The notes beneath the pieces were generated by a model that was not told the origin of the DNA, did no database searches, and saw nothing but the letters and a program-made list of their open reading frames with translations. Source: Candidatus Moraniibacteriota bacterium (lineage in GTDB: Bacteria; Patescibacteriota; Minisyncoccia; Moranbacterales; DUUL01). From it: a stretch of DNA of 64,000 nucleotides. The stretch's first letter is position 1; each line of letters begins with the position of its first letter. This document shows positions 1 through 64,000 of this stretch, one piece after another. The position numbers were made by a program, and so were the translations under genes. The DNA is taken from positions 38,954 to 102,953 of the forward strand of contig DUUL01000039.1 in the NCBI GenBank assembly GCA_012841575.1, given 5' to 3'.

Positions 1-540
1 ATGTCGCGAATAGGAAAAAAACCAATTGAATTGCCGTCTGGTGTAACCGCTTCCTTAGATGGTCAGATTTTGAAAGTTAAGGGACCTAAGGGAGAATTGA
101 GTTTAAAGGTTAGCTATGAAGTAGCAGTTGAGGTTACGGATAAGAGCATTGAGGTTAAGCAGAAGGGAAAAACTAAAAATGCCCCGATGCTTTGGGGTAC
201 AACTAGGGCCTTAATTAATAATATGGTAATTGGTGTAACAGAGGGATTTGAAAAAACATTAGAGTTGCAAGGAGTGGGTTATAAAATGGCAGTTCAGGGA
301 AATAAACTGAATCTGAATTTGGGATTCTCCCATCCAGTAAATCCAGAAATACCAGAGGGGCTAACGGCAGAAATTGAAAAATCGTTTTTGACAATTAAGG
401 GAATGGATCGGCAAAAGGTGGGGCAATTTGCTGCTGAAATTAGAAGTTTAAAACCAGTTGAGCCATACAAGGGAAGAGGCTTTCGTTATAAAGATGAGGA
501 GGTTATTCGCAAAGAAGGCAAGAAGGCCGCAAGTGAATAG
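1..540 (+). CDS. rplF: 50S ribosomal protein L6
   Basis: Translation MSRIGKKPIELPSGV...KGPKGEL is a typical L6 N-terminus. It sits in the conserved position before L18/S5. Confidence 0.95.
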   Translation: MSRIGKKPIELPSGVTASLDGQILKVKGPKGELSLKVSYEVAVEVTDKSIEVKQKGKTKNAPMLWGTTRALINNMVIGVTEGFEKTLELQGVGYKMAVQGNKLNLNLGFSHPVNPEIPEGLTAEIEKSFLTIKGMDRQKVGQFAAEIRSLKPVEPYKGRGFRYKDEEVIRKEGKKAASE

Positions 541-576
541 TGTTAATATTAACTTATAGTTAGTTAAAGTAATCTC

Positions 577-912
577 ATGAATCGTAATACAGCAAGATTA
601 AGAAGAAAAAAAAGAGCTGAAGTGCCAGGCACCGCAAAGCGCCCTCGGCTTTCTGTTTATCGTAGTTTGAGAAAAATCGAAGCTCAAATAATTGATGATG
701 AAGCAGGCAAAACTTTGGTTTCTGCTCAATCAAGCGAAACTGGAATGAAGGATTTTGATTTAAAAGCAGCGGAAAAGCTAGGGGCAATATTAGCAGAAAA
801 GACTAAAAAGGCAGGAATTACTGAAATAGTTTTTGATCGAAGCGGCTATAAATATCATGGAAAGGTAAAGGCCTTAGCAGAGGGAATGCGTAAGGGAGGA
901 ATAAATTTTTAA
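577..912 (+). CDS. rplR: 50S ribosomal protein L18
   Basis: Arg/Lys-rich N-terminus (RLRRKKR...RPRLSVYRS) and C-terminal GITEIVFDRSGYKYHGKV match L18. Synteny L6-L18-S5. Confidence 0.93.
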   Translation: MNRNTARLRRKKRAEVPGTAKRPRLSVYRSLRKIEAQIIDDEAGKTLVSAQSSETGMKDFDLKAAEKLGAILAEKTKKAGITEIVFDRSGYKYHGKVKALAEGMRKGGINF

Positions 913-955
913 TAATTTGAATAATTAACTATTCTGAAGTAGCTATTCACTAAAG

Positions 956-1609
956 ATGGAAAACAATAAATTGAACAATCGAAGAAGTAAAAATAAGTTT
1001 CGTCGCTCCAAGCGAGAGCGACCAGAGTTTGATCAAAAAATGATTGACTTGGCGAGAGTAACTCGTGTGGTTAAAGGTGGCCGACGTTTTTCTTTTCGAG
1101 CAACTGTTGTAATCGGCAATCGTAAGGGCAAAGTTTCTTATGGCGTTGCCAAGGGAATGGATGTTTCCTCTGCAATTGGTAAGGCAGTGGCAGCAGCTAA
1201 GAAGAGAATGAGAGAGATTAAAAGAACCAATACAACCATTGCTTTTGAGGTTAATAAAAAACTAGGCGCAGCAGTTATTATGATTAAACCAGCAAAGGAA
1301 GGACGGGGAATTGTTGCAGGTGGTGCAATGCGCTCTGTTTTAGAGTTGGCAGGAATTAAGGATGTTGTGGGAAAGTCATTTGGAACCTCTAATAAAATTA
1401 ACGTGGCAAGAGCAACTATTGCTGCCTTGGAAGACTTAGGTAAGCCGATGGCACAACAGGGGAGAGTGAAAAAAGAAACTAAGCAGCCACAACCAAAATC
1501 AATAATCAAGAAGACAACAAAGAAAGTAGAACAACCGACTGTGAAAAAGGCAGCAATTGAAGAAAAGAAGACAGAGGAGAAAGTGGAAAAGGTAGTTAAT
1601 AAAGAATAA
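956..1609 (+). CDS. rpsE: 30S ribosomal protein S5 with ~50-aa Lys-rich C-terminal extension
   Basis: S5 core motifs VTRVVKGGRRFSFRATVVIGN and GIVAGGAMRSVLELAGI. The tail KKETKQPQPK...KVEKVVNKE is low-complexity and K/E-rich. Confidence 0.93.
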   Translation: MENNKLNNRRSKNKFRRSKRERPEFDQKMIDLARVTRVVKGGRRFSFRATVVIGNRKGKVSYGVAKGMDVSSAIGKAVAAAKKRMREIKRTNTTIAFEVNKKLGAAVIMIKPAKEGRGIVAGGAMRSVLELAGIKDVVGKSFGTSNKINVARATIAALEDLGKPMAQQGRVKKETKQPQPKSIIKKTTKKVEQPTVKKAAIEEKKTEEKVEKVVNKE

Positions 1610-1619
1610 GTTTATAAGT

Positions 1620-2030
1620 ATGCAAGCACATAATTTAAAATCAGATTCACGGAAAAACGCTAAAAGAATTGCTCGTGGTGGACGAAGGGGAACTTTTAGT
1701 GGCCGTGGTTTAAAAGGACAGAAATCACGTTCTGGTCATTCTCAAAGACCAACCTTTGAAGGAGGCCGCTCTAGTTTGATTTCACGAACTAAAAAGGTGC
1801 GTGGCTTTAAGGCAATTAAAACTCCTTTGCAATTAGTTAATTTAATTTCGATTGAAAGAAAATATCAGGATGGAGAGACTGTTTCTCCAGAAACTTTAAA
1901 ACAAAAAGGATTAATCAAAAAACTTCACCAACAAGTGAAAATACTTGGCAATGGAGAGCTTTCTAAAAAAGTAAAATTCAAAGACGTTGCAATGTCTGGA
2001 GCAGTTAAGGATAAGATCGAAAAAAAGTAA
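1620..2030 (+). CDS. rplO: 50S ribosomal protein L15
   Basis: Gly/Arg-rich N-terminus (RGGRRGTFSGRGLKGQKSRSG) is characteristic of L15. It follows S5 directly with a 10-nt gap, so there is no room for L30. Confidence 0.9.
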   Translation: MQAHNLKSDSRKNAKRIARGGRRGTFSGRGLKGQKSRSGHSQRPTFEGGRSSLISRTKKVRGFKAIKTPLQLVNLISIERKYQDGETVSPETLKQKGLIKKLHQQVKILGNGELSKKVKFKDVAMSGAVKDKIEKK

Positions 2031-2065
2031 GGCTTTTCCTAAGGATTTATTAAACAAAAATTTCT

Positions 2066-3334
2066 ATGTTCAAAAAATTCAGTCAGCTTTTTAAGGTTAA
2101 AGAACTAAGAAACAAGCTTTTTTTCATCTTGGGAATCTTGGCAGTTTTTCGTTTGGCTGCTAACGTGCCCATTCCTGGGATTGATGCTGAGCAACTAAGA
2201 AGATTTTTTGACAACAATCAATTATTGGGCTTTTTAGATATGTTTTCTGGAGGTGGTTTGAAAAATGTTTCAATTGTGATGTTGGGTGTTGGTCCCTACA
2301 TTACCGCTTCGATTATCATGCAGTTGATGACTATGATTTCTCCTCGGTTGGAGCAGTTATATAAAGAAGAGGGAGAGGCTGGTAGACAAAAGTTTAATAT
2401 GTGGACTAGGTATTTAACAGTGCCATTAGCAGTTTTGCAAGGAGTCGCTATGATTTCTCTTTTCAAAAATAGTGGTTTGCTGGTTAATTTTTCCGCATTT
2501 AATTATGTTATGGCAATTGTAACCGTTACAGCTGGAACTATTTTTATTATGTGGCTGGGTGAGTTAATTACTGAAAAAGGATTGGGAAATGGAGTTTCTT
2601 TGTTAATTTTTGCAGGAATAGTCTCTGGCTTACCAGGAGCAATTCAACAAATTATGGCAACCTGGGACTCAACCCAAATGCTAACTTACGCTGGTTTTCT
2701 TGTGGCTGGTTTAATCACTATTGCTGGAGTGGTCTTGGTAAATGAAGGACAGCGGACTATTCCAATTTCATTTGCTAGAAGATTACGCGGAGGAGGAATG
2801 GGAAATAGCAAATCAACTTTACCACTAAGGGTTAATCATGCTGGAGTAATCCCTATTATCTTTGCGATGTCAATTTTGCAGTTTCCAGCAATTTTAGCAA
2901 CTTTTTTGGCTGGAGTAAGTAATCAAACCATTGCAAATTATGCAGGGAAAATGGCGGATTTATTTGCTAATCAAACATTTCACGGAACATTTTATTTTCT
3001 CTTAGTAGTTGCTTTTACTTACTTCTACACGGCAGTTACTTTTGATCCTAAAAATGTAGCAGAGAATTTGCAGCGTCAAGGTGGCTTTATTCCAGGAATT
3101 CGACCAGGAGTGCCTACAATGGAATATTTAAACAGAATAGTTAACAGAGTGACTTTAACTGGCTCTATTTTCCTAGGTTCTATTGCAGTTTTACCATTTG
3201 TTACTCAAGGGTTTACAGGAATACAAACTCTAACTATTGGAGGAACTGGTATTTTAATTGTTGTTTCAGTGGTATTGGAAATGATGAAGCAAATAGAGGC
3301 GCAGTTAGTGATGAGGGATTATGAAACCTTTTAG
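2066..3334 (+). CDS. secY: Preprotein translocase subunit SecY
   Basis: 422 aa with 10 predicted TM segments. Conserved SecY segments GIMPYITASII-like (GVGPYITASIIMQ) and GRQKF. Position after L15. Confidence 0.95.
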   Translation: MFKKFSQLFKVKELRNKLFFILGILAVFRLAANVPIPGIDAEQLRRFFDNNQLLGFLDMFSGGGLKNVSIVMLGVGPYITASIIMQLMTMISPRLEQLYKEEGEAGRQKFNMWTRYLTVPLAVLQGVAMISLFKNSGLLVNFSAFNYVMAIVTVTAGTIFIMWLGELITEKGLGNGVSLLIFAGIVSGLPGAIQQIMATWDSTQMLTYAGFLVAGLITIAGVVLVNEGQRTIPISFARRLRGGGMGNSKSTLPLRVNHAGVIPIIFAMSILQFPAILATFLAGVSNQTIANYAGKMADLFANQTFHGTFYFLLVVAFTYFYTAVTFDPKNVAENLQRQGGFIPGIRPGVPTMEYLNRIVNRVTLTGSIFLGSIAVLPFVTQGFTGIQTLTIGGTGILIVVSVVLEMMKQIEAQLVMRDYETF

Positions 3335-3480
3335 AATGTTAAATTGACTAGAGTTGAGTGGTTTTGATAAGGTGTTGATTTATAAAGAAAATGCACTAAA
3401 CTACAAAGAGGGTAGAAGAAGAGAGAAGTACTTGAAATCAGGACAAGGAAAAGCATTCTTAAGAACATTCATAAAATAAT

Positions 3481-3556
3481 GCGGGTGTCGTATAGTGGCT
3501 TATTATATCAGCCTTCCAAGCTGAGGATGGCGGTTCGATTCCGCTCACCCGCTCCA
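3481..3556 (+). tRNA. tRNA-Gly (anticodon UCC)
   Basis: Cloverleaf folded by eye. Acceptor GCGGGTG/CACCCGC. Anticodon stem TCAGC/GCTGA with loop CTTCCAA. T-loop GGTTCGATTCC. CCA is encoded. Confidence 0.85.
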
Positions 3557-3564
3557 ATGAAGAA

Positions 3565-3592
3565 TAGAAAGCGACAATTTTGTCGCTTTCTA
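3565..3592 (+). terminator. 13-bp perfect hairpin immediately 3' of tRNA-Gly (TAGAAAGCGACAA-tt-TTGTCGCTTTCTA)
   Basis: Perfect inverted repeat seen directly. The downstream U-run is weak (TATT), so the terminator assignment is tentative. Confidence 0.45.
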
Positions 3593-3642
3593 TTGATAAT
3601 AGCTACAGCCTTTAATTATAACATAAACATTCAATTAAGTAA

Positions 3643-3915
3643 ATGGCATTTACTTTAGAAATTATTATTGAACATCCACGAGTTGAATTAGTACTGAGAG
3701 AGAATGAAGAATTAACGGGGCGGGTTAGTTGGGATGATCAAAACAATATTTCAAATAAATTATTGGTAGAAATCGATAAGCTTTTAAAGAAAAATAACTT
3801 AAAAGTTCAAGACTTAAAAAAAGTCTTCACTTCTTCTAATCAAAAATCATATACAGCAAGCAGAATTGCACGGGTGACAGCAAAAACAATCAACTTTTGT
3901 TTAACAGAGAAATAG
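3643..3915 (+). CDS. TsaB/YeaZ-like N-terminal fragment (90 aa)
   Basis: ISNKLLVEIDKLLKKNNLKVQDLKKVFTSSNQKSYTASRIARVTAKTI aligns by eye to the TsaB N-terminal region (LLPMIDELL...LQDLDAIAV..GPGSFTGVRIG). It is only about 40% of normal TsaB length and lacks the GPGSFTG glycine motif. Confidence 0.4.
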   Translation: MAFTLEIIIEHPRVELVLRENEELTGRVSWDDQNNISNKLLVEIDKLLKKNNLKVQDLKKVFTSSNQKSYTASRIARVTAKTINFCLTEK

Positions 3916-3966
3916 CTTGGCTTTTCTTGGATTAATGATAAAATGAGATGGTATTAACTTAAGTTT

Positions 3967-5064
3967 ATGCAATTTGCTCAAATCCATACCATCCCCGAAG
4001 TATTAGCGCTGGCTAAAATTATTGTTTTAGCAACTCTTTCTTTTCTGCTAGCTTTTTTCCTAACTCCTCTTTGGTCTAAGTTTCTTTATCGTTATAAAAT
4101 TGGAATTAAAATTAAAGACACTGCTGTTGATGGGGAAAAGTTAACTTATGTTGGTAAAATGCATGCGCACAAAGCAGGAACGCCAACAATGGGAGGAGTG
4201 ATCATCTGGGCTAGTATCTTGCTTTTAGCGTGGATTTCTTCTTGGTTAGCACCCTTTCTTTCGGAACAATTAAGAAATGTTTGGGTTAGTCGATTGGATT
4301 TTGTTTCTCGTTCTCAAACCTGGTTGCCCTTATTTGCATTAGCTTCAACTGCTATTCTGGGGTTGGTTGATGATTGGATGAGTGTTAAGCAGATTGGTGG
4401 GAATAAGGGAGGGGGAATGCGCTTTTTTTGGCGTTTGTTTTGGGTTTTTGTTATGGCTGCTTTTGGGGCCTATTGGTTTTACGAAAAACTAGGTTGGAGC
4501 AGCATCCATGTTCCTGGAGTAGATAGTTTTACAATCGGATTGTGGTATATCCCTCTTTTTATTTTCATAATTATTGCTACTGCTTTTTCTTCAAATGAAA
4601 CTGATGGTCTTGATGGTCTAAATGCGGGAATTCTAATTCAAGCCTTTGCCGCTTTCGCTATCATTTCTTTTGCTCAGGATAGAATGAATCTAGCAGCTTT
4701 CTGTGGAGTGACTGCGGGAGCACTTTTGGCTTTTTTGTGGTTTAATTTCTATCCTGCTCGATTTTTTATGGGTGATACAGGTGCTTTTTCTTTGGGAGCA
4801 ACTCTGGGAGTGGTGGCAATGTTGACTAATTCAGTGATAGCTCTTCCGTTGATTGTTTCCATTTACGTTTTAGAGTCACTTTCAGTAATTATTCAGTTAA
4901 CTAGTAAAAAGCTTTTCAAGAAAAAAGTTTTTTTAGCTGCTCCCTTGCATCATCACTTTGAAGCCAAGGGTTGGCCAGAAACTAAGGTAACAGTGCGGTT
5001 TTGGATCATTAACTTAGCATTTGCAATAATTGGTGTCTTGATTGCAATTATTGGCAGCGGTTGA
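3967..5064 (+). CDS. mraY: Phospho-N-acetylmuramoyl-pentapeptide transferase MraY
   Basis: PNPT family motifs GTPTMGG, LVDDWMSV, NETDGLDGL and FFMGDTG. The MraY-specific PLHHHFEAKGWPE...RFWII motif is present. Confidence 0.85.
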   Translation: MQFAQIHTIPEVLALAKIIVLATLSFLLAFFLTPLWSKFLYRYKIGIKIKDTAVDGEKLTYVGKMHAHKAGTPTMGGVIIWASILLLAWISSWLAPFLSEQLRNVWVSRLDFVSRSQTWLPLFALASTAILGLVDDWMSVKQIGGNKGGGMRFFWRLFWVFVMAAFGAYWFYEKLGWSSIHVPGVDSFTIGLWYIPLFIFIIIATAFSSNETDGLDGLNAGILIQAFAAFAIISFAQDRMNLAAFCGVTAGALLAFLWFNFYPARFFMGDTGAFSLGATLGVVAMLTNSVIALPLIVSIYVLESLSVIIQLTSKKLFKKKVFLAAPLHHHFEAKGWPETKVTVRFWIINLAFAIIGVLIAIIGSG

Positions 5065-5107
5065 TTTTTAATCCAATCTTAAGCCTTGATTTAAAGAATA
5101 ATTAAAG

Positions 5108-6298
5108 ATGAAACTTTTTTTAATTAAATTGGGCAAGGCCTTTACAGCTCTGAAAAGAGATGGTTTTTTTATTGGTGGCAAGAGAATTCTAGACTATCTT
5201 TTTCAATTTATTAGGACAATTTTGGGTTCTTTTCGATCGGGGGAGGCGTTGATTATTGCTAGTGGTGTTGGTGATAGCTCACATTATCGTGCTTTTAACG
5301 TGGCAGAGGAGTTAAATCTACAAGGAATAAAAACTGTAGTTACTATGCAAGACAACCCTTTGCTTTCAGTGTTGGTTAATAGGTTTCAAGTTTTCATTTT
5401 TCAACGCACAATTGTCACTCCAAAGGTCAAAAAAATGATTCATAAGATTAAGCAACAGAAAAAAGAAATTATTTTTGAAACAGACGACTTAGTTTTTGAC
5501 ACAAAGTTTATGCATGCAACAGATGGCTATAAAAATATGAGTTCCTTTGAAAAAATGCAATATACCAAGGGAGTGGGTGAGGAAATTTTAGCAGATCCCT
5601 ACGTAAAAACCTGCACCACTACCACAACTTACATCGCTAAAATTTTAAAAGCAAGAAAAAAGCAGGTTTTTATAGTGCCCAATAAGCTTAATCAAGCAGA
5701 GCTTAAAATTGCTAATGATTTATTAAAAAATCAGCAAAAGAGAAAAGACAATTTGGTAAAGTTGGGTTATTTTAGCGGAACAATGAGTCACAATCGAGAT
5801 TTTGCGACTATCACTGATGCTTTAATCAAATTATTCGAGCAATATCCACAGATGAGACTGGTTTTGGTGGGTCCTCTGGAGACAGAAAATAGACTTAATC
5901 AATTTAAGGATCGGATTGAAAGTTTACCTCTAGTTTCAAGAGAAAAGCACTATAATAATATTTTCCAAGTAGACATTAATTTAGCTCCATTAGAACTGGG
6001 AGATCCTTTTTGTGAAGCTAAGAGTGAGTTGAAATTTTTTGAAGCGGGAATTTTAGAAGTGCCAACGGTTGCGGTTAGCAACGAGACTTTTTCTGGTGCA
6101 ATTAAAGACGGAGTGGATGGATTTTTAGCAAAAAATACAAATGAATGGAGAGATAAGTTAGGACAGTTAATTGAAAACAAAGAACTGAGGAGGGAAATTG
6201 GACAAGCAGCTAGAAAGAAAGTTTTAGAAAAATACACTGTTAAAAATTCTAAAAACACTGTATACTATGACTACATTAACTCCTGTTTAAATAAATAA
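5108..6298 (+). CDS. GT-B fold glycosyltransferase (GT1/GT4-like C-terminal half), paralog of the internal domain of the 1515-aa protein
   Basis: The C-terminal EAGILEVPTVAVSNETFSGAIKDGVDGFLAKNTNEW is the GT-B donor-binding pattern. Clear collinear similarity to aa ~800-1185 of ORF 15713..20260 (VFIFQRT.VTP / VFIFYRTPITP, IIFETDDLVFD / VIFDIDDLVFD, LVLVGPLE / LTLVGPLT). Confidence 0.6.
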   Translation: MKLFLIKLGKAFTALKRDGFFIGGKRILDYLFQFIRTILGSFRSGEALIIASGVGDSSHYRAFNVAEELNLQGIKTVVTMQDNPLLSVLVNRFQVFIFQRTIVTPKVKKMIHKIKQQKKEIIFETDDLVFDTKFMHATDGYKNMSSFEKMQYTKGVGEEILADPYVKTCTTTTTYIAKILKARKKQVFIVPNKLNQAELKIANDLLKNQQKRKDNLVKLGYFSGTMSHNRDFATITDALIKLFEQYPQMRLVLVGPLETENRLNQFKDRIESLPLVSREKHYNNIFQVDINLAPLELGDPFCEAKSELKFFEAGILEVPTVAVSNETFSGAIKDGVDGFLAKNTNEWRDKLGQLIENKELRREIGQAARKKVLEKYTVKNSKNTVYYDYINSCLNK

Positions 6299-6318
6299 AG
6301 CAGGCAATTGTTTTTACT

Positions 6319-7101
6319 ATGAAAAAACAGCACGAAAACTACCAAGAGCTAATTTGGAGATTGGCAAAAACTGATTTTAAACTACGCTACCAAGGTTCAA
6401 TTCTGGGTTATTTTTGGGCTTTGCTTAAGCCAATGCTGACTTTTACGGTCTTATATTTTGTATTTTCTTCAATTTTCAATCCACGCAACTCTGATGGAGT
6501 GTCAACTTATTCGCTGGAATTATTAGTTGGTATTTTAATGTATAGCTTTTTTGCTGAAGGTACTGGCGCTGGCTTAAGCTCTTTGATGAGTAAAGCTCAG
6601 TTGGTAACAAAAATATATGTGCCTCGCTGGACAATTATTCTAGCTGCTACAATTAATTCTGCAATGATTTACTCAATGAATTTGCTGATAATCGTTGCAT
6701 TATTTGCGATTAAGGGCTTTCTACCAGAATGGCAGGCTGTAGCACTCTTCTTTTTGTTTTCCTTTTTCATTTATATTCTAATTGTATCTTTCAGTTTTAT
6801 TGCTGCGCCGCTTTTTGTTAAATTTCGTGATCTTTCAATGATCTGGGAAGTATTGTTGATGATTATTATGTATGCTTCGCCAATCATTTATCCTTTGGTT
6901 ACCTTGCCTGCAAAGTATCATCAGTTAATTCTATTAAACCCAGTAGCATTTATTGTGCACTTTACTAAAGAATCATTAATTCATGCACACTATGCTGATC
7001 CGTCACAATATCTAATCTTTATTATCATGCTAATTGCTTTCTTTGTGTCTAGTATTTTTATTTATCAAAAAATGATCAAGCGAGTTGCTGAAAATATGTA
7101 A
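6319..7101 (+). CDS. ABC-2 type polysaccharide/teichoic-acid exporter permease (Wzm/TagG-like)
   Basis: 260 aa with 6 predicted TM segments. N-terminal LRYQGSILGYFWALLKP is the ABC-2 signature region. It overlaps the downstream ATPase gene by 17 nt. Confidence 0.8.
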   Translation: MKKQHENYQELIWRLAKTDFKLRYQGSILGYFWALLKPMLTFTVLYFVFSSIFNPRNSDGVSTYSLELLVGILMYSFFAEGTGAGLSSLMSKAQLVTKIYVPRWTIILAATINSAMIYSMNLLIIVALFAIKGFLPEWQAVALFFLFSFFIYILIVSFSFIAAPLFVKFRDLSMIWEVLLMIIMYASPIIYPLVTLPAKYHQLILLNPVAFIVHFTKESLIHAHYADPSQYLIFIIMLIAFFVSSIFIYQKMIKRVAENM

Positions 7102-8437
7102 AAATATGAAAAAACCTATTGCCATTAAAGTAAATAATTTATCTAAGACCTTTGTAATTCCGCATGAGAAAATTACCTCTTTACGCTCAGCAGCAATTAC
7201 CGTTTTCAAGAAGAAGGGCTATGAGGAATTCGAGGCGTTGGATGATGTTTCTTTTGAAATAAAAAAAGGGGAATTTTTTGGAATCATTGGGCGTAATGGG
7301 AGTGGAAAATCAACCTTGCTGAAAATTTTAGCAGGAATCTACACTCCAGATCAGGGGAGTGTTAGAGTTGATGGTCTAATCTCACCATTTTTAGAGCTAG
7401 GGATTGGATTTAATCCAGAGCTTTCTGGGCGGGATAATATTTATCTTAATGCGACTGTCTTGGGAATGAGTGAGAAAGAAGTGGATGAGAAATTTGATGA
7501 GATTGTACACTTTTCAGAGCTGGGCAGATTTATTGATCAAAAATTGAAAAATTATTCTTCTGGAATGAGAGTGCGTTTAGCATTTTCTGTTTCAATTCAT
7601 GCCAACAGGGAAATTTTGCTGATGGATGAAGTTTTGGCGGTGGGAGATAATAACTTTCAATCAAAGTGTTTGGAAGAATTCAGAAAATATAAATCAATGG
7701 GCAGGACAGTGGTTTTAGTGACTCATGATATAAATGTAGTGCGTCGTTATTGCGACCGGGCAATGTTGTTGCGTCAGGGCAAGATTGTTTCTATTGGAGA
7801 TGTGAATAAGGTAACGGATCAGTATGTTTTTGATAATATGAGTGATGAAGAGAAGCGACTTTTGGAAGAAGAAAAATATCGTGTAAAAAAAGAAGCCGAA
7901 GAGAAGGCAAGAAGAGAGCGAGAGGATAAAATTAAACTAGCTAAAGCAAAGAAAGAACAACTTGCTTTAGAAAAAAAGAAGATTGAGGAAGAAAAAAAGG
8001 CTAAAGCAGAAAAAGAAAGGAATAGGTTTGTTGAAATTACAAAAGTAGAATTTTTAGGTAAAGAAGGGAGAGATAAGAAGGTTTTTGAGACAGGGGAAAA
8101 GGTTTCGATAAAAATCAAGTATAAAGTTATTAAGCCTTACAAGGAATTAAATTTTGGTGTCGGATTGCATGCTGTTTCGGGAGGTCAGATCTTTGGCTAT
8201 AATACACAAATGGATGATATTGAAGTTCAAGATAATAAAACAGAGTTAACACTAGCATTTGATTCTTTACCTCTTCTGGAGGGAGAATATTTTGTTAATA
8301 TTGCTTGCTGGGGTGCTGTTGAACAAAGTCACTATGACTTTAAGCCTAACTACGCAACCTTGAAGTTTTTTGCAAAGGGTAGAAAAGGAAAGTATAGAGG
8401 GTTTGTTGATATACCACATAAATGGCTAGATAGTTGA
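7085..8437 (+). CDS. ABC exporter ATP-binding protein (Wzt/TagH-like) with K/E-rich helical spacer and C-terminal beta-rich putative carbohydrate-binding domain
   Basis: Walker A GRNGSGKST, signature YSSGMRVRLAF, Walker B ILLMDEVLAVGD. Then an ~70-aa E/K/R-rich segment. Then a 135-aa domain resembling the Wzt C-terminal glycan-binding domain. Confidence 0.8.
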   Translation: MLKICKNMKKPIAIKVNNLSKTFVIPHEKITSLRSAAITVFKKKGYEEFEALDDVSFEIKKGEFFGIIGRNGSGKSTLLKILAGIYTPDQGSVRVDGLISPFLELGIGFNPELSGRDNIYLNATVLGMSEKEVDEKFDEIVHFSELGRFIDQKLKNYSSGMRVRLAFSVSIHANREILLMDEVLAVGDNNFQSKCLEEFRKYKSMGRTVVLVTHDINVVRRYCDRAMLLRQGKIVSIGDVNKVTDQYVFDNMSDEEKRLLEEEKYRVKKEAEEKARREREDKIKLAKAKKEQLALEKKKIEEEKKAKAEKERNRFVEITKVEFLGKEGRDKKVFETGEKVSIKIKYKVIKPYKELNFGVGLHAVSGGQIFGYNTQMDDIEVQDNKTELTLAFDSLPLLEGEYFVNIACWGAVEQSHYDFKPNYATLKFFAKGRKGKYRGFVDIPHKWLDS

Positions 8438-8453
8438 GTCAGAAAATTTTTTA

Positions 8454-18700: not shown

Positions 18701-20260
18701 TATATAAGTCGAACTGGAGAGGATGTTGTTTTAGGCTATTTTAGCGGTTCAAAAACGCATGATGATGATTTGAAGTTGATAGAAAATGTCTTGATTGAGA
18801 CTTTTGATAAATATCCAAAAGTAAAATTAACGTTGGTTGGACCTTTGACTTTAAGTGATAAGCTGAAGGCATATGAAGACAGAATCATTCGACATGATTT
18901 TGTTAGCTTCGAAAAATTGCCTGACTTAATTGCTCAAATTGATATTAATTTACTTCCATTAGCTCCGACAGAATTTAATCACGGAAAAAGTGAAATTAAA
19001 TACACTGAAGCGGCCTTAGTGAAACGACCAACTATTGCTAGTGTGACTAAGACAAACGCTTATGCTATCAAGGACGGTCAAACTGGATTTCTGGCTGAAA
19101 ATGAAAGTCAGTGGCAAGAGAAACTATTTCAGCTGATTGAAAATAAAAGTTTACGCATGAAATTAGCCAATCAAGCCTATCAAGATGTTATTAAACATTA
19201 CAACACTTTCAAAATTGGTCAGGGATTAGTTGATTTTATTAATGAAAATCGTCGAAAGAAGATAGTTTATGTTTCACCCAGTGTTAAAATTAGCGGTGGA
19301 GTGATGGTGGTTGGTCAGCATTTGAAAATGTTGCAGGCGGAAGGCTTTAATGTTTCCTTGGTTGCATGTGACAATGAGGAGAGACTTGATTGGATTGATG
19401 ATTTTTCTGTGCCAATTATTCCAATTAATTCATTTGAAAAAGCTGAGCTGAAGTTGTTAGATATTGCTGTGGCAACTCTTTGGTCAACCTTAATCTCAGT
19501 TCAGCGCTCAACTGCCCGAAAAAAATATTATTTTGTTCAAAATAAAGAGCATTTTTTCTATTCAAAAGAAGATAGTAATTTCGCACTTGCTAAAGCCACT
19601 TATTATGCAAGGAATGTTGAATTTATTACAATGTCACGGTGGTGTCAGGGGTGGCTGAAGGATGAATTTAATCAAGATGCTCGCTACATTCCCAACGGAA
19701 TTAGTGTCGACAATTTTCACAAGACCAAGCCACTTAAGCCAAAAGGTAGAAAAACTAGAATTTTAATCGAAGGCAATCCTGATGATAATTATAAGAATGT
19801 GGATGAGGCTTTTGAGATAGTTAAAAAATTAGACAGAAACAGTTTTGAGGTTTGGCTCATTAGCTATGGAGGAGAGCCTAAAAAATGGTACTCTTATGAT
19901 CAGTCTTTCAATAAGATTCCCTATAAAGAAATGAAAAAATATTACTCCAGTTGTGATATTCTATTGAAAACTTCACGCTTAGAGAGTTTTAGTTATCCAC
20001 CTTTAGAAATGATGGCGTGTGGCGGTGTTTGTGTGGTAGCAGAAAATGGAGGTAATGCTGAATATATTAAAGCTGAATTTAATGCTTTGACTTATCAGCT
20101 AGGGGATATTGAAACTGCTGTTCGGCAAATTGAAAGACTGAGAAGTGATGAGGAATTAAAAGAGAAGTTGAAAATTAATGGAATGAAAACAGTAAAAGAA
20201 AGAGCTTGGATTAATACACTAAAAGAATTAAAGCGCATTTATAACAATGGAGAGAATTAA
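15713..20260 (+). CDS. Giant (1515 aa) multi-domain glycosyltransferase: GT2-like + GT4 + coiled coil/FWK motif + GT-B (paralog of 5108..6298) + GT4
   Basis: aa 1-215 GT2-like (IIIPHHDRIDLL, FLNDDVE, QNGHEDVDLF). aa ~300-720 GT4 (EGFGRTLVEAM...GQNGFLYKPGD). aa 745-800 ERQLVDQISKNQIITNSKFWKMRNFYLKLKHWLTFVFLNPRKF. aa 800-1185 paralog of ORF 5108. aa 1195-1515 GT4 (ESFSYPPLEMMACGGVCV). Confidence 0.8.
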   Translation: MSKIKNFIADIIIPHHDRIDLLENCLSFIDQRKFNVIVESGGTFAQNCNRGAKKALTEKLIFLNDDVEIENSLLLEMCDKKSDIVGISQTIEHFPGVIFGLGMNFSREKLSISFSMNREELFFPSGFCFLIKKKCWEQLNGLDEVYQNGHEDVDLFMRAIEAKASFAFIDRPARHLHSQSAGRHDNHDRNTNLFWERWNELRIENLLRENKDRLVVDRGFFKWKNFERGLDESDFSQKFREFYLDKETAEIEFSDNIDLENELVQRNSFCVNFKDAKFTQLFKKLSLEKKFNEGVQVFLLMGDYGKFFKINPNLDQSYLDHYSNFSLWFAKKELLTASFISHSAGRYGAEKSLSNLLQEITQRGVLAQVIIPENGPIEEELLDLPIALEICETPWSTKQKDLVRVSILRKLVMEKAIESGRKIARFGADLVFSNTSVIDGGAWAAKMLNLPHIWRVLEYGRKEHSIDFIDTIENRIKFINQYSDKIIFSSEGLQNFYGKEIGFDKLAVVPEIFDLEEKGDESFTQLKTYFKNKKALKILVIGNLAEGKRQEEAVLAVSDLVKQGKEVELFLAGGHEDESYLTKIKELIAVNDLAKNVTLGGYCSEIRQLMQQADVVLSCSILEGFGRTLVEAMLQRKAVIGAASGGVKELIQEGQNGFLYKPGDYRELAEKLNYLIENSQEIALLGEKGYAFARERFQTKVTAEKAVNLLKEVKSQSKLTGPNQVTVDFLDDFSQETENSLAVLLEKERQLVDQISKNQIITNSKFWKMRNFYLKLKHWLTFVFLNPRKFFKKSIRLLKKAFNIFKEKGWRGFWKELKIFLAKNGILKPKAVITCKDFLIVSGCYLEMPQKYRCDFQKEQLEKHGLKGDFQFFTAINDAWLKYYDVFIFYRTPITPAVESFIKQAKKLNKLVIFDIDDLVFDENLVKGKHEFKAMNAEEKKIYLDGIRRHRKTMQLCDFGIASTETIAEYMRKIIPTVLINRNSVPDALLERSKKAYISRTGEDVVLGYFSGSKTHDDDLKLIENVLIETFDKYPKVKLTLVGPLTLSDKLKAYEDRIIRHDFVSFEKLPDLIAQIDINLLPLAPTEFNHGKSEIKYTEAALVKRPTIASVTKTNAYAIKDGQTGFLAENESQWQEKLFQLIENKSLRMKLANQAYQDVIKHYNTFKIGQGLVDFINENRRKKIVYVSPSVKISGGVMVVGQHLKMLQAEGFNVSLVACDNEERLDWIDDFSVPIIPINSFEKAELKLLDIAVATLWSTLISVQRSTARKKYYFVQNKEHFFYSKEDSNFALAKATYYARNVEFITMSRWCQGWLKDEFNQDARYIPNGISVDNFHKTKPLKPKGRKTRILIEGNPDDNYKNVDEAFEIVKKLDRNSFEVWLISYGGEPKKWYSYDQSFNKIPYKEMKKYYSSCDILLKTSRLESFSYPPLEMMACGGVCVVAENGGNAEYIKAEFNALTYQLGDIETAVRQIERLRSDEELKEKLKINGMKTVKERAWINTLKELKRIYNNGEN
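17995..18090 (+). repeat. Second copy of the ~90-nt FWK-motif block
   Basis: aattctaaattttggaaaatgcgtaatttttacctaaaattaaaacattggctgacttttgtttttctcaatccacgtaagttt, compared with 12700..12795. Confidence 0.65.
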
Positions 20261-21602
20261 ATTTTTCCTGAAAAAATTCAATAAACTTGAAAATATTTAT
20301 TTAGTTTTTGGCTTACTGGCAGGGTTGCTAATGGTTTTTGTAATGCCTCCCTTCGAGGTTCCGGATGAAAACTCACATTATTATAAATCCTGGGAGATCG
20401 CTGGTGGGAAAATTTTTTGTCAACCAGAGGAAGAAGAGAGTAATCTAATTCCTAAAACTGCTAGGGATTTACCTACTTACTATGAGTTAAAAAAAGAGAA
20501 GAAAGAGTTGGAAAATTTTAAATTTGCAAGAGTCAAAGAAGAAATTGCGACAAGCCCAGATTACACCTTAGTTGAGGGGACTCGTACTCAATTTTGTTCT
20601 GCTTCACCGCTTGGACACTTGCCACCAGCAGGAGTTTTGTTTATTAGTCGACAATTGGAGTTACCTTTTTCAGTCGCTTTTTATTTAGCAAGAATAGTCA
20701 ACTTATTAATTTCAGTTTTTATTATTTATTTTGCAATTAAAATCACGCCGCTTGCTAAAAAAATCTTTTTAATCATTGCTTTATTTCCGATTGTAATTCA
20801 AGAAACAGCCTCATTAAGTCACGATGCTTTTCATCTGTCCTTGAGTCTTTTGTTTATTGCCGTAATTTTGCATTTCTGTAGTCAACCAAAAGTATTTTTA
20901 ACCAAAAAAGACTACCTTAAAACACTATTCATTTCATTAGTCGCGCTTAATATTAAATATGGCTATTTCCCGTTGGCACTTTTGTTTCTTGCTCTTCCTG
21001 CTGGAAAATTTAAAAATAGGAAACAAGAGTGGCTCGCCAAATCAATATTTGTTACCATCAATGGCTTTTTCTTTTTATTTCTTTATAAATTATTTCAATT
21101 TCCCACTAAATGGCCGGAGGGAATCGATGTTTCTGCTCAAATGAAATTTGTTCTTTTGCATCCTTTAGAGTTTTTTTATACTGTAATTAATTCTCTAAAT
21201 TCAAGCTTGTATTTTTATTGGGAGAGTATGATTGGAGTTCCAGGTCCTTTTCGTGAACATTTTCCTGTTTTACTTTACGTCTTTATTTTTCTTGGACTTT
21301 TCTTTTTCGCTGTTAAGAGCAAAGAAAAGCTCATTCTCTCTAATTGGCAAAGGGTTATTTTTCTTTTCTCTGGGACAATAACTTTCTTCTTATTATTTTT
21401 TATTCTATACTTAATTTGGACACCAGTTGGAAAGGACTTGGTCAGAGGAATACAAGGTCGCTACCTAATCATCCCGTTTCTCGTAATTCTTCTTTCCTTT
21501 TATAACAAGCCAAACTTTTCAAAGAATAATTGGTGGCTGGTGGCATTTATTGGAATTTTTATGTTTTTCACCTTTAAGCATATTTTTTCCATTTATTACT
21601 AA
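20247..21602 (+). CDS. Polytopic membrane protein, probable GT-C-type glycosyltransferase partner (DUF2142/GtrC-like)
   Basis: 451 aa with ~11 hydrophobic segments and an N-terminal extracytoplasmic loop with acidic motif (PPFEVPDENSHYY). It overlaps the upstream GT by 14 nt and immediately precedes a GtrB-like gene. Confidence 0.5.
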   Translation: MERIKFFLKKFNKLENIYLVFGLLAGLLMVFVMPPFEVPDENSHYYKSWEIAGGKIFCQPEEEESNLIPKTARDLPTYYELKKEKKELENFKFARVKEEIATSPDYTLVEGTRTQFCSASPLGHLPPAGVLFISRQLELPFSVAFYLARIVNLLISVFIIYFAIKITPLAKKIFLIIALFPIVIQETASLSHDAFHLSLSLLFIAVILHFCSQPKVFLTKKDYLKTLFISLVALNIKYGYFPLALLFLALPAGKFKNRKQEWLAKSIFVTINGFFFLFLYKLFQFPTKWPEGIDVSAQMKFVLLHPLEFFYTVINSLNSSLYFYWESMIGVPGPFREHFPVLLYVFIFLGLFFFAVKSKEKLILSNWQRVIFLFSGTITFFLLFFILYLIWTPVGKDLVRGIQGRYLIIPFLVILLSFYNKPNFSKNNWWLVAFIGIFMFFTFKHIFSIYY

Positions 21603-21610
21603 ATGAAACT

Positions 21611-22522
21611 ATGAGTAAAATAGCAGTATTGATCCCTTGCTATAATGAAGAAAAAACCATCACTAAAGTGGTTAATGATTTTAAAAAGGAATTGCCTGAG
21701 GCAGAAATTTTTGTTTATGATAATAATTCCAAAGACAAGACTTATGAACTCGCCGAAAAAGCAGGCGCCAGAATGGGAAGAGAATTTAGGCAAGGCAAAG
21801 GATTCGTTGTTCAAAGAATGTTTCGTGAAATTGAGGCTGACTATTATGTTTTAGTTGATGGTGATGACACTTATCCAGCACAGGAAGTCAAGGATTTGCT
21901 TAATGTTGCTCAAAAATATGATGCGGATATGGTGGTTGGTGATCGACTCTCTAATGGTACTTATGCCAAAGAGAATAAGCGTGGTTTCCATAATTTTGGT
22001 AACTCTTTGGTTAAAAATTTAGTCAACTTATTTTTCAAGTCGAATTTAAAAGATATTATGAGTGGCTATCGAGTTTTTTCCCGAAATTTTGTTAAAAACT
22101 ATCCCATCTTAGTGGGTGGCTTTCAGTTAGAGACAGACATGACTATTTTTGCGTTGGACAAAAAGTTTCTTATCAAAGAGTTTGCGATTCAATACAGAGA
22201 TCGACCAGCAGGCAGTGTTTCTAAGTTAAATACATTTTCTGATGGATTGAGAGTGATTGTTATTATATTTAATCTTTTAAGGTATTATCGACCTTTGTTT
22301 TTCTTTTCAACAATTGCACTAGCTTTGTTTCTATTCAGTTTAGCCGTTGGATTGCCAGTGATTACAGAATATCTAGAAACTGATTATATCACTAAGATTC
22401 CTTCAGCGGTTTTAGCTTCTGGTGCCATGATTCTCTCGCTTATTTTCTTTGTTTGTGGTATTATCTTAGATGCAATTAAGCGCTTAGAAAGCGAAATAAT
22501 TCAATTAAAAATGAAACAATGA
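21611..22522 (+). CDS. Polyprenyl-phosphate glycosyltransferase (GtrB/DPM1/ArnC-like GT2 with two C-terminal TM helices)
   Basis: IAVLIPCYNEEKTI, YVLVDGDDTYP and MVVGDR motifs. Two TM helices at aa ~230-300. This is the typical GtrB architecture. Confidence 0.8.
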   Translation: MSKIAVLIPCYNEEKTITKVVNDFKKELPEAEIFVYDNNSKDKTYELAEKAGARMGREFRQGKGFVVQRMFREIEADYYVLVDGDDTYPAQEVKDLLNVAQKYDADMVVGDRLSNGTYAKENKRGFHNFGNSLVKNLVNLFFKSNLKDIMSGYRVFSRNFVKNYPILVGGFQLETDMTIFALDKKFLIKEFAIQYRDRPAGSVSKLNTFSDGLRVIVIIFNLLRYYRPLFFFSTIALALFLFSLAVGLPVITEYLETDYITKIPSAVLASGAMILSLIFFVCGIILDAIKRLESEIIQLKMKQ

Positions 22523-22962
22523 AAAAAATTATTCAAAAAACTCAAGGTTTGGCTTTTTTAATCCTAGCTACTTTTTTTCTAGTGGGATGTTCAGCCAAAG
22601 AAAGCAGTATTAAAATTGAAAACAATCAGGAAGATTTAGGTACATCTTCCAGCGAACTTTCAGTAACAGCCAATGATTTAGATGGTTTGCAAGAGCCTTC
22701 AGATGAAACACAACAAGATTTAGATAATTCGACTGACAACTCTGGAGATCTTGCGCCAAAACAAGATTTTGCTTCAATTAAAAACCAATTAGACAAAGAA
22801 GACTCAACCAAAAAAAACGAGGACACTGAAAAGTCAAAATCAAATACAAAAAACGAAATGAATGAAACAAATGATGGAGTTGATATTAAGGCTGAGGCAG
22901 ACAAGTGCATTAAGGATGGAGGAGTTTACAACACTTTTGCTCGACAGTGCTTTAAAAATTAA
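22519..22962 (+). CDS. Acidic lipoprotein
   Basis: Signal peptide with lipobox FLVGC|S. D/E/S/N-rich low-complexity body. C-terminal CIKDGGVYNTFARQCFKN. Confidence 0.6.
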   Translation: MKKIIQKTQGLAFLILATFFLVGCSAKESSIKIENNQEDLGTSSSELSVTANDLDGLQEPSDETQQDLDNSTDNSGDLAPKQDFASIKNQLDKEDSTKKNEDTEKSKSNTKNEMNETNDGVDIKAEADKCIKDGGVYNTFARQCFKN

Positions 22963-23012
22963 TTTTATTCTAGCTTATATTAAGAAATAAAAAAATAAAG
23001 GTAAAGATAAAA

Positions 23013-24494
23013 ATGAAATTTTTGACTAGGATTATTCTGGGAATATTTTTGCTTGGAGTTAGCGCCTCCAATGTTTTTGCTTTTTCTTCAGAAGACTTGT
23101 CAAAAGTGTATCGTTTTTATAGTCGTAATGATCAAGTTCACTTTTATACCAACTCTGAAGATGAGAAGAACTTTGTTGCGGCAACAAATCCTCCAGAACA
23201 ATGGTGGTGTGAGGGGGTGGCTTGGCAGGCATTTAACAATCAGAATAAAGGTCAGTTGCCAGTCCATCGTTTTTATAGTCAAAACTATCGTGCCCATTTT
23301 TACACTATCAGTGAGGAGGAAAAGCAATATATTATTAATACCTACAGTAAAGAGACTTGGCAGTATGAAGGGGTTGCTTACTATGCTTTTAAAGAAAGAC
23401 ATCCTGGAACTAGTCCAATCCATCGTTTTCACTCTCAAGTTTCCGGAAAACACTTTTTTACTATCTCAGAACCTGAAAAAGAAAATCTTATCAATGGGGC
23501 TTATCCCGAAGCGAGGTATAACTACGAAGGAATTGCTTGGTACACTCTTCCACCAGCAGGAGATGGGGATTGCAAAATAAAGACCACTTATCTAGGTGGT
23601 GAAATTACTGTTGGTCTTTTGGAGATGACAAGAAATCAACTTAAAGATGAAGGCTTTCGCTTAAAAGCGAATAGAGACTATTCCATTAAAGATAGATCTG
23701 GAAAGATTATTGCAGCTAGAGTTAGTGCTAACTCAGAAACAAGAGTTAAGTATGATAATGATGGAAGATTGAGGGTTTATAATTCAATTCCAGAAACAAT
23801 AGTAGACAGGGAAGTTCGTTTTGAAGAGTTTAGTGGTAATAACATTGATATAGTTTTTGAAATTAGACGCCCTGAAATGACTTACAATAAATATCGAGGG
23901 AAAATGAAACTTCGTTATAGCAAAACTTCAAAAAATATTTGGGCGATTGAAACTCTTCCTCTTGAGCAATACTTGTGGGGTTTTGGTGAAATTACTGGCA
24001 CGGGTGATGATGATTATGACAAAACCATGTTAACAGCGGCTAGAACTTATGCTTATTGGAAAATGCTCTATTCAACAAAGTACGCATCAGAAGGATTTAA
24101 GGTGGTGCCAACTCCAGCTAATCAAATTTACCGAGGTTATGTCTACGAAAAAAAGTATGGTGATATTCGTAAGGCGGCAGAAGAAACAAGAGGTCAGATT
24201 ATAAAACATAAAAGTGGTGACATTGCTTTGTCTCCTTATTCTTCTTGGACTGATGGGCGAACTAGGAGTTTTGAAGAGCGTTGGGGTTCAAAAGACTATC
24301 CTTGGTGCAAATCTGTCAAAGACCCTTATGGTAAACACCCGACTAAAAGCACTTCTCAATTAGAATCTGAAGGTAATCATATGGTTGGAATTAGTGCTCA
24401 CGGAGCACTCAATTTAGCAGGGAAGCACAACTGGAAATGGCAAGATATCATCAAATACTATCTTTCAAACGTCTCAATTGTGAGTATTTACTAA
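23013..24494 (+). CDS. Secreted SpoIID/LytB-domain protein with three N-terminal ~45-aa RFY repeats
   Basis: Signal peptide. Repeats VYRFYSRNDQVHFYT.., VHRFYSQNYRAHFYTISEEEKQYI..WQYEGVAYYAF, IHRFHSQVSGKHFFTISEPEKENL..YEGIAWY. The C-terminal ~300 aa has the SpoIID-like pattern (LEQYLWGFGEI..., LTAARTYAYWK, VVPTPANQIYRGY). Confidence 0.7.
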   Translation: MKFLTRIILGIFLLGVSASNVFAFSSEDLSKVYRFYSRNDQVHFYTNSEDEKNFVAATNPPEQWWCEGVAWQAFNNQNKGQLPVHRFYSQNYRAHFYTISEEEKQYIINTYSKETWQYEGVAYYAFKERHPGTSPIHRFHSQVSGKHFFTISEPEKENLINGAYPEARYNYEGIAWYTLPPAGDGDCKIKTTYLGGEITVGLLEMTRNQLKDEGFRLKANRDYSIKDRSGKIIAARVSANSETRVKYDNDGRLRVYNSIPETIVDREVRFEEFSGNNIDIVFEIRRPEMTYNKYRGKMKLRYSKTSKNIWAIETLPLEQYLWGFGEITGTGDDDYDKTMLTAARTYAYWKMLYSTKYASEGFKVVPTPANQIYRGYVYEKKYGDIRKAAEETRGQIIKHKSGDIALSPYSSWTDGRTRSFEERWGSKDYPWCKSVKDPYGKHPTKSTSQLESEGNHMVGISAHGALNLAGKHNWKWQDIIKYYLSNVSIVSIY

Positions 24495-24500
24495 AAGTCT

Positions 24501-26474
24501 ATGTCAATAAAAAAAACAAAACTAATTCTACCTCTTTTGACGCTGAGCATTTTTCTTATTTTTCCCTTTTTAAAAGTGAGCGCCAGTCCTTTTGGTGGAA
24601 TGATCAATGTGTTGATTGAATGTACTTGCAACAATAGCACTTTGATATTTGTTGGTGATCCGGTTGGCGGAGAATTCATTAAAGCGCCGGGAACAATAGC
24701 ACATGCTTGCGAGCCAATGCTACAGGGGGAGTGGATTTTGGGCGAGTATAGCGGAGAGGTGTCTTGTGAAGTAATGACTTCTATGGGTTGTATTGAAATT
24801 AAACGAGCGCCTAAAATTGATTTTTATGGCACTTCTCCAAATGACTGCATTGGCGATGGCTCTTCTGGTTCAGGTAGCTCAACTAATCTTGGAGGCTTGC
24901 TTGGCGGTAGTAATAATTTTTTCGGTCAAAATTCAATTGATCGTTTTTTCTCTAACTCAAATTCAAACCACTTTTTCACAATGTCTCAATTAGAGATATT
25001 TAGCATTCTACAAGGACAAATAGGTGGTGACTGGAACTTTGAAGGCTTTGCTTTTAATGGCTTTCAAGGAATGAATGGGAATAATTTTAACATCACTTCT
25101 AGCCAAATTCTTGGTAGCATTAAAGATGCAATTACTAATGAAATTAAAAATAAACTTAAGCAAACTGTTTTAAATGGTGTCAATAGCAATGTTTTTGATA
25201 GCATAATTGATCCCGCTATTAATCAGGTTTTTGGTAAAATTGAAGACATAATCAAGGTTGATATGAACTTGGGAGGCAACTTAAATACAGATGTTTTAGG
25301 TCAAGTCTCTGCCGTATTAAATGTTAATATTGGGGAAATAATTAATCAAGGGAGTATTGATCAATTAATTAACGATATCGGAGGTAAAATTCAAGATGAG
25401 GTATCAAAAAGAATTGCGAATGAAATATCAAGCCGTATTAAAGTCAATATCCCGAGCGAATTAGAGGCTATTTTGCTAGGAAAGGTTGAGCCAATAACAG
25501 CAGAGCAAATAATTGAAGACATTGTTAGGAAGGTTGAGGATAAGATTTTGGGAGAAATCAACAAGGCAGTGGATAATAGCGTCATTGGGGAGCTAGAGAG
25601 AATCCTAAATGATATGCAAGGTATTGCTATTACACCAGAGAGTGCACAGGAGATATTGGATGATTTGCTAGTTTCGATGGGAAATAATGTGTTGGATGGA
25701 ATTGTTGGTAATGTTCAAGGTCAATTTGCGGGCAATTTAATTCAAGTAGTTAGAGAAGAAGTTGTTGCAGAACTACCATCTTTGATAGAAGCCAAGCTTG
25801 ATGAAAAAATTAGTCAAGCAATCCTTGACAATGTAATGGATGGAGTATTGAAAGAATTATCCAATCAGCTGGAGAATGAGGTTAATCAAAGATTGAAGCC
25901 CGTTTTCCGTTTTTATTCTTCTGCGTTAAATGCACACTTTTACACAATCAGTGAGTTGGAAAAAATGTCAATTATTAAAAACTATTCAGCTGAAGATTGG
26001 TTCTATGAAGGAATAGCTTGGTATGCTTTCAATACTCAGAGCGGACAGCAATACATTGACATTGCAAATAAAATTAGAGATAAGATCTCTAATGGACTAG
26101 GCTCTCGAGTGGATGATGCTTTAAGAGGTGAGGTGAGTGCCGAAATTATTTCAGCTTTAGAAAAAAAGTTAACCGGCTTATTGCTAGACGAAGTGAGAGA
26201 GGAAGTTGATAGAGTTTTAGATGAGCACCTTTCCAATTCTACTGCCAGGGATCTAGCCAATGTTATTGTAAATCAAGCAGATAAAGAATTAAATGACTGG
26301 ATTAAAACTAATGTTAATGACAAATTAAAGCCCGTATTTCGGTTTTATTCATCTAAACACACCACTCATTTTTACACTATAAGTCCAGTTGAAAGAGATT
26401 TTATTATTAAAAACTATTCTGCCGAGGAATGGCTTTATGAAGGAATTGCTTGGTACACTTCAAATAAAAAATAA
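24501..26474 (+). CDS. Secreted protein: N-terminal 7-Cys domain, Gly/Ser linker, long amphipathic helical repeats, 2-3 RFY repeats
   Basis: Signal peptide. ECTCNNS...HACEP...SCEV...GCIE...NDC. GSSGSGSS linker. A degenerate repeat (RFFSNSNSNHFFTMSQLE..DWNFEGFAF). Two C-terminal copies of PVFRFYSS...HFYTIS...NYSAE.W.YEGIAWY, each preceded by a ~90-aa helical segment ending NxxLK. Confidence 0.6.
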   Translation: MSIKKTKLILPLLTLSIFLIFPFLKVSASPFGGMINVLIECTCNNSTLIFVGDPVGGEFIKAPGTIAHACEPMLQGEWILGEYSGEVSCEVMTSMGCIEIKRAPKIDFYGTSPNDCIGDGSSGSGSSTNLGGLLGGSNNFFGQNSIDRFFSNSNSNHFFTMSQLEIFSILQGQIGGDWNFEGFAFNGFQGMNGNNFNITSSQILGSIKDAITNEIKNKLKQTVLNGVNSNVFDSIIDPAINQVFGKIEDIIKVDMNLGGNLNTDVLGQVSAVLNVNIGEIINQGSIDQLINDIGGKIQDEVSKRIANEISSRIKVNIPSELEAILLGKVEPITAEQIIEDIVRKVEDKILGEINKAVDNSVIGELERILNDMQGIAITPESAQEILDDLLVSMGNNVLDGIVGNVQGQFAGNLIQVVREEVVAELPSLIEAKLDEKISQAILDNVMDGVLKELSNQLENEVNQRLKPVFRFYSSALNAHFYTISELEKMSIIKNYSAEDWFYEGIAWYAFNTQSGQQYIDIANKIRDKISNGLGSRVDDALRGEVSAEIISALEKKLTGLLLDEVREEVDRVLDEHLSNSTARDLANVIVNQADKELNDWIKTNVNDKLKPVFRFYSSKHTTHFYTISPVERDFIIKNYSAEEWLYEGIAWYTSNKK

Positions 26475-26492
26475 CCTTTAACTCACTTAAAA

Positions 26493-27005
26493 ATGGACAA
26501 GAAAATATTTTTCATTATTCCTTTTTTCATTGTATTAGCAGGATTACTTTTTTGGGCATATACCATTAAGAAAAGTCGTGAACTGCCAATTGACTCTGAG
26601 CAGCAGCAACAAATTTCCATTGAACAGCAAGAGAGACTGATTAATCCATCAGAGAGTGTTTATGACTCTACCACAGAAAACTCAGAAGAGGGTGAGGATA
26701 TTGTCAGAAAAACCAATTATAATATAAAAAAAGAAGACTGTGAAAATGAATGTGCTAACTTTAAGATGGAGGAGGCACTAAGACATTGTCAAGAAGTTTG
26801 TGGGTTAATTCCAGTGGCTAAGGTTGAAGGGGAGGACGCTTGCTCTGAAAAAGAAGGTGTTGCAAAAGATTATTGTTTAAGAGATAAGGCAGTAACTGCA
26901 AAAGACTTTAAGGGCTGCGATTTAATTGTCGATAAAAATATTCATCAGCAATGTAAAAATCGAGTCTTAGAAGATATTATGGATGAATCTTCAATGGAGT
27001 GGTAA
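26493..27005 (+). CDS. Small membrane-anchored Cys-rich protein
   Basis: N-terminal TM anchor (IFFIIPFFIVLAGLLFWAY). Acidic linker. Eight Cys in CENEC...C.EVC...C...C...C....QCKN. Confidence 0.5.
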   Translation: MDKKIFFIIPFFIVLAGLLFWAYTIKKSRELPIDSEQQQQISIEQQERLINPSESVYDSTTENSEEGEDIVRKTNYNIKKEDCENECANFKMEEALRHCQEVCGLIPVAKVEGEDACSEKEGVAKDYCLRDKAVTAKDFKGCDLIVDKNIHQQCKNRVLEDIMDESSMEW

Positions 27006-27024
27006 TTGATCTTCATTTAATGGA

Positions 27025-28854
27025 ATGAAAAAACTAAACAGATTTTTTATTAAACACTTCCTATTATTTGTCGGAGTTTTTGTTTTTGCTGGTGGTTGCA
27101 TGGCTAATGAAAAGGAGGAGGTTTCAGTTGCTCAAAATCAAAATTATCCCCCTAGAGAAATAGTCATTCAATTCAAAAAAGAACTCTTAAGCCTTGAAGG
27201 TGAAGACAATCTTCAAAAAGCACAAGAAAAAATTAGTCAATTTAATGGCAAATTGTTACACAAAAATGAGATCAGCAATGTTGCTATTTTTCAATTAGAT
27301 CAAGCTACTTTTGAAAAAAAGAGTATTAAGGAAGCGCAAAAATTTTTGGATGAAGAAATTGCTGAACTTAAAAAACTGCCATCAGTAAAATTTGCAGAGC
27401 CAAATTATCAAAGACGACCACTTTCCATTAAAACAAACGATCCTCTGAGAAATAAACTTTGGGGATTAGACAATAAAGGACAAGAAATACTCGGGTTTGC
27501 TGGCACTGTAGACGCAGATATTGATGCGCCTGAAGCCTGGGTTATTTCCAGTGGCCTAGTTGATATTCCTGTTGCAATAATTGACACTGGAATTAATTAT
27601 AATCATCCAGATCTTGTTAGTAATCTTTGGAACGGCTCTGATTGTTTAGACAAAAATGGAGTTTATTTGGGTGGCTGTCTCCACGGTTATGATTTTGAAA
27701 AGGACGATCCAGATCCAATGATGGAAGACAATGAACACGGAACCTTAGTTGCTGGCATCATTGGTGCAACTCCCAATAACAACATTGGGATTTTAGGTGT
27801 TGCTCCAAGAGCCAAGATTATGAGTCTAAAAAGTAGTTTGACTATTTATGAATTAGTAAATGCAATTGACTTTATAATCGCTAATGACGTAAAAATAATT
27901 AATGCTAGTTATGGCGGAGAAGAGTTTTCTCAAATCGAATATCAGGCTATTAAAAAATTTGGGGATCACGGAGGTATTTTAGTGGCTGGTGCTGGCAATA
28001 ATAACACTAACAATGATTCCTCTCACCACTATCCCTCTGACTATAATCTAAATAATATTATTTCCGTGGCAGCTACTAATCAATCTGATCAATTGTCCTC
28101 TTTTTCTAATTATGGAAAAATTTCGGTGGACGTAGCAGCCCCTGGGGAAAATATCTTAACCACTTCAGGGCAAAACAATTCTTTTGTCTATATTTCTGGC
28201 ACATCAATGGCAGCACCTTATGTTTCCGGTCTAACAGCGTTATTGTGGAGCTATAAGCCAAATTTAAGTGCTCAACAAGTGAGACAGCTTATTTTAGAGT
28301 CAGGAGATAGTCTACCAACCCTTGCCAATAAAACTTCGACAGGCAAGCGAATTAATGCTTATAAAACACTAGATAATCCTTTTGCTCAAACAAAGGAGTT
28401 ATATCGTTTTTATAGTCAAAATCATCAAGCACATTTTTACACGATTAGTAAAGCGGAGCGTGATCACATTATTGCTACTTATCCAAGAGAAGAATGGAAC
28501 TATGAGGGAATTGCCTGGAAAGGCTTTGAGAATAAAGTGTCTGGCTTAAAACTTTTGCCAGTTTATCGTTTTTATAGCCTAGCTTATCGCAAACATTTTT
28601 TCACAATTTCAGAAGCAGAGAAAAATAAAATCTTTAGTGGAGCTTATCCAGAAGCACAATGGAACTATGAAGGAGTTGCTTGGTATGCTTATCCAACAAT
28701 TAATACGGGACTTTCACCCATCTATCGTTTTTATAATCAAAATCATCAAGCACATTTTTACACCATTAGCAAAACAGAGCGTGACCACATTATTACTACT
28801 TATCCAAGAGAAGAATGGAATTATGAGGGCATTGCTTATTACTCACTGAAATAA
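27025..28854 (+). CDS. Secreted subtilisin-like serine protease (peptidase S8) with three C-terminal RFY repeats
   Basis: Signal peptide. Catalytic triad contexts AIIDTGI (Asp), HGTLVAGIIG (His), GTSMAAPYVSG (Ser). C-terminal repeats LYRFYSQNHQAHFYTISKAERDHI..WNYEGIAW, VYRFYSLAYRKHFFTISEAEKNKI..WNYEGVAWY, IYRFYNQNHQAHFYTISKTERDHI..WNYEGIAYY. Confidence 0.85.
   Translation: MKKLNRFFIKHFLLFVGVFVFAGGCMANEKEEVSVAQNQNYPPREIVIQFKKELLSLEGEDNLQKAQEKISQFNGKLLHKNEISNVAIFQLDQATFEKKSIKEAQKFLDEEIAELKKLPSVKFAEPNYQRRPLSIKTNDPLRNKLWGLDNKGQEILGFAGTVDADIDAPEAWVISSGLVDIPVAIIDTGINYNHPDLVSNLWNGSDCLDKNGVYLGGCLHGYDFEKDDPDPMMEDNEHGTLVAGIIGATPNNNIGILGVAPRAKIMSLKSSLTIYELVNAIDFIIANDVKIINASYGGEEFSQIEYQAIKKFGDHGGILVAGAGNNNTNNDSSHHYPSDYNLNNIISVAATNQSDQLSSFSNYGKISVDVAAPGENILTTSGQNNSFVYISGTSMAAPYVSGLTALLWSYKPNLSAQQVRQLILESGDSLPTLANKTSTGKRINAYKTLDNPFAQTKELYRFYSQNHQAHFYTISKAERDHIIATYPREEWNYEGIAWKGFENKVSGLKLLPVYRFYSLAYRKHFFTISEAEKNKIFSGAYPEAQWNYEGVAWYAYPTINTGLSPIYRFYNQNHQAHFYTISKTERDHIITTYPREEWNYEGIAYYSLK
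28402..28836 (+). repeat. Two ~115-nt direct repeats, ~90% identical, about 320 nt apart inside the protease gene
   Basis: tatcgtttttatagtcaaaatcatcaagcacatttttacacgattagtaaagcggagcgtgatcac... compared with tatcgtttttataatcaaaatcatcaagcacatttttacaccattagcaaaacagagcgtgaccac... Confidence 0.8.
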
Positions 28855-28872
28855 AAAACAACTTTTGAGTTG

Positions 28873-28945
28873 AGCCAGAAGTGGGAATCGAACCCACGAC
28901 CTACGCGTTACGAGTGCGTTGCTCTGCCAACTGAGCTATTCTGGC
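28873..28945 (-). tRNA. tRNA-Thr (anticodon CGU)
   Basis: Reverse complement is GCCAGAATAGCTCAGTTGGCAGAGCAACGCACTCGTAACGCGTAGGTCGTGGGTTCGATTCCCACTTCTGGCT. Anticodon loop CTCGTAA. T-arm GTGGG/CCCAC. CCA is not encoded. Confidence 0.8.
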
Positions 28946-29021
28946 CAAGAGGCTATTTTCAATTGACTTTTGAGAAAAACTTATTTAAGTTTAGAGTAAA
29001 GTTTATTTATTTTCAAGACTT

Positions 29022-30126
29022 ATGCTTTTAGCTGATATTAAAAGGGGAGTTAAAGAATTAAAAAATAAAATCGTTCAGTTGAACGACTGTCTTTGACTGG
29101 CAGGAGATTAGAAAAAAAATTACAGAAATAGAAAAAGAAACTACTAATCAAAATGATTGGTCTGATTATGCTAGATTAGGACAACTTGCAAAGGAAAAAG
29201 AAGATTTAAAAAATGAGTTAAAGGAGTGGGAGAGTTTAGTTCAAGAGCAAAAGGAGTTGAGTTTATTCATTAACTCCATCAATGAAAATGTGGACGACCT
29301 TCAATTAGCAGAGATTCAGTTGAAAGATTTGCTTGGAAGAATTAAACATTTTGAACAAAAGAAATTCTTTCAAGGTAAATATGACAAATCTAATGCAATT
29401 CTATCTTTGCAAGCAGGCGCCGGAGGAACAGATGCTCAAGACTGGGCAGAGATGCTTTTGCGTATGTACCTGCGTTATGCTGAAAGGAAAAATTGGTCAA
29501 TTAAAATTTTACACCAGTCACGCGGACTAGAAGCGGGTATCAAAAACACTACCATAGAAATTCAAGGTCAAAATACTTATGGATTTTTAAAAAGAGAGGG
29601 AGGGGTTCATCGCTTAGTTCGACTTTCTCCATTTAATGCAGATAGTCTTCGCCAAACTTCTTTTGCACTGGTGGAGGTGTTGCCTATACTAGAAAGACAA
29701 GTTGAATTAAAAATTAACCCTGCAGATTTAAGAATTGATACCTTTCGAGCCTCTGGTGCGGGAGGACAGCATGTTAATAAGACTGACAGTGCAGTGCGTA
29801 TTACTCACTTGCCAACTGGTCTAATGGTGGCTTGTCAAAATGAACGCTCTCAATTGCAAAACAAAGAAAAGGCAATGAAAATCTTAGAATCAAAATTGGT
29901 GCAGTTAATGGAACAAAAGCAAGTTAAAGAATTAGAAGACCTTAAGGGTGAGCAAAGAAAAATTGAGTGGGGAAGCCAAATTCGCTCTTACGTTTTACAC
30001 CCCTATAAAATGCTTAAGGACCACCGCACTGAATTTCAAACCTCAGCTGTGGAAAAAGTTTTAGAGGGAGAGTTAGATGAATTAATTGAAGACAATTTAA
30101 ATAAGATTGGGATGATCAAACATTGA
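29022..30126 (+). CDS. prfB: Peptide chain release factor 2 with programmed +1 ribosomal frameshift. Frame 0 is 29022..29096 and the +1 frame continues from 29095.
   Basis: Frame 0 reads MLLADIKRGVKELKNKIVQLNDCL then TGA. Shifting +1 at CTT-TGA-C gives DWQEIRKK...KELSLFINSINENVDDL, continuous with ORF 29257..30126. RF2-specific SPF (LVRLSPFNAD) and GGQ (GAGGQHVNKT) motifs are present. Confidence 0.85.
29090..29096 (+). promoter_or_regulatory. RF2 autoregulatory +1 frameshift site CTT TGA C
   Basis: Heptamer cttTGAc read directly, 24 codons after the ATG. There is no obvious AGGGGG-type internal Shine-Dalgarno 3 nt upstream. The upstream sequence is aacgactgt. Confidence 0.75.
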
Positions 30127-30193
30127 CAAATTGTCTTAAGGAGTTAATATCCTACTGGTTCTTTTTAAATCATTGCTTACTTAGGAGGAGAGC

Positions 30194-30565
30194 ATGAAAA
30201 ACTTGATAAAGCAGATATCGGTTATGGCTGAATATTGCAAAGACCAAGACCAAGGGTTTTGGTCGGCATATCAATATGCCAGAACCGCACCAGTGCTTCC
30301 TGCTGGGGCAGATAGGTGGTTTGTTATATTAAAGTCACCATTTGCAGAAAATTTTTGGTTTTACAGAGAGCTGCTAAAGACTCAAAAGAATCAAGAATTA
30401 CTCATTGTGCCCGGCTCTTTAGAGCGGGATGCCTATAAAAATGGCTTTCCTTTAGGAGAGTGGGAGAAGTGGTGTATTGCGATTAACAACCAAGGCGTTA
30501 TACCAACCGAGGCTTATGCCTTTCTTCCAAATGAAGAAAAACAAATCTTTTGGAGCTCAATGTAA
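30194..30565 (+). CDS. Hypothetical protein (123 aa)
   Basis: ORF only. No recognisable motif. Confidence 0.35.
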   Translation: MKNLIKQISVMAEYCKDQDQGFWSAYQYARTAPVLPAGADRWFVILKSPFAENFWFYRELLKTQKNQELLIVPGSLERDAYKNGFPLGEWEKWCIAINNQGVIPTEAYAFLPNEEKQIFWSSM

Positions 30566-30735
30566 ATAAATGTAAGAAAAAGTTTTTAAGTAAAGGCTAT
30601 TCTCTAAAAAGAGTAGCCTTTTTTCATCTCTGAAGAAAAAGCTAAATTAAACAAGAAAATTGGCCAACAAAAAACCAGCTATTTAGCGGGCTATCGGTTA
30701 TTAAAACAAAAATATTAAACTAAGCAATTTTCTAT

Positions 30736-30811
30736 TGGTGGGTGCAGGGGGAATCGAACCCTCGACCTTCTGCTTAAAAGGCAGTTGCTCTACCGACTGA
30801 GCTATGCACCC
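30736..30811 (-). tRNA. tRNA-Lys (anticodon UUU)
   Basis: Reverse complement is GGGTGCATAGCTCAGTCGGTAGAGCAACTGCCTTTTAAGCAGAAGGTCGAGGGTTCGATTCCCCCTGCACCCACCA. Anticodon loop CTTTTAA. CCA is encoded. One A-C mismatch in the T-stem. Confidence 0.8.
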
Positions 30812-30933
30812 AATAAAAATATTTAATTTAAAAGTGAAAATTAACAACTAAAGATGATTATACAAATAACTTGAAAATTAGTCAATAACTTGTATACTTA
30901 TAAGAAGTAAGTTTACTATTAAAACTCAAATTA

Positions 30934-32190
30934 ATGAAAATCAAATCCCTACAGGCTCGTGAAATTCTTGACTCAAGAGCCAATCCAACAGTTGAAGTTA
31001 AAATTATTCTTGAAAACGGAGCGGAAGCGAAGGCAGCTGTTCCTAGTGGTGCCTCTACTGGTGAAAATGAGGCCTTAGAGCTAAGAGATAATAATGAGGA
31101 GCGTTATGGAGGAAAAGGCGTCTTAACGGCTTGTCAGAATATAATAGAAAAGATTTACCCGAGTATTAGAGATTTCAGTGTTTTTGATCAACAAAAAGTT
31201 GATCAAAAAATGCTAGAGATTGATGGCACTAAAAATAAATCAACCTTGGGTGCAAATGCAATCTTGGCAGTTTCTTTAAGTGTTGCTCGGGCTGCTGCTA
31301 ATGCTAGAATGATGCCTTTATGGAAGTATTTGCAAGAAAAATTTGAGATTGAACAGAGAGAGGATGTTGTTCTTCCAGCTTTAATGATGAACGTGATTAA
31401 TGGAGGCGCTCACGCTGATAGCGGTTTAGATTTTCAAGAATATATGATTGTTGTTGATGGTTTTGATAATTTCTCTGAACGCTTGAGAGCAGGAACTGAA
31501 TTGTACCACGCCTTGGGAAAAGAATTAAAGGGGCGTGGCTTTAAAACAGCTGTTGGAGATGAGGGTGGCTTTGCTCCCGCCTTAAATTCAAATGAAGAAC
31601 CTTTGGAATTGATGACTAAAATAATCAATGAAAGTTCTTTTGTAAATCAGGGCGACGTTCAGCTTGGCATGGATGTTGCTGCTAGTGAATTTTTTGATGG
31701 AGAAAATTATAAACTAACTCTAGAAGAGGAGACTATACCTGGTGTTTATTTAGCAAAAAAATATGAACAGTGGTTAGAGAAGTATAAAATACGTCTAATT
31801 GAAGATCCTTTTTCAGAGAAAGACTGGGAGAGTTGGAAAGCCTTTACAAATTCTCACGAAAACAATTTAACTTTAATTGGAGATGACTTATTAGTAACTC
31901 AAAAACAATTTTTAACACGGGCGATTGAAGAAAAAGCTTGTAATGCAATTTTAATTAAAGTGAATCAAGTTGGTTCACTTACTGAAACCATGGAAACCAT
32001 TAAGTTAGCCAAGGAGAGTAATTTTAAAATCGCCGTTTCACATCGAAGTGGAGAAACCTGGGATGATTTTATTGCAGATTTAGCAATTGCAACTCAAGCA
32101 GAATTTGTTAAATTTGGTGCTCCAGCAAGAACAGAAAGAAGCACTAAATACAATCGATTGGCGGAAATTGCTCTGGATTTAGGAAAATAA
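30934..32190 (+). CDS. eno: Enolase
   Basis: Classic N-terminus REILDSRANPTVEV and SGASTGENEALELRD. Length 418 aa. Confidence 0.95.
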   Translation: MKIKSLQAREILDSRANPTVEVKIILENGAEAKAAVPSGASTGENEALELRDNNEERYGGKGVLTACQNIIEKIYPSIRDFSVFDQQKVDQKMLEIDGTKNKSTLGANAILAVSLSVARAAANARMMPLWKYLQEKFEIEQREDVVLPALMMNVINGGAHADSGLDFQEYMIVVDGFDNFSERLRAGTELYHALGKELKGRGFKTAVGDEGGFAPALNSNEEPLELMTKIINESSFVNQGDVQLGMDVAASEFFDGENYKLTLEEETIPGVYLAKKYEQWLEKYKIRLIEDPFSEKDWESWKAFTNSHENNLTLIGDDLLVTQKQFLTRAIEEKACNAILIKVNQVGSLTETMETIKLAKESNFKIAVSHRSGETWDDFIADLAIATQAEFVKFGAPARTERSTKYNRLAEIALDLGK

Positions 32191-32222
32191 ATTTTTGAAT
32201 TAACTTTGATAAAAAATATTTA

Positions 32223-33230
32223 ATGAAAAAAATTATCTGCATCGGCTCAGTCACAAAGGATATTTTTTTAGCTATTGATGAAAGTAGAATTATTGACAAT
32301 AGCCAAGATATAACTGCTAAGAAGTTAATGGCCTTTGAACTCGGAGCCAAAGTTTACGCTAATCATTGCTTGGAAAAATTTGGAGGCAGTGCAGCTAATG
32401 TGGCCACCGGATTAACTAAGGCAGAAATGAAAGCTTTTGTTTTTGCGCGTGTTAAAAAAGGTGAGGTTGGCAATTGGATTATAAAGCAGCTAGGGAAAAT
32501 AAAAGTTAAGAAGAATTATTTGCAAAAAACGGGCGACGCTAACACTGCGGTTTCCGTAATTGTCTCTGACTACAAAAACGAAGATAGAATAATTTTTCGC
32601 ACAGGCGACTCTGTTGAGACATTTGATCTAACTAAAGCATTGGAAAAATTTAAGGAGAGAGTTGATTGGATTTATGTTGGATCTCAAAAAAATAATTGGC
32701 AAAACAAACTAAAGGAAGTTTTCAGTTTTGCTGAAGTCAAAAAAGCAAAAATTACACTGTCTCCTTCAAGCTGGCAGATTTCAAAAGATGCTAAGGATTT
32801 AGTGGCTATTCTAAATAAAGTCAATGTTTTATTTTTAAATCGAGACGAAGCACTCGAGTTGGTTAAGAATATAGAAGGAGAGGTTGAAGACAATCCAGAA
32901 AGCTTACTAACAAAAATTTTATCCTATGACGTTGAAGTTGTTGCAATTACGGATGGGGCAAACGGTGCCTATGTTGGCAACAAAATTAATAAACTTTTTC
33001 TTCCTGCAGCCAAAACTACAGTAAGAGAAACTGTTGGCGCAGGAGATGCTTTTTGTAGTGGATTTTTAGCAAACTACATTGAAACAGAGGATATTAGACA
33101 AGCCTTAACCTGGGGAATTTCCAATAGCGCTGGCGTAATAAGTAAAATTGGAGGAGCAGAGGGATTGTTAACTAAAAGGGAGATGCGCCATCGAGGCAGT
33201 TTACTAGAAGATCAAATTAAAATTTTATAA
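32223..33230 (+). CDS. PfkB-family carbohydrate kinase (ribokinase-like)
   Basis: N-terminal ICIGSVTKD. C-terminal PfkB signature GAGDAFCSGFLA. Confidence 0.8.
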   Translation: MKKIICIGSVTKDIFLAIDESRIIDNSQDITAKKLMAFELGAKVYANHCLEKFGGSAANVATGLTKAEMKAFVFARVKKGEVGNWIIKQLGKIKVKKNYLQKTGDANTAVSVIVSDYKNEDRIIFRTGDSVETFDLTKALEKFKERVDWIYVGSQKNNWQNKLKEVFSFAEVKKAKITLSPSSWQISKDAKDLVAILNKVNVLFLNRDEALELVKNIEGEVEDNPESLLTKILSYDVEVVAITDGANGAYVGNKINKLFLPAAKTTVRETVGAGDAFCSGFLANYIETEDIRQALTWGISNSAGVISKIGGAEGLLTKREMRHRGSLLEDQIKIL

Positions 33231-33261
33231 CTTTATCCATAAATAACAAACCATAATTAAA

Positions 33262-35310
33262 ATGAAAAATTTTTTTAATCCCCAAAGTGTTGCAATTGTC
33301 GGCGCCTCTAATGAAAAAGGGAAAATAGGACAGATTTTAATGGAGAATGCTGGACAAAGCAAAAATTTAAAACTTTTCCCCGTCAATCCTAAAAGGAAGA
33401 AAATTAACGGGATTAAATGCTACCCAACAGTTTTAGATATCCAAGAAAAAGTTGATTTGGCCATCATTGTAATTCCAGCACGATTTGTTTTGCAGGTAGT
33501 AAAAGAGTGTGCGCAAAAAAAAGATCCGATTAAAAATATAATAATCATTTCAGCTGGTTTTGCTGAAAGTGGGGAAGCGGGAAGAAAAATAGAGTTAGAG
33601 CTTAAAGCAATTGCTGAAAAAAATAAACTTTTAATTTTAGGTCCCAATTGTCTAGGCTCAATTAATGCTACTGATGGAGTCAATCTTTCTTTTGCTAAAA
33701 ATAATTTCCCTAAAGGCAATATTGGCTTAATTATGCAATCTGGGGCGCTAACCACGGCTCTTTTAGACCGAGCAGGAGAAGAGGGTCTTGGTTTTTCCTT
33801 GGTAACAACTTTGGGCAACAAAACTGTCCTTAATGAAAATGACTTCATCGACTATTATTTAAAAGACAAGAAAACAGAAATGATTGCTTTATATCTAGAA
33901 GACATTAGAGCTGGTCGGAGGTTTAAAAAAATTCTTGAAAAAATTAAAAATAAAAAACCAGTGATTGTGATAAAAGCAGGTCGTAGCGAACGCACTAAAC
34001 AAGCAATTCAATCTCATACAGGAGCTATGGCAGGAGGGGTTGAAGTTTTGAAAGCAATTTTAGAAGAAAATAGAGCCTATTATACTGCAGGAATAGAGGA
34101 ACTATTTGATCTTTTGAAAATTTTTTCCACTTTCCCTTTGCCGCGTAATAATAATTTAGCGATTATTACTAACGCGGGAGGACCTGGAGTTATTGCTACT
34201 GATTTAATCGAAGAGGCTGAAAATATCAATATTGCTCAACTTCAGAAAAAAACAATTGATCAATTAAAGGCTGTTTTACCAGCAGAGGCTTCTAAGGTTA
34301 ATCCAGTTGATATTTTAGGTGATGCATTAGAAGATCGCTACCAAAATGCCATTGATGTAGTTGTGCAAGACAAAAATGTTGGGGGGATTTTAGCCCTAAT
34401 CACACCACAAGCACAGACTCCCTTGAAAAAAATTGCTAACACTCTAGCTTTGGTAAATAAAAAATACTCAATTCCAGTTTATCCCGTTTTTATTACTGCT
34501 CACAACGAAGAGGCTATGAATGTTTTTAAGAAAAATGACCTAACTCATTTTGTTTACCCTGAGGAAATTATCAATGCCTTAAATAAGTTCTTCTCAAACC
34601 AAAAAACCAAGATATCTTCTGAGCAACTTAGTTTCAGAAAAAATAAACAGTCATCAAGCAAGGCAGAGAAAATAAAGATGATTGCAAAAAAAGACCAGCG
34701 ACAAGTTCTTTTTTACAAAGAGGCTGTATCCTTGGCAAGTATTTATAAATTTAATCCTTTAGGCGCAACTTACTTAAATAACGAAAGAGACGTAAGTCTA
34801 GTAAAAAAATTTCCTATTGTAGCAAAAATTGACTCACAAACTGTTTTGCACAAAAGGGCTCGAGGCGGAGTTGTGCTAAATATTGAAAATGCCCAATCTT
34901 TAAAAAAAGTATTTCAGCAAATGCAAGAAAAATTTCCCAATGATCTTATTTTGACTCAGCCAATGGTTGAACCAGGAGTTGAGCTGATTATGGGAATTAA
35001 AAATGATCGAGAATTTGGTTCTGTGTTGTTAATTGGATTGGGTGGCGTTGCAACTGAAATTTTCAATCAAAAAATAATTCTATCATTACCAACCAATAAG
35101 GAAAATATCAAACAAAAACTAGAGAACTCATTAATTGCTAAGTATTTAATGAAAGAAAGAATTTCACTATCACAAGTTGTTGACGAGGCGTTTAAACTTG
35201 CTACTCTGGGATTTGAAAATGACTGGATTGAAGAGTTAGATTTAAATCCGATCCTTTTCTACGAAAATAAAACACCTTTAGCGATTGATATTAAGGTTTT
35301 AATTAAATAA
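33262..35310 (+). CDS. Acetyl-CoA synthetase (ADP-forming), fused alpha/beta type (CoA-binding + succinyl-CoA synthetase-like + ATP-grasp)
   Basis: N-terminal CoA-binding fold (SVAIVGASNEKGKIGQ). Central CoA-ligase domain. C-terminal ATP-grasp. 682 aa fused architecture. Confidence 0.8.
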   Translation: MKNFFNPQSVAIVGASNEKGKIGQILMENAGQSKNLKLFPVNPKRKKINGIKCYPTVLDIQEKVDLAIIVIPARFVLQVVKECAQKKDPIKNIIIISAGFAESGEAGRKIELELKAIAEKNKLLILGPNCLGSINATDGVNLSFAKNNFPKGNIGLIMQSGALTTALLDRAGEEGLGFSLVTTLGNKTVLNENDFIDYYLKDKKTEMIALYLEDIRAGRRFKKILEKIKNKKPVIVIKAGRSERTKQAIQSHTGAMAGGVEVLKAILEENRAYYTAGIEELFDLLKIFSTFPLPRNNNLAIITNAGGPGVIATDLIEEAENINIAQLQKKTIDQLKAVLPAEASKVNPVDILGDALEDRYQNAIDVVVQDKNVGGILALITPQAQTPLKKIANTLALVNKKYSIPVYPVFITAHNEEAMNVFKKNDLTHFVYPEEIINALNKFFSNQKTKISSEQLSFRKNKQSSSKAEKIKMIAKKDQRQVLFYKEAVSLASIYKFNPLGATYLNNERDVSLVKKFPIVAKIDSQTVLHKRARGGVVLNIENAQSLKKVFQQMQEKFPNDLILTQPMVEPGVELIMGIKNDREFGSVLLIGLGGVATEIFNQKIILSLPTNKENIKQKLENSLIAKYLMKERISLSQVVDEAFKLATLGFENDWIEELDLNPILFYENKTPLAIDIKVLIK

Positions 35311-35322
35311 CCACTTCACACA

Positions 35323-35892
35323 ATGAATGCAAAATATCAAAATAAAATATTGATTGTGGATGACAATGATGAAATTCGCAATTCTAACGCAGAGCTCTTT
35401 CGCAATAATGACTATGATGTTTTGGAGGCAGCAGACGGCATTGAAGCGCTTTCAATAGTAAATAATGAAGCCCGGATCGATGTTATTCTTACTGGAATTG
35501 ATATGCCTAGAATGAACGGCTTTGAATTGATTGAAGAGTTGAAAAAGAATCCTCAAGGAGAGAAGATTCCAGTGGTTGTTTGCTCTCACTTGGGAAGGGA
35601 GGGGGATCGAGAGAAAATGTTAGCAATTGGTGCTAAGGATTTTATTTTACAAGGTATTGACTCTCCTGCTGAAATGGTGCACCGAGTGGCTATTGTTATT
35701 AAGCAAGGAAGCTACTTACTAAGAATTGATCCTTTAGATTTGGACGCTAAAAAGATGGCGGAAGACTTTAATTATCCAGCTAACTTCAAATGCAAAAACT
35801 GCTCTACTAATCTAGCCTTAAAGGTAAAATTTAACCCAACTCGTGAAATCTCTGCTAAAATTATATGCCCCGAGTGTGGACTGAATCATTGA
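35323..35892 (+). CDS. Response-regulator receiver domain protein with C-terminal zinc ribbon
   Basis: KILIVDDNDEIRN..., phospho-acceptor D in ILTGIDMP, K in GAKDFILQ. The C-terminus has CKNCS...CPECG. Confidence 0.75.
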   Translation: MNAKYQNKILIVDDNDEIRNSNAELFRNNDYDVLEAADGIEALSIVNNEARIDVILTGIDMPRMNGFELIEELKKNPQGEKIPVVVCSHLGREGDREKMLAIGAKDFILQGIDSPAEMVHRVAIVIKQGSYLLRIDPLDLDAKKMAEDFNYPANFKCKNCSTNLALKVKFNPTREISAKIICPECGLNH

Positions 35893-35896
35893 ATTA

Positions 35897-37603
35897 ATGA
35901 AAAAAAATTGGAAAATTAAAAAAAATGAACTAAAAGCAGTAGCCTCTTCTAACGAAAAAATAATTACTAGCATTTTGTTAAACCGAGGTCTTACTACTGA
36001 AGAAGAAAAAAATGCCTTCTTGTTTCCTGACTACGAGCGAGACTTACACGATCCATTTTTGATTAAGGACATGCAAAAGGCTGTAGATAGAGTTCTTTTA
36101 GCGAAAAAGAGAAAAGAAAGAATTTGCATTTATGGCGACTACGATGCTGATGGAGTAACTGCTACAGTTTTAGTTAAAGATTTTTTCAACCAAATTGAAT
36201 TGGATTTTTTTTGTTACATCCCAGATAAAGATAAGGAGGGTAATAGTTTAAACAAAGAAGCTATTGACTACATTAAAACCCAAGGGGCAAATTTGATTAT
36301 TACAGTTGATTGTGGAATTTCTAGTTTTAAGGAGGTGGCTTACGCTAATGAAAATGAAATCGAAGTCATTATTACGGATCACCATTCTTTACCAAAAAAA
36401 TTACCCGCTGCATTAGCAATTATTAATCCAAAAGCAAGTCCTGATTATCCAGAGAAAAACTTGGCAGGAGTGGGAGTTGCCTTTAAATTTGTTGCTGCTT
36501 TGGCAGGTAGTTTTGAAGAGTATGAGAAAGATCAATTAAAATGGTTGTTAGATCTGGTTGCGATTGGAACAATTGCTGACTGCGTTCCCTTGATTGGAGA
36601 AAACCGTACACTTGCTAAGTTCGGCTTGCTGGTCCTTTCTAAGACAAGAAGAGTTGGTTTAAAGCAAATTTTTCAAGTTGGATCTTTGAATATTAACAGT
36701 GGGTTAATTCCGTCTGCTGAACAAATCTCTTTTCAATTAGCGCCACGAATTAATGCAGCGGGTAGGATCGACCACGCTAACTTAGCCTTTGATCTGCTTT
36801 CGGCTGTAGAGGGAGAGGAGTCATCAGCTAGAATTTTAGCTCTAGAACTTGAAAGCAAAAATCAACATCGACAAAAAATAACTGAAAAAATTATCAGTGA
36901 AGTAGAGAATCGATTGAAAAATAAGAACAATCTTCCTGCAGTTATTGTTGAATGGGCGCCTCATTGGAGTTATGGAATTGTTGGTTTAGTCGCTGGTAAA
37001 ATTGCTGAAAAATATCATCGACCAACTTTAATTCTTCAGGAAAAAGATAGTATTTTACGAGGTTCAGGTCGTTCGGTCCCAGAAGTTAACTTCATAGAAA
37101 TTCTAAGAGAATCTGATCATTTAATGAGTAAATACGGCGGACACTCACAAGCACTTGGTGGTGAATTTCCCAAAAAAAATGTAGAGGAACTTAGTCGCAA
37201 TCTAGAAAAAAAAATAGCACCTCTTTTAAAGAAAGAGAATATTTCTGAATTAGAGATTGATACTGAATTAACCTTGGCGCAAATCAATTTTGATTTAGTC
37301 AACCAGCTTTCTCAACTAGAGCCGTTTGGAGAAGGCAACCCAGAACCAATCTTCTTGACAAGGAACCTAACTGTTTCTGACTTAAGGCTAGTCGGCAACG
37401 GAGAAAAACACCTAAAGTTAATTCTTTCTGATGGCGAGCCTGACACTAACCGTCTTTCCGCTATTGGATTTCGTCTTGCAGATAACTACGCTAATCTAAA
37501 AATAAATGACAAGATTGATCTAGTTTTTACCCTGCAAAAAAACCAATGGAATGGAATTGAATCAATCCAGGCCAAAATAATTGACTTGAATGTCATTTCC
37601 TAA
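35897..37603 (+). CDS. recJ: Single-stranded-DNA-specific exonuclease RecJ
   Basis: DHH motifs (IYGDYDADGVT, VIITDHH). DHHA1-like GG-rich region (GGHSQALGG). Confidence 0.85.
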   Translation: MKKNWKIKKNELKAVASSNEKIITSILLNRGLTTEEEKNAFLFPDYERDLHDPFLIKDMQKAVDRVLLAKKRKERICIYGDYDADGVTATVLVKDFFNQIELDFFCYIPDKDKEGNSLNKEAIDYIKTQGANLIITVDCGISSFKEVAYANENEIEVIITDHHSLPKKLPAALAIINPKASPDYPEKNLAGVGVAFKFVAALAGSFEEYEKDQLKWLLDLVAIGTIADCVPLIGENRTLAKFGLLVLSKTRRVGLKQIFQVGSLNINSGLIPSAEQISFQLAPRINAAGRIDHANLAFDLLSAVEGEESSARILALELESKNQHRQKITEKIISEVENRLKNKNNLPAVIVEWAPHWSYGIVGLVAGKIAEKYHRPTLILQEKDSILRGSGRSVPEVNFIEILRESDHLMSKYGGHSQALGGEFPKKNVEELSRNLEKKIAPLLKKENISELEIDTELTLAQINFDLVNQLSQLEPFGEGNPEPIFLTRNLTVSDLRLVGNGEKHLKLILSDGEPDTNRLSAIGFRLADNYANLKINDKIDLVFTLQKNQWNGIESIQAKIIDLNVIS

Positions 37604-37752
37604 AATTTACTTTAAAGAGCCTTATTTACAAGGCTAAAAGACATGACTATGTTGACCAGTTGAATTTTTTGATTTATCCTATGTTAAAGATAATTAAGAT
37701 AGATTTTGTTTTTTATAGATTAATTTTCTAAGAAATTAAAGCATTTAAGCAC

Positions 37753-37824
37753 GCCGCGTTCGTCTAGTGGCTAGGACACCAGGTTCTCATCCTGGCAACA
37801 CGGGTTCGATTCCCGTACGCGGTA
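37753..37824 (+). tRNA. tRNA-Glu (anticodon CUC)
   Basis: GCCGCGTTCGTCTAGTGGCTAGGACACCAGGTTCTCATCCTGGCAACACGGGTTCGATTCCCGTACGCGGTA. Anticodon stem CCAGG/CCTGG with loop TTCTCAT. CCA is not encoded. Confidence 0.8.
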
Positions 37825-37909
37825 CAGGGTAAAAGTAGAGAGAAGTTAATTGATTCGGTTCCAATGAGGACTTGTTTAAGTTTGATTGCTTAAGAAATAA
37901 AACTTTCTT

Positions 37910-38992
37910 ATGGAAAAAGAGGCAATTCAATTATTAAAAGAACACAAAGAAGTTTTGGATTGTCATTTGGGCAATTTTTTACAAAAAAAGGTCAAGACCT
38001 TTGGGAACTATGATCCCACAATGTCTGTTTTAATGAAAAAAATAGAAGATGTTGTTTTAGCGGGAGGAAAGAGAATTCGACCAACTTTACTCCACTACGC
38101 CTATTTAGCAAGCGGGAAAAAAGATAGTGCAAAAATTATTGATATTGAAGTTGCGGTTGAATTAGTTCACAATTATCTACTTATTCACGACGACGTTTTT
38201 GATCGAGATGACATTCGACACGGAGTAAAAACGATCCACAAAAGATATCTGGAGAGCCACCGTTCAAAAATCAAATCGACTGAAGATTTAGTGCATTTTA
38301 GTAATTCCATGGCAATTTCAGCGGGAGATGTTTTGGTCGCTCTAGCAAACTCTCTGGTGCTGCAAACTGCTTTGAAAAAAGAAACTCTTATTAAAATCAC
38401 TCAACTACTTCAAGATACAATTCTAATGGCTTTTGTTGGGGAGGTAAAGGACATTGCCTTGAGCCATTCGCTAAATGTTTCAAAAAATGATATTCTAAAA
38501 GTACATCGCTTCAAAACAGGGATTTACACTTTTGAAAATCCAATCAAGATGGGGTTAATCCTTAGTGGAGAAGAGGATAAAGAGGTTTATAAAAAGTTTT
38601 CTGACTACGCAATCCCACTGGGAATTGCCTTCCAACTAAGAGATGATATTTTAGGATTAATGGGCGATGAAAAAAAATTAGGCAAACCAGCTGGTTCTGA
38701 TGTCAAAGAAGGAAAAAAAACGCTCTTAACCACTAAAGCTTTAGAGTTGGGCAATAAAAAGCAACAAGCTTTTCTTAGGAGTCGTTTAGGTAAAAACAAT
38801 TTAACAGAAAAAGAATTAAATGCCTTTCGTCAAATTGTCGTTGAAACTGGATCCCTGGATTACTCTCAAAAAAAATGTACCAAATTGATCCAAGAGGCTC
38901 TTGATGCACTACAGAAGATTAATTTTAAGAATAAAAAATCAGCTACTTTTTTTAATGGAATTGCAGAATATATAGTTTCCAGAAAACACTAA
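37910..38992 (+). CDS. trans-Polyprenyl diphosphate synthase (FPP/GGPP synthase family)
   Basis: First Asp-rich motif LIHDDVFDRDD. Second motif FQLRDDILG. Confidence 0.85.
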   Translation: MEKEAIQLLKEHKEVLDCHLGNFLQKKVKTFGNYDPTMSVLMKKIEDVVLAGGKRIRPTLLHYAYLASGKKDSAKIIDIEVAVELVHNYLLIHDDVFDRDDIRHGVKTIHKRYLESHRSKIKSTEDLVHFSNSMAISAGDVLVALANSLVLQTALKKETLIKITQLLQDTILMAFVGEVKDIALSHSLNVSKNDILKVHRFKTGIYTFENPIKMGLILSGEEDKEVYKKFSDYAIPLGIAFQLRDDILGLMGDEKKLGKPAGSDVKEGKKTLLTTKALELGNKKQQAFLRSRLGKNNLTEKELNAFRQIVVETGSLDYSQKKCTKLIQEALDALQKINFKNKKSATFFNGIAEYIVSRKH

Positions 38993-39002
38993 TAATAAAA
39001 AT

Positions 39003-39731
39003 ATGTTAAAGAATGATAATTTAAAACCTAGACATGTTTTAATTATCCCCGACGGTAATCGTAGATGGGCGAGAAGTAGAGATTTAAAACCTTGGGAGGG
39101 GCATTGGATGGGAGCGGAGAAGATTGAGGAAATCACTCGAAAGGCATTAGCTTTAAAAATAAAAAGCCTTACCTTTTGGGGTTCATCTCAGGACAATTTA
39201 ACAAAACGACCATTTTTAGAAAAAAAGGCTTTGTTGGAGATCTATGAAAAATATTTTAAACGTCTGATTAAATCAAGGGAAATAATGGAAAATGAAGTCA
39301 AAATTCAATTAGTTGGTCGCTGGAAAGAGCAATTTCCAAGTCAACTAAAAAACATCCTTGAAGATGGCGTTAATTTGACCAAAAATCATTCAAAATACCT
39401 CCTTAATTTCCTCTTGGCGTATGGAGGAGATGATGATATTATGGAGGGAGTCAAGAGAATTGTTGCTAGGGCAAAAGAAGGTCTGAATGAAAAAGAGCTC
39501 ACTAAAGATTTTTTTGCAAATCACCTGCTTAGCGCAAATCTTCCACCGGTTGACTTGATCATTCGCACTGGAGTGGAGGGTGATCCGCATAATAGTGCCG
39601 GAGTTTTGATGTGGCAAACTCAAGATTCACAATATTACTTCTCAGAGAAAATGTTTCCAGATTTTGGAGCTGAGGATTTTGAAAAAGCGATTAATGATTT
39701 TGGTAAAAGAGAAAGGAGAAAAGGTAAGTAG
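39003..39731 (+). CDS. uppS: Undecaprenyl diphosphate synthase (cis-prenyltransferase)
   Basis: HVLIIPDGNRRWAR motif. 242 aa. Confidence 0.9.
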   Translation: MLKNDNLKPRHVLIIPDGNRRWARSRDLKPWEGHWMGAEKIEEITRKALALKIKSLTFWGSSQDNLTKRPFLEKKALLEIYEKYFKRLIKSREIMENEVKIQLVGRWKEQFPSQLKNILEDGVNLTKNHSKYLLNFLLAYGGDDDIMEGVKRIVARAKEGLNEKELTKDFFANHLLSANLPPVDLIIRTGVEGDPHNSAGVLMWQTQDSQYYFSEKMFPDFGAEDFEKAINDFGKRERRKGK

Positions 39732-39778
39732 TTTTTTGCTAAAAAACTTAAAGCTTAATTATTAAATTTAAAAATAAA

Positions 39779-40093
39779 ATGGCATTAGAATTTAACGATT
39801 CAAACTTTGAAGCAGAGGTTTTAAAAAACGAAGGAGTAACTTTAGTTGATTTTTGGGCACCTTGGTGCGGTCCTTGTCAAATGATGGGACCAATTATCGA
39901 CGAAGTTGCTAAGGAGGTTGCAGAAAGGCACAAAGTAGGAAAGCTAAACGTAGATGAAAATCAAGCTACAGCGCAAAAATATGGAGTAATGTCAATCCCA
40001 ACTCTTCTTATCATTAAAAATGGAGAGGTCGTAAAGCAATTGGTGGGCGTTCAATCCAAAGAAGCCTTGATTAAAGAATTAAATAACGCTTAG
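39779..40093 (+). CDS. trxA: Thioredoxin
   Basis: WAPWCGPCQ active site. 104 aa. Confidence 0.9.
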   Translation: MALEFNDSNFEAEVLKNEGVTLVDFWAPWCGPCQMMGPIIDEVAKEVAERHKVGKLNVDENQATAQKYGVMSIPTLLIIKNGEVVKQLVGVQSKEALIKELNNA

Positions 40094-40128
40094 TAGCAGT
40101 AAAACGCTTTTTGCATAAACACTAAATC

Positions 40129-41052
40129 ATGAAGGAAGTTATCATTATTGGCTCTGGACCTGCTGGTCTTAGTGCCTCGGTTTATCTCTCTCGCTATAAA
40201 GTGCCACACTTAATTATTGGTCCGCAGGCGGGTGGCTATATTAATAACACTGGGGAAATTCAAAACTACCTTGGTTTTTCAAGTATTCAAGGCTGGGAAT
40301 TGGCTCAAAAAATGAAAGAACATGTGACAGAATTAGGCGCAGAAACATTACAAGAAGAGGTGATTGAGATAAAAAAAACCACTAATGGATTCGAAATTAA
40401 AACTGGATTAGAAAAAAAACTTGAAAGTCGTTTTATTATTTATGCTGGAGGAACTAAACATCGAACCTTAGGGATTCCTGGAGAAAGGGAGTTGGAGGGA
40501 AAAGGAATTTCTTATTGTGCCACTTGCGACGGTCCGTTTTTTAAGGAAAAAAATGTGGCTGTGGTTGGTGGTGGGAATAGTGCTGGCAGTGCCGCCTTAA
40601 TTTTAGCTCAACATGCAAAACAAGTAACTATTTTTTATCGCGGAGAAAAACCTCCTATGCTACCTAGTTATCTTGATCAAATCAGTCAATCAAAAAATAT
40701 TGAGTTGGTTTGTTGTACCAATCTAAAAGAAATTAAAGGTTCTGATAAAGTTACAAGTGTAGTTTTGGATAATCCCTATAATGGTAAAAACACCTTTAGT
40801 CTAGATGGAGTCTTTATTGAAATTGGTTCTGATCCAAGGGTGGAGATTTTAACAAAAATAAAAGTTGAGCTAGATGAATGGAATTATATTAAGACCAATC
40901 AAGACCAGTCCACTAATGTTCCTGGATTTTATGCAGTCGGAGACGTAACCACAGGCTCTAACGGTTTTCGTCAAATTATTTGTGCCGCTTCTGAGGGAGC
41001 TATCGCTGCCTTGGCAATTTTTGAAAAATTAAAAGAGAGACAGGATACTTAA
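40129..41052 (+). CDS. trxB: Thioredoxin-disulfide reductase
   Basis: FAD motif IIGSGPAGLSA. Redox CATCDG. NAD(P)H motif GGGNSAG. Confidence 0.9.
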   Translation: MKEVIIIGSGPAGLSASVYLSRYKVPHLIIGPQAGGYINNTGEIQNYLGFSSIQGWELAQKMKEHVTELGAETLQEEVIEIKKTTNGFEIKTGLEKKLESRFIIYAGGTKHRTLGIPGERELEGKGISYCATCDGPFFKEKNVAVVGGGNSAGSAALILAQHAKQVTIFYRGEKPPMLPSYLDQISQSKNIELVCCTNLKEIKGSDKVTSVVLDNPYNGKNTFSLDGVFIEIGSDPRVEILTKIKVELDEWNYIKTNQDQSTNVPGFYAVGDVTTGSNGFRQIICAASEGAIAALAIFEKLKERQDT

Positions 41053-41175
41053 GCGTTATTTAAAATACAATTATTCAAAAATTTCCTCAGGAGAAGGGGA
41101 GTGCCATTATGGAGAAAATAAGAACACTCTTCTCAAAAGCATTTTCAGCAACATCCTTTTGTCAATAAAACTTTC

Positions 41176-41622
41176 ATGAAAAATTCAGCAACAGCTTTAA
41201 TTACATACAATAAAAAAATATTAATGTTATTGCGGGATAATAAGCCAGAAATTCCAGATCCTAATTGCTGGCAGTTGATTGGTGGACAGTTAGAGTCAAA
41301 TGAAACACCGATCGAAGCTTTAATTCGAGAGGTTAGGGAGGAATCTAATCTTGAAATTAAAAAGAACGAGCCAATTTTGATTGGTGAAATTAATTTTTTG
41401 GGAAAGAAGAAAATTTTTCTTTACTGGATTAAGTTATCAAAAGAAAAGGCAAGAGAAGTTAAACTAGGAAATGAGGGGCAAGAAATAGCGTTTTTCTCCA
41501 TAAAAGAGCTAGAAAAATTAAACTTAGGACTAAATACTTCTAATTATTTTAAAAAATTTAAAAAAGGTTTAAAAAATATTGTGGAAAATGAAGTGATGGA
41601 TAAAAAGGCATTGGGTTTTTAA
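41176..41622 (+). CDS. NUDIX hydrolase
   Basis: Nudix box GGQLESNETPIEALIREVREESNL. Confidence 0.8.
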   Translation: MKNSATALITYNKKILMLLRDNKPEIPDPNCWQLIGGQLESNETPIEALIREVREESNLEIKKNEPILIGEINFLGKKKIFLYWIKLSKEKAREVKLGNEGQEIAFFSIKELEKLNLGLNTSNYFKKFKKGLKNIVENEVMDKKALGF

Positions 41623-41731
41623 AAGAAGGTTTTTATTTTTTATAAATAGTGTCAAAATCACCATAAATTCACACAGCTATACAATTATTATTGCGCAGAC
41701 TATATAAGTAAAAAATTAATAATCAGCAAAG

Positions 41732-42841
41732 ATGAATCCAATTAAAATCAGTCAAGGAGGGAAGTTAGAAACAAGCTCTAAAATTAAAGTTACTCAAAAA
41801 AACCTAGCCGAAGTTTACACACCAGGAGTGGCCCAAGTTTGTTTAGCGATTAAAAAAAAGCCAGAGAAGGTGCGAGATCTGACTTGGAAAAATAGATCAG
41901 TAGCAATAGTTTCTGATGGGACAGCAATTTTAGGCTTGGGTAATATTGGTCCAGAGGCAGGACTTCCAGTGATGGAGGCTAAAGCATTGCTTTTCAAGCA
42001 ACTGGGAGGAATAGACGCTGTTCCAATTATGCTCAATACTAATAATCCAAAAGAAATCATTCGAACTGTTAAAAATATAGCTGCTGGCTTTGGTGGTATA
42101 AATTTGGAAGATATTGCTGCTCCAAATTGCTTTCAAATAGAAAAAGCTTTACGCTCTCTACCAATTCCAGCTTTTCACGACGATCAAGATGGAACTGCAA
42201 TTGTCACATTAGCTGGCTTAATTAATGCCACTAAAGTAGTTGGGAAAAATCTAAAAACTACTAAAATTATTATTTCTGGAGCGGGAGCTGCGGGAATTGC
42301 AATTGCAAGGTTGTTGCTTGCCTATGGCTGCAAGAACATAACGCTTTTTGATTCACAGGGCTCAATTTATCAAGGACGCAAAGGTTTAAATTTTATTAAA
42401 AAGGAAATTGCCCAAAGGACAAATCTAACCAAAGAAAACCTGGTTCTTAAAAAAGGAATTAAAGAAGCGGACATTTTTATTGGAGTCTCTGGTCCCAAAC
42501 TACTAAATATCAGTGATATTAGAAAGATGAAAGAGAGGGCAATTGTTTTTGCGATGGCTAATCCAACTCCAGAAATTATGCCGGAAATCGCTCTAAAGGG
42601 TGGAGCGGCTATAGTTGCGACTGGGCGGAGTGATTTCCCTAATCAGATTAATAATGCACTAGTTTTTCCAGGAATTTTCAAAGGAGCATTAAAAAATGAA
42701 GCTCGTGCAATTAGCCAAAAACACAAATTAGCTGCAGCAATTAGCCTCTCTTCCTTGATCAAAAATCCAACAAAAAATAACTTGTTGCCAAAAGTAACTG
42801 ATCGAAGAGCGGTAGAAGCAGTTGCAAAAGTTTTTCAATAA
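41732..42841 (+). CDS. NAD(P)-dependent malic enzyme (short bacterial type)
   Basis: LAEVYTPGVAQVCLAI. Rossmann GAGAAGIAIARLL. 369 aa. Confidence 0.85.
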   Translation: MNPIKISQGGKLETSSKIKVTQKNLAEVYTPGVAQVCLAIKKKPEKVRDLTWKNRSVAIVSDGTAILGLGNIGPEAGLPVMEAKALLFKQLGGIDAVPIMLNTNNPKEIIRTVKNIAAGFGGINLEDIAAPNCFQIEKALRSLPIPAFHDDQDGTAIVTLAGLINATKVVGKNLKTTKIIISGAGAAGIAIARLLLAYGCKNITLFDSQGSIYQGRKGLNFIKKEIAQRTNLTKENLVLKKGIKEADIFIGVSGPKLLNISDIRKMKERAIVFAMANPTPEIMPEIALKGGAAIVATGRSDFPNQINNALVFPGIFKGALKNEARAISQKHKLAAAISLSSLIKNPTKNNLLPKVTDRRAVEAVAKVFQ

Positions 42842-42922
42842 AGTTAGTAGCTTTATTTGCAACTTTAATTTTATCTGGTAGAATTAACGCAAGGAGGGCC
42901 TAATTTTATCAGCACTAAATAC

Positions 42923-43351
42923 ATGAAAATTGTTTTACTAGAAGAAGTCAAAAATGTCGGAAAAAAGGGAGAAGTTAAGGAGGTATCTGATGGTTTTGCT
43001 AGGAATTTTTTACTTCCAAGACAGTTGGCTGAGCCGGCAAATGAGGCCAATATTGCAAGAGCCGAAGCTATGCGAGAAAAAATTGATCAATTAAACGAGA
43101 AGGAGTTAAGTGAAAAAAGGGCTTTAGCAGACAAACTAAAAGGTAAAAAAATAGTGATTAAGGCCAAATCAGAAAACGGAAAGCTTTTTGGTGCAATCAC
43201 TAAAAAACAAATCGCACAAGAACTTTCAATTGCTGATGAATCAACTATTTTATTAGAAAATGCAATCAAAGAATTGGGTGATTTTGTAATCAAAGTGCGT
43301 CTTGCTGAAAACATTGAGACAGAGGTAAAACTAACTATAGAGTCAGATTAA
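42923..43351 (+). CDS. rplI: 50S ribosomal protein L9
   Basis: MKIVLLEEVKNVGKKGEVKEVSDGFARNFLLP N-domain. Confidence 0.9.
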   Translation: MKIVLLEEVKNVGKKGEVKEVSDGFARNFLLPRQLAEPANEANIARAEAMREKIDQLNEKELSEKRALADKLKGKKIVIKAKSENGKLFGAITKKQIAQELSIADESTILLENAIKELGDFVIKVRLAENIETEVKLTIESD

Positions 43352-43447
43352 ATTAATTATATTTTGAGTGGAAGGAAGCAGACAAGGTTACTAAAAAAAG
43401 TCTGTTTCTTTTTTTAGGGAATTTTAATTTTTTAAAAAACAAACTAA

Positions 43448-45103
43448 ATGGCTAAGTACATCTTTGTTTTTGGGGGAGTAATGAGTGGAATAGGGAAGGG
43501 GGTTGCCACTTCTTCCATTGCTAAAATTATTCAATCTCGCGGCTACAGAGTGACTGCCATTAAAATTGATCCTTATGTTAATGTTGATGCGGGCACAATG
43601 AACCCAACAGAGCACGGGGAGGTTTTTGTTATGGACAGTGGGTTGGAAACTGATCAAGACATGGGAAATTACGAACGCTTTCTCAATATAACACTACCTA
43701 GAGAAAATTATATGACGACAGGCAGTGTTTACAAAAAGGTAATCGAGCGAGAAAGAAATCTTGAATACAATGGAAAATGCGTTCAAATTATTCCACATGT
43801 AACCAACGAAGTAATCGATACAATTACAAACGCAGCTAAGAAAAATAAGGCTGATTTTGTAACAATTGAAGTTGGTGGTACAACAGGTGACTATGAAAAT
43901 GACTTATTCACTGAAGCAGCTCGCCAGTTGAGACTTCGCCTGGGGAAAGAAAATGTACTCTTTGTTATGATTGGCTATGTTCCATTTCCCAATATTGTGG
44001 GTGAGATGAAAACAAAACCTACTCAACAGGCTGTACGTGCCCTCAATGCTGCTGGAGTTCAAGCTGATATTATAATTGCTCGTAGTGAAAATCCCATTGA
44101 TGAAAGAAGAAAGGAGAAAATTGCCTTGTTTTGCAATATCGAAACTGAAGCGGTTATTTCCGCTCCTGACTCTGAGTCAATTTATGAAATTCCTCTCAAT
44201 TTTGAAAAAGACCACTTGAGCGAGATAATTCTCAAAAAACTTGCACTTAAGCCAAGAAAGAAAAACTTACAAGACTGGGAAAACTTTGTTAAAAAAGTTA
44301 AAAACGCTAAAAAGGAAATTAAAATCGGCATGATTGGAAAATATTTTGGAACTGGAGATTATGTGCTAACAGATGCATACATTTCAGTCATTGAAGCAAT
44401 CAAGCATGCTGCTTATAACAATGGTTTAAGACCAAAAATTGACTGGATTGACTCTGGAAAGCTTGAAAAAAATGAAAAAAAACTTTCCATATTAAAAAAA
44501 TATGATGGCATTATCGTACCTGGTGGATTTGGTTCTCGCGGAATTAAGGGAAAACTAAAAACAATTCAATATGCAAGAGAGAATAAAATTCCTTACTTGG
44601 GACTTTGTTACGGAATGCAGCTGATGATAGTTGAGTACGCCCGAAATGTACTTGGAGTTAAGAATGCCAATACTGCAGAAATTGTACCAAAAGGGAAGAA
44701 TCTAGTTATTGATTTAATGCCGGAACAAAAGGAAAGTCTTAAGAATAATAAATATGGCGCTACAATGAGATTGGGCAGCTATCTTTGCAAAATCAAACCA
44801 GGTACGATAGCCTATGAAAGCTATGGGAAAAAAGAGGTGTCAGAGCGCCATCGCCATCGCTACGAAGTAAACCCTAAATACATAGCTGACTTAGAAAAAG
44901 CTGGTATTATTTTTTCTGGGAAATCTCCTGATGGAAAGCTAATGGAAATTGCTGAATTACCAAAAGAGAAGCACCCTTTTATGCTTGGAACTCAATTTCA
45001 CCCAGAATTTACCTCTTCACCACTAAAACCAAACCCTATCTTTTTAAAATTTATTGAAGCAGTCTCAAATTATAATAAAACTAAGATTGAAAGGGTGGGG
45101 TAG
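43448..45103 (+). CDS. pyrG: CTP synthase
   Basis: N-terminal IFVFGGVMSGIGKG. Glutamine amidotransferase GLCYGMQ. 551 aa. Confidence 0.95.
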   Translation: MAKYIFVFGGVMSGIGKGVATSSIAKIIQSRGYRVTAIKIDPYVNVDAGTMNPTEHGEVFVMDSGLETDQDMGNYERFLNITLPRENYMTTGSVYKKVIERERNLEYNGKCVQIIPHVTNEVIDTITNAAKKNKADFVTIEVGGTTGDYENDLFTEAARQLRLRLGKENVLFVMIGYVPFPNIVGEMKTKPTQQAVRALNAAGVQADIIIARSENPIDERRKEKIALFCNIETEAVISAPDSESIYEIPLNFEKDHLSEIILKKLALKPRKKNLQDWENFVKKVKNAKKEIKIGMIGKYFGTGDYVLTDAYISVIEAIKHAAYNNGLRPKIDWIDSGKLEKNEKKLSILKKYDGIIVPGGFGSRGIKGKLKTIQYARENKIPYLGLCYGMQLMIVEYARNVLGVKNANTAEIVPKGKNLVIDLMPEQKESLKNNKYGATMRLGSYLCKIKPGTIAYESYGKKEVSERHRHRYEVNPKYIADLEKAGIIFSGKSPDGKLMEIAELPKEKHPFMLGTQFHPEFTSSPLKPNPIFLKFIEAVSNYNKTKIERVG

Positions 45104-45110
45104 TAAAAAA

Positions 45111-45137
45111 ACGAAACCGAGCTAACCTCGGTTTCGT
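45111..45137. terminator. Hairpin between convergent pyrG and rpmA (11-bp stem ACGAAACCGAG / CTCGGTTTCGT, 5-nt loop)
   Basis: Perfect inverted repeat flanked by an A7 run on + (T7 on the minus strand). The U-run is strong for rpmA and weak for pyrG. Confidence 0.55.
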
Positions 45138-45178
45138 TGTATAAAAAATGTAAAAAGACCTAAATGATTATCAAAAAA

Positions 45179-45451
45179 CTATTCAACTTCAATAAATTTA
45201 GCCTTTTTCAATGTTCCAGTAAAGCGCACTATCTTCTTAGTCACAAACTTAACCACACCGTCTTTTACAGCGATAATGGTATCATCCTTGGTGATTTTGG
45301 TGTTTTTTCCTGCTCTAAAACCAGAACCTCTTTGTCTAACCAAAATTTCCCCGACTTTAACTTTTTGCCCACCAAAGCGCTTTACTCCTAAATATTTTGG
45401 GCGAGAATCACGTCCCAACTGAGTGGAACCTCCTGCTTTTCTAGTTGCCAT
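45179..45451 (-). CDS. rpmA: 50S ribosomal protein L27
   Basis: [28 protein letters not shown]. 90 aa. Confidence 0.93.
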
Positions 45452-45520
45452 TGCTCTAAGTAATTATTTTTAAACTAACTGATTGAAAACTATCCTTCAT
45501 TCTAACTAAAAATAACACTC

Positions 45521-45991
45521 ATGTCAATGTTTGAGCGAAATTCAGAAGACCAAAAATTTGATTACAGTAAATTAATATTAACGCTACTAACTGTTTTCCT
45601 AATCGCAATCGCTAGTTTTCAAGTTGGAAGAAATACAAAAAGCACCATTGATCACAACCTAAAAGTAGAAGAGCTGAATAATGAAAAACATCTCGTTAAA
45701 AATGATCTAGAAAATGAAAAACTCTTAACATTATTAAGGGCTATGGAAAGAAAGCAAATAAAAATCCCAGAAAACACTAAGACGGCAGCCTCAAATCCAG
45801 CAAAAGGGAATAGTGATGAAAAGATAACTGATGAATGCCTATTTATTGCTTCAAAGAACTCTACAAAATACCATCGATCAGATTGCTCCACTGCTCAAAG
45901 AATAAAAGAGTCTAATCGAATTTGCTTTGCTTCAGAAAAAGATGCAGAATCAGAAGGCTACACTGCAGCAACAGACTGTGCTAAAAAATAA
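45521..45991 (+). CDS. Membrane-anchored hypothetical protein with C-terminal Ada-like zinc-binding motif
   Basis: N-terminal TM segment. The C-terminal KYHRSDCSTAQRIKESNRICFASEKDAESEGYTAATDC resembles the Ada_Zn_binding pattern (YH..C......N...F.S..EA...GY..C). Confidence 0.4.
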   Translation: MSMFERNSEDQKFDYSKLILTLLTVFLIAIASFQVGRNTKSTIDHNLKVEELNNEKHLVKNDLENEKLLTLLRAMERKQIKIPENTKTAASNPAKGNSDEKITDECLFIASKNSTKYHRSDCSTAQRIKESNRICFASEKDAESEGYTAATDCAKK

Positions 45992-46037
45992 CTTAATATT
46001 CTAATTAATTTTATAACTTAATAAGTTAATTTAAAAA

Positions 46038-46745
46038 ATGAAACAAGAAAAACCAATTATTATTTCACTGGGAGGATCTTTAATTGTGCCAGACAAGATT
46101 GACTGGAGATTTTTAAAAAAATTCAGAAAAGTGATTGTTTCTCAGATAAATAAGGGAAAGAAGTTTGTTATTATTGCTGGTGGTGGGAAAACTTGCCGAA
46201 ACTATCAAGCAGCGGCTGATAAAGTGGTTAAGCTCACAAATGATGATATGGATTGGTTGGGAATTCACGCTACTCGACTTAATGCCCACTTAATCAAAAC
46301 TATCTTTCGTCGTTATGCCCATCCTCGTATCAACAAAAACCCTCGCACTAAAGAAGATCTAAGGAAACATTTTTCTAAACAAGAAAAAATTATGGTCGCT
46401 GCTGGTTGGAGACCAGGCTGGTCTACAGACTTCGTAGCCACCATTTTAGCTGAACGCTTGGGAGCAAAAACAGTGATTAACCTTTCTAATATAAAATATG
46501 CTTATGATAAAGATCCAAATAAATTCAAAGATGCTAAGAAAATTGAGAAAATAAATTGGACTGACTTTCGTAAAATTGTCGGCAATAAGTGGAATCCTGG
46601 CGCTAATTTACCGTTTGATCCAATTGCCTCAAAAGAAGCAGAAAAACAAGGGCTGAAAGTGATAATTGCAGATGGCAAAAACATTGAAAATCTAAAAGAC
46701 ATCTTTAATAATAAAGCTTTCAAAGGAACAACTATTGAAAATTAA
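46038..46745 (+). CDS. pyrH: Amino-acid-kinase-family protein, probable archaeal-type UMP kinase
   Basis: IISLGGSLIV N-terminus typical of the Asp/Glu/uridylate kinase fold. Length 235 aa fits the archaeal-type UMPK. No eubacterial pyrH is seen elsewhere in the window. Confidence 0.55.
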   Translation: MKQEKPIIISLGGSLIVPDKIDWRFLKKFRKVIVSQINKGKKFVIIAGGGKTCRNYQAAADKVVKLTNDDMDWLGIHATRLNAHLIKTIFRRYAHPRINKNPRTKEDLRKHFSKQEKIMVAAGWRPGWSTDFVATILAERLGAKTVINLSNIKYAYDKDPNKFKDAKKIEKINWTDFRKIVGNKWNPGANLPFDPIASKEAEKQGLKVIIADGKNIENLKDIFNNKAFKGTTIEN

Positions 46746-46756
46746 GTCTGATAAAA

Positions 46757-47878
46757 CTACTTAGACTTGACGCCTAAAGTAAAGGTTTCTTTCTTCAACT
46801 TTTTTGCTTTTTCAATTTCTTTTTTTTGAGAAGAGGGAAGTGTCTCTGCGACCTTTTTTAATTTACTCTCATTTAGCTTAAGCACACTTAACCATCGCTT
46901 TTCACCCAAAATTCTCCTTAAAGAAGCCTCATCATACTCAAAAGTCTTTCTATATCTTTTGGTGATAGAGCCTTGTGAGCTGAATAATTGTTCAACTTCT
47001 TCATTTTCCATTATTTCATCAATCTTAGATTTGACTTCGGCAAAGCGTTTTTTGTTTGACTTGATTTTATAATATAACTCGATGTATTCATTAATAACCT
47101 CTTCCTGTTTTACAGAATCAACATCCTCTTTCTTAAACTTGTGCTTCCACATTGGACAAGTTTTTTGATAGCCACACCAGTCACACAATGGATTTATTAC
47201 AGCAGGGAAGTCTGATTTTTCAATCTCCCCAATCAAATCAAGAATCAATGTCTTCCCTTCTTTAATTCTTTTTTCGTCTAAAACAGCGGTTAGCTTGGCT
47301 TGATGGTGCAGAAAAAATAAAGACAGCTTAATGTTCTTAAGATTTTTTTGCTCTTCTGGGTAGCGTTTTAAAAGAGCAAGTAGATAAATAAATAGTTGCA
47401 AATCATTTTCAACCAATTCTTGTGAGGGCATTTTTTTGGCTGTTTTATAGTCAATAATTTCAAAGCCATCTTCTGTTTTGTCAATTCGATCAATTGAACC
47501 AGAGATTATATGTTCTACTCCTTTTTCATCTTTAATTTCAACTGAAAAGTATGACTCAAGGGCCACAATTTTGGCTTCATCTGGTCTAAATTTTCTATAA
47601 TACCCCTGTATAATTTTAACACCCTGAGCAAAAGCAGCGCGCTCCTGCATAGGATCATCAAAGACATCAGAGTTCCATTTTGATGAAAAATGATTAAGAG
47701 CATCTTTTTCTGATGGAGGAAGAAACCCACCTTGATGGATAAACTTCATAGTACCATGAATCAGAGTCCCAAAAAAAGCCTCAGGACCCTTAGGTGTTTT
47801 TATTCTATCAATCTCTTGAAATTTATACTTCAGTGGGCAAGATCGAAAGGTGTTTAATGAAGAGTAGGAGGTATTCAT
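46757..47878 (-). CDS. PD-(D/E)XK nuclease superfamily protein with Cas4/AddB-like 4-Cys cluster
   Basis: Nuclease motifs IDRIDKTEDGFEIIDYKT (D...ExK/DYK). N-terminal Cys (FRSCPLKY) plus C-terminal CDWCGYQKTC. Confidence 0.6.
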   Translation of the reverse strand: MNTSYSSLNTFRSCPLKYKFQEIDRIKTPKGPEAFFGTLIHGTMKFIHQGGFLPPSEKDALNHFSSKWNSDVFDDPMQERAAFAQGVKIIQGYYRKFRPDEAKIVALESYFSVEIKDEKGVEHIISGSIDRIDKTEDGFEIIDYKTAKKMPSQELVENDLQLFIYLLALLKRYPEEQKNLKNIKLSLFFLHHQAKLTAVLDEKRIKEGKTLILDLIGEIEKSDFPAVINPLCDWCGYQKTCPMWKHKFKKEDVDSVKQEEVINEYIELYYKIKSNKKRFAEVKSKIDEIMENEEVEQLFSSQGSITKRYRKTFEYDEASLRRILGEKRWLSVLKLNESKLKKVAETLPSSQKKEIEKAKKLKKETFTLGVKSK

Positions 47879-48116
47879 ATTTTATATTTGTTAAATTAAT
47901 GCTTACAACTAATTAGACTTGTCTTATTTGATCATCTAATTGTTTAACTATAGCTTATTAGAGTTTAACTCATAACTCTCTAAATAGCTATTCGGCGATT
48001 GCTTTTTTAAGACAACGTCGTAAAAGATACATTGTGCGACGTTCTACATATTTTTATAAAGAGGTGCTACCTCTTGTAATTATGCCTTATTTTTTTATTT
48101 AAACTATCACTATCTT

Positions 48117-48308
48117 TTATTCCTCTTCCGGTCTGGGAATTTGTCCCGAGTCGAAAAACCACTGGGCGCTTTCCAGTTTCTCTGCCTCTGTTCTGTTCGC
48201 TAATTGCTGATTGAGTTCTTTCACTTTCTTGTTGTATTCCTCTTCACTTAGAATCCAATCTTTTGGTGGCTTCCAGACTTGCGATGATTTTTCTTCTGGT
48301 CTTTTCAT
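48117..48308 (-). CDS. Small hypothetical protein (63 aa)
   Basis: ORF only. Charged, no TM. Coding status uncertain. Confidence 0.25.
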   Translation of the reverse strand: MKRPEEKSSQVWKPPKDWILSEEEYNKKVKELNQQLANRTEAEKLESAQWFFDSGQIPRPEEE

Positions 48309-48441
48309 TGATTTTTAAATACTTAAGTTCATTAAGAAACTCTTTTAATTATAACTTATTTTACTGAAATTGTCAATAGTTTCACTTTTTAAAACTGCAC
48401 ATAATTTCATCAAACATAGATAGCCAACAGGCTAAAGCACT

Positions 48442-49803
48442 CTATTTCTTTTTGTAAATGATCATTTGATCTATCTCTGAAGAAGTATTATAGACAGCAC
48501 TAACTAATTTTTTAGATGTTTCAAGGAATATATTTGCCCCAAATAAAGGATCGTGCACAACATATTTACCACGATCATCCTTAGAATGAATTACTACATA
48601 GTGTCCAGCTCCAGTGGAAGAACGAATGAATACAATAACTGGATTTTTTTGCGCCAATTCCCTATCAACCTGGCTCCAATTAATATTGCCATGCGCTTGA
48701 TCAGAAATAAGTGTCAATTTCTTCTTCCGCTCCTTTGGCCACTCCTTTGGCCATACAATTAAATCTCGATCATAAATTGATTCAGACGAAAGTTCACCTG
48801 GAGTAATTTTTTCCTTGTGGTAAGTGAAAACCATTGAAACCGCTGAAATTGCACAGCCATAATCTTTTAATAAAGAAGATGAAAGTCCAATTCTCTTATA
48901 ACCCCAACGATCATCATCTTGAGCATAGTACCAACTATTAGATGCCAAGCCACTCTTCGGCTTGGGGGAGTTTTTAATAATTGCTAAGCTTTCACCAGAA
49001 AAAGACTCTCTTCCTCCAATCAGTTCCTTTTTTTGAGCCTCAACACGACTAAGTAAGTCTTGATATTTAGCCTCCTCTCCTTGCGTTTTATCCAATAAAA
49101 CTTCCTTGCTTAACTTTTCATTGTTTAAATAAAAAACCTTTTCGTTTAAATCCTGTTTCTTCCCCTCCAATTCATCCTTCTTTTTTTTATGTGTGCCTCT
49201 TTCTTCCTCGAGCGCTTTTTTCTGTAAGGCAATCTCAGTCAACTGCTTATTGATTTTGCTAGAAGTTTGATTAAGATATTCTGCTTGATTAAGACTTTCG
49301 GTTAGGCCGTCTTCTTTGGGGGAAAGTAGGTGAAATAATGACTCCTTGTCTAATTGGTAATAGATTTTTAAGGCTTCCTTTAGGTTTTTTTTGGTTTGTT
49401 CTAATACTTTTTCTCTTTGGCTTATTTCTCTTTCCACCAAATTGACATCTTCTGTCTTCTGTTGAATATTTTTCTCTGTCAGTCTAATGTCATTTGAGAA
49501 ATTATCTGTTTGAATTTCAATTAGCTCTAATTGATTACTCAATGTTTTTTGCTGTTGTTGTTTTAAATCAATTAAGTCACGATATTTTTTTGCCTTTTCT
49601 TCTAACTCATCAATCGCCTCTTCATTATCAGCATTATCACTGTTTGTCGCAGAGTTATTTTGTTGTCCTCGTGCACTTTCTGGGATAGCCAAAACATTTC
49701 TAGAAGAATTCCCTCCAGGAGAAATTAAAAAAACCGACAGAGCAAATATAAAAATTGTCTGAGTTACCCCTTTTTTTATTTTTTTATTTAATAGCCCACT
49801 CAT
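48442..49803 (-). CDS. Secreted coiled-coil protein with C-terminal C39-like (papain-fold) peptidase domain
   Basis: Signal/TM anchor. ~250 aa heptad coiled coil. The C-terminal domain has Cys in DYGCAISAVSM and His in GAGHYVVIHS, the Peptidase_C39_2-like arrangement. Confidence 0.5.
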   Translation of the reverse strand: MSGLLNKKIKKGVTQTIFIFALSVFLISPGGNSSRNVLAIPESARGQQNNSATNSDNADNEEAIDELEEKAKKYRDLIDLKQQQQKTLSNQLELIEIQTDNFSNDIRLTEKNIQQKTEDVNLVEREISQREKVLEQTKKNLKEALKIYYQLDKESLFHLLSPKEDGLTESLNQAEYLNQTSSKINKQLTEIALQKKALEEERGTHKKKKDELEGKKQDLNEKVFYLNNEKLSKEVLLDKTQGEEAKYQDLLSRVEAQKKELIGGRESFSGESLAIIKNSPKPKSGLASNSWYYAQDDDRWGYKRIGLSSSLLKDYGCAISAVSMVFTYHKEKITPGELSSESIYDRDLIVWPKEWPKERKKKLTLISDQAHGNINWSQVDRELAQKNPVIVFIRSSTGAGHYVVIHSKDDRGKYVVHDPLFGANIFLETSKKLVSAVYNTSSEIDQMIIYKKK

Positions 49804-49860
49804 TTATTTTTAAGTTTACTTTTGTTTAATTTCATCTTTATTTTAACACTTTAAAATAAT

Positions 49861-51357
49861 TTAGCCATTCAACTCAATCGATTTTATTGCTTTTTCTAAT
49901 CTACTGATAGTCTCATCCTTTCCTAGAACCCAAGCAATTTCAAAGGGACTTGGGCTTTTTTTTGCTCCAGAAACTGCTACTCGAAGTGGCCACAATAAAG
50001 CACCTCTGTCACTACTATCTGCAATTTTTAGTAACTCTGCTTGCAATTTAGCCACATTAAAATCTTCTTCAGCTAAATCGCTTAGGAGATCTAACGATTT
50101 TTTTAAAGACTCTATTAACTCAACTTCAGTCATTTTCTTCCATAATAACATCTTAACATCTGGTTGAGGTGCTTTGAAATAAAAATCAATATTTTCAACA
50201 ATATCAGAAAGCTTTTTTACTCTCCCCTTCTCTACCTCAACAATTTTAACTAATTTATCATCATTTGTTTTAATATTATTTTTGGCTAGATATTCTTCTA
50301 GATATGGTCGACATAAAGCCAAAAATTCCTCATTAGTTTTTTGTTTAATGTAATGAGCATTCATCCAATCCAACTTTTTATAATCGAAAACTGCTCCAGC
50401 TTTATGCAAGCCTTCTGGATTAAAAGCTTTTTCTAGTTCTGCTAATGAGAAGTATTCCTGCTCTGTTTTTGGATTCCAACCTAAAAGTGCAATGAAATTA
50501 ACTAACGCTTCTGGAAGATAGCCTTTTTTCATAAATTCATCAACACTCACATCGCCACTTCGCTTGGATAATTTTTTGCGGTTTCCTCCTAAAATATTTG
50601 GCACATGAACAAATTTGGGCAACTCCCAGTTAAAAAATTTGTAAAGCAAAATATGTTTGGGTGTACTTGGTAGCCAATCCTCTCCTCGAACTACGTGAGA
50701 AATTTTCATTAAATAATCATCCACCACCACTGCTAAATGATAAGTCGGAAAGCCATCTGCTTTAATTAAAACCTGATCATCTACTGTTTCCGATTTAATC
50801 GAAATTTTACCATAAACCTCATCTTTAAATTCGATTAGCTCACCTCTTGGCACATTTAAACGGACAACGTGCTTCTCTCCTGCTGTTAATCTTTTCTCAA
50901 CTTCTTCTGAAGATAGGCTTAGACAATGCTTGTCATACATCGGCGCTTCCCTTCTTGCCTGCTGTTCCTCTCTTAACTCTGCCAACCTTTCTCTGCTACA
51001 AAAACAATGATAAGCATGGCCTTTATTTATTAATTCTTGAGTGTGTTTTTGGTAAAGCTCCAAGCGCTTTGATTGCACATAAGGCCCAAAGTCTCCCTTT
51101 TCAACAAAACCCTCCCCTTCTGCTGCAACAACACCCTCATCTACTTTAATTTTAACCCAATTTAAAGTCTCAAGAATCTTTTCGATAGAACCGGGTACTA
51201 ACCGAGCCTGGTCAGTGTCCTCAATTCTTAGCAAAAAGTCACCTTGTTCTTTTTTAGCTAAAAGATAGGCATAAAGAGCGGTGCGCAAATTACCAATGTG
51301 AATGTACCCTGTTGGTGAAGGTGCAAAACGAATTCTAGTTTTTTTAAAATTATTCAT
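49861..51357 (-). CDS. gltX: Glutamyl-tRNA synthetase
   Basis: Class I HIGH region RFAPSPTGYIHIGNLRTAL. KMSKS variant KLSKR. Confidence 0.93.
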   Translation of the reverse strand: MNNFKKTRIRFAPSPTGYIHIGNLRTALYAYLLAKKEQGDFLLRIEDTDQARLVPGSIEKILETLNWVKIKVDEGVVAAEGEGFVEKGDFGPYVQSKRLELYQKHTQELINKGHAYHCFCSRERLAELREEQQARREAPMYDKHCLSLSSEEVEKRLTAGEKHVVRLNVPRGELIEFKDEVYGKISIKSETVDDQVLIKADGFPTYHLAVVVDDYLMKISHVVRGEDWLPSTPKHILLYKFFNWELPKFVHVPNILGGNRKKLSKRSGDVSVDEFMKKGYLPEALVNFIALLGWNPKTEQEYFSLAELEKAFNPEGLHKAGAVFDYKKLDWMNAHYIKQKTNEEFLALCRPYLEEYLAKNNIKTNDDKLVKIVEVEKGRVKKLSDIVENIDFYFKAPQPDVKMLLWKKMTEVELIESLKKSLDLLSDLAEEDFNVAKLQAELLKIADSSDRGALLWPLRVAVSGAKKSPSPFEIAWVLGKDETISRLEKAIKSIELNG

Positions 51358-51374
51358 TAAAATAAATTATTTTA

Positions 51375-51956
51375 TTACCAAATATCAACCCCCATCTTTT
51401 TTAAATGTAAATATAGCTTCGTTAAAGGAAAGCCAATGATTGAATAGAAATCACCTTTAATTTCCTTCATGAGAACTGCACCTTTATTCATAAGCCCATA
51501 TGCTCCTGCCATTTCCAACGGTTCTTTGGTGGCAATATAGCTGTCAACTTCCTCATCTGTGAATTTTCTAAAAACAACCTTAGCCCAACCAAAATCAGTT
51601 ATTTCTTTGCCGCTTTTTGTGTCAATAATTGCTAAGCCAGAATAAGCTTTATTGGTATTTCCAGACAATTGTTTTAAAAGTTCCCTTGCCTCATTTTCAT
51701 CTTTTGGTTTTCCAATAATTCTCCCCTGAAAGCTAATCACTGAATCAGCCGCGATCACAATGGTATTTTTGTAGTGTCTAGCCACATCTCGTGCTTTCTC
51801 TAAGGCCAAAATTTGTACTAAATCTCCAGGCTCCTTGTGAGCTAACATATCCTCTTTATAATCACTTTCTCTAATTTCAAATTCACTGATTCCAATTTGC
51901 TTTAACAATCTTTTCCTACGACTAGACTGAGAGGCCAAAACTATCTTTCTTTTCAT
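51375..51956 (-). CDS. maf: Maf-like nucleoside triphosphate pyrophosphatase
   Basis: IVLASQSSRRKRLLKQIGI..FEI..SDY.E N-terminal Maf signature. 193 aa. Confidence 0.85.
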   Translation of the reverse strand: MKRKIVLASQSSRRKRLLKQIGISEFEIRESDYKEDMLAHKEPGDLVQILALEKARDVARHYKNTIVIAADSVISFQGRIIGKPKDENEARELLKQLSGNTNKAYSGLAIIDTKSGKEITDFGWAKVVFRKFTDEEVDSYIATKEPLEMAGAYGLMNKGAVLMKEIKGDFYSIIGFPLTKLYLHLKKMGVDIW

Positions 51957-51963
51957 AAAATAG

Positions 51964-52707
51964 CTAATTAAATAAAACCTTGAACAAAAAAACTCCTGTT
52001 GAGCGCCAAATTTTTCTGACTCTTTGCCACCTAAAACTACGCTCTCCTTTTGGCAATAAAAATAATCTCCCCAACCACTCCAGTCCTAGCTTTTGCATCC
52101 ACCTTGGCGCCCGTTTTTTACGCCCCGTCCAAAAATCAAAGGTTCCTCCCACTCCTATTGCTAGTTTTAAATTAGGCAGCTGTTGTTTAATTTCAAAAAT
52201 AAACTCTTCTTGCTCTGGAGCACCTAAACCTACCAGTAAAATCTCCTTTTCTTGTAAATTTTTACTCATTATTTCGCTCTTTGCACCACTCCAGGCAAAT
52301 AGCTCTACTTTCTTATTTTTAAAAAACCTCTCCAAATCACTCCGACTACTTAATCCTTCTTCTCGGTAAATAATCCCGATTTTTAAATTATTTTCCAGTC
52401 CTTTCTTTAAAATATACTCCGCTAAATCAACTCCTGTAAGCCTGCACCCCGTCTTAAGCCTTTTAATGATCCCAGCTAATTTCAGTCCAAAACCATCAGT
52501 AACCCGTAAAGAAAAGTTGTTCAGTATTTCAGCATATCTTGAATTATCTTTAGCTAACAATAAAATTTCTGGATTAAGAGTTGCAATAGTTAGCACACTC
52601 GACGCTTGCAAATTTAATGCCTCATCAATTAGAAGATAAGTCTCTTCTTTCGAATAATTTCCCAATTTAACTCCCCATAGCTGATTTCCTGACATTCTTT
52701 TTATCAC
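51964..52707 (-). CDS. WecB/TagA/CpsF family glycosyltransferase (GT26)
   Basis: Family-typical C-terminal FDFWTGRKKRAPRWMQKLGLEWLGRL. Confidence 0.85.
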   Translation of the reverse strand: MIKRMSGNQLWGVKLGNYSKEETYLLIDEALNLQASSVLTIATLNPEILLLAKDNSRYAEILNNFSLRVTDGFGLKLAGIIKRLKTGCRLTGVDLAEYILKKGLENNLKIGIIYREEGLSSRSDLERFFKNKKVELFAWSGAKSEIMSKNLQEKEILLVGLGAPEQEEFIFEIKQQLPNLKLAIGVGGTFDFWTGRKKRAPRWMQKLGLEWLGRLFLLPKGERSFRWQRVRKIWRSTGVFLFKVLFN

Positions 52708-53743
52708 GAATTATTTTTGAATTCAAAACATCATTGATAAGAACGCCCATTATTGTTGCCACCGGAACTGCCAGAAAAAGCCCGAGAAACCCACCAATCT
52801 TAGAGCCAATAAATAGCGCAATAATTATCACTACTGGACTTAATCCAACAGCTTTACTCATCACCAAGGGCGTAAGAAAATTTCCTTGTATTTGTTGAGC
52901 AATAAGATAGGAAACTCCAACAAAAACCGCAACCCACGGAGAAACAGTCAAGGCTGCAATGACAGCCAGGAAAGTTGAAACAATTGGTCCCAAAAATGGA
53001 ATAATCTCCATTAGTCCGCCAATTAAAGCAATTGTTGTAGCATAAGGGACATCAAAAATGTTCAAGATAATTAAGTTTAAAGCAAAAACTGAAAGCATCA
53101 AGGCTAGCTGTCCCAAAAGCCAACGTCCTATTTTTTGCTCAATGCGCTCTATTAAGTTAAATACGTATTTACGATATTGATTTGGTACAGTTGAGTTAAC
53201 TAAATGACTCATCCCATCTTTATAAGTAACCATATAAAAAACCAAAGCAAAAACCATAATGACTTGGAAAATTAGCCCCAAGGAAGAAATTGTGCCAGAA
53301 AAAATATTAGATATAATGTTGCCTGTTTGCTCTGGAAGTTGGCTAATTACTTTTTCTGCCCCCGATAGCTGACTGGAATTTATAGCCGCTGGATCAAAAA
53401 CCTTATTGATAAATTGCTCCATTGAATCAAAGGCCTGTGGCAGTGTTTCCACTATCTGCCTCGACTCTCTGGCTAACTGAGGAATAATAGAATAGACAAC
53501 CAAGCTTAGTATGCCAAAAAATAAGAGGAAAATTAAGGTGGTTGTTAATATTCTAGGAATTTTTTTTGCCTCCATTTTGTTAACAATCGGCAAAATGGCG
53601 CTAGAAATTATAATAGCCAACAATAAAAGCAATAAAACATCCCTAATAAAATAAAGGAAAAAAATTAAAACAATAATCCCAATAATTTTCCAAACTGAAG
53701 CAGCGGATATGTTAATTGATATTTCTTGCTTGCTCTTTTTCAT
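52667..53743 (-). CDS. AI-2E family transporter (PerM/UPF0118)
   Basis: 358 aa with 8 TM segments. Topology and conserved C-terminal GLFLAVP region fit AI-2E. Confidence 0.75.
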   Translation of the reverse strand: MKKSKQEISINISAASVWKIIGIIVLIFFLYFIRDVLLLLLLAIIISSAILPIVNKMEAKKIPRILTTTLIFLLFFGILSLVVYSIIPQLARESRQIVETLPQAFDSMEQFINKVFDPAAINSSQLSGAEKVISQLPEQTGNIISNIFSGTISSLGLIFQVIMVFALVFYMVTYKDGMSHLVNSTVPNQYRKYVFNLIERIEQKIGRWLLGQLALMLSVFALNLIILNIFDVPYATTIALIGGLMEIIPFLGPIVSTFLAVIAALTVSPWVAVFVGVSYLIAQQIQGNFLTPLVMSKAVGLSPVVIIIALFIGSKIGGFLGLFLAVPVATIMGVLINDVLNSKIIRDKKNVRKSAMGS

Positions 53744-53758
53744 TTTATTAAATTTTAC

Positions 53759-55033
53759 TTAAAATTTTTCAAGCAAACCCTTCAATTTGTTGCTTTGTTT
53801 TGAAACCGGACCAATAGCCGCCAAATTCAAAGTTTGACTTTTTATAATTTTCTGAGCAAGATTCATTATCTCCTCCTGAGAAACTGCATCTATTTGCTCA
53901 ACAATGTCTTGGGGTTTTCTTATCTTCTTCTCATAAAGCTCTTGCTCGCCCAAAAAAGAGGCGACTGAGTTAGATGACTCTAGGCCCATCAGTAAAGCTC
54001 CTTTGATCTGCTCTTTTGCTTTCCTTAACTCTTTTTGAGAAACTTTCTTTTCTGCTATCTTCCTAAACTCTTCTAAAATAAGCTTGATTGTTTTGTTTAT
54101 GTTTTCATGTTTTACTCCCGCAAAAGCTGCCAAGTAACCACAGTCTGTGTAACGCTCAGCAGTAGTTGACACATAATAAGCTAGACCGTGTTTCTCTCTA
54201 ATCCGCTCAAACATTCGACTACTCATTCCCCCACCCAGTATTGTAGACAAAACTGATTGAGTGTAGCGATCTTGGCTGTATAAATTTGGTCCATGAAAGC
54301 CAATGACTAAATGAGTCTGATCAGTTTCCTTCTCAAAAACTTCAAGCCTTGGTTTTCTTTGCGACAACTTAATTTTTTTAAGCTGCACTGGAACTCGTCT
54401 CTTTTTTTGAGAGAAAAGTTTTTCCACTAACTTCAGTGTTTTCTCTTCATCAAACTTTCCAGCAACAACTACTACAGTTGAAGTTGTACGGTAATTTTGT
54501 GACAAATAATCAACAAAATTCTTTCGTCTAATTGACTGAATGACGTTCTCTAATCCAATAATCTGAAAACCCATTGCCTCGTTTGGAAACAACATTCCTT
54601 CAAAAATATCCCAAACATAACGTTGAGGCAAATCAAGATACATTGATTTTTCTTGCAAAATAACTCCGCGCTCCACATCAATATCACTTTGTCGCAATAG
54701 AGAATTGTGAAAAGCATCACTCATTATATCCAGAGCTAATTCAATTTTTTTTGCAGGCGTTTTAATATAATAGCCCGTTTCTTCTTTAGATGTATAAGCA
54801 TTGCTAATGCCACCAGTTCCGTCTAAAAGTTCGTTAATTATTTTATAACTAGGTCGACGTTTAGTTCCCTTAAAAAAAAGGTGTTCTAGAAAATGAGAGA
54901 CTCCATTATTTTCAATTGTCTCATTGCGTGAACCAGCTTGCACTAAAATCTGAACAGTAACAGTTTCTGTTTCTTGCATTGGAGCCATAATTACCCGAGT
55001 ACCATTTTTAAGAATGTGCTTTGAGTATTTCAT
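53759..55033 (-). CDS. M16 family zinc peptidase (insulinase-like)
   Basis: Inverted zinc motif HFLEHLFFKG (HxxEH) near the N-terminus. 424 aa. Confidence 0.85.
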   Translation of the reverse strand: MKYSKHILKNGTRVIMAPMQETETVTVQILVQAGSRNETIENNGVSHFLEHLFFKGTKRRPSYKIINELLDGTGGISNAYTSKEETGYYIKTPAKKIELALDIMSDAFHNSLLRQSDIDVERGVILQEKSMYLDLPQRYVWDIFEGMLFPNEAMGFQIIGLENVIQSIRRKNFVDYLSQNYRTTSTVVVVAGKFDEEKTLKLVEKLFSQKKRRVPVQLKKIKLSQRKPRLEVFEKETDQTHLVIGFHGPNLYSQDRYTQSVLSTILGGGMSSRMFERIREKHGLAYYVSTTAERYTDCGYLAAFAGVKHENINKTIKLILEEFRKIAEKKVSQKELRKAKEQIKGALLMGLESSNSVASFLGEQELYEKKIRKPQDIVEQIDAVSQEEIMNLAQKIIKSQTLNLAAIGPVSKQSNKLKGLLEKF

Positions 55034-55041
55034 GATTTTGC

Positions 55042-55983
55042 CTATTTTTTTCTTTTAACTCTAATTAAACCCCCAAACGGAACCACTTCTACACCCTTCT
55101 TTTCAATTTCATCCAAAATCAAATTCATTCCAATTGAATCAGAGGAGATATGACCAGCAATAACAACATTAATATTTGCTTTTTCTGCAGCTTTTCGATG
55201 TCTCTCGCTTTGGTGCATGCCAATTATAGTTCCGACTCCTGCATTCGCCATAGCGTCGTAGATCTCATTAGAACCTTCAGTGCCTCCTGTCATTTCAGAA
55301 ACAGCCACCTGACCACAACGATTATTTTCATTGCCAGAAAAAATCATTGGTCCACCTCCTTGCCTCTTGGCAATCTGATATTCTTCAATTTCCATCAATG
55401 AATTAATAATATCCGAAACATACCGCGGCTTAGCTTTGGCTATTTTCTTGGTTACAAATTGAAAAACGCTATTGTCTGCTGGGGTATGCACATTAATCAA
55501 GCTAACTCCAGCCAAGCGTGCTGCATCGACAACTGCATAGTGATTGCTCGGATTAATCCCTCGTGCCACTTCAGAAATTCTCTTATGAATCATCTTTTCT
55601 GCAATATTTACTGGAATACCTAACTGCTCCATTAAATCAACTTGCAAGCTCATAACATCATCTAACCCTGCTAAAGCCAAACCAACTGGATGATGGTTGA
55701 AAATTAAGTCCGCTCCTAGCTCTCGAGCTAATAAAATTGAACCAGGCGTCACGTCAATCGAAGCAAAAATTTTCTTTACTTTCTTTCCACTGTCAAAATG
55801 AATCCTACTATCACTAAAAGGATTTGTAATTTGCTCACGATCAAAATAAGTTTTTTCCTCTTTGGATAATTTTGAATAATTTTCTTTCTTACGCTCTAAG
55901 TAAGCGTCTACCTCTTTCTTACTTCGAATATCGTTTTTGATACCGATTTTAATTGAAAGATCATAAATTTCTTTAACCTTCAT
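55042..55983 (-). CDS. NIF3 (YqfO/YbgI) family dinuclear-metal-centre protein
   Basis: IFASIDVTPGSILLARELGADLIFNHHPV motif region typical of NIF3. Confidence 0.6.
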   Translation of the reverse strand: MKVKEIYDLSIKIGIKNDIRSKKEVDAYLERKKENYSKLSKEEKTYFDREQITNPFSDSRIHFDSGKKVKKIFASIDVTPGSILLARELGADLIFNHHPVGLALAGLDDVMSLQVDLMEQLGIPVNIAEKMIHKRISEVARGINPSNHYAVVDAARLAGVSLINVHTPADNSVFQFVTKKIAKAKPRYVSDIINSLMEIEEYQIAKRQGGGPMIFSGNENNRCGQVAVSEMTGGTEGSNEIYDAMANAGVGTIIGMHQSERHRKAAEKANINVVIAGHISSDSIGMNLILDEIEKKGVEVVPFGGLIRVKRKK

Positions 55984-56112
55984 TTTTTATAAAATTTTTA
56001 TCATTAAAACTAAGAGTCTAAAAACTCTGCTAAATGTCACTTTAGCATTTTTGAAAGCATTTTACAAGCTCAAAGAGGGCTTGGCTTTAAAAAAATAAAA
56101 CTGACTCAAGAA

Positions 56113-56988
56113 TTAATTAAATTCACTTAACCACTCCTTAACCGCTTCTTCATAGTGTCTCAATTTTGGAAATTTAGTGTTAACTAAAACTGAAGACTCA
56201 GCTCTTTTTGCTGGGCGAGGAAATTCATCAGGAGTAACTGGAATAACCCTGGGTTTATTGGGATCAACTTCTGCCAATTCGAAAAGCTTCTTGACTCCCT
56301 CATACCAGGTAACCGCCCCCTCGTTAATTATGTGATAAATACCAAAATTATAGTCTTTTTCAATTAAATCTTTGGTGGCTAGAGCTAAGTCTGGAGTATA
56401 GGTGAAACAAGATCGCTCACTATCAACTACTTTCAGTTCATCTTTCTCCTTAGCCAAACCAAGCATTACCTCAAAAAAACTTTTTTTAGCTGCTTCGCTT
56501 TTGGCAGGTCTCCCAAAAAGCTTGGAAATTCTAATAAGATAATACTTTCCCTCGACTGCCTCCACTCTCCGCTCTCCCTCTGCTTTAGACTGGCCGTAAT
56601 TAGAAATTGGAGAGGGTTTATCATCTTCAAAATACTCTCCCTTTTCCCCATCAAAAATATAATCTGAGACATATTGCACAAAAATTGAGTCAATGTCTTT
56701 GGCTACTTTTGCCAAAATTTCGGGTCCAACTGCATTCACTTTCATTGCTAAGTCAAATTCCGAGTCACTCTCTTCAGCTTTGTCAACAGCATTATAAGCA
56801 GCTGCATTAATGATAATGTTAGGCTTTTCATCTAAAATTTTTTTCCTTACCATCTCCTCAAGAGTGATGTCAATGTCTTCACGATCCCAAGCAATTACTT
56901 CATAAGAAGAATCCCCTGAAAAAGCTTTTGCTAAATCTCCCCCCAGCATACCCTTTGCCCCAATGATAATTACCTTTCTTTTTTTCAT
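56113..56988 (-). CDS. rmlD: dTDP-4-dehydrorhamnose reductase
   Basis: KVIIIGAKGMLGGDL Rossmann. RmlD-like length and YGQSK catalytic pair. Confidence 0.8.
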   Translation of the reverse strand: MKKRKVIIIGAKGMLGGDLAKAFSGDSSYEVIAWDREDIDITLEEMVRKKILDEKPNIIINAAAYNAVDKAEESDSEFDLAMKVNAVGPEILAKVAKDIDSIFVQYVSDYIFDGEKGEYFEDDKPSPISNYGQSKAEGERRVEAVEGKYYLIRISKLFGRPAKSEAAKKSFFEVMLGLAKEKDELKVVDSERSCFTYTPDLALATKDLIEKDYNFGIYHIINEGAVTWYEGVKKLFELAEVDPNKPRVIPVTPDEFPRPAKRAESSVLVNTKFPKLRHYEEAVKEWLSEFN

Positions 56989-57008
56989 TTTAATTAATTA
57001 GATGTTAT

Positions 57009-58124
57009 TTACTTAATTTTAGTGTAACGAGAAATGTTGAGCAAGATTCCAATGCTAAAAAGCGTAAGTAGTAAAGAGGTTGAACCATAGCTAATTAAAG
57101 GCAAAGTTATTCCCGTTAAAGGAATTAGTCCTAGAATAGCCATAATATTAACAAAAGCCTGCAAAACAATCCAAGTGGTTATTCCTGCCGCCGTTAAAGA
57201 AGCAAATTTATCTGGAGCTTGCTTAGCTATTCGGTAGCCTCTGAGTGCAAAAAATAAATAAAAAATAACAATTATCACCGCTCCAATCATTCCCAATTCT
57301 TCACCCACTATCGCATAAATACTGTCTCCGATTGGTTCTGGCAAGTAGTTAAATTTTTGGCGACTCTGACCAAGACCTAGCCCAAATATTCCACCACTTC
57401 CAATCGCAATTAAGGCCTGATTGATTTGATAGCCACTTCCCTGAACATCGGCTCCACTATCCAAGAAAGAAAGTAGCCTCTCTTTTCGATAGGTAGAGGT
57501 ATTAATTAAAATCAATAAGGAACTAACTCCACTCACAATTAATAAGAAAATATACTTCAGAGGCGCACCAGCTAAAAAATACATAACTAAGGCTATCATA
57601 GTAATTACCCCCAGAGAACCAATGTCTGGCTGAGCAATAATAAGCACCGCCATTATTCCAACAAAAATACTAAAGGGTAAAAAACCCTCCTGGAAAGAAG
57701 CTAGCTGTTTTTTTCGTCCCTCCATCCAGGCGGCTAGATAGATAATTAAGGCAAGTTTAGCAAACTCAACTGGTTGAAAAGATGCCCAGCCCAAATCAAT
57801 CCAACTTCTTGCTCCTTTTATTTCCATCCCCCAAAGTTGAGGAATTAAAACTAAAACGAGTAATCCAACCGCTAATCCAAATAAAATTAAGGCATTTCTC
57901 TTCCAGAAACGATAATGAATTTTAAGCGCCAAAAACATGACAATTATGCCTGGAATAACCCCGAATAGAAAATGTCTTCTAAAAAGATGGTATTCATCAC
58001 CAAACCTTGTTTTTGAAAGTACTGCCCCGGTTAATGCAATCATAGTCAAACCAAAGGCAAGCAAGGCTAAAGTTGCGATTAATAAAGAAAAGTCTATTTT
58101 CCCTGTCTCTTTTCTGTAAGCCAT
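57009..58124 (-). CDS. SEDS-family peptidoglycan glycosyltransferase (FtsW/RodA)
   Basis: 371 aa with 10 TM segments. Conserved IDLGWASFQPVEFAK and PEPIGDSIYAIVGEELG-like SEDS blocks. Confidence 0.9.
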   Translation of the reverse strand: MAYRKETGKIDFSLLIATLALLAFGLTMIALTGAVLSKTRFGDEYHLFRRHFLFGVIPGIIVMFLALKIHYRFWKRNALILFGLAVGLLVLVLIPQLWGMEIKGARSWIDLGWASFQPVEFAKLALIIYLAAWMEGRKKQLASFQEGFLPFSIFVGIMAVLIIAQPDIGSLGVITMIALVMYFLAGAPLKYIFLLIVSGVSSLLILINTSTYRKERLLSFLDSGADVQGSGYQINQALIAIGSGGIFGLGLGQSRQKFNYLPEPIGDSIYAIVGEELGMIGAVIIVIFYLFFALRGYRIAKQAPDKFASLTAAGITTWIVLQAFVNIMAILGLIPLTGITLPLISYGSTSLLLTLFSIGILLNISRYTKIK

Positions 58125-58166
58125 AAAAACTAAAAATTACCATCTCTCGGTTTCATCACACCAACG

Positions 58167-60794
58167 CTAATCTTGCTCCAAAACTACTCCTAAAAAACGA
58201 TCTTCTTTTAAATCAGAATCTAAAATTAGGCTATTGTTACTTCTAGTTAGGGTTTGTGGGTATTGCCAAATAATCTTATTCATTGGCAAATTAATTTCTG
58301 CTCTCAGCTTAGAACCTAGAGAGCCCGCCTGCTTTTGGTAAAGAACAGAATAGCTTTTACTAAAATCACCCTCCCACTTGAATGGCAATTGATAATTATA
58401 GAAAACCTCAACTGTTTCTCCCGGAGAAACATAATTCCAATTAGCGAAAACGGTCTTATCTTCTTCTTCATAAATTCTGGTTCCTGATTCAAAATCAACG
58501 ACCATTCCACTTTCTTGTTTTTTCACATCGGGATCTTCTACGAATCCTAATTTTTTATAATCGACAGGAGGCTCAGTAAACTCACGCACTTGTCCACTCA
58601 CTGATAGCAAACGACTTCCCTTGGGTACATAAACTCGCATGTAATTGGCATTAACTTTATTCCACTCACTATAGTCAGTTTGCCCTCCCTTGTGAACTCT
58701 TTTAATTTTTACCGCGCCTAAAATATTGCCCTGACTATCAACCTCTACTTTATGATCAATGCTCTCATCAATTACTCCATCTGTCTTGAAACCGTTAACG
58801 TTAGTATTAATCACCATTAAATAGTCTTTTGGGACCTGCATTATTTCCCCTGCCCACCCACGTGAAGAAATTACTTGCTGAATTTCGCTATTAGATGAAT
58901 AAAATAAAATTTGTTTTTCTTTTAAACTGTCGCTCACTAAAGACAGTAGCCTTGCTGCTGTTTTAGGGTCTTTGGTTTCAAAAATTCGAGCCAATATTTG
59001 TGGAGCCAGATCCGCCAAAATTCCTTTTGGATCAACAACATCCTCTCCTTCAAGCCCCTGCTCTTTGTTTTCCTGATCAACCTCCTCAATTACTCTTCTA
59101 ATTTCTCGATTAAAGTTCTCCTCTGTTATTATTTTGTTGTAATCTGCCATCTCGATCGGACCAGTAACTTCTAACATTCTTTGTAAAACATCGGGAGTAA
59201 AGGTGATAACTCCATCAATCGTTGGTCCACCCGTTTTTTCATAAAACCAAGCAACCTTTTGAGCAGAAGTGGGAAAATGAGGAAACCAATTAGCATCATG
59301 TGTCGACCAGCCAGCCGATATTTTTTGGATTGGCTCGGGTGGAATAACTTTTTCCCTTAACTGTCCATCTGGATTATAAATGCCCTCAATCTTAAAATCT
59401 TTAATCCTCCCATCAGCAACACTGATCAGGCCATAACTACCAATGAAACCACCAGTAGCACGCATTTCATGATTATTTTGAAAAAGTAAAAGATACTTTC
59501 TTGGTCCATTATGCCCTAGTAACTCCAAAAAAACTTGGCTATTACTTTCAATGGTATCAATCATTTCAATCACTCGCGGAATAGTTTTTTTAATTGCAAT
59601 GATATTATCCCGATAGTTTTCCGGCACATCTTTATCCTTCACCTTTTCTAAATCCTCTTGAGCTGATTCAATCTTTGTTTTAGCACTTAAAAGCTGCTGT
59701 CTCATTCTTAAAAATAATTCTGTTAGCGATTCGTTTGACTGACTATCCTCAAAAGAAAAAGGATTTTTAATATTACTCACTTCAGATAAGAGAGGCGCTA
59801 AATCTGCACCAGCATCAGCCAAGCTATTGCCTGCTTTAATTAAATTCTTCCCACTGCTTAACCTTGAAAGATATGGCAAGGAAGAGAATAAATCTAAAGC
59901 GTCGCCCCCTAAAGCATCAACTTGACTTTGTAGACTATTTAAATCTGTTTGAATTGCATCAAAATTATAAGTGAGAGATTCTAAGTCATTTTCCTCTAAA
60001 GCTGTTTTAACGCCCTTGACTCTGACATTTAAGTCTGTTTTTTGTTTATCTAAACTTCCCTTCAACTGAAATGCATAAGAGCCAAAAACTACACCAAATA
60101 CTACTAACCCACCAGCAAAAGCAGTTCCAGCAAACTTCCACCATCCAGACAAGCCACCCCTCCAGCCTAAAAAATCAACTTCTGAAAAAAAATTACTTCC
60201 TTGCTCCTTATTATCAGCTTCATTAGCCAGAAAATCTTTTAACTTTTCTTCCTGTTTTTTTTCTTTATAGTGAGCGTGTAGTTTTTGAGGTGGAATAAAA
60301 TCTGCCTGAGGCGCTATCTGTTTTGACTGACTTAATGGCACTGAAGTCGCTGCTAGCCTATTTAATTTATTGTTACTTCTCAATTGATTAAGGGGAGTAG
60401 TTGCATTTAGCCTAGGAGTAAAAGGCAAACTTCCCTTCCGAATAATATCAGAATTGGGTATTTTTTTGTGTTCTGGAATAAAACTAGATTTAATTAAAGG
60501 AGGTGTTTCTTTTTTGTCTCTTTTAATGCGATTAAATTCTAAGTAGGAGTAGTCTAAATGCTCTTGAAAAACAAAAGCCTGAGGAGAAATCTTTTTTTGT
60601 AGACCACTGAACCTTTGATGGTCTCTTCTAGCTTGATTAACCAACAATTCACTTCCCGTCTTTCTCTTTGACCATCCATCTAAAACAGGTTTCTTCGTGC
60701 TTAAGTCATCTTTTTTCAAAAAAGAATCTGTTTCAACTAAATCTAGAAAGGATTGCTCTAGAGAGTAATTTTGTTTCTTTTGATTATCTCGCAT
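58167..60794 (-). CDS. Large single-pass membrane protein with ~650-aa extracytoplasmic domain (possibly DUF4012-like)
   Basis: A TM segment at aa ~215-240 follows a charged N-terminal cytoplasmic region. The family name is recalled from memory and not verified. Confidence 0.45.
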   Translation of the reverse strand: MRDNQKKQNYSLEQSFLDLVETDSFLKKDDLSTKKPVLDGWSKRKTGSELLVNQARRDHQRFSGLQKKISPQAFVFQEHLDYSYLEFNRIKRDKKETPPLIKSSFIPEHKKIPNSDIIRKGSLPFTPRLNATTPLNQLRSNNKLNRLAATSVPLSQSKQIAPQADFIPPQKLHAHYKEKKQEEKLKDFLANEADNKEQGSNFFSEVDFLGWRGGLSGWWKFAGTAFAGGLVVFGVVFGSYAFQLKGSLDKQKTDLNVRVKGVKTALEENDLESLTYNFDAIQTDLNSLQSQVDALGGDALDLFSSLPYLSRLSSGKNLIKAGNSLADAGADLAPLLSEVSNIKNPFSFEDSQSNESLTELFLRMRQQLLSAKTKIESAQEDLEKVKDKDVPENYRDNIIAIKKTIPRVIEMIDTIESNSQVFLELLGHNGPRKYLLLFQNNHEMRATGGFIGSYGLISVADGRIKDFKIEGIYNPDGQLREKVIPPEPIQKISAGWSTHDANWFPHFPTSAQKVAWFYEKTGGPTIDGVITFTPDVLQRMLEVTGPIEMADYNKIITEENFNREIRRVIEEVDQENKEQGLEGEDVVDPKGILADLAPQILARIFETKDPKTAARLLSLVSDSLKEKQILFYSSNSEIQQVISSRGWAGEIMQVPKDYLMVINTNVNGFKTDGVIDESIDHKVEVDSQGNILGAVKIKRVHKGGQTDYSEWNKVNANYMRVYVPKGSRLLSVSGQVREFTEPPVDYKKLGFVEDPDVKKQESGMVVDFESGTRIYEEEDKTVFANWNYVSPGETVEVFYNYQLPFKWEGDFSKSYSVLYQKQAGSLGSKLRAEINLPMNKIIWQYPQTLTRSNNSLILDSDLKEDRFLGVVLEQD

Positions 60795-60819
60795 TTTATT
60801 TTTACTATTTGATCAAAAT

Positions 60820-61986
60820 TTATTTTACCGCTAGAACCTTTTTATAAACAACTAATAATTTTTGTGCTGCCAACTCCCAATTAAACTTTTGAACCATTTT
60901 AGCACTTTCTTTAGCGGAAATTTTTCTATCATCATTTAGTGCTGCTTTAATCCCAAGGTATATTGTATTATAGCTTCGCGGATCAAAGTAACAAACACTT
61001 CTCCCTAGGATTTCTGGCATGCAAGTCATATTAGAAGAAACAACTGAAGCTCCCTTCATTAATGCTTCCAACGGCGGCAGCCCAAACCCTTCATATAACG
61101 AGGGAAAAACATACAGTCTAGTGTGCTTATACAAAATATCCAAGTCTTCATCCGAAACATAGCCTGCCAAAACTACCCCCTGAACTTCATTTTCATTAAT
61201 AAATCTGCCCAATCGCTCATAAAAGTAATCTTTTTTTCCAACCAAAACCAATGCTAGCTCTGGATATTCTTTTCTAATCTTCTTATAAGCCAAAACCAGG
61301 TTCTCTAAGTTTTTATGCGGATAGGCATTTCCAACATACAACAAATACTGCTTCTTGATTATACCATGTTTTTTCAAAATCTCCTCATCGCCATTTTGAG
61401 AAACAAAACAATGAAAATCGACTCCCTCATAGATCAGCTCAATTTTATCTTTTTTAATTTTAAGTCGCTTGATTATGTCCTGCTTTGTGTACTGAGAAAC
61501 TGCAATAATCTTTTCTGAACGCTGAGCTGCACTTTTAATTACTAATCGATAAACTAGTAATTTAAAATAATAGAAATAACGATTTAATGTCGTATTTTTA
61601 ACCGTTGGATAATGCAGCAAAATTAAATCATGAATAGTAACAATAAACCTTTTTCGATAAAACAAAGGAACATTAAAATGGCAAAAATGCATCAAATCAA
61701 GGTTGTGTCTAATTAGCAATAAAGGGAAAACAAACTGCTCGCCAAAACCATACCACCTAAAATCAGCTAAAACTTTCTTAAAATTGTTAGCTTTTGGTTG
61801 ATATAAATCAAAATTTTCTTTGCGTAAAAAAATAACATATTCAATCTCTTTATTGCCACCATCAATTTTTTCTAAATAGTCAACTGTTTTTTGGCAGTAA
61901 CGACCCAAGCCCTTATTTTGAGGACCATAAAAACGAGCATCAATTCCTATTCTTTTTATCTTTTTTTGTTTTTTATTTCTCTTCAT
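60820..61986 (-). CDS. GT4 family glycosyltransferase
   Basis: EGFGLPPLEALMKGASVV GT4 donor-binding motif. Confidence 0.85.
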   Translation of the reverse strand: MKRNKKQKKIKRIGIDARFYGPQNKGLGRYCQKTVDYLEKIDGGNKEIEYVIFLRKENFDLYQPKANNFKKVLADFRWYGFGEQFVFPLLLIRHNLDLMHFCHFNVPLFYRKRFIVTIHDLILLHYPTVKNTTLNRYFYYFKLLVYRLVIKSAAQRSEKIIAVSQYTKQDIIKRLKIKKDKIELIYEGVDFHCFVSQNGDEEILKKHGIIKKQYLLYVGNAYPHKNLENLVLAYKKIRKEYPELALVLVGKKDYFYERLGRFINENEVQGVVLAGYVSDEDLDILYKHTRLYVFPSLYEGFGLPPLEALMKGASVVSSNMTCMPEILGRSVCYFDPRSYNTIYLGIKAALNDDRKISAKESAKMVQKFNWELAAQKLLVVYKKVLAVK

Positions 61987-62021
61987 AACGATATCATAGC
62001 ATAATTATCCCAAATGGAAAA

Positions 62022-63164
62022 TTACAAAAAATCTTTTAATTTCAGTCTCTTTTTTGCCATAAAAGCAATTTTCTCTGCCTGTTTTTTACCTCTTAAAACA
62101 TGTTTTTTTTGCAATGACGGACTTTCTAAAATTAACTTAATGGCTTGAAAAATATCTTCTACACTATAAGCATCAACTAAAATCGCTGCCTCTCCAGCAA
62201 CCTCGGGTAAAGAGGAATTATTTGCCGCAATCACAGGCGCTCCACTCGCCATTGCCTCTGCAACTGGAAATCCAAAGCCTTCGAAAAAAGAAGGAAAAAT
62301 AAAAGCCTTTGCTCCTGCGTAAATGCTAACCTTATCAGAACTTTTAACGTAACCTGGAAAAATAATTTCTTGTTTATATTTTGACTTTTCAACACAATTC
62401 AAAACTTGATTGTACTTCCAACCCAATTGACCCGCTAACACTAATTTTAAATTTTGCCCAATTTTTTCTTTTTTAACTAACTCATAAGCTAAAATTAAAT
62501 TGACAAGATTTTTACGTGGCTCAATTGTTCCCAGATAGAGCAAGTAATCTTTCGGTAAAGAATAACCCTTGATCACTTTTTTAATTTGATTTTCAGTCGG
62601 CTTGTTTTTCAAAAAATAATCCAGTGTTTTGATTGGCGTTATTATTTTAATTTTTTTAGGATTAATATTGTAAATACCAATCAAATCATCTTGTGTAGAA
62701 AGTGACACTGCCAGTAATTTATCCGCGCGTTGACAAAGTTTTTTAGGATTAATAATAAAATGCCACAACCGCTTTTTAAGAGAAAAAAATTCAGGAAAAC
62801 GCTCAAAAGAGAGGTCATGAATCGTTAAAACAAGCGGGCAATTTTTACTTAAAGCTAGAAAAGAAATGTTGGGAGACCAAAAAACATCCACTCCTCCCAA
62901 AAGAACATCCAACTTTGGCCAACCTAAAAACCAGACCAGAAAATTGAATAATTTATTAGGGAATTTATATCTTCTTATTTCAACATTTTGATATTTCTCT
63001 AGGTAGCTTAAATCAGCTTTAATTGGCTTAAAGCTGTTGTAAAAAAGCAAAAAATCATCCCCTGGATTATCCTTAATCAACTGAATTAAAAGGCCCTTTG
63101 CATACTCACCTACCCCAGTAATTTTTTCTTCAACTAAAGAACGAATGTCAAATCCAACTCTCAT
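62022..63164 (-). CDS. GT4 family glycosyltransferase
   Basis: EGFGFPVAEAMASGAPVIAANNSSLPEVAG GT4 motif. Confidence 0.85.
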   Translation of the reverse strand: MRVGFDIRSLVEEKITGVGEYAKGLLIQLIKDNPGDDFLLFYNSFKPIKADLSYLEKYQNVEIRRYKFPNKLFNFLVWFLGWPKLDVLLGGVDVFWSPNISFLALSKNCPLVLTIHDLSFERFPEFFSLKKRLWHFIINPKKLCQRADKLLAVSLSTQDDLIGIYNINPKKIKIITPIKTLDYFLKNKPTENQIKKVIKGYSLPKDYLLYLGTIEPRKNLVNLILAYELVKKEKIGQNLKLVLAGQLGWKYNQVLNCVEKSKYKQEIIFPGYVKSSDKVSIYAGAKAFIFPSFFEGFGFPVAEAMASGAPVIAANNSSLPEVAGEAAILVDAYSVEDIFQAIKLILESPSLQKKHVLRGKKQAEKIAFMAKKRLKLKDFL

Positions 63165-63181
63165 AAAAGGTTTTCAAAATA

Positions 63182-63799
63182 TTATTCATGCCAATAGTGT
63201 CTTAACAAAACAATGAGAACTGCGGTCCAAAAACCAAATAAAACAGCAAATATATTTGCTGGCCAAAAGGGAACTTTTTTTTCTTCAATAACTGTTTCTC
63301 CAAAAACTAACTTAAACCAAAAATCATCTTTTCCTGGTGCCAGGCTAGCTACTCTTTCGCTAATCACTTCTTTAATCTCACTCACAATCAAATTTACTTC
63401 AATAGGCTCATCAACTGAAAATTCGACTTTGATAAAGCCAGGAGAAAGCTGTTCAGCTACTAAGGTTTTTTTTACTCGAGCTTGAGTAGCGTCGCTCAAT
63501 TCATTCAGATTATCAAAAATAAGCTTTAACGTTCCGGAATTTTTTAGCCACTGAACAATTTCTTTGCTAAATAAATTACTTGCCTCCATTTGATAAAAAT
63601 AATCGTATTCATTTTGATTTGCCGTTGAATCATTTTTCTGAATTTGACTAGTTCGGCTTAAGCCAATCGGAAATGTAACTTGATAGCTTTGTGGCCAAAA
63701 AACAAGTACCAACTCAACTATCACAATAAATAAAACCCAGGTTACCAGAAAAATAGACTTGTCCTTTTTAATTATTTTTAAATATTCTTTTAATTCCAT
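63182..63799 (-). CDS. Wzz-like polysaccharide chain-length determinant (short two-TM form)
   Basis: TM helices at the N- and C-termini flank a ~150-aa periplasmic segment. It heads the operon that contains two GT4 genes. Confidence 0.45.
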   Translation of the reverse strand: MELKEYLKIIKKDKSIFLVTWVLFIVIVELVLVFWPQSYQVTFPIGLSRTSQIQKNDSTANQNEYDYFYQMEASNLFSKEIVQWLKNSGTLKLIFDNLNELSDATQARVKKTLVAEQLSPGFIKVEFSVDEPIEVNLIVSEIKEVISERVASLAPGKDDFWFKLVFGETVIEEKKVPFWPANIFAVLFGFWTAVLIVLLRHYWHE

Positions 63800-64000
63800 A
63801 GACTTAAATCACAGCTTAGTTTTTCAGTTTAGCTTAGGATATAGTTAAAATCAAGCTATTATTCTTAATCCTTTATTAATTTTATACACTCTTTAAGATG
63901 AGACTTCTTTATACCAGAAATTATCTTTTGTGAAAGTATTCTCGATGACAAAGATTTTGTTAAATATATTATTAAATTTTACAGACACAAAAAACCTGTT

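Follow-up and report, generated by a model that had tools for sequence, protein, structure and literature searches.

A DUF5648 propeller shared by three secreted proteins encoded at the 3′ end of a glycopolymer locus in Moranbacterales

In the window, that is, the whole 64-kb stretch of DNA analysed here, which comes from an uncultured Moranbacteria (CPR) genome, five plus-strand genes are packed tightly at 22519-28854, exactly where the initial annotation had placed them, with gaps of 50, 6, 18, and 19 nt between genes. They encode, in order, a lipoprotein, a SpoIID/LytB enzyme, a 657-aa secreted protein, a membrane-anchored 8-Cys protein, and an S8 protease. The SpoIID, 657-aa, and S8 proteins share one repeat domain, DUF5648, which is probably a sugar-binding tag that holds the three of them on a cell surface. 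On balance, we lean towards the view that the cluster is an envelope-remodelling or maintenance module anchored by this tag to the wall glycopolymer of the bacterium itself. The cluster adds a new example to a design already known rather than revealing a system of a new kind.

The ~45-aa 'RFY...HFYT...YEG' unit was identified as one blade of Pfam PF18885 (DUF5648). The profile search that the initial annotation had proposed for it gave 92-134 bits, where the cut-off is 25, with E-values of 7e-35, 5e-26, and 4e-39 in the three proteins. To count the copies, the units found in the window were made into an HMM, and all six reading frames of the 64 kb were scanned with it; this gave exactly nine, three per protein, with per-copy E-values of 1e-21 to 1e-27, and none outside the SpoIID, 657-aa, and S8 ORFs. 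The claim that one repeat is common to three adjacent secreted proteins with unrelated cores was thereby upheld, with the count of 8-9 corrected to nine, which supports the grafting of one binding-type module onto unrelated secreted cores. The structure prediction also proposed for a repeat triplet was obtained by AF2 for the S8 blades (window 28372-28854), and showed a (β-β-α-β)x3 fold with pLDDT 97.4 and pTM 0.91, in agreement with the published descriptions '(β3α)3' and 'three-bladed β-α propeller' (PMC11299179, PMC12853789). As modelled, the three blades form one pseudo-threefold domain, which would give each of the three proteins exactly one DUF5648 domain. The Firmicutes and Actinobacteria repeat to which the initial annotation likened it does exist and is DUF5648, in the form YRLYNP..GEHLYT..E..L..GW..EG.AW in loci L008, L010, and L011.

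The first gene (22519..22962, plus strand) encodes a 147-aa lipoprotein, recognised as such before, whose signal peptide carries the lipobox LVG↓C. A fast-evolving acidic/polar middle is followed by a conserved 22-aa two-Cys loop at the C-terminus, and these last 22 aa are 82% identical to those of the 154-aa orthologue in the sister species, compared with 31% for the middle and 38% for the whole protein. No Pfam family matched this protein in the Pfam scan. The second gene (23013..24494, plus strand) encodes a secreted 493-aa protein with N-terminal DUF5648 (120.7 bits), its three contiguous blades (aa 32-72, 84-123, and 136-176) located by HMM at 23106..23540. The SpoIID/LytB core named in the initial annotation was confirmed by PF08486 (34.3 bits vs a cut-off of 23) and by matches to the PDB SpoIID structures 4rwr (E 1e-11) and 5i1t (E 2e-10), while the protein stayed below the NCBIfam cut-offs of TIGR02669 (69.6 vs 83.3 bits) and TIGR02870. 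In the alignment with 4rwr, the Glu of its GEITG motif is matched to that of SEMNAS, and the protein is a predicted lytic transglycosylase. Between sister species it was 83% identical, equal to enolase (83%), with 87% in DUF5648 and 94% in the catalytic part, suggesting that it is under purifying selection.

The third gene (24501..26474, plus strand) encodes the 657-aa protein, in which an N-terminal Cys domain precedes a DUF5648 propeller matched in 3 stretches (91.9 bits). This 'cysN' domain (about aa 28-117; 24582..24851) has the conserved pattern PFGG..CxC..GxWxLG..C..C..GTS and corresponds to no Pfam family; an exhaustive HMMER search recovered 118 representatives (E<=1e-3), of which most are secreted 110-130-aa proteins that stand alone. 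The whole protein has just 6 Cys, every one within the first 116 residues. Its blades were located by HMM and modelled by AF2 with pLDDT 89-98: blade 1 (aa 146-185; 24936..25055; pLDDT 89-96) is the most degenerate copy, and blade 2 (aa 468-507; 25902..26021; pLDDT 93-98) shares 72% identity with blade 3 (aa 612-651; 26334..26453). Between them lie two helical insertions, delimited by AF2 and by alignment with the 273-aa orthologue P0015, which aligns end to end apart from these insertions. Insertion 1 (about aa 190-464, ~275 aa; 25068..25892) is all-helical, with AF2 helices at 200-464 (pLDDT about 55-83); it is missing from the orthologues, and its only Pfam match was DUF445, below threshold. 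Insertion 2 (about aa 511-608, ~95 aa) occupies 26031..26324. No full-length homologue was found among the 5.8 billion proteins searched. The protein is a 273-296-aa 'Cys-domain + propeller' protein that has acquired two inter-blade helical insertions, rather than the Cys-rich helical protein described before, and nothing was found to point to the adhesin suggested for it.

The 170-aa product of the fourth gene (26493..27005, plus strand) begins with a TM helix, continues with an acidic linker, and ends in a domain with a twin CX3C plus further Cys; alignment with its homologues showed the conserved Cys. Its eight Cys agree with the small Cys-rich membrane protein of the initial annotation, and it has no relative in Pfam or PDB. 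The fifth gene (27025..28854, plus strand) encodes a secreted 609-aa protein composed of a prodomain (PF22148, 21.9 bits), an S8 subtilase domain (PF00082, 191.8 bits), and C-terminal DUF5648 (134.2 bits). The triad motifs DTG at 187, HGT at 238, and GTS at 392 are present, as expected of the subtilisin core previously assigned; the best NCBIfam similarity was to mycosin-type S8 proteases, far below cut-off (164.5 vs 278.75 bits). The protein is possibly lipidated at FAGG↓C. Its contiguous blades (aa 459-498, 513-553, and 566-605) were located by AF2 and HMM at 28399..28839, and blades 1 and 3 share 88% identity.

Upstream, a co-directional glycopolymer biosynthesis cluster of the ABC-transporter type (3967..22522, plus strand) runs straight into the five genes. 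As shown by Pfam scans, it contains a WecA/TagO-like GT4, GT1, Wzm, Wzt with Wzt_C, methyltransferases, GT2s, an epimerase, a 1515-aa multi-GT, DUF2142, and a GtrB-like GT2, and the five genes form the 3′ end of this WecA/Wzm/Wzt-type cluster, which spans the upstream 18 kb. The ATG of the lipoprotein gene and the stop of the GT2 gene upstream of it overlap by 4 nt, which makes 22519 an improbable start for the transcription unit. What had been called a five-gene operon is better described as the tail of a long co-directional array, limited downstream by a convergent tRNA-Thr(CGT) gene (28872..28945, minus strand). The five genes may be co-transcribed; a promoter and terminator scan gave signals no higher than background.

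The five genes are collinear in the sister species, seen on 10 contigs, and the same GT genes flank its locus. The order SpoIID-TM/Cys-S8 recurs in Pacebacteria-type contigs (L003, L004, L012, L021, and L023), and S8 orthologues were found in these and in L030/32. Loss of co-conservation, named in the initial annotation as evidence against its reading, was not observed, because gene order is kept in relatives. In every related locus recovered, the SpoIID gene is followed directly by one for a homologue of the 170-aa protein, and GT genes flank this pair in L003, L009, L013, L014, L017, L019, L021, L024, and L025. The SpoIID proteins of related loci often have a K/Y-rich N-terminus instead of DUF5648, and these KY-type loci likewise adjoin GT genes, which makes the proximity of glycan genes suggestive without being specific. 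Among related loci, S8-DUF5648 was found only where SpoIID likewise bears DUF5648.

As would suit a module that moves among secreted hydrolases, DUF5648 also occurs on a β-helix/NosD protein in L003 and, elsewhere, with M10, trypsin-like, lysyl endopeptidase, serralysin, and phosphatase domains. It has a wide taxonomic spread, numerous carriers are stand-alone domains of 160-270 aa, and others are enzymes in genomes without the partners found here. It further accompanies GH70 enzymes, a GH25 prophage endolysin of Enterococcus cecorum, and MACPF toxins. The O-antigen-targeting BSAP-2 and BSAP-3 belong to the DUF5648 CTD group (PMC12853789). The CTD of BSAP-1 was shown by experiment to be a receptor-binding domain (PMC12853789); its fold differs from DUF5648, and its receptor is a protein. 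In GH70 enzymes, DUF5648 has conserved surface aromatics in inter-subdomain grooves, typical of sugar binding (PMC11299179). In line with what the initial annotation had said of the ligand, the published link to glycans is by association only (PMC12853789, PMC11299179).

We propose that DUF5648 acts here as an address tag common to the three proteins, one that binds carbohydrate and has no catalytic role. Once the proteins are exported by Sec, the tag would hold the SpoIID-type lytic transglycosylase, the S8 protease, and the small Cys-domain protein on a cell-surface glycopolymer, most likely the secondary wall polymer that the bacterium itself makes through the adjoining WecA/Wzm/Wzt-type cluster. 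The functional core would be the SpoIID enzyme and its constant companion, the 8-Cys protein, which probably positions or regulates SpoIID at the membrane, and the wall-tagged S8 protease and Cys-domain protein may be lineage-specific additions with the same tag. The location at the glycopolymer cluster, the overlap with a glycosyltransferase gene, and the 87% identity of the SpoIID propeller favour such own-wall anchoring over host attack; the lower conservation of the S8 propeller than of the S8 catalytic domain between sister species (65% vs 76%) is a point against it. The host attack or attachment toolkit of the initial annotation, in which the propellers would recognise a host or prey surface glycan (O-antigen or wall polysaccharide) and direct SpoIID and S8 onto the host's envelope for attachment, breaching of the wall, or nutrient release, with the 8-Cys protein as a self-protection or docking factor, is possible but doubtful, and is not better supported. 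Moranbacteria and other CPR bacteria are regarded as epibionts, and DUF5648 occupies the target-cell recognition position in BSAP toxins and the GH25 prophage endolysin, which leaves a host-directed role some weight. The sole PDB fold match of the domain, within a pore-forming toxin, the clustering of differently armed DUF5648 proteins (SpoIID, S8, and β-helix), and the faster evolution of the lipoprotein and the S8 propeller than of flanking genes point the same way. However, the SpoIID-TM/Cys pair is universal in related loci, often without DUF5648, and thus looks like housekeeping, not an accessory weapon. SpoIID, as conserved as enolase, showed no host-interface-type diversification, and the genes are part of the locus with which the organism makes its own glycan. 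Bacillus sporulation SpoIID requires glycan strands already stripped of peptides, and the Pfam scan found no amidase for this in the cluster.

An unlikely alternative to the own-wall glycopolymer is that DUF5648 binds peptidoglycan itself as a generic wall module like LysM or SH3b, the adjacency to the glycan cluster being incidental. Fusion to peptidoglycan-active enzymes (SpoIID here, the GH25 endolysin in E. cecorum) and the wide taxonomic spread would suit such a universal ligand, but the domain is also found on α-glucan enzymes of family GH70 and on toxins from Bacteroidales, Gram-negative bacteria in which peptidoglycan is not exposed at the surface and whose members of the DUF5648 group target O-antigen. 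Propellers of different proteins from the same lineage were 55-57% alike, vs 47-50% for the same protein across lineages, which hints at lineage-specific ligands. It is far less probable still that DUF5648 is a protein-protein assembly module with no carbohydrate ligand, serving a three-protein complex or docking to an S-layer or pilus. That all carriers here are neighbours, and that the BSAP-1 receptor is a protein (though bound by a different fold), would fit; the many stand-alone carriers, the enzymes without these partners, and the GH70 groove aromatics argue against it.

Among known systems, the auxiliary domain of some GH70 enzymes and the 'group 1' CTD of the Bacteroidales BSAP pore-forming toxins belong to the same PF18885 family, which is well above threshold in all three proteins, and show the same three-subdomain fold as our AF2 model, likewise as a terminal add-on to secreted proteins. 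Here, unlike there, the domain is on SpoIID, S8, and Cys-domain proteins of a CPR bacterium, three in one cluster, one copy is split between blades by the helical insertions, and MACPF and GH70 domains are absent. The wall anchors of monoderms, such as SLH domains on pyruvylated SCWP, CWB2 on PS-II of Clostridioides difficile, choline-binding repeats on teichoic acid, GW modules, LysM, and SH3b, are repeat-built modules, often in three copies, on many unrelated secreted enzymes retained at the wall, and the genes for the ligand polymer are often nearby. The DUF5648 cluster follows the same design logic, a likeness of working and not membership: none of the SLH, CWB2, choline-binding, GW, LysM, or SH3b Pfam families was detected, and there is no sequence relationship. 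The catalytic domain is homologous to that of Bacillus and Clostridioides SpoIID (4rwr, 5i1t, and 5txu), and the enzyme likewise stands beside a membrane protein. Unlike in the SpoIID-SpoIIM-SpoIIP engulfment machine, no SpoIIP or SpoIIM homologue is encoded in the cluster, SpoIID is partnered by an unrelated 8-Cys protein that crosses the membrane once, and a cleavable signal peptide and N-terminal DUF5648 (a K/Y-rich module in relatives) stand in place of a membrane anchor. Bacillus subtilis WprA and lactococcal PrtP are wall-associated S8 proteases that have a prodomain as well as a module for wall retention, and that are encoded together with wall hydrolases or act on them. Although the 609-aa protein differs from them in having DUF5648 as retention module and no LPXTG motif, it resembles them in its S8 triad motifs, its prodomain, and its putative wall-retention module.

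Five open reading frames were found on the + strand, at exactly the positions listed by the initial annotation. They encode a 147-aa lipoprotein (22519-22962), a 493-aa SpoIID protein (23013-24494), a 657-aa protein (24501-26474), a 170-aa membrane-anchored protein with eight cysteines, here called the 8-Cys protein (26493-27005), and a 609-aa S8 protein (27025-28854). The spacing from the upstream glycosyltransferase gene through the five genes was -4, 50, 6, 18 and 19 nt, and the array was closed by a convergent tRNA-Thr gene (28872-28945). The 4-nt overlap of the lipoprotein start codon with the end of the glycosyltransferase gene argues for a transcription unit that starts further upstream. 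A promoter/terminator consensus scan gave counts near the shuffled expectation, and the predicted linkage of the five genes is supported by their tight spacing and conserved order. Export signals were read from the sequences, with a slash marking the cleavage site. The 147-aa protein begins with a canonical lipobox (LVG/C), the 493-aa and 657-aa proteins have Sec-type signal peptides (ending VFA/FS and VSA/SP, respectively), the 170-aa protein has one hydrophobic helix at the N-terminus that lacks an obvious cleavage site, and the signal peptide of the 609-aa protein ends in a possible lipobox, FAGG/C.

The SpoIID, 657-aa and S8 proteins had been described as sharing one repeat module, and this was correct, as all three matched the Pfam family DUF5648 (PF18885) with HMM scores of 120.7 (493-aa), 91.9 (657-aa) and 134.2 bits (609-aa) against a gathering score of 25. 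The similar repeat that the initial annotation mentioned from Firmicutes and Actinobacteria proved to be the same family, and its YRLYNP…GEHLYT…GW..EG.AW form was found in Erysipelotrichaceae, Olsenella and Thermophilibacter loci. The earlier count of eight to nine copies was corrected to nine, three per protein, using a regular expression and an HMM derived from the copies in the window; a six-frame scan of the full 64 kb found no further copy. Three repeats per protein fit the published architecture of DUF5648, described in a GH70 survey as a (β3α)3 domain of three ~45-residue β1-β2-α-β3 subdomains (PMC11299179) and in a study of the BSAP toxins as a three-bladed β-α propeller (PMC12853789). 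An AlphaFold2 model of the S8 C-terminus, based on an alignment of 62 sequences, likewise gave the β-β-α-β order three times (pLDDT 97.4, pTM 0.91). A PDB sequence search with the propeller returned only chance ARF matches (E about 1), Foldseek found no PDB match at E<=1e-3, and a viral fold library gave a single unnamed and uninformative match (E 2e-7). None of the five proteins matched SLH, LysM, CW_binding_1/2, SH3b or GW in Pfam at E<=0.1. A chance or artefactual origin of the repeat was ruled out by the E-values and by an identical 657-aa gene in two separate assemblies (JGI and Logan).

Tandem Repeats Finder detected no tandem array in the nucleotide sequence of the cluster, and the repeats are therefore old at the DNA level. 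Identity reached 88% between blades 1 and 3 in the S8 propeller (28399-28839) and 72% between blades 2 and 3 in the 657-aa protein (25902-26453), suggesting recent intragenic duplication or conversion of these blades; other blade pairs were mostly ~40-60% identical.

The SpoIID core matched PF08486 with 34.3 bits against a gathering score of 23 and aligned to the solved SpoIID proteins 4rwr, 5i1t and 5txu. The Glu of its GEITG motif aligned to the Glu of SEMNAS in 4rwr and was invariant in a three-sequence alignment (A3); we take this conserved Glu, which lies in the helix following LPLE.Y, to act as the catalytic residue of SpoIID. In NCBIfam, the protein scored below the cut-offs of TIGR02669 (SpoIID_LytB; 69.6 vs 83.3 bits) and TIGR02870 (spore_II_D; 44.7 vs 234.75 bits), and it belongs to a divergent clade and is not the sporulation equivalog. 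A sporulation gene was ruled out by these scores together with the CPR context. No SpoIIP amidase/endopeptidase or SpoIIM scaffold was matched among the five proteins in Pfam or NCBIfam, and they do not qualify as a DMP machine (SpoIID-SpoIIM-SpoIIP). No report of SpoIID in CPR/Patescibacteria was found in our literature search.

A metagenome scan with the SpoIID core recovered ~17 distinct related loci. In each of them SpoIID was directly followed by a homologue of the 170-aa protein, and because of this constant adjacency SpoIID and the 8-Cys protein form the tightest unit of the set. In an alignment of the partner family (A8), the TM helix and acidic linker were followed by a domain that has a twin CX3C motif (EDCxNEC...YCxxVCG) and more invariant cysteines; the middle Cys pair was missing from the members in loci L020 and L026. 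A profile of 15 partner sequences found nothing credible in PDB or Pfam, a word-indexed search with the 8-Cys protein returned itself and one relative only, and a metagenome scan with its patterns gave no confirmed match.

In ~8 other loci, the SpoIID propeller was replaced by a K/Y-rich segment of ~150 aa, indicating that DUF5648 is an exchangeable N-terminal module of SpoIID. In these homologues (L015-L019, L024 and L025) the N-terminal segment is extremely Lys/Tyr-rich and of low complexity, with K+Y making up as much as 62% of a 60-aa stretch (as in YKKYKLYKK...KYSKYKKY), and it was absent from all other genes of the same loci. The segment appears to be a surface-binding module of another kind, placed on the same catalytic core. 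Two further SpoIID homologues (L013 7452-8894 and L014 3259-4743) had a divergent repeat, YKGIAFYAY...LPVYQFWS...DYYYTISE..K.KL, in which Asp-Tyr replaces the usual conserved His-Phe; against the window propeller it still scored as DUF5648-like.

The S8 protein matched PF00082 with 191.8 bits, with a fervidolysin-like prodomain and the triad motifs DTG 187, HGT 238 and GTS 392. The S8-DUF5648 gene was present only in loci whose SpoIID also has DUF5648, so the tagged protease goes together with the tagged SpoIID. In the sister species, the S8 gene was called as 502 aa on some contigs and 594 aa on others (L030 11401-12909 vs L032 11401-13182), which may be a strain-level propeller truncation or an assembly difference.

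No full-length homologue of the 657-aa protein was found among 5.8 billion proteins. In an exhaustive search, its first ~117 residues fell into an unnamed family with 118 representatives at 50% clustering, here called cysN, which has no Pfam model. Most of its members are secreted proteins of 110-130 aa that stand alone and have four conserved cysteines. The cysN motif (24582-24851, aa 28-117) reads PFGG..CxC..GPP.GG.F..PGT..G.W.LG..C..C..GTS, and in a few members it is joined to DUF5648, dockerin or long low-complexity tails. The sister-species orthologue (P0015, 273 aa) and that of L012 (296 aa) consist of cysN and three contiguous blades, and the cysN domain of P0015 is 68% identical to that of the window protein. 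Pairwise alignment with the orthologue placed two insertions exactly in the inter-blade linkers, at ~aa 190-464 and 511-608. For the AlphaFold2 model, sequence sets were screened until the blade register was right, since default MAFFT misplaced blade 2 of the homologues onto the second helical insertion. The three blades were then modelled with pLDDT 89-98 and the N-terminal domain poorly; the insertions appeared as long helices (pLDDT 55-83), one of which, of ~86 residues, continues into blade 2. From the orthologues and the local confidence, we infer that the three blades would pack as one propeller.

The initial annotation had made the five-gene set depend on co-conservation in related genomes, and the genes held up in this respect, with a collinear sister-species locus and a recurring trio. 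The sister species was represented by ten contigs from different samples, and its locus was fully collinear, with the order glycosyltransferases, DUF2142, 154-aa lipoprotein, SpoIID (493 aa), 273-aa protein, 178-aa protein, S8, prfB and enolase. Identity to the sister species was 38% for the lipoprotein, 83% for SpoIID (equal to enolase; propeller 87%, catalytic part 94%), 52% for the 657-aa protein, 61% for the 170-aa protein and 69% for S8, whose propeller was 65% identical. The middle of the lipoprotein was fast-evolving (31% identity), and its C-terminal two-Cys loop, EADKCIKDGGVYNTFARQCFKN (last 22 aa, 22894-22959), was 82% conserved; this loop may be the sole functional part of the lipoprotein. 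The trio of DUF5648-tagged SpoIID, 8-Cys protein and DUF5648-tagged S8, each tag with three blades, was also found on two Pacebacteria MAG contigs (L003/L005 and L004) and on metagenome contigs L012, L021/L022 and L023. In the Pacebacteria loci, propellers of different proteins were 55-57% identical, and propellers of the same protein across lineages 47-50%. This modest lineage signal would fit a lineage-specific common ligand, whether on the producer's or on a host's surface. In L003, the trio adjoins a gene for a 685-aa β-helix/NosD protein with three C-terminal DUF5648 blades (4712-6769, -), a fourth kind of warhead on this tag, followed by a GT2/GT1 gene.

Upstream of the five genes, on the same strand and unbroken up to them, lies a complete ABC-transporter-type glycopolymer pathway. 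It comprises a WecA/TagO-like GT4 (3967-5064), a GT1, Wzm (6319-7101), Wzt with a Wzt_C domain (7085-8437), methyltransferases, several GT2s, an epimerase, a 1515-aa multi-GT protein, DUF2142 and a GtrB-like GT2 (21611-22522), whose stop codon overlaps the start of the lipoprotein gene. Genes for undecaprenyl-diphosphate synthase, RmlD and FtsW/RodA are also present within the window. The gene content, including Wzt_C as a carbohydrate-binding domain, suggests that the cluster at 3967-22522 makes an ABC-exported, possibly methyl-capped surface glycopolymer. Glycosyltransferase genes flanked the SpoIID pair in most related loci. The GtrB-like GT2 is missing from the sister-species locus, which is otherwise collinear and has a 165-nt gap between DUF2142 and the lipoprotein gene; this is a lineage-specific gain or loss at the junction of the glycan genes and the five-gene set.

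Domains partnering DUF5648 in our searches included S8, M10, trypsin-like, lysyl endopeptidase, serralysin, metallophosphatase and β-helix/NosD; a genome scan by DUF5648 peptide patterns mostly returned unrelated DUF5648 proteins. In GH70 enzymes, surface aromatics are conserved in the grooves between the DUF5648 subdomains (PMC11299179), and a GH25-DUF5648 prophage endolysin was recorded in a 2026 preprint. Among the BSAP toxins, the C-terminal domain of BSAP-1 is a receptor-binding domain by experiment, with a fold that differs from DUF5648; the O-antigen-targeting BSAP-2 and BSAP-3 belong to the DUF5648 group, and the authors therefore propose glycan recognition (PMC12853789). Carbohydrate binding by DUF5648 is thus a role proposed in the literature and not part of the formal family definition. 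Both the variety of partner domains and the published cases indicate that DUF5648 behaves as a portable binding module.

As to what the propellers bind, we lean somewhat towards the producer's own wall glycopolymer, by which housekeeping envelope enzymes would be retained on the cell surface. This reading is favored because the SpoIID pair occurs in all of the related loci and is embedded in the cell's own glycan locus, and because SpoIID is under strong purifying selection (83%, equal to enolase). Alternatively, the propellers might recognize a surface glycan of the host and bring degradative enzymes to it. This lineage of Moranbacteria is thought to live as an epibiont, DUF5648 is used in BSAP toxins and an endolysin, and the S8 propeller (65%) and lipoprotein (38%) evolve faster; even so, we consider a host target unlikely. 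That DUF5648 binds peptidoglycan is still less probable, and a protein-protein assembly module appears very improbable. The five-gene set shares with BSAPs only the CTD-type domain; those toxins are defined by a MACPF pore-forming domain plus a receptor-binding CTD, and no MACPF domain was found by Pfam in any of the five proteins.

Anchoring of the producer's own enzymes would resemble, by mechanism, the monoderm wall-anchoring modules, in which one repeat-built binding domain is placed on many surface enzymes and which are often encoded beside the genes for their polymer ligand. By membership, nothing in the five-gene set belongs to the SLH, LysM or CWB proteins. A wider and more tentative proposal, which we think rather doubtful as a whole, joins three parts. 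DUF5648 would serve these CPR lineages as a non-covalent anchor to their own wall, reading the glycopolymer made by the adjacent WecA/Wzm/Wzt cluster; SpoIID and its 8-Cys membrane partner would be an undescribed, CPR-wide peptidoglycan-cleaving unit whose N-terminal address tag can be swapped between three DUF5648 blades and the K/Y-rich segment; and the 657-aa protein would be a naturally split propeller, with helical excursions inserted between blades without destroying the domain.

The repeat is assigned to DUF5648 and the enzymes to a divergent SpoIID/LytB protein and an S8 subtilase, all by profile matches. DUF5648 is already catalogued, its likely role has been proposed in print, and the shared-module design is classical, so the cluster does not overturn current understanding. 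In the literature searched, we found no description of the SpoIID/8-Cys pair with swappable tags in CPR, of the cysN family or of blade-interrupting helical insertions. DUF5648 is widespread in proteases, glycoside hydrolases, endolysins and pore-forming toxins, and three differently armed DUF5648 proteins beside a defined glycopolymer pathway offer a convenient test bed for its ligand. The cluster could also show how ultrasmall, wall-less-looking CPR cells keep secreted enzymes on their surface, and the SpoIID/8-Cys pair may be a core wall-cleaving unit of minimal CPR genomes.

Downstream of the array, prfB (RF2; 29022-30126, +) contains at 29091-29097 the sequence CTT TGA C, the classical site of programmed +1 frameshifting. 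An intact 367-aa RF2 results when the two frames are joined, of which ORF callers report the downstream part only (289 or 278 aa).

Follow-up and report, generated by a model that had tools for sequence, protein, structure and literature searches.

A split DUF5648 module in a secreted protein of Candidatus Moranbacteria, with two tetrad-repeat inserts between its blades and a six-cysteine head

At positions 24501..26474 (+ strand) of the window, the whole 64,000-nucleotide stretch of DNA analysed here, is the open reading frame of a 657-residue protein (NCBI HHX58670.1, annotated as a hypothetical protein of Candidatus Moranbacteria), just where the original prediction had placed it. It belongs to a row of four genes with intergenic gaps of 6–19 nucleotides. 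Six nucleotides upstream is the gene of a secreted protein (23013..24494, +) that combines an N-terminal DUF5648 triplet (Pfam, 6.7e-35) with a SpoIID/LytB-like domain (SpoIID, 3.7e-8; TIGR02669, 4e-19, under its cut-off). Downstream are a 170-residue protein (26493..27005, +) that begins with a membrane helix, is rich in Cys in its C-terminal half and has no Pfam family, and an S8 subtilase (27025..28854, +; Peptidase_S8, 2.1e-56) carrying a C-terminal DUF5648 triplet (4.4e-39). A scan for promoters and terminators around the row was uninformative. Upstream of the row lies an ABC-transporter-dependent polysaccharide cluster (3967..22522, +), recognised by Pfam scans and comprising genes for an initiating GT, a GT4, Wzm, Wzt with Wzt_C, methyltransferases, GT2s and an epimerase, together with a 1,515-residue multi-GT protein, a DUF2142 protein and a membrane-anchored GT2.

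The 657-residue protein is a known kind of protein in an odd form, composed of a six-Cys head and a DUF5648 domain whose blades are separated by two inserts. Judged by its sequence, it is a non-enzymatic, secreted surface protein with a putative sugar-binding module. No catalytic family was matched in Pfam or NCBIfam scans, in keeping with the earlier view that it lacks a catalytic motif; Pfam scans found no MACPF or other toxin or pore-forming family in it, and no solved structure matched its sequence. The chain ends with the last blade (...EGIAWYTSNKK), and as covalent sorting signals neither an LPXTG motif nor a hydrophobic C-terminal segment was found. An AlphaFold2 model, suggested earlier as a check, was obtained, and over the full chain it is poor (mean pLDDT 45.5, pTM 0.25).

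At the N terminus is a Sec-type signal peptide (residues 1–28; 24501..24584, +), MSIKKTKLILPLLTLSIFLIFPFLKVSA followed by SP, which was identified by reading the sequence directly and has a positive n-region (KK-K), a hydrophobic core and a VSA/S cleavage motif; that the protein is secreted had been rightly foreseen. Following it is the head (residues 29–117; 24585..24851, +), the anticipated Cys-containing N-terminal domain, in which we count six cysteines (residues 41, 43, 70, 89, 97 and 116) and not the seven first reported, the motifs then listed also adding up to six. The head makes up the first ~90 residues of the mature chain, probably contains three disulfides and has a predicted OB-like β-barrel fold, taken from a structure model of only moderate confidence. 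It represents a small family outside Pfam: none of the three head sequences known to us has a Pfam match at E ≤ 10, and searches with the head found no match in IMG/VR or, using the head profile, among PDB sequences. Joining the head to the first blade is a Gly/Ser/Asn-rich linker (residues 118–147; 24852..24941, +), recognised by its composition (25% G, 22% S and 12% N over residues 119–150), which corresponds to the predicted Gly/Ser hinge.

The repeat that had been taken as an unnamed ‘RFY repeat’ is already known as Pfam DUF5648 (PF18885), which matches the protein in three stretches (E = 5e-26, 91.9 bits against a cut-off of 25). The two strong copies described before are blade 2 (residues 466–511; 25896..26033, +) and blade 3 (residues 611–657 and the stop codon; 26331..26474, +; best Pfam stretch, residues 588–655), with a mutual identity of 71%; blade 2 is also 54% identical to blade 3 of the orthologue P0002, described below. 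The degenerate third copy was found after the head and linker, as predicted, and is blade 1 (residues 148–190; 24942..25070, +; RFFSNSNSNHFFTMS...DWNFEGFAF). Its identity to the other blades is 28–37% (37% to blade 2 and 34% to blade 3 in one comparison), it retains the R-F, H-F-x-T, S, E, W and E-G positions, and it lines up with the first blade of P0002 and with those of the neighbours’ triplets. Each blade has the secondary structure E-E-H-E in the AlphaFold2 model, with block-mean pLDDT values of 69–80 across blade 2.

The 134 positions of the Pfam model correspond to three blades, and the S8 neighbour matches positions 2–133 in a single stretch. The 657-residue protein has exactly three blades as well, the content of one DUF5648 domain, parted by inserts of ~275 and 99 residues. 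Among the 150 best DUF5648 representatives, three blades are present in 124 and six in 11, and the median blade spacing is 52 residues, compared with 322 and 144 residues here. Every large gap (more than ~130 residues) in the other proteins was inspected and proved to be either a false motif match or a gap between two complete triplets; the split triplet thus occurs in this protein only, the 148 others inspected being contiguous.

Inserted between blades 1 and 2 is insert 1 (residues 191–465; 25071..25895, +) and between blades 2 and 3 is insert 2 (residues 512–610; 26034..26330, +), both defined by a (h-x-x-x)n tetrad repeat and by their absence from the orthologue. One column of insert 1 is occupied by I, L, V, M or F at 12 of 13 positions in residues 201–252; in residues 253–466, where the register lies two residues off, the same residue types fill 50 of the 54 every-fourth positions, and in residues 515–610 of insert 2 they fill 21 of 24. 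Spectral power at period 4.0 is 429 for residues 253–466, against a maximum of 95 in 2,000 shuffles (z = 36), and 204 for residues 515–610, against a shuffle maximum of 83. This middle region, initially described as aperiodic, therefore has a strict hydrophobic period of 4.0 residues. Across most windows of 28 residues, periods of 3.6 and 3.5 have several times less power than 4.0, so that the ‘amphipathic-helix units’ of the original prediction lack the canonical hydrophobic period of 3.5–3.67. A period of 4.0 does not suit a canonical coiled coil or amphipathic helix, and this concerns ~57% of the protein. Helices are predicted here by AlphaFold2, at a pLDDT of ~40, and this is the sole basis on which the label ‘helical’ can be kept.

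Multiples of four apart, no longer protein period stands out in the inserts, and the similarity of insert 2 to insert 1 is no higher than tetrad composition alone gives. A recent origin of the period in DNA tandem repeats was rejected, TRF finding none. With insert 1 alone as the query no homologue was found at E ≤ 1, the inserts had no match in IMG/VR, and a word-indexed search with residues 29–466 returned only the protein itself and P0002. In an exhaustive phmmer search, the best 150 of 3,516 matches are DUF5648 matches, except for the query and the head matches P0002 and P0087. The central region has no confident homologue among enzymes or transporter components, consistent with what was first proposed for it; its best match, to DUF445, scores 20.2 bits against a cut-off of 33.8 and is probably due to composition and period. 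YpjP and UFL1, also under their cut-offs, are probably driven by composition and period, and a match of insert 1 to a coronavirus spike chain (8fez_A, residues 910–1000) is not significant (E = 0.67).

In the same gene slot on related CPR metagenome contigs (L001–L004) is P0002, a protein of 273 residues with the same signal peptide and VSA/SPFGG junction, a head 71% identical to that of the 657-residue protein, a shorter Gly/Ser linker and three contiguous blades, of which blade 1 is not degenerate. The genes flanking P0002 are orthologous to those of the window at 38–83% protein identity, or 61–83% without a small lipoprotein-like gene: on L001 the SpoIID-like neighbour has an orthologue of 83% identity, the 170-residue neighbour is 61% identical to a 178-residue protein in the same slot, and the 1,515-residue GT and DUF2142 genes are likewise adjacent. 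In a MAFFT alignment the 657-residue protein aligns blade to blade with P0002 and with the triplets of both neighbours, leaving only two large gaps. At the DNA level, a segment aligned with L001 (~70% identity) starts at ~26340 in the window and at 8688 in L001, so this segment begins at blade 3 in both genes. The two forms share slot, signal peptide, head, linker, three blades and a DNA-level match in blade 3, but P0002 lacks the inserts and is widespread, forming a cluster of 18 members (the 15 listed together occupy more than 40 contigs), whereas the insert-bearing form was found on one contig only. Foldseek with the P0002 model found no significant match in PDB or BFVD.

Because the same-slot orthologue has contiguous blades and no inserts, the inserts are derived, lineage-specific additions. 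The three repeats most likely represent the blades of a single domain and not the ends of ‘helix + RFY’ units, the architecture first proposed, the helical parts of those units being the inserts that the syntenic orthologue lacks. Of the ‘130-residue duplication’ described in the C-terminal part, whose halves align at 40% identity, the blade and some ten residues upstream of it (NVNxxLKPVF) are duplicated. For the helical part duplication was not demonstrated: its score was reached by 447 of 1,000 shuffles that preserve the 4-residue columns, and homology between the helical halves was rejected on these grounds.

The head occurs once more, in P0087, with an equivalent signal peptide and joined to a dockerin-like domain. 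P0087 is encoded in a type IV secretion-like locus with PrgI, VirB4/TraG-like and T4SS pilin genes and no S8 protease. This locus was the only one found in a head search of JGI metagenome contigs, and no head relatives were found in GTDB genome contigs; a word-indexed query with the head profile came back empty, probably owing to the limit of the word index for short queries.

DUF5648 has been modelled as a three-bladed (β3α)3 β-α propeller and putative glycan-binding unit, and is regarded as a probable module for binding glycans or cell walls (PMC12853789, PMC11299179, bioRxiv 10.64898/2026.04.26.720912), the published statements on fold and binding resting on models and association and not on an experimental structure or ligand. 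On this basis, our leading explanation, to which we give about an even chance, is that the 657-residue protein is a Sec-exported, non-catalytic display protein anchored to wall glycan, built of the head, the linker and one DUF5648 module. Cleavage between VSA28 and S29 would release a mature chain in which the flexible linker separates the head from the module, and the blades at residues 148–190, 466–511 and 611–657 would pack into a single three-bladed (β3α)3 unit. This unit may bind a surface polysaccharide, most likely the polymer of the Wzm/Wzt cluster immediately upstream, which is a candidate source of the putative ligand on the circumstantial evidence of adjacency. Glycan binding would hold the protein non-covalently on the cell envelope, and the same module would likewise retain two other proteins of the row, the S8 protease and the SpoIID-like wall enzyme. 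The head may be the displayed, ligand-binding end. It is modular: P0087 pairs the same head with another kind of anchoring module, a dockerin-like domain. With the blades packed in cis, the chain of each insert has to exit the module and re-enter it; the inserts would be excursions out and back, probably helical, and their one-in-four hydrophobic ridge suggests tilted-helix packing or self-association and not a canonical coiled coil. The original description, ‘adhesin or scaffold rather than enzyme’, survives in that no enzyme family is matched and DUF5648 is a probable glycan or wall module; the repeated-unit architecture on which it drew does not.

The same gene row could instead be a host-directed tool kit, which we consider rather unlikely. 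Through their DUF5648 modules, the three neighbouring proteins would recognise a surface glycan on the partner or prey cell of this episymbiotic CPR bacterium, and a wall-lytic enzyme, a protease and the head/insert protein would be delivered to that target, the last as an adhesin or membrane-active factor. Such a role is suggested by BSAP toxins, whose C-terminal DUF5648 domain is proposed to recognise target-cell O-antigen (PMC12853789). One targeting module is common to three different effector-like domains in one gene row, and the third member of the head family, P0087, lies within a type IV secretion-like locus. The row, however, comes directly after the cell’s own polysaccharide cluster, and no toxin or pore-forming family matches the 657-residue protein. 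Proteins of the SpoIID/LytB type, moreover, usually remodel the wall of their own cell, which again points away from a foreign target.

A bolder joint reading takes the inserts as an undescribed h-x-x-x element (24 and 54 units) between propeller blades and the head as a new CPR family of extracellular binding domains; we think this doubtful. If true, the element could form a non-canonical helical assembly (such as bundles with tilted ridges, or a supercoil that is steep and right-handed) or some other regular fold, and a simple glycan-binding anchor would have become an extended, self-associating surface structure.

The inserts bear on two further readings. In one, blades of different chains would complete each other and the tetrad spacers would build a surface lattice or fibre, the ‘scaffold’ of the original prediction. 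Inter-blade spacers of ~275 and 99 residues are unique among the 150 DUF5648 proteins and a continuous hydrophobic ridge would favour self-association, but in the orthologue P0002, clearly the same gene, the triplet is contiguous as normal, and the 657-residue protein has precisely the three blades found in 124 of the 150 relatives, so that we regard intermolecular assembly as improbable. In the other, the inserts would be neutral or degenerating, cryptically simple sequence, or the product of an assembly chimera, the working protein being head plus DUF5648. This would suit a long form that is a singleton on one contig beside an 18-member cluster of 273-residue proteins, inserts for which the searches run found no homologue, and an internal similarity explained by composition and period alone. 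An open frame of 1,974 nucleotides in a genome with 35% G+C is nonetheless unlikely without selection, there is no DNA tandem repeat, a hydrophobic column kept at 50 of 54 positions argues for constraint, and the inserts are placed exactly at blade boundaries; we accord this reading only a small chance.

That the head is an NTR/TIMP-like, protease-binding module regulating the neighbouring S8 or other surface proteases is very improbable, as no Pfam NTR or TIMP match appears even at E ≤ 10, its moderately confident model matches NTR-type modules no better than the generic OB folds RecO, RPA, STN1 and CsaA, TIMPs target metalloproteases and not subtilases, the P0087 locus is without an S8 protease, and the free N-terminal Cys of a CxC motif that TIMPs need for inhibition is absent, the mature chain beginning at Ser29 and its CxC lying 12 residues in, at residue 41.

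CPR bacteria live attached to other cells, and for most of their surface proteins no function has been assigned. A DUF5648 module on three exported proteins beside a polysaccharide cluster offers a testable idea for envelope retention or partner targeting; the split triplet with its large inserts is a natural experiment on what a small pseudo-threefold domain tolerates, and the one-in-four hydrophobic repeat, strictly kept and unusual as a sequence pattern, deserves a structure determination. The general importance is modest, since the long form comes from a single metagenome contig and its function is deduced from sequence.

The DUF5648 modules described in the literature include the receptor-binding C-terminal domain of BSAP toxins, which target O-antigen glycans (PMC12853789), the (β3α)3 auxiliary domain of GH70 enzymes (PMC11299179) and the putative cell-wall-binding domain of a GH25 endolysin. 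With those of BSAP-2/-3, GH70 and GH25 the 657-residue protein has in common the blade signature RFY...HFYT.S..E......W.YEG.A.Y, three blades and secretion, and it adjoins enzymes that bear the same module; it is unlike them in that its blades stand apart, blade 1 is degenerate, and the domain joined to the module is a new Cys-rich head and not an enzyme or MACPF domain. This head has no sequence relationship to NTR/TIMP-type modules (meteorin NTR, 7tlh; agrin NtA, 1jb3; PCOLCE NTR, 1uap), is shorter (~90 residues, against 124–131 for the NTR-type targets) and does not carry its CxC at the mature N terminus. The inserts resemble the hydrophobic zipper of tetrad repeats in the transmembrane trimer of the SARS-CoV-2 spike (PMC8043453) and the glycine repeats, (xxxG)n, in FliH/YscL (PMC2674601) in placing one residue type at each fourth position, which in a helix gives a ridge tilted by ~17 degrees that packs against other helices. 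The run is four layers in the spike transmembrane helix and variable in FliH, compared with 54 and 24 consecutive in-register tetrads here, and the insert tetrads lie in a soluble, acidic, extracellular segment of putative helicity, whereas the spike zipper is transmembrane. Alike in logic, although unrelated to DUF5648 in sequence or fold, are SLH domains, choline-binding repeats and CWB2, non-covalent wall-anchoring modules found on several secreted proteins of one cell: here too, one module recurs on several exported proteins of a locus beside surface-polymer genes.

The 657-aa protein encoded at 24501–26474 (+) is a new architectural variant of the DUF5648-bearing secreted proteins, with two orphan tetrad-repeat inserts. 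NCBI lists the same sequence as HHX58670.1 ('hypothetical protein GX706_02800 [Candidatus Moranbacteria bacterium]'), and it is known from one contig only. The sequence features of the original prediction are real, but had been partly mis-described. The 'RFY' repeat is the already known Pfam family DUF5648 (PF18885; 91.9 bits, gathering score 25), matched in three stretches. The protein has three copies of the repeat, or blades: the two C-terminal ones (residues 466–511 and 611–657) and, behind the head, the degenerate third copy that had been anticipated (residues 148–190). Flanking the gene are a DUF5648-SpoIID protein (23013–24494, +; three blades and a SpoIID/LytB-like domain) and an S8-DUF5648 protein (27025–28854, +; S8 subtilase and three blades). 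The S8 protein covers Pfam model positions 2–133 of 134 in a single stretch, so one Pfam 'domain' corresponds to three blades.

In the literature DUF5648 is known from models only, as a three-bladed β-α propeller, (β3α)3, with a shared aromatic core, for which glycan recognition has been proposed (PMC12853789, PMC11299179, bioRxiv 10.64898/2026.04.26.720912); a sequence search of solved structures gave no match. Model-based assignments make it the C-terminal receptor-binding domain of the Bacteroidales BSAP toxins, which target O-antigen (PMC12853789), and place it in GH70 enzymes as an auxiliary domain (PMC11299179); a GH25 endolysin putatively binds the wall through it (bioRxiv 10.64898/2026.04.26.720912). 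The S8 orthologue has one blade in the related CPR metagenome contigs L001–L003 (502 aa) and at least three in L004 (compared regions, L001 9401–10909 and L004 9401–11182; contigs 99.98% identical as far as the first blade). With its blades 1 and 3 almost the same in sequence, this difference reflects either assembly collapse or recombination between blades.

Blades were counted in the 150 best DUF5648 representatives of an exhaustive HMMER search that covered 1.84 billion proteins: 124 have three and 11 have six, with a median blade spacing of 52 aa; the spacings in the 657-aa protein are 322 and 144 aa. It is the sole interrupted single triplet among these 150, in a census where one-by-one inspection covered the gaps above ~130 aa; in other proteins all of those inspected were false motif matches or lay between two complete triplets, and gaps of ~100–105 aa are about twice the blade spacing. 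MAFFT aligns the protein blade to blade with three contiguous triplets, two large gaps sufficing. The census and this alignment speak for one split triplet as the most likely architecture, rather than repeated 'helix + RFY' units.

Filling the same gene slot in L001–L004 is P0002, a 273-aa syntenic orthologue in which the signal peptide is followed by the same head (71% identical), by a short linker rich in Ser and by three blades in direct succession; both inserts are absent from it in the alignment. Gene order there is 1511-aa glycosyltransferase, DUF2142, small protein, DUF5648-SpoIID, P0002, 178-aa membrane/Cys-rich protein, S8-DUF5648, prfB, enolase and PfkB, the flanking orthologues being 38–83% identical to those of the window (61–83% without the small lipoprotein-like gene). 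DNA similarity to the related locus extends through the head (to ~residue 117) and resumes at blade 3; the stretch between has been remodelled. Blades 2 and 3 are nearest to each other (71%) and next to blade 3 of P0002 (54–57%), a pattern suggesting that blade 2 arose as a copy of blade 3 together with the ~10 residues upstream of it (NVNxxLKPVF). The helical parts of the proposed 130-aa duplication do not rise above chance, their score being reached in 447 of 1,000 shuffles preserving the 4-residue columns. The cluster of the 273-aa form has 18 members, on many contigs, and the 657-aa form is a singleton. In the window, prfB (release factor 2; 29023–30126, +) has a classical programmed +1 frameshift: a short ORF from ATG 29023 runs into CTT TGA C at 29090–29096, and the +1 frame continues into the long ORF (listed start TTG 29257).

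Inserts 1 (residues 191–465) and 2 (residues 512–610) are acidic segments in which I/L/V/N/D/E/G abound and aromatic residues are scarce. Far from being aperiodic, as first described, this region has one column of a 4-residue stack that is almost purely I/L/V/M/F: 12 of 13 positions in residues 201–252 (power at period 4.0 of 155; z against shuffles 11.8), 50 of 54 in residues 253–466 (power 429, maximum of 2,000 shuffles 95; z 36.5) and 21 of 24 in residues 515–610 (power 204, maximum of 2,000 shuffles 83; z 16.7). The remaining three columns are 0–46% I/L/V/M/F (4–31% in the two longer runs). The register is constant inside residues 253–466 and inside 515–610, and shifted by two residues between 201–252 and 253–466. 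In most 28-residue windows little power falls at 3.6 or 3.5 residues, the only longer protein periods to stand out are multiples of 4, and no DNA tandem repeat was found. Periodicity is strongest here among the window proteins (235; next-best 105). No insert homologues were found by word-index protein search, among the best 150 HMMER matches, in P0002 or in IMG/VR. AlphaFold2 draws the inserts as helices of ~15–57 residues, but at pLDDT ~40, which leaves 'helical' a predicted state rather than an observed one. On a helix, a one-in-four ridge is tilted ~17 degrees to the helix axis.

The N-terminus, MSIKKTKLILPLLTLSIFLIFPFLKVSA followed by SPFGG, read by eye, has the features of a typical Sec signal, with VSA as the cleavage motif. 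The head (residues 29–117) has six Cys (41, 43, 70, 89, 97 and 116) where seven had been counted, and behind it the expected Gly/Ser hinge is a Gly/Ser/Asn-rich linker (residues 118–147). This head is a new small family with three known members, the 657-aa protein, P0002 and P0087, whose alignment keeps all six Cys and has 37 invariant columns, among them PFGG, CxC.N, GG.FIK, ACE, WILG and ID.YGTSP.DC. It has zero Pfam matches even at E ≤ 10 and no match in a PDB sequence search; an OB-like barrel is predicted by modelling, with three probable disulfides, and the evidence reaches no further. In P0087 the head is fused to a dockerin-like EF-hand module. The apparent joining of the head to two different anchoring modules fits a displayed functional end. 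The P0087 locus (CPR contig L005, 1360–10501) is type IV secretion-like, with PrgI, a VirB4/TraG-like ATPase, a T4SS pilin (283 aa, Cys-rich tail), a CAAX protease and an unannotated 1049-aa protein with a hydrophobic segment at its end.

Upstream of the DUF5648 genes, Pfam scans delineate a complete ABC-transporter-dependent Wzm/Wzt polysaccharide cluster (3967–22522, +), encoding an initiating GT, a GT4, Wzm, Wzt with a C-terminal carbohydrate-binding Wzt_C domain, several methyltransferases, several GT2s, an epimerase, DUF2142, a membrane-anchored GT2 and a 1515-aa protein that combines one GT2-like domain with three of GT4 type (Glycos_transf_1). This gene content suggests a capped, ABC-exported surface polymer of the kind made in O9a-type O-antigen synthesis. 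Directly after it, on the same strand, comes the DUF5648 gene row, whose four genes lie 6–19 nt apart. The membrane-anchored GT2 (21611–22522, +; 303 aa), between DUF2142 and a small lipoprotein-like gene, lacks a counterpart in the otherwise syntenic L001. Two small conserved envelope proteins in this gene row belong to no assigned family and have L001 counterparts (38% and 61% identical, respectively): a 147-aa lipoprotein-like protein (22519–22962, +) with an LVGC lipobox, an acidic low-complexity middle and a C-terminal Cys pair, and a 170-aa protein (26493–27005, +) that has a single membrane helix and is Cys-rich in its C-terminal half. Elsewhere in the window, cumulative GC skew peaks near 44 kb, and at 46745/46757 an all-plus gene orientation gives way to all-minus, with genes converging; the region ~44000–46760 looks like a replication terminus.

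On the best-supported reading of these sequences, DUF5648 would bind a surface glycan and so anchor the proteins that share it non-covalently, or target them. Of the candidate ligands the cell's own polymer would be the most economical, and the head of the 657-aa protein would be displayed on the surface by way of the module. A rival reading, by analogy with the BSAPs, has the module target the glycan of a partner cell. With blades packed in cis, each insert would have to form an out-and-back excursion from the module; in another rival reading, blade completion between chains would build a lattice. The inserts might also be neutral or artefactual, a rival for which the singleton status of the long form speaks and against which its period-4 signal does. 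Binding of a protease by the head is a further rival, and the NTR/TIMP idea is a lead only.

Interest in the 657-aa protein, a long form seen once, rests mainly on the split propeller and the tetrad repeat of its inserts, the latter being its main unexplained feature. We know of no other tetrad runs of 24–54 units. The SARS-CoV-2 spike transmembrane trimer has a 'tetrad repeat' zipper of the one-in-four type (PMC8043453), of four layers, whereas the inserts have 24–54 units. In FliH the period-4 runs are of glycine (PMC2674601), whereas the period-4 column of the inserts is I/L/V/M/F.
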